This document shows, one piece after another, positions 1 through 39,264 of a stretch of 39,264 nt of DNA. The position numbers and the translations under genes are program-made. The notes under the pieces are model-generated. The model worked only from the letters and a program-made list of their open reading frames with translations. It searched no databases and was not told the origin of the DNA. This DNA is from Sandaracinaceae bacterium. GTDB lineage: Bacteria > Myxococcota_A > Polyangia > Polyangiales > Sandaracinaceae. The stretch lies in the NCBI GenBank assembly GCA_044220955.1, contig JBGAQA010000061.1, forward strand, positions 1 to 39,264, written 5' to 3'. Position 1 is the stretch's first letter. Every line of letters begins with the position of its first letter.

Positions 1-156
1 GGTGCGAGCAAGCTCATCGTCGCGATCGATGTGGCGAAGCTGAAGATGATGGCGGGGTTCGGGAGCGAGGTCGAGAGCGAGAGCGAGGTCGAGAGCGAGG
101 GCGAGGGCTCCCTGGATCGACGACCGCTCGGGCACGACGAGGCTGCCATGCGCTAG
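1..156 (+). CDS. 3' end of a gene running in from the left edge (hypothetical; C-terminus loosely Crp/Fnr-like, with an acidic ES-rich tail)
   Basis: Frame 1 is open from base 1 to TAG at 154-156: GASKLIVAIDVAKLKMMAGFGSEVESESEVESEGEGSLDRRPLGHDEAAMR*. Third positions are GC-biased. The Crp resemblance is weak. Confidence 0.5.
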   Translation, partial: GASKLIVAIDVAKLKMMAGFGSEVESESEVESEGEGSLDRRPLGHDEAAMR

Positions 157-211
157 GCGCGGTGTGCCTCGCGAGGCGCGCGGTAGCGCGGCGCCCAGCG
201 CCCCTGAAGAA

Positions 212-3025
212 TCAGCCGAGGGAGCGGAGGATGTCGTCGACGCGCTCGATGTCGGGCAGCCCGATCTTGCGCATGATCGCGCGCGACTCGCGGAGGCGCT
301 CCTTGGCGCCCTCGGTGTCGCCGCGCTCGAGCATGTGCATGCCGAGCTCGGCGAGCGTGCGCGCGGCCTCCTTCTCGTTGCCGAGCTCGCGGAAGGCGTC
401 GATGGCCGTGAGGAACGCCTCCTCCGCGCGCCGGTCGACGGCGCCGGTCGCGTCGAAGAGCGTGCGCGCGCGCAGCGTGCCGATCGCGTGGTGCGCCTCC
501 GCGATGATCTCCTTGCCGCCGTATTCCTTGCCGAGCTCCAGAGCTCGCAGGAGCGTGGCCTCGGCCTTGTCGTCGTTCGCCTTGAGCAGGCTCAGGCCGA
601 GGTTGCGCTCGACCTCCGCGATCATCCGCCGGTCGCCGAGCTCGTGCGCGAGGTCGCGCGCCGCCTCGAGCACGGAGCGCGCCTCGGCGAGCCGGACGTT
701 GGCCTTCGTGAGGGCCTCGCCGAGGTTGTTGAGCAGGAAGCTCTGCGTGCGCCGGTCGGCCATCTTGCGAGCCTCCGTCAGCGCCTGCTTCCAGAACGCC
801 TCCGCGCGCTCCAGGTCCCCGCGCTCGGACGCGAGCGCGCCGAGCACGTTGAGCGACGACGTGATCCCGGCGCGGTCGTTGATCTCCTCGCGGATCGCGA
901 GCGCCGCCTGCGCCGCCTGCTCGGCCGCCGCGAGGTTGCCGCGCGAGAGCGCGATCGCCGTGATCGTGGTGAGCGACACGGCCTCGCCGCGCTTGTCACC
1001 GTGGGCGCGCCGGATCGCCAGCGCCTCGTCGGCGGCGTGCTGAGCCGCGTCGATGTCGCCGCGCAGGCGCTCGACCTGGGCGAGGTCATCGAGGCTGGAG
1101 GCCACTCCGCGCAGGTCCGCGCCCTCGCGGAAGAGCGCGAGCGCGCGCACGAGCACCTCGCGCGCTCGCGCCTCCTCGCCCCGCATCCGGTGTACGCGCG
1201 CGATGCGGTTCAGCGCCGCGCCGCCCTTGCCGCGCGCACCGAGCTTGTGGCTCAGCTCCAGCATCTCGGAGAAGGCCTTGATCGACTCGTCGTACTTGCC
1301 CGTCGTGGTGAGCACGCTGCCGAGCTGGTGCAGCGCATCGATGCGGCGGGCGACGTCGTCCTTCTCGAGCAGCTCGAGCGCCTTCTCGATGAAGCGCATC
1401 GCGCTCTGCGTGCGCATCCGCGTCTGCTCGTCGCGCGCGGCCTCGAGGTAGGCGCGCCCGGCTCGCGCCATCAGTCCAGCCTTCTCGAGGTGCGGCGCAC
1501 CGAGGGCGGGCACGCCCTCCTGCGTCATCTCGAGGTTCGTGGTGATCCAGTGCGCGACGATCGCGTGGCGCGATCTGCGCAGCTCCTCGGACTGCTCGCG
1601 GTACACGTGGTGGTGCGTCTCGCCGTGAACGAAGCGGTACTCGCGCACGCCGGGCAACTCCGAGTGCTCGAGGCCGACGAAGAACCCCTTCTCTTCGAGG
1701 CGCGCGAGCGCGGAGTCGAGCGCGACCTCGTCGTCGTCGTCGGGCCAGATCGAGAGCGGATCGTCGTGTGCCGCAGCCGGCGGGCGCTCCGTGCGCATCA
1801 TCGCGAGGACCGCCCGGTCGTTGGTGACGAGGCCGAGGATCGACGCGCGGTCGACCGTGGCGCGCTCGAGGTCGTCGAGCCGCGAGAGGCGTGCCTTGAT
1901 GGCGTCTTCGATCGTGACCGGCAGGCCGCCGGCCTCGAGCTTGGTCATGTCGACGACGAGGCCGTCTTCGGTCTTGGTGAAGAGCTTGGCCTCGACGAGG
2001 GCGAACACGAGCTCGCGGAGCGCGCCCGGGTTGCCGCCCGAGCGGTGCGTGAGGGCGGCGACGAGCGGCTCGGGTGCGTCGACGAGGGTCGGAAGGATGA
2101 TGTGCAGCATCGAGCCGACGTCCGTCTCGGTGAGCGGTGCGATCGGCCCGACCACGAGGCCGCCCGCGGGCGAGAGCCTCTGCGCGCGCTCGACGACGCC
2201 CTTGTCGCCGACGACGACGACGGTGATCGGCGCGTCGCACGAGAGCACGACGTCGAGCAGGGCCCACGCGTCCTCCTCGGCGAAGTGCGCGTTGTCGATC
2301 AGGATGAGCATCGGCCGCTGCCGCGCGTCCCCCTCGAAGAGCCGCTTGAGCGCGGCCTCTTCGCGCTTGCGGAGCTCGGCGGGCTTGTCGTCCAGGCCCA
2401 TGAGGAAGGGGCTGTCGGGGAAGGGCACGCCCGCGAAGTGACCGAGCAGGTGGCTCGTCTCGCCGATCGCGAGGGCGTCCGCGCTCTGGAGCGCCTCGGC
2501 GACGAACATCGCGATCTGGCCGCGCACGACCTGCGGAGAGCTCGCGGGCGTGACGCCGAAGCGCTCGAGCAGGATGCGCGAGAAGGGCGCGTTCATCGCG
2601 TCGCCGTCGCGGCAGGCGCCGGCGTGGATGCGGATGTTGGGCGCGATACGCGCCGCGAGCTCGGCGGCGTGGAACAGGAGGCGTGAGCGGCCCGAGCCCG
2701 CCTCGCCCTCGAGCGCCACGAGGGTGGGCTTGCCCTGCGCGAGCGCCGTCGTCAGCGCGGCCTGGATGGCCTCGGACGCCTCGGTCTGCCCGACGAGCGG
2801 CGGCTCGAGATCCTCGGGACCGGGCGGCGGCGGTGCGCTGTCGCCCGTGGAGGTGGCGTCGGCGGGGATGGGCGAGACGAGCGTCTCGTCGCCCGTCTGG
2901 CCGGCGAGGTAGCTGCGGCCGGTCGCGCGGGCGGCTCCGAGCGCGACCCCGCACGCGGCACAGGCGCGGAAGGCACGCGGGCTCTCGAACCCGCACTGCG
3001 TGCAGACCTGGCTGACGAGGTTCAT
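212..3025 (-). CDS. Double zinc ribbon + STAND/AAA-type ATPase + TPR repeat protein (937 aa)
   Basis: Start trimmed from ORF 212..4096 to ATG at 3025 (MNLVSQVCTQCGFESPRAFRACAACG, two CxxC). P-loop-like LEGEAGSGRS, Walker B-like LILIDNAH, STAND motif SGGNPGAL, YRFVH, then many TPR-like helices. Confidence 0.85.
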   Translation of the reverse strand: MNLVSQVCTQCGFESPRAFRACAACGVALGAARATGRSYLAGQTGDETLVSPIPADATSTGDSAPPPPGPEDLEPPLVGQTEASEAIQAALTTALAQGKPTLVALEGEAGSGRSRLLFHAAELAARIAPNIRIHAGACRDGDAMNAPFSRILLERFGVTPASSPQVVRGQIAMFVAEALQSADALAIGETSHLLGHFAGVPFPDSPFLMGLDDKPAELRKREEAALKRLFEGDARQRPMLILIDNAHFAEEDAWALLDVVLSCDAPITVVVVGDKGVVERAQRLSPAGGLVVGPIAPLTETDVGSMLHIILPTLVDAPEPLVAALTHRSGGNPGALRELVFALVEAKLFTKTEDGLVVDMTKLEAGGLPVTIEDAIKARLSRLDDLERATVDRASILGLVTNDRAVLAMMRTERPPAAAHDDPLSIWPDDDDEVALDSALARLEEKGFFVGLEHSELPGVREYRFVHGETHHHVYREQSEELRRSRHAIVAHWITTNLEMTQEGVPALGAPHLEKAGLMARAGRAYLEAARDEQTRMRTQSAMRFIEKALELLEKDDVARRIDALHQLGSVLTTTGKYDESIKAFSEMLELSHKLGARGKGGAALNRIARVHRMRGEEARAREVLVRALALFREGADLRGVASSLDDLAQVERLRGDIDAAQHAADEALAIRRAHGDKRGEAVSLTTITAIALSRGNLAAAEQAAQAALAIREEINDRAGITSSLNVLGALASERGDLERAEAFWKQALTEARKMADRRTQSFLLNNLGEALTKANVRLAEARSVLEAARDLAHELGDRRMIAEVERNLGLSLLKANDDKAEATLLRALELGKEYGGKEIIAEAHHAIGTLRARTLFDATGAVDRRAEEAFLTAIDAFRELGNEKEAARTLAELGMHMLERGDTEGAKERLRESRAIMRKIGLPDIERVDDILRSLG

Positions 3026-3072
3026 GGCCCGGGCATTTACGCAGAACGCGAGCGCCGGGACAACAGGGACGC

Positions 3073-4143
3073 TCAGCGCGAGGCGAGGTCCGAGCAGTGC
3101 GCCTCGGCCCGAGCGCGCGCGCGGCGCTGCCGCGTCTCGAGGACCTCCGGCGCGAGCTCGACGAAGGGCGCCTCGGCGCTCGGGCCGCTCTCGCCGCGCG
3201 GGGCGAAGAAGAGCGCGGGGTCGTCGGCGAAGTCGTAGAGCTCCTCGCCCTGCGCGAGCAGCGCGCAGTTGCGGTCCTCGAGCATCCCGACGATGCGCGG
3301 GAAGGCCTCGACGCTCCACGCGTGGATGTCGTGGAGCAGCACGATGCCGCCGCGCACGCCGCGCTCGTTCTCCTCGCGCTCGAGCACGGCCCGGAAGGTC
3401 GCCACGACCGCGTCGGAGGTGCGCACCTGGAAGTCGCCGGTGCCGAGGTTCCAGAGCATCTGCGTGTAGCCGCGCGCGGCGAGCCAGTTGTCGACGCGCG
3501 GCGAGCGCGAGCCGCCGGGCGGCCGGATCAGGTGCGTGCGCTCGCCGAGGACGCGCTCGAAGACCGAGTCGGCCGCGCCGACCTGCTCGTCGAGGCCGAC
3601 GTTGGTCACGAGCGGCAGCTGGAGGTGATCCATCGTGTGGTTGCCGACGAAGTGGCCGCGCAGGACGATCTCTCTCGCGATGTCGGCCAGCTCGCGGTCG
3701 CGCGGGAAGCTGCCCTCGAAGCGGCGCGCGGAGAGGAAGAAGACGGCGCGGACGCGCTCGTGATCGAGCGAGTCGAGCAGGTGGCGCGTGTAGCGATGGT
3801 CGGGACCGTCGTCGAACGTGAAGAGGATGAGGCGGTGGCGCGTGGCGCCGGTCATCACCATCCCGTTGGCGAGGGAGCGGGCGTAGGGGGCGTCGGTGGG
3901 CTCGACCTCGCTCTCGAGCTGGCTCTCGAGCTGGCTCTCGAGCTGGCTCTCGAGCTGGCTCTCGCGCTGGCTCTCGACCTCGCTCTCGACGTCGACGACG
4001 ATCGATGGAGCGATCCCCTCGGCGACCATCGTCTTCGGCGGCTCGGGGCTGGTAGCCGCGGCCGCGACGGCGCCCCCCGCGAGCGCCGAGGCGCACAACG
4101 CCACGCGACCCGCCACACCGAGCGCACCACGCAGACCGACCAT
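3073..4143 (-). CDS. Polysaccharide deacetylase (NodB/CE4 family), exported or membrane-anchored
   Basis: CE4 motifs TFDDGP, NHTMDH, RPPGG, LWNLGTGDF and IVLLHD. Hydrophobic N-terminus. TACCAT lies 6 nt upstream of the ATG. Confidence 0.92.
   Translation of the reverse strand: MVGLRGALGVAGRVALCASALAGGAVAAAATSPEPPKTMVAEGIAPSIVVDVESEVESQRESQLESQLESQLESQLESEVEPTDAPYARSLANGMVMTGATRHRLILFTFDDGPDHRYTRHLLDSLDHERVRAVFFLSARRFEGSFPRDRELADIAREIVLRGHFVGNHTMDHLQLPLVTNVGLDEQVGAADSVFERVLGERTHLIRPPGGSRSPRVDNWLAARGYTQMLWNLGTGDFQVRTSDAVVATFRAVLEREENERGVRGGIVLLHDIHAWSVEAFPRIVGMLEDRNCALLAQGEELYDFADDPALFFAPRGESGPSAEAPFVELAPEVLETRQRRARARAEAHCSDLASR
3899..3994. repeat. 12-bp tandem repeat (CTCTCGAGCTGG x4 perfect plus degenerate copies) encoding an ESQL/ESEV linker in the deacetylase
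   Basis: Units at 3911, 3923, 3935 and 3947 are exact. Those at 3959, 3971 and 3983 are variants. Confidence 0.9.
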
Positions 4144-4201
4144 GCGCTGATGGTAGGTCTACGACTTACATCGACGCCAAATAACCGGCGCCCGCCTCGG
4201 A

Positions 4202-5638
4202 TCAGTGGTGCTCGAAGTTGAACGGGAGGCCGACCGTCACCGGGCCGCCGTGCGGCGCGGGGAAGATCCAGGTCTCGATCTGGTTCGACATGCACTCGGA
4301 CATCGCGGCGGGCATCTCGTCGCCGACGAACGTGACCCCGTCGTCGGCGACGGACCCCGTCATCTCGACCGAGATGCGCGCGGTCACGTGGACGGCGAGC
4401 TCCGGCGTCACCCGAAGCTGGTGCTCGTAGCAGCGCTGCAGCGCCGCGCTGTGCTGGTGCACGACGGGCGTGATCTCCTCGCGCGCGAGCGTCCCCGCGT
4501 GAAACCTGGGTGCCTCGGGCCGCAGATCGTCGGGTGAGAGGTCGAGGCCCTCCGCGCCCACGTCGACGCTCGCCCTGAAGAGCCGCCCGCGCGCGTCCCA
4601 GGCGCTGACGGTCAGCGGGCCCTGACCCACACGCATCGCGATCTGGTCGCTGCCGACGACGCCCACGTCACCGATCTCCCAGCGGACGATGTCGGTGTGC
4701 GAGACGCGGAGGCTCGGCTCGGCGTCGTACGACTCGGTCGCGCCCACCGGCGCCGCGGCCTCGATCGCGGCGGCATCCGCCGGGAAGCGCGCAGGGCCCG
4801 TGAGGCGCTGGTCCACGCTCGGCCCGGTGATGTGGACATCGCCCTCGCGTACGTCGACCGTCAGGGCGCCCGTCGGCTCGTCGAAGTCGACGAAGAACGA
4901 CGCGACCTCGGCCTCGATGCGGAACTGCCCCGCGAGGATCACCGTGCGTGCGCTGCGCACGCTGACGCGGCCACGATCGAGCGCGATCGCCGCATCCCCC
5001 GAGCCTCCGAGCCGCAGCTCCGTGCCCGGGTCCAGCGCGATCGCGGCGCCTTCCTCGAGGCGCGCGTGCAGGCTGCCCGTCGCGCTCGTCGCGATCAGGG
5101 CGCCCGACGCGAGCGCCGCGCCCATCGATGCGGCGCGCACCGCGTCGCCGATGCGGACCTCGCTCGCGCCCGCGACCAGCGTGATCACGGCGTGCGCGTA
5201 CGCATCCTCGTGCGCGACCACCGTCGACGGCGCCGGCGGCGCCACGTCGGCCGGGTGGCGATCGATCACGTACGTCGACCCCGGACCCGCGTCGGCGACC
5301 GTGGTGGGGCTCGGTCCCGCCGGCAGCGCGAGCGCCAGCGCCGCGGCGGCCGCGAGCGCGACGCCGAAGGCCGGGACCATCCAGCCGCGCCGGTGCCTCT
5401 TCGCCTGGACCTGCGCCTCGCGCTCGAGCGCGCGCTCCATCTTCGACCAGTCGAGATCGGGGCCACGATCGTCGCGGATCACGTCGACCGTCGCCTCGTA
5501 GGCCTGGATCGTCGCGAGCTCCCGCTGACACGCCACGCAGCCGCGCAGGTGCTGCTCCACGCGCGCGCGCCCCTGCTTCGAGAGCGCTCCGCTCTCGTAG
5601 GCCATCAACGCGGCGGTCTTGGGGGAGTGTTCGGTCAC
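4202..5638 (-). CDS. Anti-sigma factor: zinc-binding ZAS (zf-HC2) + TM helix + FecR domain + C-terminal AgmX/PglI(TonB-C)-like domain
   Basis: HLRGCVAC (HxxxCxxC), then a TM segment WMVPAFGVALAAAAALALAL. FecR-like LDPGTELRL...LDRGRVSV...VDVREGDVHI. C-terminal LQRCYE...CMSNQIETWIFPAPHGGPVTVGLPFNF. Lies directly downstream of an ECF sigma gene. Confidence 0.85.
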   Translation of the reverse strand: MTEHSPKTAALMAYESGALSKQGRARVEQHLRGCVACQRELATIQAYEATVDVIRDDRGPDLDWSKMERALEREAQVQAKRHRRGWMVPAFGVALAAAAALALALPAGPSPTTVADAGPGSTYVIDRHPADVAPPAPSTVVAHEDAYAHAVITLVAGASEVRIGDAVRAASMGAALASGALIATSATGSLHARLEEGAAIALDPGTELRLGGSGDAAIALDRGRVSVRSARTVILAGQFRIEAEVASFFVDFDEPTGALTVDVREGDVHITGPSVDQRLTGPARFPADAAAIEAAAPVGATESYDAEPSLRVSHTDIVRWEIGDVGVVGSDQIAMRVGQGPLTVSAWDARGRLFRASVDVGAEGLDLSPDDLRPEAPRFHAGTLAREEITPVVHQHSAALQRCYEHQLRVTPELAVHVTARISVEMTGSVADDGVTFVGDEMPAAMSECMSNQIETWIFPAPHGGPVTVGLPFNFEHH

Positions 5639-5649
5639 GGCAGTCTCGG

Positions 5650-6372
5650 TCAGGGGCGGCTCTCGCGGGTGGTGTCCGCGGCGGCGGGCGCGACGTTCTT
5701 CGCGGCCGCAGGACCGACGTTCTTCTGCAGCGTGCTCAGCACGGCCTCGAGGATCGGCTCGGCTGCCATCGCGGCGTAGAGCTCCTTGCGAGCGTAGAAC
5801 AGCCGGGTCCGGACCGTGAGCACGGGGGCTCCGACGAGCTCGGCGATCTCCTTGGCGGGCATTCCCTCGAAGTCGTGCAGGACGATGACCTCGCGCTTCT
5901 TGTCACCCAGCTGATCCAGCAGCCGGTACAGCACGCGCACCCGCTCGCGCTGCTCGGAGAGCGATTCCGGGTCGTCGCGCCGGGCGTCCTGCTCGCTCGC
6001 GACGTCGGGCACCTCCACGTCGGCGAAGCGGGGCCGAGAGCGGCCCTTGCGCAGGTGCATCCGGGCCACGTTCACGGCCAGCCGGTAGAGCCAGGTCGAG
6101 AAGCGCGAGTCACCGCGGAACGTCGGCAGGGAGCGGTAGACGTGGAGGAAGACCTCCTGGACGACGTCGTCGACGTCGGGGGAAGGGCCCAGGAGCCTGT
6201 AGACCACACGGGCGACGTCCTGGCGATGGGCGCGGAAGATCTCGCGAAACGCCGCGGCGTCGCCAGAGAGAGCCCTATCGATCAGCGCGCGCGCGGGATC
6301 CATGCGTCGGGCGGCCTCGCGGCTTTCGGCCGTGGCCGAGGTGGGGAATGCGATCGAGATCGACGATAACAT
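5650..6372 (-). CDS. ECF RNA polymerase sigma factor (sigma-24 type)
   Basis: GDAAAFREIF, DVDDVVQEVFL, FRGDSRFSTWLYRLAVN, and region 4 KREVIVLHDFEGMPAKEIAELVGAPVLTVRTRLFYARKEL. Start set at ATG 6372 (GAGAGGTG upstream); alternative ATG at 6303. Confidence 0.93.
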   Translation of the reverse strand: MLSSISIAFPTSATAESREAARRMDPARALIDRALSGDAAAFREIFRAHRQDVARVVYRLLGPSPDVDDVVQEVFLHVYRSLPTFRGDSRFSTWLYRLAVNVARMHLRKGRSRPRFADVEVPDVASEQDARRDDPESLSEQRERVRVLYRLLDQLGDKKREVIVLHDFEGMPAKEIAELVGAPVLTVRTRLFYARKELYAAMAAEPILEAVLSTLQKNVGPAAAKNVAPAAADTTRESRP

Positions 6373-6430
6373 GGCACCTCTCGCTCCCCATCCGTTGCGG
6401 CGGCCCGGGTGTGCGTTCAGTGACGGAACG

Positions 6431-6460
6431 AAAAAGGCCACGTCGCTGCGGGACGTGGCC
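6431..6460 (-). terminator. Intrinsic terminator downstream of the Cys-rich lipoprotein gene
   Basis: On the minus strand, GGCCACGTC-CCGCAGC-GACGTGGCC followed by TTTTT (9-bp stem plus U-tract). Confidence 0.85.
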
Positions 6461-6497
6461 GTCTTCGTCGCGACGCCGGCGGGACGCCGGCCGCGAA

Positions 6498-7193
6498 TCA
6501 GCGCGCCGTGGGCACGAACGGCTCGGTGCCGTGGCCGCACATCGTCTGGGCCTCCTCGACGGTGCCGTAGAACCAGGAGAGGCCGCAGTGACCGACCGCG
6601 CCCGTGGTGGCGCAGGGCGTGGTCGCCCAGGTACCGCCGCCCGTGGTGCACGCCTCGCCCGTCGAGGCGAGCTGCGCCGGATCCACGATGTACTCGTTGC
6701 ACCGGGCAGGCGTCGCCGTGGTGCAGCTCCCGTCCGCGCGCTCGTGCAGCGGCGGGGCCACGGCGCTCGCCGCGCTCGCGTCGGACAGGTCGTAGAAGTG
6801 CATGTGCTCCGGGCACGCGGCCTGCGCGGACGCCACGTTGGCCGTCGGGCCGTAGAACCAGGTGTTGGTGGAATCGCCGCACCACGCGATCGCCGTGTCG
6901 CCGCCCGGGCAGATGCCGTCCGACCAGCGGCCACCCTGGGCCTCGCAGTCCGTCCGCGCCTGCGTTCGGCCCTCCTCGTTCAGCGCGCGGAGCACCTCGT
7001 GACAGACGCCCTGCGCTTCCCGCATGCAGCTGCCGTGTGATCCGGCGTGCAGACCGTGCGGCCCCTCACCGCGCTCACCGCCGCCCGTCGGATGATCGCC
7101 GCCACCGCCACCGCTGCTGCTGCTGCCGCTTCCGCCGCCACACGCGAGCAGCGTTGCGATCGCGAGCGCGCTCACCCAAACGTTCTTCCTCAT
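6498..7193 (-). CDS. Cys-rich lipoprotein with two internal repeats
   Basis: Signal peptide with lipobox (MRKNVWVSALAIATLLA-C), Gly/Ser linker, and two ~75-aa repeats of the form GSC..C.E...C...GG.W...C.......C....WFYG....AQ..C. GGAGG RBS upstream. Confidence 0.8.
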   Translation of the reverse strand: MRKNVWVSALAIATLLACGGGSGSSSSGGGGGDHPTGGGERGEGPHGLHAGSHGSCMREAQGVCHEVLRALNEEGRTQARTDCEAQGGRWSDGICPGGDTAIAWCGDSTNTWFYGPTANVASAQAACPEHMHFYDLSDASAASAVAPPLHERADGSCTTATPARCNEYIVDPAQLASTGEACTTGGGTWATTPCATTGAVGHCGLSWFYGTVEEAQTMCGHGTEPFVPTAR

Positions 7194-7298
7194 CGAGCCC
7201 CTCCGTCCTTCATGCCGTCCCGCGGCGGCGGGGACGCTAACACGCCACCCGAAGGTGGGCGCAAGTCAGGAGTGCGAGGGGCCGACCGGAACGTCGGG

Positions 7299-7442
7299 TC
7301 AGCCGCGCGGGCGGTTCACGAACGAGACGACGTCCTGACCGACGAGCAGCACGGCGAGCGTGAGAGCGACGACAGCCATGGCCCGGAGGGTCCGCTCGCC
7401 ACGATCGACGCGTCCAGAAAGCGGCGTCGATTCTTGCCCCAC
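7299..7442 (-). CDS. Putative small single-TM protein (47 aa; 26 aa if started at ATG 7379)
   Basis: Not in the supplied ORF track (too short). GTG 7442 gives MGQESTPLSGRVDRGERTLRAMAVVALTLAVLLVGQDVVSFVNRPRG*. The TM half has GC3-rich codons and the ORF fills an intergenic gap. Confidence 0.5.
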   Translation of the reverse strand: MGQESTPLSGRVDRGERTLRAMAVVALTLAVLLVGQDVVSFVNRPRG

Positions 7443-7504
7443 CTCGGCGCATGGACTAGAGGCAGCCCGGTTTTCTCGGGAGGCGGCGTGATCGAGGTGG
7501 TCCG

Positions 7505-8509
7505 ATGATCGAGGTCGAGGGCCTGACGAAGCGGTACGGTCTGCGCACGGCGGTCGACGGGATCTCGTTCTCGGTCGAGAAGGGCGAGATCGTGGGGTTT
7601 CTGGGGCCGAACGGCGCCGGGAAGAGCACGACCCTGCGCATGCTGACGGGGTTCCTCGCCCCGAGCGGGGGCACGATCCGGATCGACGGGATCGACATGC
7701 TCGACAAGCCGATCGAGGCCCGCCGCCGGATCGGCTACATGCCCGAGGCGTGCCCGCTCTACCCGGAGATGCGGGTGGTCGAGTACCTGCGCTACCGCGC
7801 CGAGCTCAAAGGCGTCCCGGGCAAGGACATCGGTCGTCGCGTGGACGCCGCGCTCGGGCAGGCCAGCGTGACCGAGGTCGCCTCGCGGATCATCGGGCAG
7901 CTCAGCAAGGGCACGCGGCAGCGGGTGGGCCTCGCCGACGCGCTGGTCGCCGATCCACCGCTCCTGGTGCTCGACGAGCCGACCGCGGGGCTCGATCCCA
8001 ACCAGATCCGGCAGGTCCGAGATCTGATCCGGGGATTCGCCAAGACGAAGACCGTCCTGCTCTCCACGCACATCCTCCCGGAGGTCGAGGCCTCGTGCGA
8101 ACGGGTGGTCATCATCCACAAGGGGCGCGTCGTGCAGGAGGGCTCGCCCGACGAGCTCAAGGCGCCGCCGGCGCGGGAGCGGGCGTTCGTGCTGCGCAGC
8201 AAGGCCAGCGGCGAGGCGCTCGGCAAGGCGCTCGGGGGGATCGCTCGCGGGTTCGAGAGCAAGACCGACGCGGACGGCGTGACGCGCGTCGTCGTGCGGA
8301 TCGCCGACGGCGAGGATCTCGCGGAGCGGATCTTCGAGGCGGTGGCGGGCGCGGGCCTCACGCTGCGTGAGCTGACCGAGGCCAAGGGCGCCTCGCTCGA
8401 GGACGTGTTCAGCCTGCTCACGCACGGGGACGCGGCGAAGGCGAACGACGCCGAGGACGACGACGACGCGGGCTCGAGCGCGAGCGACGACGCCGAGGAC
8501 GACGAATGA
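7505..8509 (+). CDS. ABC transporter ATP-binding protein (GldA-like)
   Basis: Walker A GPNGAGKST, signature-like LSKGTRQR, Walker B LVLDEP, GLDPNQI, and H-loop STHILPEVE. Acidic C-terminal tail. Confidence 0.95.
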   Translation: MIEVEGLTKRYGLRTAVDGISFSVEKGEIVGFLGPNGAGKSTTLRMLTGFLAPSGGTIRIDGIDMLDKPIEARRRIGYMPEACPLYPEMRVVEYLRYRAELKGVPGKDIGRRVDAALGQASVTEVASRIIGQLSKGTRQRVGLADALVADPPLLVLDEPTAGLDPNQIRQVRDLIRGFAKTKTVLLSTHILPEVEASCERVVIIHKGRVVQEGSPDELKAPPARERAFVLRSKASGEALGKALGGIARGFESKTDADGVTRVVVRIADGEDLAERIFEAVAGAGLTLRELTEAKGASLEDVFSLLTHGDAAKANDAEDDDDAGSSASDDAEDDE

Positions 8510-9261
8510 AGGCCATCTGGACCATCGCGAAGCGAGAGATCGTCTCCTTCTTCGTCTCGCCCCTGGCCTACGTCGTGATCACGACGTGGCTGCTCTTCCA
8601 GGGCGCCACCTTCTGGGTCATGTCGTTCTGGTACTCGCAGCAGGATCTCGGCTCCGGAAGCTCGGGCGCGAACCCGCTGAGCCACTACTTCGGCGGGACC
8701 ACGCTCTTCTACATCCCCATCATGGTGTACACGCCGCTCTTGACGATGCGCCTTCTCGCCGAGGAGCACCGTCAGGGGACGATCGAGGCGCTGCTCACCG
8801 CGCCCGTGTCGGATGCGGCGGTCGTCCTCGGCAAGTACCTCGCGGCGCTCGTCTTCTGGGTCACGCTCTGGGTGCCGACGCTCATGTACGTCTGGCTGAC
8901 GAGCCGCTTCGGCGACCTCGACCTCTGGAAGATCGCGGCGACGTACGTCGGCATCTTCGGGCTCGGTGCGTACTACATGGCGCTCGGGCTGCTCATGAGC
9001 GCGCTGACGCGCAGCCAGATCACCGCGGCCGTGCTGACGTTCATCGCGCTCGGCGCTTTCTTCATCCTCGGCCTGCTCTCGTTCCTCGTGACCGACGACT
9101 CCATGCGCAGCGTGTTCGACTACATGAGCCTCTGGACGCACATGAGCACGTTCGCGAGCGGCATCGTCGACAGCCGCTACTTGACGTACGAGCTCTCCCT
9201 GGCCGCCCTCGGAGTGTTCCTGAGCATCCGCGCGCTCGAGGCACGGAGGTACGAGGCGTGA
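8506..9261 (+). CDS. ABC-2 type permease (GldF-like)
   Basis: IAKREIVSFFVSPLAY, PLLTMRLLAEEHRQGTIEALLTAPV, VVLGKYLA, several TM segments. ATGA overlap with the ATPase gene. Confidence 0.93.
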   Translation: MKAIWTIAKREIVSFFVSPLAYVVITTWLLFQGATFWVMSFWYSQQDLGSGSSGANPLSHYFGGTTLFYIPIMVYTPLLTMRLLAEEHRQGTIEALLTAPVSDAAVVLGKYLAALVFWVTLWVPTLMYVWLTSRFGDLDLWKIAATYVGIFGLGAYYMALGLLMSALTRSQITAAVLTFIALGAFFILGLLSFLVTDDSMRSVFDYMSLWTHMSTFASGIVDSRYLTYELSLAALGVFLSIRALEARRYEA

Positions 9262-10877
9262 GCAGCGAGCGAAAGGACGGTCCGAAGAACCGCGCGCCGG
9301 AGGCCGCCGCCACCAAGCCGCCGGAGGACGCCACGAGCGCCCGGCGTCTGGCGGGGCGCGCCAACGTCTTCGCGTCGGCGCTGATCGTCGTCCTGATCGC
9401 GCTGATGGCGAACTACCTCTCGTTCCGCCACTACCATCGGTGGGACTGGACGAGCGAGGGCCTCTTCACCCTCTCCCCGCGCACCCACGAGCTCCTCACG
9501 GGCCTCACGACCGACATCGACGTCTACATGGTCCTCTCGTCGGGCGAGTCGAACTACCAGGACGTACGCGAGCTCCTCGAGCGCTACCGCGCGGAGAGCC
9601 AGCACGTCGTGCTGCACTACGTCGACCCGGATCGCGAGCCGAGCGAGTACCAGATGATCGCCGAGCGCTTCGGCCTCGCGCGCGCGATGCTCGCCGACGG
9701 TAGCGAGGCGGCCGACGTCGCGCTCGTGATCGTCAACGGCGATCGCCAGTGGAAGATCACCCGGGACGACCTGGTGAGCATCGACTTCGATCCCTCGGGC
9801 GAGGGCGGCGATGCGCACGTCGACGTCCGCAGTGAGCAGGCCATCTCGGGGGGCCTGCTCGAGGTCACGAGCGGCCGCGCCACGCACGTGTGCATCACGA
9901 GCGGTCACGGCGAGTGGACGCTCGATCGCGGCACCGAGCGCGACCTCGGTGGCCTGCGCGACGAGATGCGGCGGGAGAACCTGGAGGTCGAGCAGATCGA
10001 GACGCGGGGGCGTACGGTCCTCCCGGACACGTGTGACGCGACCTTCGTGATCGGGCCGAGGTCCGCGTTCACCGCCGAGGAGGCCACGCTGCTCCGCCAC
10101 TACGTCGAAGGCGGTGGCCACCTCTTGCTCGCCATCGATCCCGAGATCGACGGTGGTGAGATCCGCCCGAGCGGGCTCGAGTCGGTGCTGCGCGAGCTCG
10201 GGATCCGCCTCGACAGGACGATCGTGCTCGAGATGGACGAGCACCACCTGTTGCCGAGCCAGCCCTCGCCCACCGGCCCCTTCCTGGTGGCCAGCTACGG
10301 CGAGCACCCCATCACGAGCGCCTTCGCGTCGCTCGACCTGCCCATGGTCGTGAACCTCGTGCGCTCGGTGCGGCCCGCGGACGAGAGCGAGGCGACGACC
10401 ATCCTGTCGGCGAGCGAGAGCTCGTTCGCCGAGACCGACATCGCGCTCCTGGTCCAGACGATGGAGCCGCATCGGGACGATCAGGACTACCCGGGGCCCG
10501 TCTCGCTCGGCGTCGCGCTCGAGGTGCCGCGCCACGGCGATGCCGCGGACGACGGCGATGCCGCGGACGACGGCGATGCCGCGGACGACGACGCCGCGCG
10601 GTCGCCCGGGCGCATCGTGGTCATCGGCGACTCGGACTTCCTCGCCTCCGAGCTCATCGCCACGCGTGAGGTCATCAACTACGAGCTCGCGAGCGCCATC
10701 CTCGGCTGGCTCACCGCCCGGCAGGCCCTCCTCGAGGTGCCGCCGCGACGCATGACCTCGCGGCCCGTGCAGCTCACCGAGAGCGACGTGCTCGACCTGG
10801 GGTTCCGCGTGCTCGTGCTGCTGCCGCTCGCCTCGGTCTTCCTCGGGATCGCCGTGTGGTGGAACCGTCGCAGTTGA
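9258..10877 (+). CDS. ABC transporter auxiliary component (GldG-like)
   Basis: GTG at 9258 overlaps the permease stop (GTGA). N-terminal TM, RWDWTSEGLFTLSPRT, VDPDREP, ITSGHGE, RIVVIGDSDF and a C-terminal TM. Confidence 0.88.
   Translation: MSSERKDGPKNRAPEAAATKPPEDATSARRLAGRANVFASALIVVLIALMANYLSFRHYHRWDWTSEGLFTLSPRTHELLTGLTTDIDVYMVLSSGESNYQDVRELLERYRAESQHVVLHYVDPDREPSEYQMIAERFGLARAMLADGSEAADVALVIVNGDRQWKITRDDLVSIDFDPSGEGGDAHVDVRSEQAISGGLLEVTSGRATHVCITSGHGEWTLDRGTERDLGGLRDEMRRENLEVEQIETRGRTVLPDTCDATFVIGPRSAFTAEEATLLRHYVEGGGHLLLAIDPEIDGGEIRPSGLESVLRELGIRLDRTIVLEMDEHHLLPSQPSPTGPFLVASYGEHPITSAFASLDLPMVVNLVRSVRPADESEATTILSASESSFAETDIALLVQTMEPHRDDQDYPGPVSLGVALEVPRHGDAADDGDAADDGDAADDDAARSPGRIVVIGDSDFLASELIATREVINYELASAILGWLTARQALLEVPPRRMTSRPVQLTESDVLDLGFRVLVLLPLASVFLGIAVWWNRRS
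10536..10589. repeat. 18-bp tandem repeat x3 (GGCGATGCCGCGGACGAC; GDAADD)
   Basis: Three exact units at 10536, 10554 and 10572, inside the GldG-like gene. Confidence 0.9.
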
Positions 10878-10890
10878 GGGTCGCGGGGAC

Positions 10891-13149
10891 ATGAGCAAGC
10901 GGACCACGATGGTGCTGGGCGGGATCGCGGTGGCGATGCTCGCGTACATCCTGATCTTCGAGCAGGGCTCGCTGACGACGGGCGAGCTCGACGCGCGGCG
11001 CGGGCGCGTCATCCAGGCCTTCGTTCGCGCGCGCGTGACGCGCCTGGAGCTGAACGCGGGCACGACCCACGTCGTGCTGCAGCGCGCCGAGGACGAGGGC
11101 GAGGAGACGCTCGACACGTTCGGCGTGGGCGACTGGTCGCTCGAGGCGCCGGTCCACGCGCCCGCGGACAGCGAGTCGGTCGATGGGCTGATGTCGACGC
11201 TCGAGTGGCTCGACGCCCGGCGCACGCTCGAGGGGATCAGCGACGACGATCGTCGGCGCTTCGGCCTGGAAGAGCCGCGCGCGACGGTGGACTTCACGGT
11301 CGCGGGAGAGTCGCACCGGCTGCTCGTCGGCGGTGACGACCCGCGGGGGGAGGGGCTCTACGTCACGCTCGGCGAGGGCGACACGGCGTGGATCTGCGGC
11401 CGCGACCTGCTCGAGGCGCTTGAGCACGACGCCGACCACTTCCGGAACAAGGATCTCTTCCATCACTTCCGGGCGCGTGACGCCCGGCGGGTGGAGATCA
11501 CCAACGCGGACACGCACGTCGTGGCCGAGCGCTCGGGCGCGGACGGCCACGCCGGTCCCTGGGGGCTCACGGAGCCCGTGCACGGATACGCGCGGACCGC
11601 GGGCATCGACGGGCTATTGCAGTTCGCGACGCACGCGCGCGCGACGCGCTTCGTGATGGAGGAGCCCGGTCCGGACCTGGCTCCGCCGACGCACGAGCTG
11701 CGCATCGCGCGGGCGCCCGCCCCGGACGGGGCGACGGGCGACGAAGCGGAGCGCTCGCCGATGCGCCTGCGCGTGATCGGTCCGTGCCCGGACCACGACG
11801 ACGAGCGGCTCGCGGTCGTGAACGAGGGCCCCGTCGTCTGCATCCTCGCCAGCGACGTCGAGCCGCTCGACGTCTCGCTCGATCGCTTGCGTGAGACGCG
11901 GCTCGTCTCGACCCCGGACGACCGGGTCGAGTCGATCACGATGGGCCACGGCGACGGCGCGTTCACGATCTCGCGCGTCGAGGGGGGCTTCCGCATCGGA
12001 GAGGGCGACGCCGCGGTCGACGCGGACGACGACGCGGTCGGGGAGCTGATGGAGGCGCTGCGTGGCCAGGACGCCCAGGAGCTGGTCCCGGTGACCGACG
12101 CGCTGCTCGCGGAGCACGCGCTGACGACGCCGGCGGCCGTGCTCACCATCGCGCGCACCGACGACGCGGAGCCCGAGATCGTCTCGTTCGGCGCCGCGGA
12201 CGCGGTCGGCATCTGGGTGCGCCGGGGCGACGAGGCGCAGATCGGGCGCTTCGACCTGCGCGCGCGCGACCTCGTCTGGCGAGATCCCGTCTCCTTCCGC
12301 CGGCGGCGGCTCGTCGAGCGGGACGCGGACGACGCCACGCTCGTGAGGATCACGCGCGGTACCGCGGTGGAGGCCGTGACGCACGGGGACGAGGGCTGGC
12401 GCCTGACCGAGCCGAGCGCTCTCGTCGCGGACGACGGCGCGGTGCGCGACGTCGCGCGCGCGATCGCCGGGCTCAGCGCGCTGCGCTTCGTCTCTGCGGC
12501 CGCTGCGCCGGAGCACGCGCTGGATCACCCGCGCTACGTCGTGTCGGTCCACTTCGCGCAGACTCACGGCGACGACGACCACGGCGACGACGACCACGGC
12601 GACGACGACGGCGAGGCGGCGCACCGCGAGGGGCCGCTCGAGCCGACGCTCCACGTCGGCGCGGCCACCGAGGGCGGGGCGTTCGCGACGCTCGGCGACG
12701 ACCCCGCGGTCTTCGTGGTCGCGTCGGCGCTCGTCGACGCCATCGCGCGCCCGCTCGTCAGCCGCGATCTGCTCGCGGTGCCGAGCGGTGACGTCAGCGC
12801 GCTCGCGATCACGGGTCCCGCGGGGACCGTCTCGCTGCGCGAGTCCGGCGACGCCTGGGTGACCGACCTCGGGCCCGCGGCCACCGGCCCGACGACCGCG
12901 ATGCTCGACCGGCTCGCGAGCCTGCACGCGAGCGGCGTCGAGCCCTACGGCACCGCGATGCCCGCGCCCGTGATCACGATCGAGGCCACGCACCGCGCGG
13001 CGGGATCGGCGGCGACACGGATCGAGATCGGTCCCGTCGTCGTCGGGACCGAAGGCGCGCCCTACCGCCTGGCGCGCGTCACGGGCGTGCCCGTGGTCTT
13101 CCGCTTGCAGGACGCGGACGCGACCGCGTTTGCCGACTATCGGCCCTGA
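10891..13149 (+). CDS. DUF4340-type membrane-anchored protein with multiple repeats (752 aa)
   Basis: N-terminal anchor, then recurring W.L.EP....AD...V..L...L units and FGLEEPRATV. Follows gldA/F/G-like genes, the usual context for this family. Confidence 0.8.
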   Translation: MSKRTTMVLGGIAVAMLAYILIFEQGSLTTGELDARRGRVIQAFVRARVTRLELNAGTTHVVLQRAEDEGEETLDTFGVGDWSLEAPVHAPADSESVDGLMSTLEWLDARRTLEGISDDDRRRFGLEEPRATVDFTVAGESHRLLVGGDDPRGEGLYVTLGEGDTAWICGRDLLEALEHDADHFRNKDLFHHFRARDARRVEITNADTHVVAERSGADGHAGPWGLTEPVHGYARTAGIDGLLQFATHARATRFVMEEPGPDLAPPTHELRIARAPAPDGATGDEAERSPMRLRVIGPCPDHDDERLAVVNEGPVVCILASDVEPLDVSLDRLRETRLVSTPDDRVESITMGHGDGAFTISRVEGGFRIGEGDAAVDADDDAVGELMEALRGQDAQELVPVTDALLAEHALTTPAAVLTIARTDDAEPEIVSFGAADAVGIWVRRGDEAQIGRFDLRARDLVWRDPVSFRRRRLVERDADDATLVRITRGTAVEAVTHGDEGWRLTEPSALVADDGAVRDVARAIAGLSALRFVSAAAAPEHALDHPRYVVSVHFAQTHGDDDHGDDDHGDDDGEAAHREGPLEPTLHVGAATEGGAFATLGDDPAVFVVASALVDAIARPLVSRDLLAVPSGDVSALAITGPAGTVSLRESGDAWVTDLGPAATGPTTAMLDRLASLHASGVEPYGTAMPAPVITIEATHRAAGSAATRIEIGPVVVGTEGAPYRLARVTGVPVVFRLQDADATAFADYRP
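12565..12609. repeat. 15-bp tandem repeat x3 (CACGGCGACGACGAC; HGDDD)
   Basis: Exact units at 12565, 12580 and 12595. Confidence 0.9.
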
Positions 13150-13171
13150 GCGCGGGCCGGGCTCAGGGCCG
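13141..13171. terminator. Hairpin between convergent genes (possible bidirectional terminator)
   Basis: CGGCCCTGAGC-9 nt-GCTCAGGGCCG is a perfect 11-bp inverted repeat. No U-tract. Confidence 0.5.
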
Positions 13172-13192
13172 GCTCAGCGCGCGGCGCGGCGC

Positions 13193-13828
13193 TCAGCGCC
13201 GCCGCGCGGGGCCAGCGTCGGGGATCTCGCCCGGCTCGATCGTCGTGTGGCTGCGGTACTCGAGCAGGCCCTCGGAGACGTTGAAGCCGCTCGACGAGAT
13301 CCGTGCGAAGTGGCCGACGATGTGGACCTTGGCGCCGGGGTAGAAGTCGGTAGGAATCGGAGTGAGGCCGGACTCCTCCTCCGTGGGCTGCGCATGACCG
13401 TGCGCCTCGGAGTCGCGCGCCTCGTCGATGGCGGCCTGGTTCTCGGCGTACCCGACGACCATCAGGAGGTGTGTCTCGTCGGTCTCGCCGCGAGCGTCCG
13501 CGAGCCACATGTGGGGCGCCGCCGGCGGCGGGCAGGTGTGACCCTCGGGGCACTCCTCGGGCACGTAGACGCGTGCGATGTACGCGGTGACGTTCACGTC
13601 GGTGTCCATCGTCGTCGTCTCGCGGCGCCGCAGGCCGTACACGCTGTAGCTCTGATCGGGGTACGTGACGGGGTAGGGCGGCGGCGGCAGCGTCGGCACG
13701 GACGGCAGGCTCGGCGTGACCGACGGCAGCTCCTCGATGTTCAGATCCGCGTTTCGCCCTTCGCCGCACGAGGCGAGCACAGGAACGAGCGCGATCGCGA
13801 GGAGGCACGAGCAGAGACGACGCATCAT
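13193..13828 (-). CDS. Hypothetical lipoprotein (Pro-rich linker, possibly OB-fold-like)
   Basis: MMRRLCSCLLAIALVPVLAS-C lipobox, CPEGHTCP motif, GC3-biased codons. Confidence 0.75.
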   Translation of the reverse strand: MMRRLCSCLLAIALVPVLASCGEGRNADLNIEELPSVTPSLPSVPTLPPPPYPVTYPDQSYSVYGLRRRETTTMDTDVNVTAYIARVYVPEECPEGHTCPPPAAPHMWLADARGETDETHLLMVVGYAENQAAIDEARDSEAHGHAQPTEEESGLTPIPTDFYPGAKVHIVGHFARISSSGFNVSEGLLEYRSHTTIEPGEIPDAGPARRR

Positions 13829-13889
13829 CGAGACCCTTTCGATTAGCGCGCGGACGCTATCACGCGCTCCGGGCCCGCCTCAATGGGCA

Positions 13890-16322
13890 TCAGGGCGCCG
13901 GGACGGGGCAAGCCTCGAGGGCGCCTTGTCCGGCCAGGACCGGCGCGAAGGCCTCGTTCGCGGACTCGGTGGCGATGGCTCGAGCCCGCGCGGCCGTCTC
14001 GCCGCCCAGCCGGATGGCGATCCGCAGCGCCTCGACCGCGACGTCGACGTGCGGGGCCCACGCGCCTTGCCGCGTCCCGCGGCGCATGACCTGCTCCACC
14101 GCGACGGTCGCGTCGGGGACGCAGAAGGCGCTCGCGAGCCCGAGCGCCGCCGCGGTGACCCGCGGCCACTCGTCGTCGTCGGCGAAGATGGGCGCGAGCA
14201 GCGGCCACGCGCCGTGATCGGCCCGCTCGGTCAGCAGCTCGATCGCGCGCGCGCGGACCATGGGCGAGCGATCGGCGAGGCGGCCGCGCAGCGTCGTGAT
14301 CTCCGCGTCCCGGTGGGCGAGGGCCTCGAGCGCCGCCACACGAACGAGGGGCCAGGGATCACGGGTGGCGCGGTCGATCAGGCGATCGGTCGAGGCAGGA
14401 TCCGCCGCGAGGCTCGCGACGGCGGTCCGTCGGACGCGCGGGCTCGCGTCGGAGAGGCCGGCGGCGATCGCGAGCGTGCTGCGCAGCGCGAGCGCCTCGA
14501 GCGCGGCGGCGCGCAGCATCCACTCTTCGGCGTGCGTCGCGACGTCCGTGAGCCATGCGTCGTTCGCGGCGGAAACGGTCGCGTGCCGCGAGGCGAGCGC
14601 GAGCCTGTAGCGATCGCGGAACTCCGCGGCCGCCGGTATGGCGCGGGTGACGAGATCGCGGGCGAGGTCGGGTCGGGCCTCGCTGGTCGCGAGCGCGACG
14701 GCCGCGATCGCGCCCGGCGGGGCGTCGGGCAGCCACGCCGCGATCGCCGCGTCCACATCCGCGCGTGGCTCGCGGCCGGCACGCGCGCCGATCGCCGCGC
14801 GCAGCCACGGCCGCTCGGACCCGCCCCCGCTCGTCGCGCGAAGCAGGGGCGCGACGTCGAAGGGCTCCCGCGAGAGCGCGAGCGTGCGCGCGGCCGGCTC
14901 GCCCCGGTCGCCGGCGGCGACCTCCACGAGCGTGCGCGCGCCGCCAGATCCTGCGTGCGCGAGCACCGCCAGCGCGTCCGATTGGACGTCGTCGTCGTCG
15001 TCGACCGCGCCCAGCGCGAGCAGCCGCAGCGCGGGCTCGGCGCTCGCGTGCGCGGCCGCGACGCGCAGCGCCCGCCGGTGGCCGAGCGCGGAGAGGCGGT
15101 CCCACGCGAGGGCGAGCGCGTCGAGGGCCGCGCCGCCCGCGCGCGCGAGCCAGTCCGCCGTGCGCTCCGCGTCCGCGCCCTCGGCGACGAGCGACTCGAC
15201 CAGCGTCGCCACGCCGCCACCGAAGTCGAGCTCGGTGTAGGCCTCGATCTCGCCGAGGCCCACGTGCTCGGCTGCGTCCTCGGTCGGGCCGCGCTCGATC
15301 ACGAGCGCCACGCAGGTCCAGGCCTGCGGCTCGGGGAGCACGATCCACGCACGATCGAACACGTCGGGCAGCGTCACGTGGAGCGCCGAGCCGGTGTCCC
15401 CGACGACGAACACCGAGCGCGGCGCGTCGACGCCGGCGGCGGTCGATCGGACCAGGGCGATCGCACGAACGGCGCGCGGCGCGTCGATGCGAAGCGAGAC
15501 GAGCTCGCCTGGGCCCGCGCCCGCCCGCCCCTCGATCCAGCCGGTCGCCGGGTCCCCGTCGCCCAGCCCACCGAACGTCCCGAGCGAGGCGGCGTCGGTG
15601 ACGCCGAGCGCGCTGGTCGCGCCGACCACGCGCAGGGTCGTGCCGACGGGTGGGGGCGTCGGTCCCGGGGAGACGGCCGTCGCGGCGACGTCCACACGAT
15701 CGGCGCCCACGCGGCCGATCGACACCGGGCGGAGCTCCCCGACGTCGTCGAGGGCCGAGGGAAAGGCGAGCGCCAGGGCGCTGCCGCAGGTGGTCACGCC
15801 CTCGCGCACCTGGCCGACGACCACGTCGGGCCGCCCGTCGCCGGTGCGATCGAGGGTCTCGATCGCGTCGGCGACGCGCTCGCCCGGGTCGCCATGCAGG
15901 TCGGTCCGGCCGCTCCACACGATCGCGGGCGCGCCGCGACGCTCGACGACGATCCACGCGTACGACCGCCCGGCCCCTCGTCCGCGGACGAGGATGGTCG
16001 GTCCGCGCGTCGTGTCGATCCGCTCCGCGCTCGCGTCCTCGAGCACGACCGGCACGATCGCCTCTGCGACGTGCCGTCCCGCCCTGGCCACGACATGCGT
16101 GTCGCTGCCCTCCGCACCCACGTGCACGGTCACGGGGTGGGTCAGCCGCAGGGACGCCTCGAGCGGCAGCGGCTCGGCCCGTGCCACGAGCGGGCTCACG
16201 ACGGCCCCGAGCGAGATCAGGCCCGTGATCAGGAGGCGCGCCCCGCCCCGGGTGGCGCCTCCAGGCGCCGTCCGGCGCCGCGCGTCGCCACCGGGGCGGT
16301 CGACGTCGCTTTGTTGTGTCAT
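13890..16322 (-). CDS. Secreted protein with FG-GAP-like motif, discoidin/F5-8-like segment and C-terminal HEAT repeats (810 aa)
   Basis: Start trimmed to ATG 16322. Signal-like LLITGLISLGAVVSPLVARA, DRTGDGRPDVVVG, LGDGDPATGW...LGEIEAY, and HEAT motifs LSDASPRVRRTAV, DPWPLVRVAALEAL, LADRSPMVRARAI. Confidence 0.75.
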   Translation of the reverse strand: MTQQSDVDRPGGDARRRTAPGGATRGGARLLITGLISLGAVVSPLVARAEPLPLEASLRLTHPVTVHVGAEGSDTHVVARAGRHVAEAIVPVVLEDASAERIDTTRGPTILVRGRGAGRSYAWIVVERRGAPAIVWSGRTDLHGDPGERVADAIETLDRTGDGRPDVVVGQVREGVTTCGSALALAFPSALDDVGELRPVSIGRVGADRVDVAATAVSPGPTPPPVGTTLRVVGATSALGVTDAASLGTFGGLGDGDPATGWIEGRAGAGPGELVSLRIDAPRAVRAIALVRSTAAGVDAPRSVFVVGDTGSALHVTLPDVFDRAWIVLPEPQAWTCVALVIERGPTEDAAEHVGLGEIEAYTELDFGGGVATLVESLVAEGADAERTADWLARAGGAALDALALAWDRLSALGHRRALRVAAAHASAEPALRLLALGAVDDDDDVQSDALAVLAHAGSGGARTLVEVAAGDRGEPAARTLALSREPFDVAPLLRATSGGGSERPWLRAAIGARAGREPRADVDAAIAAWLPDAPPGAIAAVALATSEARPDLARDLVTRAIPAAAEFRDRYRLALASRHATVSAANDAWLTDVATHAEEWMLRAAALEALALRSTLAIAAGLSDASPRVRRTAVASLAADPASTDRLIDRATRDPWPLVRVAALEALAHRDAEITTLRGRLADRSPMVRARAIELLTERADHGAWPLLAPIFADDDEWPRVTAAALGLASAFCVPDATVAVEQVMRRGTRQGAWAPHVDVAVEALRIAIRLGGETAARARAIATESANEAFAPVLAGQGALEACPVPAP

Positions 16323-16571
16323 CGGCGGCCTTGGGATAGACGGCGCGCCTTCGCACCTTCGGAAGAGGGCCGTTGCAAAGACGAAAAGTTGGCGATCGGT
16401 CCGAGCACGAGTCGGTGTAGAGTCCGCGCCACTCTCGCGCAGGCCCAGCCGGGGCGAGAGTACCTTCACGATGAACGGCGAGCGACCGCTTCTTGCTTTC
16501 CCAGGACGCTGGGGACGGACGCGGGCCGGGGTCGTATGAGGGGACGCGGGGCTTAGGTACGAGGTGAACGC

Positions 16572-18341
<1,770 letters not shown>

Positions 18342-18383
18342 GGCGGGGCGAGTTCGCCGGGTCCCGGGCGCCGCCTCCCCACG

Positions 18384-18833
18384 TCACGTGATGGCGAAGC
18401 CGACGGACGCCACGGCGCCGCCCTCGAGCTTCACCGTCACCACGCCCGCGGGCACGCCGCCGAGCTTCTCGAAGTGCGACGCGAGCATGCCGATCGCTTC
18501 GTGCATACGCGGGCTCGAATCGGCGCGCAGGGCGCCGATCGGCTCGCACCTCAGGGTCCAACGATACGTCGTGGCGCTACCCTCCGGTGCGAGCGGCGTC
18601 ACGCGGATCTCGAGCTTCGTCGCGCCCGGCAGCGTCAGGTCGGCCACCGCGAGGGCGATCGCATCGAGCGGCTCGCGGAGCCCGAAGCCGAGCGTCGCCT
18701 CGAGTCCGTCCGGCTCGACCGCCGCGTGCGCGCGCGCTTCGACGAGCGCACGCACGGCCACGTACGCCAGCACGCCGAAGAACACCGCGAAGCCGACCAG
18801 CAGGGCGTTCCGGATGAGCGCGTCGCCTTCCAC
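18384..18833 (-). CDS. Hypothetical protein with an N-terminal TM helix
   Basis: [20 protein letters not shown]. Starts 9 nt after the dacB stop, with TAGATT 6 nt upstream of the GTG. Confidence 0.7.
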
Positions 18834-18842
18834 GTCTCGAAT

Positions 18843-20291
18843 CTACTCGCGCCAGAGGTGGCTCGCGATGGCGCGAGCGACACCGTCGCAGAGCGCCCGC
18901 GCCGGCGCGTGCTGGCCGCGGCCGTTGGCGAGCACCGAGAACGCGATGGCCTCGCCGGGCGTGCGCCCCAGGACGTACCCCGAGAGCGCGATCGCGTCGT
19001 CGAGCGTTCCCGTCTTGGCGCGCACGATGCGCGGGGCGGGCAGGTCGCGCAGGCGCCCCTCCAGCGTGCCGTCCACGCCCCCGATCGCCAGCGACGCGAC
19101 GTACTCGTCGCGCATCGCCGGGCTCTGGTAGACCGAGGCCAGCAGATGCGCGAGATCCCCCGCGGCGATGCGGTTGCCCTGGAAGAGGCCCGACCCGTTC
19201 ACGACGGTGACGCGGCCGCTCTCGATGCCGATGCTCGCGAGGTAGGCCTCTACGACCTCGACGGAGGTGGCGGCGCTGCCCGGTCGGCGGCGCTCGGCCC
19301 CGAGGACACGGAACACCATCTCGGCGGTGAAGTTGTCGCTCTGCTTGCCCATCGGGAGGATCAGCTGCGAGAGCGGCGCGGAGGCGTGGTCGGCGAGCAG
19401 CCCCGCGGTCGGAGCGCTCGTGGCGACCGACACGCCGCCCGTGACGTGGATCCCGGCGCTCGCGAGCGCGTCGACCATCAGGTGGCCGACCCAGGGCAGG
19501 GGCGTCTCGACGCGGCGGCGGTACGAGGCGCCGGTGATCCCGAGCGCGACCGTGCCGCGGAGGCCGAGGTGCAGGCGATCGCCGGCCGCCCGCTGATCCG
19601 CGATGACGTTGGACGCGCCCTCGGCCCCCGTCGTGAGCTGATTGTCCAGCTCGAAGTACCCGGCGCCGTCGAGCCGGACGCTCGCGAGGGCGCCGACGCT
19701 GGCGCCGGGCAAGACGCGCAGCGTGTACGCGTTCGCGTCGACCGACACCGCCGCCGTCGTCGCGCGGAAGGCGGCCACCTCACCGGGCTGCTGATCGAAG
19801 GCGGGAGGCAGGTATTGCCCGTCGAAGTACGTCCCGTCGACGACGACGCGATCGACGGTGCGCACGCCGTGGTCGGCGAGGTCGCGCGCGAGCTCGACGA
19901 GATCGGCCTGCCGCAGCGAGGGATCGCCGAACCCACGAAGCACCAGGCCCCCCGTCACGGCATCGCCGTCCACGTGCCCGTAGAGGCCCGTGTGCATCCG
20001 GAAGTCCGCGCCGAGCGTGGCGAGGGCGGCCGCAGCCGTGACCAGCTTCATGTTCGAAGCCGGGTTGAGCGCGAGGTCCGGCTGGTGTCCGAAGATCACG
20101 CCGCCGTCGCGCGCGTCCACCACCGAGACGCCGAGCTGGTCGCCGAGGCCGGCCGCAGCGACGAGCGCAGCGAGCTCGGCCCCGAGGGCGGCGTGGGCCG
20201 GTGGCGGCTGGGCTCTGCCGTGGCCGATCGACGAGAGCGCGATCACCAGCGCGGCGAGCGCGCTCGTGCGGAGGAGGGGGCGTGCCGTCAT
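18843..20291 (-). CDS. dacB: D-alanyl-D-alanine carboxypeptidase/endopeptidase (PBP4, peptidase S13)
   Basis: Start trimmed to ATG 20291 (signal peptide MTARPLLRTSALAALVIAL...). Catalytic PASNMK (SxxK), SDN (SxN) and KTGTL, plus GFGDPSL and NGSGL. Confidence 0.95.
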   Translation of the reverse strand: MTARPLLRTSALAALVIALSSIGHGRAQPPPAHAALGAELAALVAAAGLGDQLGVSVVDARDGGVIFGHQPDLALNPASNMKLVTAAAALATLGADFRMHTGLYGHVDGDAVTGGLVLRGFGDPSLRQADLVELARDLADHGVRTVDRVVVDGTYFDGQYLPPAFDQQPGEVAAFRATTAAVSVDANAYTLRVLPGASVGALASVRLDGAGYFELDNQLTTGAEGASNVIADQRAAGDRLHLGLRGTVALGITGASYRRRVETPLPWVGHLMVDALASAGIHVTGGVSVATSAPTAGLLADHASAPLSQLILPMGKQSDNFTAEMVFRVLGAERRRPGSAATSVEVVEAYLASIGIESGRVTVVNGSGLFQGNRIAAGDLAHLLASVYQSPAMRDEYVASLAIGGVDGTLEGRLRDLPAPRIVRAKTGTLDDAIALSGYVLGRTPGEAIAFSVLANGRGQHAPARALCDGVARAIASHLWRE

Positions 20292-20306
20292 GCGCCTCTG
20301 CTTACC

Positions 20307-21800
20307 ATGGCCCTCGTCGCGCTCGTGAGCGCGGGCGCCGCGGGCTGCGGGCCGTCCGCGGCGCCACCGCCTGCAGAGCGGCTCGTCGTGCTCATCCCCG
20401 GCGAGCCGCTCGAGATCGACCCGCGCCACGTCGTGGACGCGCAGGGCCTGCGCGTCTCGCGGCTGCTCTTCTCGGGCCTGGTCGCGATCGACCCGACGAC
20501 GCTCGAGCCCATGCCGGCGCTCGCCGAGCGCGTCGATGCGAGCGATGACGCGCTCACCTACGCAGTGACGCTCCGGCCGGGCCTGACCTTCTCGGATGGC
20601 ACGGCCCTCGATGCGGCGGACGTGCGCGCGACGTTCGAGAGCATCGCGGCGCCGGCGGTCGCGAGCCGCTTCGCCGACAACTACGCACGCATCGCGCGGA
20701 TCGACACGCCGGACGCGCGCCACGTCGTCTTCACGCTGCGCGCGCCCCACGCGCCCTTCCTGACCGATCTCGAGATGCCCATCGTCCGCGCCGAGGACGC
20801 GGGGACGCACCTGCACCTCGGCGATGCGGCGCTCGCCGGGAGCGGGCCCTACGCGCTCGCGACGCCGGGAACGCGGGTGATCGATCTCGACGGGCGCGCC
20901 GATTTCCACGCGGGGATCCCGGCGAGGCCGCACCTGCGCTTCGTGGTCATCCACGACGAGAACACGCGAGCTCTACGGATGCTCGGCGGGGCGGGCGACG
21001 TCGCGCTCGCGTCGATCCCGCCGCTGCTCGTGCCGATGTTCGAGGACGATCCTCGCTTCGTCGTGCGGACGGCGGAAGGGACCGGGACCGTCTACCTGGG
21101 GATCGAGACCGAGCACCCGAGCGTCGCCGACGTCCGCGTGCGGCGGGCGATCGCGATGGCGATCGATCGCGAGGCGATCGCCGACGGCAAGTACGAGGGA
21201 CTCGCGCGCGTCGCCGAGAGCTGGATCCCCGAGGGTCACTGGGCGTCCGATCCCGAGGCGCGCGCTCCCTCGTTCGATCCGGCGGGTGCTCGGGCGCTGC
21301 TGCGGGAGGCGGGCGTCGCCGACGGGACCCGGCTCGTGCTCCGCTGCTCGAGCGACCGGATCCGGGTGTCCACGGCCGCCGCGATCGCCGCGATGCTCGC
21401 CGACGTCGGGCTCGACGTCGAGGTACGCCCCAGCGAGACGGGGGTCCTGCTCGCGGACCTCGACGCTGGGCGCTTCGACCTCACGCTCATGGCGCTGCCC
21501 GAGCTCTTCGAGCCGCACGTGCTGGCGCGCTTCTTCGACTCGCGCTCGATCCCCGGCGAGGGCGGGGGCGCGAACCGCTGGCGCTTCCGCTCGCGGGAGC
21601 TCGACGCGGCGCTCGACCGTGGGGTCTCGACGCTCGAGCTGGGCGCACGACGCGACGCCTACGCCGAGGTGCAGCGCGTCCTCGCGCGCGAGCTACCGGT
21701 CGTCCCGCTCGTGCACGAGCGCGTCACCCTCGTCGCGAGCGCTCGCGCGGGGCTCGACGCGGCCCCCCGCGACGGGCGCTACGCGTTCCTCGTGCGCTGA
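20307..21800 (+). CDS. ABC transporter substrate-binding lipoprotein, family 5 (OppA/DppA-like)
   Basis: AAG-C lipobox, LFSGLV...PMPALAE, TLRPGLTFSDGTALDAADV, GSGPY, DVRVRRAIAMAIDRE, LPVVPL. The start is uncertain. Confidence 0.9.
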   Translation: MALVALVSAGAAGCGPSAAPPPAERLVVLIPGEPLEIDPRHVVDAQGLRVSRLLFSGLVAIDPTTLEPMPALAERVDASDDALTYAVTLRPGLTFSDGTALDAADVRATFESIAAPAVASRFADNYARIARIDTPDARHVVFTLRAPHAPFLTDLEMPIVRAEDAGTHLHLGDAALAGSGPYALATPGTRVIDLDGRADFHAGIPARPHLRFVVIHDENTRALRMLGGAGDVALASIPPLLVPMFEDDPRFVVRTAEGTGTVYLGIETEHPSVADVRVRRAIAMAIDREAIADGKYEGLARVAESWIPEGHWASDPEARAPSFDPAGARALLREAGVADGTRLVLRCSSDRIRVSTAAAIAAMLADVGLDVEVRPSETGVLLADLDAGRFDLTLMALPELFEPHVLARFFDSRSIPGEGGGANRWRFRSRELDAALDRGVSTLELGARRDAYAEVQRVLARELPVVPLVHERVTLVASARAGLDAAPRDGRYAFLVR

Positions 21801-22502
21801 CGGCTCTCCGGGCACCATCATCGCGACGAACGCGAGCTCGCGCCAGGCCGCCTCGCGCGCTGGCGCGCGGCTCCACGCGATGCGCTCCTCGGCCCACGCG
21901 CTCCGGGGATCGCCGGGATGGGCGCGGAGGAACGACTCGACGGCGTCGCACCACGCGCGTTCGTACGCGAGCACGCGCGCCGGTGGGAGCACGACGCGCT
22001 TGCGCGCGCCCGAGAGCAGCGGCGTGATCTGCGCCATCGTCGCGACGTCCATCTCGGCCGCCGCCCTCGGTCCGATCGCGACGAGGTCGCCGACCAGCAC
22101 GTGGCGCGCCCGCGGGCGAAGGGCTTCGAGCGCGGTCGTCCAGCCGGGCAGGCCGCTGCCGAATGCGTGAAGCGCGCCGAGCGCCGCGGCGAGCCCCGCC
22201 GTGCCTGCGTCTTTGCCGTCGAGGAAGACCTGCGCGTCCTGGCAGACGACGTCGACCCCGAGCCCGTGGGTCCGGTCGCGAGCGGCCTCACAGGCGGCGG
22301 GCGAGCGGTCGACGCTCGTCGCCGTACAGCGGAACCGCTCCACGCAGATGCGCGCGAGGTCCGCGCGGCCCCCGCCCAGATCGAGCACGTGCTCGCCCGG
22401 GCCGAGGTCGGCGGACCCGAGCAGCGCGAGCAGCTCGTCTTCGGCGAGCGGGTTCATCAGCGCCATCGCCTCGTGTCCGATCAGGGAGAACCGATCGCGC
22501 AT
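21693..22502 (-). CDS. Class I SAM-dependent methyltransferase
   Basis: Motif I VLDLGGGRADL, then SVDRSP and VVCQDA. Starts 3 nt after the stop of the upstream membrane gene. Its 3' end overlaps the SBP gene by 108 nt. Confidence 0.8.
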   Translation of the reverse strand: MRDRFSLIGHEAMALMNPLAEDELLALLGSADLGPGEHVLDLGGGRADLARICVERFRCTATSVDRSPAACEAARDRTHGLGVDVVCQDAQVFLDGKDAGTAGLAAALGALHAFGSGLPGWTTALEALRPRARHVLVGDLVAIGPRAAAEMDVATMAQITPLLSGARKRVVLPPARVLAYERAWCDAVESFLRAHPGDPRSAWAEERIAWSRAPAREAAWRELAFVAMMVPGEPSAHEERVAPVAGGRVEPRASARDEGDALVHERDDR

Positions 22503-22505
22503 GGG

Positions 22506-23057
22506 CTACCCGCGGGCGGACGCGTAGTTGAGGCGGACGATCAGGAACACGAAGCCCGCCACGATCAGCACCGCCATCGCGATCCCGCCGGCGAACAGTG
22601 GGGAGTCCGAGAGCGGAGTGAGGCCGAACTGGCCGTCGTACTGCGCGAAGGTTCCCGCCACCGAGAGCCGCTCCCGGAGCAGCGCCGGTACGGCCGCGCC
22701 CAGGATGACGGCGGCCGCGATCACGCCGCCCGCGACCGCCTCGCGCTGCGAGCGCAGGAGCGCCGCACCGGCCGAGAAGCCGAGGGCGCCGATCCCCACC
22801 TCGAGCACGAATCCGACCAGGGCGATGGCCGAGGGCACGCGCTGCACGTCGAAGAGGTAGAGCAGGAACCAGTCGCCGTGGAACACGTAGAAGTACACGC
22901 TCGCCGGGACGAGCACGAGGCACGCGAAGAGCAGGTACGCGCCGAAGGCGGTCGTCAGGAACGGATGCCGCGGGCTCAGGCGCAGCTCGCCGCGCCCGGC
23001 GAGCGCAGCGGCGACTCCCGTCGCGAACGCGATGCTGATCAGCGTGGGCAGCGGCAC
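22506..23057 (-). CDS. Hypothetical integral membrane protein (about 5 TM, 183 aa)
   Basis: Start set at GTG 23057 (MPLPTLISIAF...), with TATCTT 6 nt upstream. Multiple hydrophobic segments and a YFYVFHGDWFLLY motif. Confidence 0.8.
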   Translation of the reverse strand: MPLPTLISIAFATGVAAALAGRGELRLSPRHPFLTTAFGAYLLFACLVLVPASVYFYVFHGDWFLLYLFDVQRVPSAIALVGFVLEVGIGALGFSAGAALLRSQREAVAGGVIAAAVILGAAVPALLRERLSVAGTFAQYDGQFGLTPLSDSPLFAGGIAMAVLIVAGFVFLIVRLNYASARG

Positions 23058-23079
23058 GGCGAGAAGATAGCGAGACGCG

Positions 23080-26000
23080 TCAGCGGACGTCCACCGGCAT
23101 CTCGTCGCGCGCCTGGATGCTCGGCGAGGCGCGCGTGAGGACGTCGACCTCGACCGCGATGTCGAGCTCGCGGCCGGAGATCGAGCCGTGACAGCCACCG
23201 CAGAGGCCGTTGAAGAAGCCGCGCGGGATCGACTGGCGGCCGTGCTCGCCGGGGTAGAACTGCACGGCCTCGCGCTGAAGGATCTCGCCGGTGAACAGGC
23301 CCCCGGTCGGGAACGTCAGCGGGTGCCCGTCCCGGTCGGTCACGCGGAGCTGCACGGATGCTCCACCCCGCACCTGGATGTGGGCCGATCCGTCGTCGGC
23401 GAGGTCGACGTGCCCGGCGACGCGCCGCGAGACGAAGAACTGGCCGAAGGCGTCCGTCATCACCGAGCTGGCGATCGATCCGTCGCCGAAGCTGGTGACA
23501 CCGTCGGGCGGCGCCAGCGACTCGAGCACGTCGAAGCCGCCGATCTGCGGATCGATCAGGCGGCCCGTCCGACGGTTCGCGAAGAGCAGGGTCGCGATGA
23601 GCGGTAGGTCGGCGTACAAGATGACAGCGTCCTGCTCGCCGGGGTGGACCTCGGTGTGACCGTTGGCCTCGAAGAAGCTGCTGACGAAGACGTCGTGTGG
23701 CTCGCGCGCGAAGACCGCCACCGCCTCGACGTTCGCGCCGGTCCCGCCGCCGATCTCGGTGACCGTGCCGGCGTCGGGATCGATGTCGCAGAGCCGGAAG
23801 TCGAAGGGACCGGTCGTGAGCGAGGTCGCGGCGAGCGCGCAGGAGGCGACCAGGTGTCCGTTCGGGAGCGGCGCCGGCGAGCGGAACGCGCCCGCGCCAG
23901 CCGGTCCGACGGTCCCGAGCGCGCTCGGCACGGGGAAGAGCATGGAGTGGATGAACTGCCGGTCCGTCGGGTCGCGATCGTCCTGATCGGGTCCGATCGA
24001 GCGGTTCACCAGGACGATGGTGCCGGCTCCGTCCGCCGCGTCGAGCGGGGCGGCGACGATGGCGAGGTTGCGGTCGAGCATCTCGACGATCTCCGTCGCG
24101 CTGCGGAACCCCACGCTCTCGCGCTGGGCGAAGAGCGGGTGATAGTCGCCTCCGTCGAGGTTCAGGCGGCGCCCCGCGAGCTGGTGGAACTCGAGGTCGC
24201 GCTTCTCCGCGGTGAAGATGAGGCGGCCGTCGCCCATGAAGGAGGGCTGCATCTCCTGGTTCAAGAGGAAGGTCAGCTGACGCAGGCTCCCGTCCGCGTC
24301 GCGGACGTAGAGGTTCGCGTTCGGCGCCAGGCTCGCCGGCGTGCGTGTCGGCCCCAGGCGGCCGATGGCGTGGTCGGTCAGGTAGCCTCGCGTCGAGGTG
24401 AACACGAGCCGGCCGTCGGGCGCGAAGGCCGGGTCGAAGTCGTGCAGCAGGATGCCGCGCTCCGTGTCGGTCGCCGGGGCGATGCCCGGGATCGGGGCGC
24501 AGCCGCTTCCGTCCGCCGCCACCTGGTAGAGGCGGTACGGGGCGCTGGCGCTCGTGCGCGCGGCGAACGCGATCGAAGTTCCGTCCCAGGTCGCGGCAGG
24601 TCCGCGGATGTCGGCGGCGCCTGCGGGGAAGCCGCAGCCGGCGGCGAGGTCGCGCTCGCCCCCGAGGGCGAGCGGCGCCGTGCGCGAGAGCGTCGCGTCG
24701 GCGATGCGGAGGGAGGCGCCCGGCCGGTACGTGTCGAAGTCGTCGGGGCGGCCGACGCCGCTCGGGCGATTGACCCACACGAGCGACGAGACCGAGTGAG
24801 CGGTGTCGACGCCGGGATGGACCGCCGCACGCTCGATCTCGTGCCAGCGCGTGAAGATGCAGTACGCGGGGATCGTGTCGAGGTCCCCCGTGCGATCCAG
24901 CTGGTCGTCCGTGTACGCGTCGCAGTCCGAGGGCGTCGCCGCGTGCGGGGTTCCGTCGGCGTTCAGGCCGAAGTCCTCGAAGAGCGAGCCGCCGCGGTGC
25001 GCGAGACCCATGCCTCCCGCCACGGACGAGTCGGGGAACAGGTTCTTCGCGATGAGCCGGCTCTCGTTCGGGTTCTCCGCGTCCACCGCGAGCAGCGCGC
25101 GCGCGATCTCGTAGTTACGGATCGTCGCGAGCCGGCCGAAGTGACCTCCTGAGCCGCCCCGCAGCCGGAGATCGTGGAACATCGAGGGCGAGTGGCAGTT
25201 CAGGAACATGCAGCCCTTGCGGACCATCACCGGCTGGACGCGGTTGGCGAAGAAGCGCAGGCCCGCCGCGTCGTAGCCGGGCGGCACCACCGGGGCGACA
25301 TCCGTCGGGGTCAGGGACTCGGCCCAGTGGAAGATGGCCGCGTAGCGCGGGTCCGTGGTGCTCGGCAGGACGGTGCCGCCCTCGTGGAACGTGCCGCCGC
25401 GATCCTTGGCCAGCGGGCGGCGCAGCAGCTCCGAGACCGACACCGACTCGCTGACGAACTGCATCGAGACCCAGTGGTTCCAGTGCAGCTCTTCGGGCGT
25501 GTCGCCGCAGCTCAGGTAGAGGTCGGCGGCGCGTCGGCCGTGGCAGACCTCGCCCGCACAAGTCGTGCGCAGCACCGGCTGCACCTGCGCGAGGAACTCG
25601 GCGTAGTCGGGCCCGGGCGCGGCGGCCGGATCGTAGCCGGGGGCCGAGCCTGCGCCGCTCGTGCACGGGCCCTCGCTGACGCGCAGCTCCGTGGGCGGTG
25701 AGCCCGTGCGCGTGTGCCCGTTGCGCACCCACTGGCTGATGAGCGAGAAGCCAGCCGTCCCGAGATCGACCGTCGTCCCGCCTGCGTGCCGGATGTCGGT
25801 CGTGACGTCCACCGTGCGCATCTCGAGCGGCAGGCCGTCGCTCTCGCCGAACGTCTCGACGTGGATCGTCACCGGCTGGCCCGGCTTCATGAGCAGCAGC
25901 GGGAGCGGGTAGGGGCCGTAGGGCTCGAGCACGTCGCCGCGGCGCATCAGCGCGTCGAACGACGAGATGTCCAGGTTGCCCGCCGACGTTCCCTCCGGGG

Positions 26001-26196
26001 TGGAGAGGTGGCAGCCGGTGTTCTGGCGGACGCAGCTCGTCGTCAGCCCGGGCTGGATGTTGTCGTCGTAGTACGAGCCTGCCGGCAGATCCTGCGCCTC
26101 GCACCCGCCGAGCGCGAGCGCGAGCGCGCCCGAGAGCGCCCACATCCAGCTTCGCTTTTGCGTGGGCGCGGAGCGCGCCGAAGAGCGGAGCAACAT
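23080..26196 (-). CDS. Multiheme c-type cytochrome lipoprotein with hydrazine-synthase-alpha-like beta-propeller/middle domains (1038 aa)
   Basis: Lipobox LALALGG-C. Heme-like motifs CVRQNTGCH, CAGEVCH, CMFLNCH and CGGCH. TolB/PD40-like repeats (HDFDPAFAPDGRLVFTSTRG, QLTFLLNQEMQPSFMGDGRLIF). C-terminal LADDGSAHIQVRGG...QFYPGE...CGGCH, as in HzsA-related proteins. Confidence 0.85.
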   Translation of the reverse strand: MLLRSSARSAPTQKRSWMWALSGALALALGGCEAQDLPAGSYYDDNIQPGLTTSCVRQNTGCHLSTPEGTSAGNLDISSFDALMRRGDVLEPYGPYPLPLLLMKPGQPVTIHVETFGESDGLPLEMRTVDVTTDIRHAGGTTVDLGTAGFSLISQWVRNGHTRTGSPPTELRVSEGPCTSGAGSAPGYDPAAAPGPDYAEFLAQVQPVLRTTCAGEVCHGRRAADLYLSCGDTPEELHWNHWVSMQFVSESVSVSELLRRPLAKDRGGTFHEGGTVLPSTTDPRYAAIFHWAESLTPTDVAPVVPPGYDAAGLRFFANRVQPVMVRKGCMFLNCHSPSMFHDLRLRGGSGGHFGRLATIRNYEIARALLAVDAENPNESRLIAKNLFPDSSVAGGMGLAHRGGSLFEDFGLNADGTPHAATPSDCDAYTDDQLDRTGDLDTIPAYCIFTRWHEIERAAVHPGVDTAHSVSSLVWVNRPSGVGRPDDFDTYRPGASLRIADATLSRTAPLALGGERDLAAGCGFPAGAADIRGPAATWDGTSIAFAARTSASAPYRLYQVAADGSGCAPIPGIAPATDTERGILLHDFDPAFAPDGRLVFTSTRGYLTDHAIGRLGPTRTPASLAPNANLYVRDADGSLRQLTFLLNQEMQPSFMGDGRLIFTAEKRDLEFHQLAGRRLNLDGGDYHPLFAQRESVGFRSATEIVEMLDRNLAIVAAPLDAADGAGTIVLVNRSIGPDQDDRDPTDRQFIHSMLFPVPSALGTVGPAGAGAFRSPAPLPNGHLVASCALAATSLTTGPFDFRLCDIDPDAGTVTEIGGGTGANVEAVAVFAREPHDVFVSSFFEANGHTEVHPGEQDAVILYADLPLIATLLFANRRTGRLIDPQIGGFDVLESLAPPDGVTSFGDGSIASSVMTDAFGQFFVSRRVAGHVDLADDGSAHIQVRGGASVQLRVTDRDGHPLTFPTGGLFTGEILQREAVQFYPGEHGRQSIPRGFFNGLCGGCHGSISGRELDIAVEVDVLTRASPSIQARDEMPVDVR

Positions 26197-26292
26197 GGTC
26201 GGAGAGTACCTCGTGCGAAAGGGCCATCGAAGACGAAAACGGCCCGCGGTCGCCCGCGAGCCGTCTGCGTCGAAAGGAACCGTGAGGACGGC

Positions 26293-27222
26293 TCAGCGAC
26301 CGAGCGCGTTCTCGATCGCGTCGCGCACGAGCGACTCGCGCTCGCTCGACGCGGCCGCCGTCAGCGCCGTCAGCGCGTCCGACCCGCCGATCTGCCCGAG
26401 CGCCCACGCCGCCGCCTGACGCGCGCCACGATCGGTGTCGCCCGTGAGCATCGCGGCCAGCACCGGCACGGCGTCCGCCGCGCGCAGCGCGCCGACCACG
26501 TTCGCCGCGTGACGGCGGAGCGACGCGTCGCTCGACGCCAGCAGCGGCAGGACCGCCGCCGTGTCCGAGAAGAAGTTGACGCGCAGGATGATGCTCACGG
26601 CGGCGAGCTGGACGGACGCGTCCGAGTCGCGCAGCGCCATCGAGATGAAGGGCAGGCCCGTCGACGCGTTGATGCGCGCGATGCCGCGGACGGCCGCCGC
26701 GCGGACGTTGGCGGCGGGGTCGCTCGAGATCGCCGTGCCGAGCAGGTCCACGCCGTGCGGATCCATGAACTCGCCGATGGCGGCCGCCGCGCGCTCGCGG
26801 TGCGTGGCCGTCTCCGACATGTTCGTCAGCACCGCCGTCATGTCGTGCATGACCGCGCCGAACCCGAGCGGGCGCCGGCGGAGCCACCAGGCCGCGAGCT
26901 CGCGGACCGTCGGATCCGGGTCGTCGAGGATCCGTCGCTCGAGCAGCGGGATGCACGCCGTGCACTCGACGCGCTCGCCGTACTCGAGCATCGAGGCGAT
27001 CTGCGAGGGCGCCGCGCTCGAGTTCAGCATGGCCTCGAGCGAGTCCGCCGAGGGTGCCTGCGTGTGCGGCGAGAGCTCGCCGCGAGTCTGGTCGAAGGCG
27101 CGGAACACGCACCCACCACCGGTCTGGTCGTACTGCTGCCCGCCGGGGCAGGTCTGCGCGCTCGTGATCGCGGGGACCGCGAGGACGGCGCTGGCGAGGA
27201 GGATGGTCTGCAGGGTCTTCAT
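26293..27222 (-). CDS. Secreted HEAT-repeat protein with a CxxC motif (309 aa)
   Basis: ATG 27222 with AGGAG RBS. Signal peptide MKTLQTILLASAVLAVPAITSA, VECTAC, and HEAT repeats (DPDPTVRELAAWWL, DPAANVRAAAVRGI, DRGARQAAAWALGQIG). Confidence 0.88.
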   Translation of the reverse strand: MKTLQTILLASAVLAVPAITSAQTCPGGQQYDQTGGGCVFRAFDQTRGELSPHTQAPSADSLEAMLNSSAAPSQIASMLEYGERVECTACIPLLERRILDDPDPTVRELAAWWLRRRPLGFGAVMHDMTAVLTNMSETATHRERAAAAIGEFMDPHGVDLLGTAISSDPAANVRAAAVRGIARINASTGLPFISMALRDSDASVQLAAVSIILRVNFFSDTAAVLPLLASSDASLRRHAANVVGALRAADAVPVLAAMLTGDTDRGARQAAAWALGQIGGSDALTALTAAASSERESLVRDAIENALGR

Positions 27223-27244
27223 GGTGTTTCTCCTGTGTTCCTTC

Positions 27245-29515
27245 TCAGAAGCCCGCCGAGTCCCACATCGGGTCGACGTTGAACCGCGAGTAGTACTGGC
27301 CACCGAGGTCGGCCATCTGGATGAGCATCGCGCGGTCCTCGGGGGACAGCGTCACGCCCATGTCTTCGGGGTGCATCGGGGTCGACCACGCGTGCACCGA
27401 CGGGTCGTCGGTCGCCGCCACGTTGACGCTCGCGATGAGCTGGCTGCCGCGCGCGTCGCCGGGCGCGACCCAGATCGGCGGCATCTCACCCGTCACCGTC
27501 GCGTCCATCATGGCCGACGGGTAGAGGAGCGTGACGTACGAGGCCGGGTACGAGCGGACCTCGCGCTCGTAGTAGACCTCGATGGGCGCCGCATCGAGCT
27601 GGAGCCACGGGATGTCGTAGGCCAGCATCTGGCCCGTCATCGTCGTGACCTCGACGTGGTAGGTGCGCTGCGCGAGGGTGCTGCCCGCGCCGTGGCAGCT
27701 GACGCAGTTGTCGTTGAAGACGTCCTGCATCGTGCGGTGCGAGGGCGCGCCGTACCACGGGAGCTCGCGGCGATCGGCGATGCGCGAGAAGGTGCCCATG
27801 AAGGGCGGGTTCTGCTGCGCGATGGTCTGCGGGACGCCGCCGCGCGGCAGGACCGAGCCCGAGCGCGAGCTGTGGCAGCCGCCGCACTCGCGGCTCTCGC
27901 CCGGCATCGCCTGGATCCACAGCATCTGGTTGCGGATGGCCATGCCGAACCGGTCGAGGGGCTGCAGGTGGACCGGCGTCATGCCGGGGATCGCCGCCCG
28001 CCAGCTGCCGTCCGTGTTGACGGGCACCTCGCCCAGGATCGCCGCGCCCTCGTGCATCGTGAGGCCGAACATGCCGACCGCGCCGATCTCCGACGAGAAG
28101 CCCTCGACCACGCGCACCGCGCGCGTCTGCAGGAGCGCATCGTGGAGAGGCATGCCGCGGAGCGCCGCGCCCTCGACGCCGCCGATGGTCTCGTAGCCGA
28201 GCGAGGTCTCTGCCACGTCCACCGCGCCGATGATGGCGGGGCGCGTCGCGAGCTCTTCCGGCGTGCCGCTGACCGTGCGCGGGATGACGCGCGGCTCGAC
28301 GCGGGGCGCGACCGGGATCGCGTAGAGGTCCCACATGTCGGGATCGTCGTAGACGAGCGTGCGCTGGTCGGGGACGTTCGGGTCGAACATGTAGATGCCG
28401 AACTGCGGCGCCGTCGCGGCGAGCTCGTTGCGGTCGTTGACGTCGCCGTCCGACCACGAGACCAGGAAGTCACCCGTCGGGACCATGTGGCCGTCCTGCA
28501 TCAGCGAGATGCTGCGCGGGTTGCGGTAGCGGCCCACGCCCGAGGGGGGCGACTCGCTGCCCGTCGGAACGGCGGGCGTCCAGTTCAGGAAGCGCGCCTG
28601 CTGCACGTCGATGCGCAGGCCGTCCGTGCCGGTCGCGGCGCGCGCGTCGATGCGCATGACGGCGCCCGACTGGATCGTGCGGCTGCGGCTGGTGCCGATC
28701 GCGACGAACACGCCGGGCTCGATCTCGCTCGCCTGGACGATCGAGTTGAAGTCCTTGTTGAACTGGCCCGCGATGGCCTCCATGCCCGAGCAGTCCGGGT
28801 TCATGCGGAAGAGCTTCACGTCGTTGACCGGGCCGAGGTGCTCCCAGCGCGAGTAGCCGATCTGGCCGTCCGAGAGGAGGAAGGGGTCGGCGGTGTGCGA
28901 GAGGTTCTGCGAGCAGACCGTCGGGTCACCGCCGTCGAGCGAGACGACCGCGATCTGGGTGACCTCGCGCGAGTGCTCGTACTCGTCGGCGCGCGTGCCG
29001 AGCGCCGTGTACGCCAGGTTCGTGACGTACGCGATCTGGCGCCCGGGCGCGTAGATGGGGCGGATGTCGTCCTGGTCGCCGAAGGTGACCTGGTGCACGT
29101 CGCCCGTGCCGTTCACGTTCGCCGTGTAGATGTGGTAGTGGTCGTCGCCACCGTCGTAGCGCATCGAGAACACGACCTGGTTCGCGTCGAACGAGAGGTC
29201 GAGGCCCGCGATGTCGACGCCGTCGAAGTTGCGCGTGAGGTTCGTGAGCGTCCCGTCCGGCGTCGGCGGCGAGAGCACGAACACGCCGCCGGGGTGCTCG
29301 GCCGTGCCGGGCGTGTAGCGCTGGTAGTCGATGACCTGACGCGAGCCGCCGCTGATGTCGTGGCTCAGGTCGGGTCGCTCGAACGCGCGCTGCACGAAGA
29401 CCACGGCCTCCACGCCCGGCAGCACGCCACCTTGGCTGCCGCCCGTGCATCCCGGGAACGCTGCGGCGAGACCGAGGGCGAGCCCGAGGGCTACTACCTT
29501 CTTCTGCGTCGTCAT
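27245..29515 (-). CDS. Hydrazine-synthase-alpha-like diheme c lipoprotein (756 aa)
   Basis: ATG 29515 with AGGAG RBS and lipobox AFPG-C. Propeller repeats (DLSFDANQVVFSM, QVTFGDQDDIRPIY, PFLLSDGQIGYSRWEH, FRMNPD). Middle domain ILGEVPVNTDGSWRAAIP...LQPLDRFGMAI...WIQAMPGESRECGGCH, then a second motif CVSCH. Confidence 0.88.
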   Translation of the reverse strand: MTTQKKVVALGLALGLAAAFPGCTGGSQGGVLPGVEAVVFVQRAFERPDLSHDISGGSRQVIDYQRYTPGTAEHPGGVFVLSPPTPDGTLTNLTRNFDGVDIAGLDLSFDANQVVFSMRYDGGDDHYHIYTANVNGTGDVHQVTFGDQDDIRPIYAPGRQIAYVTNLAYTALGTRADEYEHSREVTQIAVVSLDGGDPTVCSQNLSHTADPFLLSDGQIGYSRWEHLGPVNDVKLFRMNPDCSGMEAIAGQFNKDFNSIVQASEIEPGVFVAIGTSRSRTIQSGAVMRIDARAATGTDGLRIDVQQARFLNWTPAVPTGSESPPSGVGRYRNPRSISLMQDGHMVPTGDFLVSWSDGDVNDRNELAATAPQFGIYMFDPNVPDQRTLVYDDPDMWDLYAIPVAPRVEPRVIPRTVSGTPEELATRPAIIGAVDVAETSLGYETIGGVEGAALRGMPLHDALLQTRAVRVVEGFSSEIGAVGMFGLTMHEGAAILGEVPVNTDGSWRAAIPGMTPVHLQPLDRFGMAIRNQMLWIQAMPGESRECGGCHSSRSGSVLPRGGVPQTIAQQNPPFMGTFSRIADRRELPWYGAPSHRTMQDVFNDNCVSCHGAGSTLAQRTYHVEVTTMTGQMLAYDIPWLQLDAAPIEVYYEREVRSYPASYVTLLYPSAMMDATVTGEMPPIWVAPGDARGSQLIASVNVAATDDPSVHAWSTPMHPEDMGVTLSPEDRAMLIQMADLGGQYYSRFNVDPMWDSAGF

Positions 29516-29568
29516 TGAGTGTCTCCTCTTCCTCTGTGCCCGGACGGAGGCCCGGACGCGCGGTCCGT

Positions 29569-29585
29569 TGCAAGCGAGGATCCAG
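29569..29585 (-). promoter_or_regulatory. Putative sigma54 (-24/-12) promoter of the HzsA-like cluster
   Basis: Minus strand reads CTGGATCCTCGCTTGCA, which has GG-N10-GC with TTGCA, about 55 nt upstream of ATG 29515. Two core positions deviate from TGGCAC. Confidence 0.6.
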
Positions 29586-29836
29586 CCGGGAATACACCGG
29601 CGAGCGCTCAATTCACGACCGATCCGTGGGTAGTCGGACGGCGCACATCGGTGCGGGTGGGGGCGACCGGCCCCGACGACCCAGGCGTCTGGGGGCCATG
29701 GCAGCCATCACAGCGTGAATGTCGGATACGCGAACACACGGTCACGGTCCCGGCCGGATCGCCGACGGTTCTCGCAAGATCTCCGCGAGATCACGGGAAA
29801 GGTGACCCGGCACGGGGCTCGCTATGGAATTCGATC

Positions 29837-30142
29837 GTGCAGCTCCTCGGACTCTTGCTGGCCCTCGCGAGCGGGCCCCGGTGGATCGACCACGCTCCGC
29901 GCCTCTCGCTCGAGCTGCGCGCCCTCGCGCCGGTCGCCGCCGCCACGCCGGAGATCGAGACGCTCGGCGAGATCCTGTCGCGCGGCGTCGTGCTCCCGGC
30001 GCAGCTGCACCTGGGGCTCGACGGCCAGCCCTCGATGCCCTTCCTGAGCCCGTTCTTCTACGCGCAGGAGATCCGGAACACCCAGGTCGACCCGCTCGCG
30101 CTCGCGGGCAGCCTGATGATCACGGCGCGCGTCGAGCTCTGA
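29837..30142 (+). CDS. Small hypothetical protein (101 aa), hydrophobic N-terminus
   Basis: 3' half of ORF 29519..30142 has coding-like GC3 from GTG 29837 (MQLLGLLLALASGPRW...MITARVEL). Confidence 0.6.
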   Translation: MQLLGLLLALASGPRWIDHAPRLSLELRALAPVAAATPEIETLGEILSRGVVLPAQLHLGLDGQPSMPFLSPFFYAQEIRNTQVDPLALAGSLMITARVEL

Positions 30143-30164
30143 AGACCGGTCCCGCGCCGAGCGC

Positions 30165-31526
30165 TCACTCGGTCGGCATCACGATGCCGTTGAGGGCGCC
30201 GGTCGCGGGGATCTCGGTCGGCATCACGATCCCGACGACATCCAGGGCGCCGGGCGCGAGGTCGGCGGCGAGCGCGGTGGCGTCCCGGGCGCAGAGGCCG
30301 CCGCTCGCGGTGGCGATGCCCGTGCCGTTCTGCATCACGCAGCCGAACATCGCCGTCTCGCTGGTCGACACGTTCGTGGCGTCGACGAGCGCTGCGTCGC
30401 CGCCGCCGAGGTCTGCGAGCAGCCCCACGCGGCCGCTGCCGACGAGCGCGACGTCCGTGAGCGTCGTGGTCGCCGCCGGGTGCACGAGCTGGATCCCGTC
30501 GCCGATCATCGCGCCGCCCCACGACGTCAGGAGCCGGGCGGCCAGCGCGGTGTGCGCGACCATCGTGCTCTCGATCGTCACGCCGCTCGCTTCGATGGCG
30601 ACCACGCCCGCGAAGCTGTTGTCGACGATCATGCTGCCGCCGCCGATGGTCATGGACGCGGAGCGCTGCACGACGACGCCGCCGCCAGCGTGGCCGCTGC
30701 AGAGCATGCCCATGTGCACGGCGTCGCTCGCGTCCTGCAGGATGCCGAACCCCTGGTGCGTGTCGGTCACGGCGAGGCCGTCCGTGTGGACGTTCGCCCC
30801 CCGCCCGATCGCCAGCCCATAGGGCGGCGCGAGGCCGAAGCCGCGAAGCGTTCCGTCGATCGTGACGTCGGTGACCGTCGCCGCGCCGGCGTCGATCCAC
30901 GCCCCGATGGTGAGGTTGCCGGCGAGGGTGCCGCCGGTCCAGGTCAGCGTCGAGTCGGACGAGACCACGCCGCCGGCGCCGAACCCGCTCGCGGACACGT
31001 TGGTGAGCGTGGCGCTCGTCACCCGCTGGAGCACGACGCCGTAGAGGCAGGTGTCGGTCGCGCTCGGGTGCGCCGGGAGCAGCTGCGCGGCGGCCTCGTC
31101 CGCGACGGGGCCGGTGGCGACGACGTTCGCGAGCGTGACGGAGCCGACGTCGGCGAAGCCGAGCGCGGCGCGCCCGAGCGTCGAGTGCACCTCCACGTCG
31201 CGGACGCTCACCGAGTCGACGCTCACGGCCACGATCCCGTGCCCGGCGCCGTGATCGATCCGCAGGCCCGTGACGCTCGCCCCGGCGCCGAGCACCACGC
31301 CGAGGCCGCTCGCGACGATGCGCGAGCTGGCCGCGCCCTGGCCGCGCAGCGTCACGCCGGCCGGGACCGTGAAGCTGCCGCTCACGCTGCATGCGCCGAG
31401 CTCGACCGTCTGGCCCCGGCTGGCCGCGGCGAGGGAGGCGGCGAGCGATCCGTCCGCGCAGTTGGGGCCGCTCGCGCAGGCCGTGAGGGTCAGGGCGACC
31501 AGCGCGGACGCCAGAAGACAACGCAT
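30165..31526 (-). CDS. Right-handed parallel beta-helix lipoprotein (453 aa)
   Basis: ATG 31526 (MRCLLASALVALTLTA-C), VPAGVTLRGQG and repeated G(I/V)xx...(V/L)xDVxV strands. TATGCT lies 6 nt upstream. Confidence 0.82.
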   Translation of the reverse strand: MRCLLASALVALTLTACASGPNCADGSLAASLAAASRGQTVELGACSVSGSFTVPAGVTLRGQGAASSRIVASGLGVVLGAGASVTGLRIDHGAGHGIVAVSVDSVSVRDVEVHSTLGRAALGFADVGSVTLANVVATGPVADEAAAQLLPAHPSATDTCLYGVVLQRVTSATLTNVSASGFGAGGVVSSDSTLTWTGGTLAGNLTIGAWIDAGAATVTDVTIDGTLRGFGLAPPYGLAIGRGANVHTDGLAVTDTHQGFGILQDASDAVHMGMLCSGHAGGGVVVQRSASMTIGGGSMIVDNSFAGVVAIEASGVTIESTMVAHTALAARLLTSWGGAMIGDGIQLVHPAATTTLTDVALVGSGRVGLLADLGGGDAALVDATNVSTSETAMFGCVMQNGTGIATASGGLCARDATALAADLAPGALDVVGIVMPTEIPATGALNGIVMPTE

Positions 31527-31562
31527 GGCCGCAGCATAACGCATGGGCCTATCATGCGCCCC

Positions 31563-34500
31563 GTGGTCGACCGCTCGACGCACGACACGGAGCTCTCGCT
31601 CTCGGTCCCGGCCGCCGCGCTCCAGCAACGGATCGGACCTTACGTGGTCGAGGGGATCCTCGGCCGCGGCGGGATGGGCGTGGTCTACCGGGGGCGCTCC
31701 ACGCGGGGCGACGCGGTGGCGATCAAGGCGATCCGCCCGGAGATCCTGTCGACGGCGGTCCTCGATCGCTTCGAGCGCGAGGGTGCGATCCGCGTCGAGC
31801 ACCCGAACGTGATCCGGACGCTCGAGTCGGGCTGGGATCCCAAGAGCGGCACGCCGTGGATCGCCTTCGAGCTCCTCGAGGGCGAGAGCCTCGACGCTCG
31901 GCTCGCCCGCCGCAAGACGCTGCCACCCGACGAGCTGGTCCCGGTGCTCGAGGCGATCTGCGCAGGGGTCGGCGCCGCGCACGCGCAGGGGATCGTGCAT
32001 CGTGATCTCAAGCCCGCGAACGTCTTCCTGTGCACGGACGGCGCGGTGAAGGTGCTCGACTTCGGCATCGCGCTCGTGCGCACGGCGGCCCGGGTCACGA
32101 TGGACGCGCAGGTGGTCGGGACGCTCGCCTACCTCGCGCCCGAGCAAGCCCGCGGCGAGCGCGACCTCGACGGGCGAGCGGACATCTGGGCGATCGGCAC
32201 GCTGGCGTACGAGGCGCTGCTGGGGCGGCTGCCGTTCGAGAAGAGCGCGCCCATCGCGATGCTGATGTCCATCATCCAGGACGACCCGGTGCCGCCGTTG
32301 CGCGCGGCGACGCACCTGCCGCGACACCTCGCCGACGCCGTCGCGCGCTGCCTCGAGAAGCTCCGGGATCGGCGCTTCCGCGACACGGCCGCGCTCGCGG
32401 GCGCGCTGCGGGGGCATGCCGAGGGATCGGTGCCCCTCTCGCTCGTGCCGGGCGCGCTCGCGTCCGCGCGGACGACCGCGACGTCGCTGCGGCCGGGCGA
32501 GTCGCGCGCCCTCATCCTGCTGCTCGCTCGCGAGGTCGACGAGCCAGAGCAGGTCTCGCGCGCGATCGAGGAAGCGGGTGGCGAGGTCCTCATGCTCCTC
32601 GGCCACCAGATCGTCGGCATGTTCGGGACACGCGCGTGGCGCGGAGACGAGGTGCGGCGCGCCGTCACCGCGGCGGTCCGGCTGCGGCACCTCGCGCGGC
32701 GGATGGCCGTCTGCTCCGGCCATGCGCAGGAGGGGCTCACGGGGGTGTCCGGCGATGCGCTGGCGAGCGCCGAGCGTGGCTGCACGCTCGCGCTCGACGG
32801 CGTCGCCGTGGATGGCCCGGTGGCCGAGGCGCTCGGCGGCGCGTTCCTCACCGCGAGCGCGGAGGGCGGCTTCCTCGAGGTGCTCGGTGAGCGCGACGAC
32901 CACGACGAGTCCGAGGTCGAGTCGGCGAGCGCTCCGCTCGTGGGGCGCGCCGCCGAGCTCGCGGCGGCCTCGCGCGCGCTCGCGCGCTGGCAGTCCGGCA
33001 CCGCCGCGGTGATCTCTCTCGAGGGACCGACGGGCATCGGCAAGTCGCGGCTACGTCGCGCGGTGGAGGAGCGCGCCCGCGCGCTCGTGCCCGCGGCGCT
33101 CGTCCTCTCGGCGCGGGGCGAGGCCGGCACGGGCGAGGTCAGCGGCGGCGCCTCCGCGCTCGGGCTCTTCGCCGGCGCGCTCCGCTCGCGGGCACGCCGC
33201 GGGGCCCGCGAGCGAGGGTGGCCCACGCTGCGCTCGGACGCGCCCCCCATGGCGCAGCGGCAGGCCGTCCTGGCGCTCGCCCGCGAGGCGATCGCCGATC
33301 GCACGGAGGCGACCCGTTGCGCCGAGTTCCTGGGCGAGCTGCTCGGTGTGCCCTTCGTCGCGAGCCCCGAGCTCGCGGCGGCGCGGCTCGATCCACAGCT
33401 GATGGCCGACCGCCTGCGAGGCGCCGTGCACCTCTATCTCCGCGGCCTGCTCGAGCGGCCGGTGGTGCTCTCGATCGACGACATGCAGTGGGTGGACGGC
33501 CCCTCGCGAGCGCTCCTGGTCGAGCTGCCGCGGCACTTCGCCGACCGGCCGCTGCTCGTCGTGGCTGCGGCGCGGATGTCCGAGACACGTCGGATCAGCG
33601 TGCTCGGCCCGACGGCGACGCAGATCCACGTCGGCCCGCTCGGCCCTCAGGAGGTCGCGGCGCTCGCGTCGGCCGTGGCGGGAGAGGAGATCACCCCGCG
33701 CTGGGCACGCCTGCTCGCGGAGCGCACGGGCGGCAACCCGCTCTTCGTCGAGCACGTCTCGCGCGCACTTCGCGAGCGAGGCGAGCTCGAGCACGAGTCG
33801 ACCCACGACACGGCGGTCGACCGACTGCCGGTGCCCTTCACCGTCGAGGCGGCGATCCAGGCGCGCTTCGACGAGCTCGGCGACCACGGGCGCGAGGCCA
33901 GCCGTATCGCGAGCGTCTTCGGACGGGCGGTGGGCGCCGCCGAGATCGTCGCGCTCGGCGCGCCGGCGCCCGAGGACGCGCTCGCGGAGCTCGTGCGCGC
34001 GAACATCCTCGAGCCCCAGTCCGACGCGGGCGCGAGCGGGCCGGGGGTCACCTATCGCTTCAAGAGCGAGCTCTTCGCGACCACCGCGTACCGCAGCATC
34101 GAGCACGAGACGCGGAGCGCTCTGCACCAGCGCGCGGCGATCCACCTCGCACAGCAGCCGGGCCGGGACGCGGAGGAGGTCGCGCTGCACTACGAGCGGG
34201 GGCTCTCGCCCTCCCTGGCCGCGACGTTCTTCGCCGAGGCGGCCGTGCAGGCCGCGGCACGAGGTGACGCCGAGCGGGTCCTGCGCTGCGCCGGACGATC
34301 GCTCGAGCTGGGCGCCCCCGAGGAGGGCCTGTACGCGCTGCACGTCGCGCGCGCCGACGCGCTGCGCTTCCTGCGCCGTCGCGCCGACCAGGCGGAGGCG
34401 CTCGCCGCCGCGCTCGAGGCTGCCTCGTCTCCGCTCGAGCGAGCGCGCGTGCTCTCCGATCGTTCGCTTCTGGCGATGCACGCGTCCCGCTACGTCGAGG

Positions 34501-35468
34501 CCACGCTCACCATCGAGCGTGCGCTCGCCGAGGCCACACTCGCTCGCGATCCCGACACCATGGCGATCGCGCACGCACGCCGCGCCGAGATCGCGCTGCG
34601 GGCCGGGGAGCTGAGCACGGCGGCCACCGCGGTGGTCGATGGCCGGCTCCTCTCGCCGCGCTGCGGCCCCGTCGCGCGCGGACACGTCGCTTCGGCCGCC
34701 GCGAACCTGGCGCTCGCGTCGGGTGACGTCGGGACCGCCGTGGCCGAGTACGCCGACGCGGCGCGATGGCACCGCCAGGGGGGCGACCTGCGGCGCGCCG
34801 CCGGCGCCGAGGGAAACCTGGCCGACCAGTACAACCGAGTGGGGGACTACGGCGAGGCGGAGCGAGGCCTGCGGGCCTGTCTCGAGGCGTGTCAGCGCGT
34901 CGGCAACCGGGTCGCGGAGGGCTATGCGCTCGCGAACCTCGGCTACGCGCTGGTCGGACAGGGCCGCGCCGCGGAGGCCATCGAGGCGCTCGATCGCGCG
35001 TCGGAAGCGGCGGCGCAGATCGCCGACGAGCGGCTGGCGCTGGCGGTCCGCCTGTACCGCGCGCGCGCGTTCTGGGGCCGGGCCGATCTGCCCCGCGCCC
35101 TCGAGGAGGCGCTCTCCGTCGCCACCGGTGCGCGCGAGCGCGATCACCGCGCGCTGGTCGCCCAAGCGGAGGCCCTCGCCGCGCGCCTCTCGCTGGCGAT
35201 CGGGCGCCAGGCGGAGGCGCTGGTGCTCTCCGAGGCGGCCCACGGACGCCTCGAGCGCACGAGCGAGGTCGGCGAGGACGAGGCGGAGATCTTCGTGGCG
35301 CGCGCCGAGGCGCTCGAGCGCGCGGGGCGTCGCCCCGAGGCCGACGCCATCCGCCGGGAGGGCGAGCTGCGCCTGCAGGAGCTCGCGGCGCGCATCTCCG
35401 ACCTCGCGTGGCGGGAGCGCTTCCTCGCGGGGCCGGTGCTGCATCGAGCGCTCTTGCGACTGCCGTGA
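31563..35468 (+). CDS. Ser/Thr protein kinase fused to a degenerate cyclase-like segment, STAND/AAA ATPase and TPR repeats (about 1300 aa)
   Basis: LGRGGMGVVY, VAIK, HRDLKPAN, DFG, GTLAYLAPEQ and DIWAIG. Walker A GPTGIGKS, Walker B SIDDMQW, TGGNPLF, YRFKS, then TPR helices. Start GTG 31563 (TATCAT 7 nt upstream); alternative ATG 31554. Confidence 0.92.
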   Translation: MVDRSTHDTELSLSVPAAALQQRIGPYVVEGILGRGGMGVVYRGRSTRGDAVAIKAIRPEILSTAVLDRFEREGAIRVEHPNVIRTLESGWDPKSGTPWIAFELLEGESLDARLARRKTLPPDELVPVLEAICAGVGAAHAQGIVHRDLKPANVFLCTDGAVKVLDFGIALVRTAARVTMDAQVVGTLAYLAPEQARGERDLDGRADIWAIGTLAYEALLGRLPFEKSAPIAMLMSIIQDDPVPPLRAATHLPRHLADAVARCLEKLRDRRFRDTAALAGALRGHAEGSVPLSLVPGALASARTTATSLRPGESRALILLLAREVDEPEQVSRAIEEAGGEVLMLLGHQIVGMFGTRAWRGDEVRRAVTAAVRLRHLARRMAVCSGHAQEGLTGVSGDALASAERGCTLALDGVAVDGPVAEALGGAFLTASAEGGFLEVLGERDDHDESEVESASAPLVGRAAELAAASRALARWQSGTAAVISLEGPTGIGKSRLRRAVEERARALVPAALVLSARGEAGTGEVSGGASALGLFAGALRSRARRGARERGWPTLRSDAPPMAQRQAVLALAREAIADRTEATRCAEFLGELLGVPFVASPELAAARLDPQLMADRLRGAVHLYLRGLLERPVVLSIDDMQWVDGPSRALLVELPRHFADRPLLVVAAARMSETRRISVLGPTATQIHVGPLGPQEVAALASAVAGEEITPRWARLLAERTGGNPLFVEHVSRALRERGELEHESTHDTAVDRLPVPFTVEAAIQARFDELGDHGREASRIASVFGRAVGAAEIVALGAPAPEDALAELVRANILEPQSDAGASGPGVTYRFKSELFATTAYRSIEHETRSALHQRAAIHLAQQPGRDAEEVALHYERGLSPSLAATFFAEAAVQAAARGDAERVLRCAGRSLELGAPEEGLYALHVARADALRFLRRRADQAEALAAALEAASSPLERARVLSDRSLLAMHASRYVEATLTIERALAEATLARDPDTMAIAHARRAEIALRAGELSTAATAVVDGRLLSPRCGPVARGHVASAAANLALASGDVGTAVAEYADAARWHRQGGDLRRAAGAEGNLADQYNRVGDYGEAERGLRACLEACQRVGNRVAEGYALANLGYALVGQGRAAEAIEALDRASEAAAQIADERLALAVRLYRARAFWGRADLPRALEEALSVATGARERDHRALVAQAEALAARLSLAIGRQAEALVLSEAAHGRLERTSEVGEDEAEIFVARAEALERAGRRPEADAIRREGELRLQELAARISDLAWRERFLAGPVLHRALLRLP

Positions 35469-37306
35469 TGCGGTGGGCGCTCACGCTGGTGCTGGTGGTG
35501 ACCGGCTGTCGCGACGACGTGACGTCGAACGACGCCGCGAGCGACGCGGGGGACGCGATCCGCGCGCCGGCACCGCCCGTGCTGACCCCGTGTCCGCCGG
35601 GCTGGCGCGAGATGGACGATGCCTGCGAGCCCTGGCCGGCGACTGGGCGCTCGGACACGTGCGATCCCGGCTCCGCGCACCTCGCGGGTACCCCCGGATG
35701 CGTGTCGCTCTCCGCGGCGTGTCCGCTCGACGACTGGCCGGCGGACCTCCCGGCGGATCGGCCGGTGGTCTTCGTGGACGACGACGCCGCGGACGGCGGC
35801 GACGGGCGGACGCGCGCGACGGCCTGGCGGACCATCGGCGGGGCGCTGGCGTCCTCGCCGCCCGACGCCGTGGTGGCGGTCGCGGCCGGGCGCTACGACG
35901 ACCCCGGCATCGTGATCACGGACGCGCGCGAGGTCCGTGGCGCATGCACCGCGCGCACCATCCTGACCGCGAGCGCGCCCGGCAACGCCGCGGTCGAGCT
36001 GACGGGCGGCGGCGCGTCGCTGCGCGACGTCCTGATCCAGAGCCCGGAGCGGATCGGAGTCCTGGTTCGCGCTGCGGGCGTTCACGTGGAGGGCGTCGCC
36101 ATCGTCGGGGCGCGGGGTGTCGGCCTCGGCGTCCGGTATGGCGACGTCACGATGCGGCGCGTGCAGATCTCGGACATGCGCGCCCCCGACGCGGGGCTGA
36201 GCGTGGAGCGCGGCGTCGACGTCGAGGGCGCGTCGGCGACGCTCGAGCAGGTGCGTATCGACCGTGCGCGCGGCGTCGGCGTGTTCGTCGGCGGCGCCGC
36301 GACGTCGCTCGCGGCCTTCGACGTCGCGATCTCGCGGACGCAGCCGATCGACGACGGCACGCTCGGTCGCGGCGTCGAGCTCCTGGCCGGCGCGCACGCC
36401 GAGCTCGAGCGCGTCGTGGTCGAGGACGTGCTCGACATGGGGATCACCGCGAGCGATGCCGCGACCACTCTCTCGCTCGCGGACGTCGTGATCCGACGCG
36501 TCGCGTCCGAGCCGCTGAGCGGGGACTACGGCCGCGGGCTCGACGTCGAGGCGGGCGCGAGCGTGAGCGCGCGCCGCGTCGCGATCGACGCGGCCACGGA
36601 GGCGGGCGTGCTCGCGAGCGGTGTCGGCACCAGCCTCACGCTGGGCGACGCGCTCGTGCGCGACACCGCGTCGCGTCGCGACGGTCGTCGCGGCCGCGGG
36701 GTCGACGCGAGCGAGGGTGCGGCCGTCTCGCTGCGCAGGGTGAGCATCCTCGCCAGCCGGGAAATGGGCATCTTCGCGACCGCGGGCGCGACGCTGACGA
36801 TCGAGGATCTCGTGCTCGACGGAGTCGTGTCGCGTCCGGCCGACGGAACCCTGGGCGCAGGGATCTGGTCCCAGGGCGGCGCGAGCGTGACCGTGTCGCG
36901 CGCGCGTGTGTCGGGCACGCAGCTCTCCGGCGTTGCCTCCATCGACCACGGCGCCGTCGTCCTCGCCGACGTGAGCGTGCGCGACGTGAGCCCTTCGGCG
37001 TGCGCGAGCGCCTGCCCGGACATCGCGGGTGGCCACGCGCTCACCTCGCACTTCGGCAGCACCTTGCGTGCGAGTCGCTTCGAGGTGGGCGGTGTGGCGC
37101 TCTGCGGCGTGCTCGTCGGCGAGCCGCACCCCGACGGGACCGCGACGCAGATGGACCTCGCCGAGGGCACTGTCGCCGACGCGCCGATCGGTGCCTGCGT
37201 CCAAGAGGACGGGTTCGACAGCGCCCGCCTTCACGACCGTGTCCGCTTCGTGGACGTCGGCGTGCCGCTCCAGGCGACGCGCTATGCGCTGCCGACCGCG
37301 GACTGA
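35468..37306 (+). CDS. Right-handed parallel beta-helix lipoprotein (612 aa)
   Basis: TGATG overlap with the kinase stop. MRWALTLVLVVTG-C, Cys-rich N-terminus, VFVDDDAADGGDG...AWRTI (DUF1565-like), and repeated GRG(V/L)(D/E)(V/L/A) units. Confidence 0.85.
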   Translation: MRWALTLVLVVTGCRDDVTSNDAASDAGDAIRAPAPPVLTPCPPGWREMDDACEPWPATGRSDTCDPGSAHLAGTPGCVSLSAACPLDDWPADLPADRPVVFVDDDAADGGDGRTRATAWRTIGGALASSPPDAVVAVAAGRYDDPGIVITDAREVRGACTARTILTASAPGNAAVELTGGGASLRDVLIQSPERIGVLVRAAGVHVEGVAIVGARGVGLGVRYGDVTMRRVQISDMRAPDAGLSVERGVDVEGASATLEQVRIDRARGVGVFVGGAATSLAAFDVAISRTQPIDDGTLGRGVELLAGAHAELERVVVEDVLDMGITASDAATTLSLADVVIRRVASEPLSGDYGRGLDVEAGASVSARRVAIDAATEAGVLASGVGTSLTLGDALVRDTASRRDGRRGRGVDASEGAAVSLRRVSILASREMGIFATAGATLTIEDLVLDGVVSRPADGTLGAGIWSQGGASVTVSRARVSGTQLSGVASIDHGAVVLADVSVRDVSPSACASACPDIAGGHALTSHFGSTLRASRFEVGGVALCGVLVGEPHPDGTATQMDLAEGTVADAPIGACVQEDGFDSARLHDRVRFVDVGVPLQATRYALPTAD

Positions 37307-37336
37307 AGAGCCGTCCCGGAATCGGGACGGCTCTTC
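37305..37336. terminator. Perfect 14-bp hairpin, probable terminator
   Basis: GAAGAGCCGTCCCG-GAAT-CGGGACGGCTCTTC, starting at the stop codon of the beta-helix gene. Confidence 0.75.
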
Positions 37337-37347
37337 TCGCGCGGCGA

Positions 37348-37429
37348 CCGGGGCGAGCCTGGCGAGGGTCGGCCCTGCAACCGAGGACGACCGGCCGTTG
37401 AGCGCGGCGAGCACTCGATCCAGTCCCGG
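37348..37429 (-). ncRNA. Candidate structured RNA element (multi-hairpin junction), unclassified
   Basis: Folding by eye gives an outer stem CCGGG/CCCGG and CTGG/CCAG enclosing three hairpins. Three pairs are G-U on the minus strand but A-C mismatches on plus. Confidence 0.25.
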
Positions 37430-37445
37430 AGTAGATCGCGCGTGC

Positions 37446-38762
37446 ATGCTGCTGCGCGACCCGGTCCACGGCCTCGTTGCCTTCGAGGGCGACTTCGAGA
37501 GGGTCGCGCTGGCCCTGCTCGAGACGCGCGAGGTGCAGCGGCTACGACGGATCCGCCAGCTCGGACTGACCTCGCTCGTCTTTCCGGGCGCCGAGCACTC
37601 GCGCTTCGCGCACGCCCTGGGTGCGGCCCACGTGATGACGCGCCTGATCGAGCACGCGACGCCGCGGCAGAGCGATCTGCCGCCCGAGCTGCGGCTGGAC
37701 GACGGGCACGCGCGTGACGCGTTCGCGGCGGCGATGCTCCACGACCTCGGCCACGGACCGTTCTCGCACCTCTTCGAGGAGGTGATGCCGCGCGCACGCC
37801 CGCACGAGGCTTGGACGAGCGCCATCATCACCGATCCCGCGTCCGAGGTGAACGCGGCGCTGCGCGCGATGGATCCCGGGATGCCCGCTCGGGTCGCGTC
37901 CCTCATCGAGGGCGAGCACCCGCTGCCCTGGCTGGCGAGCGCGATCAGCGGCACGCTCGACGTCGACCGCTGCGACTACCTGCTCCGCGACAGCCACATG
38001 ACGGGCGTCGCGTACGGCATCTACGATCTCGACTGGCTCCTGCGCAGCCTGGCGTTCGCCCGGCTCGACACCCCCGCGGGCGCCGAGTGGGTGCTCGCGA
38101 TCGAGGGCCGCAAAGGCCTGCCGCCGATCGAGGGCTTCTTCCTCGCGCGGCACTTCATGTATCAACAGGTCTATCACCACAAGGCGACGCGGGGCGCGGA
38201 GTGCCTGGTGCGGGGGCTGTTCCGCCGCGCGGCCGAGCTCGTGCGCGAGGGACGCACGCCCGAGGACACGCCCGAGGCGATCGCGCGGGCGGTCGTCGGC
38301 GACCCACCCTCGGTCGAGGCGTACGTGGATCTCGACGACGTACGCCTGCAGCACTGCCTCGCGTGCTGGGAGAGGGCGCGCGATCCCGTCTTGGCGGACC
38401 TCGCGACGCGTTTCCGGCGGCGAGCGCTCCCGAAGACGGTCCCGCTTCCGGAGGGGCCGGCCATGGAGCCGCGCTGGCGCGAGGCGCACGCCCGTGCGAG
38501 CGACGTCGTCCGCGAGCTCGGGCTCCGCCCCGACCTGCACGTGTGGCTCGACGTCGCCGAGGACGTACCCTACGCGGAGCCCCGTGAGGTCTCGCGCGAG
38601 GGGCTCTGGGTGACGCTCCGGCATCAGCCGCTGCGTCGCCTCGGCGACATCTCGTTCGCCCTCGAGCGACTGCGCAACGTCGCGGTCGTGCGACCAAGGC
38701 TGTGTTTCCCGCGCGAGGCGCGCGACGCCGTGCTCGCGGCGATCGAGCCCTTGATGGCTTGA
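37446..38762 (+). CDS. HD-domain phosphohydrolase, SAMHD1/YwfO-like (putative dNTP triphosphohydrolase), 438 aa
   Basis: RDPVHG, QRLRRIRQLG...FPGAEHSRFAHALG, LHDLGHGPFSH, LDVDRCDYLLRDS and MYQQVYHHK. Confidence 0.93.
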   Translation: MLLRDPVHGLVAFEGDFERVALALLETREVQRLRRIRQLGLTSLVFPGAEHSRFAHALGAAHVMTRLIEHATPRQSDLPPELRLDDGHARDAFAAAMLHDLGHGPFSHLFEEVMPRARPHEAWTSAIITDPASEVNAALRAMDPGMPARVASLIEGEHPLPWLASAISGTLDVDRCDYLLRDSHMTGVAYGIYDLDWLLRSLAFARLDTPAGAEWVLAIEGRKGLPPIEGFFLARHFMYQQVYHHKATRGAECLVRGLFRRAAELVREGRTPEDTPEAIARAVVGDPPSVEAYVDLDDVRLQHCLACWERARDPVLADLATRFRRRALPKTVPLPEGPAMEPRWREAHARASDVVRELGLRPDLHVWLDVAEDVPYAEPREVSREGLWVTLRHQPLRRLGDISFALERLRNVAVVRPRLCFPREARDAVLAAIEPLMA

Positions 38763-38784
38763 CCCCGTGCTAAAGGACGGCGCC

Positions 38785-39264
38785 ATGCGCTGCCTCGTCC
38801 TGGCGTTCATCGTCCTCTCGTGCGCCATCTTCGCGCCCGGGGCGCTCGCTCAGCGTCGGCGCGGCGGCGACACCGCTGCGGTCGATGCCCAGCTCGAGCT
38901 CGACGCGGGCGCTCCGCGGCGGGTCCGGCTCAGCCTCGTCGCGCGCGATGACGTGGAGGTCACGGCGGATCTGCGGCTCTTGCGCCTCGAGGTGCGTCCG
39001 ATCGGTCGAGGCCGAGCGCTGCCGTGCGACGCTCCGCCGCGTCCCGGGCGCGGCCTCCCCGACACGCGGCGGATGCGAGCCGGCGAGGTCTGGACCGACA
39101 CGTTCGACGTTCGGATGTTCTGCTGGGGACGCGCGCTGGCCGCGCTCGACGCGGGCGCGGAGCTGGGCGGCTCGCTCGGGACGGCGCGCATCGGCGGCGC
39201 GCGGCGCAGTGCCGGCGGGTCGCGCTTCCGCGCGGTCGCGCTTCCGTTCACGCCCGTACCCGCG
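38785..39264 (+). CDS. 5' part of a secreted hypothetical protein (runs off the window end)
   Basis: ATG 38785 gives MRCLVLAFIVLSCAIFAPGALA-QRRRGG..., a signal peptide, and the frame stays open to base 39264. Absent from the ORF track because there is no stop in the window. Confidence 0.7.
   Translation, partial: MRCLVLAFIVLSCAIFAPGALAQRRRGGDTAAVDAQLELDAGAPRRVRLSLVARDDVEVTADLRLLRLEVRPIGRGRALPCDAPPRPGRGLPDTRRMRAGEVWTDTFDVRMFCWGRALAALDAGAELGGSLGTARIGGARRSAGGSRFRAVALPFTPVPA

Follow-up and report, generated by a model that had tools for sequence, protein, structure and literature searches.

A sigma-54-type operon of hydrazine synthase alpha-like proteins and a predicted HEAT-repeat partner is co-inherited with a Glt-like gene set in Polyangia

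In HzsA, the alpha subunit of anammox hydrazine synthase, Tyr591 is the proximal ligand of haem alpha-I, and Cys303, a zinc ligand, is missing from some anammox bacteria (Hagglund et al. 2025, PMC12758564). The same work treats hydrazine synthase (HZS) homologues outside anammox bacteria, for which a canonical haem pocket was inferred and whose function is unknown. Eight Polyangia rows were seen in its HZS-A BLAST table, and Myxococcota, Polyangia genera, and HEAT are absent from its main text. According to Luciano et al. (2011, PMC3169522), the Agl-Glt core complex has no known function outside myxobacteria, and paralogues of it, Nfs among them, act in processes other than motility. The word cytochrome is absent from the available text of that article. 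The ApbE/DUF3570/DUF4266/thioredoxin “DsbD systems” include flavinylation sites of the form [S/T]GA[S/T], and their function was left open (Meheust et al. 2021, PMC8238504); hydrazine synthase-like proteins have no occurrence in the available text of that study. Neither the operon described here nor its Glt link was found in the literature searched, in which coverage of subscription papers was limited.

Here, we investigated a window of 39,264 nucleotides from a Sandaracinaceae-like genome (assembly GCA_044220955.1, contig JBGAQA010000061.1). A sequence-only reading had picked out three co-oriented, closely spaced genes with export signals, which we call the triad A-B-C. These genes are real open reading frames of the coding type by ORF analysis (GC3 0.92–0.95), with gaps of 22 nt between A and B and 96 nt between B and C. 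See Table 1 for the coordinates of all features. A Met at 26145 is an alternative start of gene C and may be the true one. Read by eye from the sequence, the putative export signals also held up, with a lipobox-like Cys23 in A, a lipobox-like Cys32 in C, and a signal-peptide-like N-terminus in B. The triad forms one sigma-54-type operon: using a pattern of three alternatives composed after the window’s copy was known, we found a promoter motif ahead of A at 30 of 44 loci, against 1.7 expected from shuffles and a genome background of 171 in 3583 genes. The region drawn by the sequence-only reading ended at 29585, which coincides with this motif.

Table 1. Positions of the triad and its motifs in the window
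Feature	Coordinates	Strand	Description
Gene A	27245..29515	(-)	756 aa predicted lipoprotein; propeller, HZS_alpha middle domain with haem motif, C-terminal cytochrome c domain
Gene B	26293..27222	(-)	309 aa exported HEAT-repeat protein; invariant E-x-x-E-x3-CxxC and R-x4-WW
Gene C	23080..26196	(-)	1038 aa predicted lipoprotein; three N-terminal cytochrome-c-like repeats, propeller, HZS_alpha-like middle domain; paralogue of A
Gene D	22506..23057	(-)	~183 aa hydrophobic protein; 22 nt behind C; no Pfam family
A haem motif 1, CGGCH 544–548	27872..27886	(-)	position of HzsA haem alpha-I
A haem motif 2, CVSCH 604–608	27692..27706	(-)	position of haem alpha-II; candidate distal ligand is invariant His715
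B CxxC motif, Cys87 and Cys90	26953..26964	(-)	no following His; residues 83–89 within predicted A interface
C residues ~38–460	24817..26085	(-)	three helical repeats, CX6CH, CX4CH, CX4CH, each followed by invariant H-x-G-G
C canonical haem motif, CGGCH 999–1003	23188..23202	(-)	alpha-I position; no Tyr at +4
Sigma-54-type promoter motif, GG-N10-GC	29569..29584	(-)	54–69 nt upstream of gene A

We do not count gene D among the core genes. It lies behind C in 16 loci, was not seen there in loci from other orders, and is best regarded as accessory. A secreted protein without a family match follows C in 12 loci and is encoded elsewhere in the window’s genome. Short contigs in three sludge/wastewater metatranscriptomes, where 5–9% of the words of the sequence are present, correspond to A, B, and D, with two of them spanning the A-B junction; such contigs reveal neither strand nor single-transcript status, so we drew no inference from them. 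Sandaracinus amylolyticus is a cultured carrier of the triad (DB32_002433–002435).

The likeness of both large proteins to the hydrazine synthase alpha subunit, proposed from sequence, is borne out by profile alignment and Foldseek. A is a full-length HzsA-fold protein (Foldseek E 6.9e-26, TM 0.62; profile E 1.2e-22 to 5C2V_A). C has the same fold (Foldseek E 6.7e-23; profile E 6.8e-11 to 5C2V_A) and is paralogous to A (A vs C 99.8%); a phmmer search of C against PDB sequences gave no match, and only the profile search did. Both carry the DGS...PGE...CGGCH segment after the propeller, as had been described. The individual domain models agreed in part: Pfam HZS_alpha (PF18582) scores 55.1 bits on A, above the gathering score of 26.6, but only 17.2 on C, with some C orthologues above it (27.9), and PD40 matched C only. 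Using VIA-align with whole models, the propellers of A and C, which are the only parts that match, are TolB-like (Z 25–26). TolB works with a Ton/Tol motor. A conserved propeller site comprises D177-E178-Y179, N204-x-S206-H207, and W224-x-H226.

Two candidate haem motifs had been counted in A and four in C. Both motifs of A are canonical CxxCH; C does have four, but only that at 999 is canonical, the others being a widened CX6CH (55) and two CX4CH (213 and 329). The haem Cys and His residues are invariant in 44/44 A orthologues and in 41/41 C orthologues, except at motif 1 of C (38/41), where three gene calls begin downstream of the motif. The CxxC of B is likewise present in 44/44 orthologues. 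This invariance argues that the motifs of all three proteins, including the six conserved haem-type motifs of A and C, are not there by chance. CX4CH replaces CxxCH at the second site of A in 2 of 44 orthologues and also in distant relatives. His715 of A is kept in 44/44 and lies ~4 residues from HzsA His772 in the alignment. The N-terminal repeats of C would carry bis-His haems, with His137, His271, and His400 of the H-x-G-G motifs. Comparison of these repeats gave 98% for repeats 2 and 3 and only 56–79% for repeat 1. Among Atlas look-alikes of the repeats is a cluster in which 28% of the members carry Cytochrom_C, which we note as a lead only.

A complex of A and B was predicted with a score of 0.90 against 0.00 for the best control, and the mark used is reached by 116 of 157 solved pairs and 2 of 215 mismatched pairs. 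Contact agreement between runs was 89% or higher, with a partner pLDDT of 91. In the model, B covers the conserved propeller face of folded A through a very large interface (238–254 contacts). The prediction thus favors the earlier suggestion that the HEAT protein is a partner of the haem proteins. B remains with A in two loci where C is detached (L041 and L047).

Conservation of the triad in relatives, on which the original proposal had been staked, is strict in Polyangia. We compared the C orthologue with one particular GltC-like paralogue across 251 Polyangia genomes, counting 105 C carriers after two of 107 C matches (G245 and G249) were removed as paralogue-level. Both genes occur in 103 genomes, 12 of which match by construction since they supplied the GltC-like alignment; neither occurs in 145, at a GltC-like cut-off (1e-60) that could hide divergent orthologues in triad-negative families; C alone occurs in 2 and the GltC-like gene alone in 1, and, the sampled genomes being kin, the whole profile represents perhaps a dozen gain or loss events. 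In a sample of the phylum, A and the GltC-like gene occur in the same 13 of 201 genomes. A hand count of 41 relatives gave 28 with both, 2 with A only, 1 with the GltC-like gene only, and 10 with neither. One 99%-complete relative lacks both genes, and its two congeners have both. DUF3570 is present in 105/105 triad carriers versus 63/146 other Polyangia genomes, and in family f67 in 27/27 carriers versus 2/15 others. As a control, TIGR04565 barrels occur in 248/251 genomes, so Glt-type barrels in general do not follow the triad. Their copy number does discriminate within Polyangiales, with three copies in 13 of 14 carriers and 0 of 29 other genomes. The co-inheritance of the triad with one particular GltC-like paralogue is new here. 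Near-perfect co-inheritance with a Glt-like set and DUF3570 suggests that the triad works in an envelope machine and is not a nitrogen enzyme acting alone; the sequence-only reading missed it because those genes lie outside the window.

The Glt-like operon has the order barrel-barrel-x-GltC-like-TPR1030-GltE-like-small-GltG-like-x-CglE-small cytochrome-SH3-DUF4266-DUF3570. In family f67, C ends zero to two called genes from its DUF3570 end in 6 of 8 fetched genomes, which were chosen because barrel and C matches lay on one contig. Where adjacent, the two operons are convergent and not co-transcribed. In other families, none of four genomes has a complete triad beside its Glt-like cluster, and in the window’s genome clear homologues of the operon genes lie on six other contigs. 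The GltC-, GltE-, and GltG-like proteins score below NCBIfam cut-offs and are homologous, and CglE (70.8 vs 70) and the TIGR04565 barrel are over theirs. The GltD and GltF labels, which no model matches, are presumed by us from position. This set is the third in the genome, beside two other Glt-like clusters. The Agl-Glt gliding machinery proper drives motility and has GltI/J/K and CglB among its parts; we take a cluster on contig C166, with a 3373-aa TPR-like gene, to be the better candidate for gliding. Five MotA/ExbB matches in the genome exceed the cut-off, none of them assigned to this set, and no AglRQS-type motor was among the recurrent families of the fetched Glt-like clusters. A search for shared sigma-54 control of the triad and the Glt-like genes gave no credible motif upstream of 12 first barrels, the lone match lying inside a called gene.

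A distant family aligns colinearly with A (hhalign 100%, E 1.3e-76, 663 columns), and its genes in 39 metagenome loci of at least 12 kb have as neighbors ApbE (36), DUF3570 (36), an SH3-barrel protein (36), the TIGR04565 barrel (34), TPR genes (33 and 29), TlpA (32), and a small cytochrome (30). The 40 commonest ORF families of these distant-relative operons include no HEAT family. A plasmid search with a distant relative returned only partial SUMF1-type fusions. Loci L029, L046, L055, L068, L085, L092, and L192 were uninformative for gene calls. In the window’s genome, DUF4266, DUF3570, and ApbE (contig C232) are present in trans only. The DUF3570 copies linked to the Glt-like operon retain [S/T]GA[S/T] (9 linked copies), and the copy on contig C133 has SGAS. 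In 12 loci a DsbD-thioredoxin gene runs divergently from A; in the window none lies beside A. The genome also has CcmF-like and CcmC-like genes, named from sequence motifs.

We propose that Polyangia have an extra, uncharacterised envelope machine of the Agl-Glt/Ton-like kind and that A-B-C is its haem-containing redox module, with a probability of about 0.5. The triad may thus do redox work for a relative of the gliding machinery, and the links that suggest this coupling to the Glt-like set are all genomic. After export, A would receive two haems and C four through the Ccm system, and both proteins would be outer-membrane-anchored lipoproteins. B would sit over A’s conserved propeller face, where hydrazine synthase has its beta subunit (for whose role see PMC12758564). 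Electrons would come from the inner membrane via DsbD/thioredoxin-type thiols, pass through DUF4266 or the CxxC of B to flavinylated DUF3570, and continue through the small CXnCH cytochrome and the three bis-His haems of C to His-ligated alpha-I-type haems under the propellers, where they would reduce or modify a substrate. A PMF-driven assembly of GltG/C/D/E-like proteins and barrels would carry that substrate across or along the outer membrane. We favor an envelope or surface component as the substrate over an inorganic nitrogen compound.

Were the match to the Glt-like set due to a shared lifestyle or a co-transferred island, the triad could instead be a stand-alone periplasmic redox enzyme under sigma-54, acting for example on peroxide, NO, or hydroxylamine. 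The HzsA fold with its conserved propeller site fits this, as do a promoter not common to the Glt-like genes, the lack of linkage in most families, and the solo C paralogues in varied gene contexts. However, we consider it unlikely, as only 3 of 251 genomes are discordant, the same gene company recurs around the distant relatives of A, and no nitrogen-cycle gene is among the annotated neighbor families. N-oxide/NO handling and a developmental role, both floated by the sequence-only reading, found no support. The triad could also belong to the Glt-like machine without its haems being catalytic; they would then serve as structure or as a sensor, such as a redox or gas switch, or have a chaperone-like role. 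This would give the same co-inheritance; the TolB-like propellers and the modeled cover of B over A agree with it, and in Myxococcus xanthus TfcP a cytochrome c has likewise been repurposed (PMC8833165). Yet the six haem motifs, small cytochrome, CxC protein, TlpA, and flavinylation substrate resemble an electron-transfer chain, which makes non-catalytic haems quite unlikely.

B might also be a dedicated maturation factor for the widened CX4CH/CX6-8CH motifs of C, by analogy with CcmH/NrfF-G, which resemble B in having CxxC plus a helical solenoid. Its invariant CxxC, HEAT repeats, export, and constant presence in the operon would suit this, as would DsbD nearby in 12 loci. It is improbable all the same, because B keeps with A, whose motifs are canonical, when C is detached; because widened motifs also occur in solo C paralogues and in clusters of the contig C50 type without a HEAT gene; and given the size of the interface with folded A and the missing CcmH family match. 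A cryptic hydrazine synthase using a beta-gamma partner encoded elsewhere is largely refuted and scarcely credible. HzsA is the best structural match, and a beta-gamma-like gene (YncE-propeller/dihaem) does exist in the genome. The statement that no HzsB/HzsC-like gene is visible therefore holds for the 24 ORFs scanned in the window, and for the annotated recurrent neighbor families, but not for the genome. That gene, however, adjoins a different HzsA-like paralogue on contig C50. A has a two-residue gap at HzsA Ser590/Tyr591 in the profile alignment, no Tyr is found in the six residues after CGGCH in 44/44 A and 41/41 C, and NF052339 scores 52.3 bits on A and 11.8 on C against a cut-off of 800. 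The Cys303 stretch did not align in profile alignments of A or C. A PF13447 search of the genome (88% complete) for HAO/HDH octahaem proteins gave no match, with control genomes equally silent. Because Tyr591 is lacking and no beta-gamma gene adjoins, A and C are probably not hydrazine makers; the missing Tyr also speaks, at the sequence level, for the chemistry other than anammox first suggested for them.

HZS_alpha matches in myxobacterial genomes are no evidence of anammox. The envelope-machine reading would join three separate puzzles, namely the non-anammox HzsA homologues (PMC12758564), the Agl-Glt core complex (PMC3169522), and the DUF3570 flavinylation clusters (PMC8238504), and it bears on the origin of hydrazine synthase and on roles of Glt-like motors besides gliding. 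It is possible, if doubtful, that a widespread form of the Agl-Glt core complex couples PMF to a thiol-flavin-haem chain ending in HzsA-fold catalytic haems, of which Polyangia use a split, HEAT-capped, six-haem version in A-B-C. If this broader idea is true, the redox head of an energised envelope machine was the ancestor of hydrazine synthase alpha. The natural CX4CH and CX6-8CH motifs also provide material for testing haem attachment.

Compared with HzsA of Kuenenia stuttgartiensis (5C2V chain A), A has an unchanged order of domains (propeller, middle haem, C-terminal cytochrome c) and retains both CxxCH positions, whereas C shares only the propeller and middle domain and adds three N-terminal widened-motif repeats. 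The triad proteins differ in their 13–17% identity, lipoprotein-type N-termini, and composition of two paralogues with a HEAT partner in place of alpha-beta-gamma. The non-anammox HZS homologues (PMC12758564) share the two-residue gap at Ser590/Tyr591. However, their clades are defined by a neighboring beta-gamma gene, a pairing that matches the contig C50 cluster and not the triad, and their clade I lacks His772, whereas the triad keeps an invariant His close to that position. With the “DsbD systems” (PMC8238504), the gene company of DUF3570 with its motif, DUF4266, TlpA, ApbE, and DsbD is common, although none of these genes adjoins the triad in the window. The co-inherited set resembles Agl-Glt in its GltC-, GltE-, and GltG-like, CglE, and TIGR04565 barrel genes, and differs from it in the additional HzsA-fold haem proteins, small cytochrome, DUF4266, and DUF3570.

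Genes A, B and C encode a predicted HzsA-like haem lipoprotein, a predicted exported HEAT protein and a second predicted HzsA-like haem lipoprotein; HzsA is the alpha subunit of anammox hydrazine synthase. See the table for coordinates. The three genes are co-oriented, with intergenic gaps of 22 and 96 nt and coding-type codon bias. A carries CxxCH at positions 544 and 604, and C carries CxxCH at 999 and three widened motifs, CX6CH (55), CX4CH (213) and CX4CH (329). Pfam finds HEAT repeats in B, which has a single CxxC at residues 87-90. A sigma-54-type motif was present upstream of A in 30 of 44 loci versus 1.7 expected (genome background, 171 of 3583 genes). The named relatives closest to A are from Sandaracinaceae genomes (83-89% identity), which makes the host a myxobacterium of the Polyangia.

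Features of the triad, its contig and related loci (G000, genome of the window; L numbers, compared loci)
Feature	Location	Strand	Remark
Gene A	27245-29515	minus	756 aa
Gene B	26293-27222	minus	309 aa
Gene C	23080-26196	minus	1038 aa
Sigma-54-type motif	29569-29584		ahead of A
Short ORF divergent from A	29519-30142	plus	kept in three close relatives; no Pfam match
ECF-sigma-like ORF (read from sequence), then zf-HC2/FecR protein	4202-6885	minus	C-terminus of the latter matches GltG-like profile
ABC transporter ATPase, ABC-2 permease, ABC_transp_aux, DUF4340	7505-13149	plus	consecutive genes
Glt-like sets	G000:C166:19038-39945; C253:9724-22565; C229:49301-56320		triad tracked only by C229 set
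Solo C paralogue (L058)	G000:C234:7220-10213		full length, 52% identity, all four motifs
Second HzsA-like cluster (L059)	G000:C50:4793-11798		separate from triad
Orthologue of secreted protein f8 (L174)	G000:C75:4514-8464		f8 comes after C in 12 other loci
PSCyt1-like solo HzsA-like proteins, Sandaracinaceae-like genomes	L070:8133-11306; L071:6817-11820; L072:1428-4577; L069:8069-10771		one is 1667 aa, weak C-terminal peptidase S9 match

The triad is a real, uncharacterised and strongly conserved set of genes. In the 15 named loci, B lies behind A in all 13 with room and C comes next in all 11 with room. Loci picked around C matches in other families gave A-B-C in 18 of 20, and gene calls were uninformative in the other two. 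C is separated from A-B in L041 and L047, six loci have a solo C paralogue, and B was nowhere seen without an upstream A where contig extent permitted. In the class sample of 251 Polyangia genomes, 105 have a C orthologue once two paralogue-level matches are excluded, and A was found in 13 of 201 phylum-sample genomes (E 1e-20), every one inside the class. The solo paralogue of L058 sits beside a GMC oxidoreductase and adjoins neither A nor B. Downstream of C and of D, the gene behind C, loci L048-L054, L057, L063 and L073 encode DUF4398, DUF4398-TSP3-OmpA, a TPR protein and an AMP-binding enzyme; this continuation is seen in many Sandaracinaceae-like loci, and G000 carries the DUF4398/OmpA pair on contig C237. 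Close to the f8 orthologue of L174 lie a four-CxxCH protein and a CX4CH cytochrome that is lipoprotein-like and has a distal motif of the Met type.

The sequence-only reading had placed both large proteins with HzsA, by a beta-propeller followed by a DGS...PGE...CGGCH segment. In Pfam, HZS_alpha was over cut-off for A but below it for C, and PD40 was found in C. The A profile matches HzsA (5C2V_A) over most of its length (E 1.2e-22) and the C profile more weakly (E 6.8e-11); A and C are themselves paralogues across the propeller and middle domain (99.8%). HzsA is also the best Foldseek match of both predicted structures (A, pLDDT 81.8, E 6.9e-26, TM 0.62; C, pLDDT 81.6, E 6.7e-23). According to PMC12758564 and bioRxiv 2023.01.22.525020, HzsA haem alpha-I is ligated by Tyr591 and zinc is bound by the motif His. 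Ser590/Tyr591 fall in a two-residue gap in the A profile alignment, a gap reported also for other non-anammox homologues (PMC12758564). No Tyr follows the haem motif in any of 44 A or 41 C sequences, and the HzsA model NF052339 scores 52 (A) and 12 (C) bits, far under its cut-off of 800. A and C are HzsA-fold proteins, not hydrazine synthase.

The N-terminal half of C is modeled as three helical repeats, all of which combine a widened motif with an H-x-G-G that is invariant. Homology is clear between repeats 2 and 3 (98%) and weak for repeat 1 (56-79%). Motif spacing is 6 or 8, then 4, 4, 2 in 38 of 41 orthologues; gene calls for the remaining three begin downstream of motif 1. Since the second site of A is CX4CH instead of CxxCH in two of its 44 orthologues, and likewise in several distant relatives, the widened motifs of C can be read as putative haem sites, a reading that these sequences support. 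His715 of A is invariant, lies near the HzsA His772 position and is a candidate distal ligand of the second haem. CcmF-like and CcmC-like genes are present in G000. Covalent haem in the triad proteins is very likely.

B had been proposed as a scaffold or chaperone in a complex of the two paralogues, and complex prediction supports its binding to A. The pair (A 32-750, B 45-309) scored 0.90 against 0.00 for the best control; 116 of 157 solved pairs and 2 of 215 mismatched pairs reach the 0.90 mark. At least 89% of contacts were common to runs, with a partner pLDDT of 91. The predicted interface joins invariant E80, E83, C87, W112 and R117 of B to conserved propeller loops (Y179, N231, R277) and loop 475-487 of A. 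PDB searches found no solved complex resembling A-B. From this model, A very likely binds B.

Searching by HMM with A as the query, we reached 11,517 representatives, including a distant family of about 980 aa. This family aligns colinearly with A (100%, E 1.3e-76) and has the D-E-Y-E, N-x-S-H and R-W-x-H motifs in common with it. It also matches HzsA (E 2.5e-32) and has an extra C-terminal domain matching C repeat 2 (97%). Neighbors were counted in 39 metagenome loci of at least 12 kb, out of 78: ApbE, SH3-barrel and DUF3570 (36 each), TIGR04565 barrel (34), TPR gene of ~630 aa (33), TlpA (32), small cytochrome-like lipoprotein (30), TPR gene of ~940 aa (29) and DUF4266 (20).

Because of this gene company, we tested Polyangia for links to DUF3570, a flavinylation substrate family, and to barrels of Glt-like sets, relatives of Agl-Glt gliding-machinery genes. 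DUF3570 is present in 105 of 105 C carriers versus 63 of 146 other class genomes; TIGR04565 barrels generally are in 248 of 251. A GltC-like paralogue occurs in 104 class genomes, 103 with C and one without, while two C carriers lack it and 145 genomes have neither; in the phylum sample it occurs in the same 13 genomes as A, and among 41 relatives 28 have both it and A, 3 are discordant and 10 have neither, counts in which the genomes are kin and twelve positives supplied the GltC-like model. In the Polyangia family f67, C ends 0-2 called genes from the DUF3570 end of a convergent Glt-like operon in six of eight genomes and lies within about 10 kb in the other two, the eight having been chosen for barrel and C matches on one contig, so that adjacency was selected for. 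That operon comprises two barrels, GltC-like, 1030-aa TPR, GltE-like, small protein, GltG-like, CglE, small cytochrome, SH3-barrel, DUF4266 and DUF3570 genes. Its G000 homologues (contigs C229, C275, C279, C122, C133 and C222) lie apart from two other Glt-like clusters. An oxidase-like cluster and a gene with five CxxCH motifs lie ~5 kb from the C253 set. The ABC transporter gene order in the window resembles that of GldA/F/G-type clusters.

The triad is probably linked functionally, in some form, to the Glt-like set. Our main reading, at roughly 50%, is that A-B-C may be the haem module of an extra Glt/Ton-like machine. Electrons would come from DsbD (divergent from A in 12 loci) and thioredoxin-type thiols, and pass through CxC/CxxC, flavinylated DUF3570 and the small cytochrome to bis-His haems of C and then to His-ligated alpha-I-type haems beneath the propellers, with B as a lid over A. 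The DUF3570 copies have the flavinylation motif, whose chemistry is described in PMC8238504. The substrate would be something handled at the outer membrane by a motor-driven assembly.

Against the Glt-like reading stand the kinship of the genomes, the twelve positives behind the GltC-like model and the selected, convergent adjacency. In addition, no motor could be assigned to the extra set among G000 candidates, and no HEAT family occurs among the 40 commonest ORF families of the distant-family loci. The complete triad was absent beside all four Glt-like clusters from other families, and the sigma-54-type motif was not common to triad and Glt-like genes. A stand-alone redox enzyme is unlikely given the shared inheritance. 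Haems with a structural or sensory role inside the machine would fit that inheritance equally and seem less likely still. B as a maturase is improbable, and a true hydrazine synthase, for all the fold similarity, extremely so.

Literature searches did not find the triad operon or the Glt link; subscription papers and supplements could hold them, and term searches of PMC12758564 (main text), PMC8238504, PMC3169522 and PMC10979944 gave no mention of them. The triad ties together modules that are known but unexplained. The second HzsA-like cluster, L059, consists of alpha-like, small CX4CH lipoprotein, DUF4266, DUF3570, small protein and YncE-propeller/dihaem beta-gamma-like genes, and L060-L062 have similar sets. 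L059 pairs alpha with beta-gamma as described in PMC12758564, with DUF3570 as an addition.
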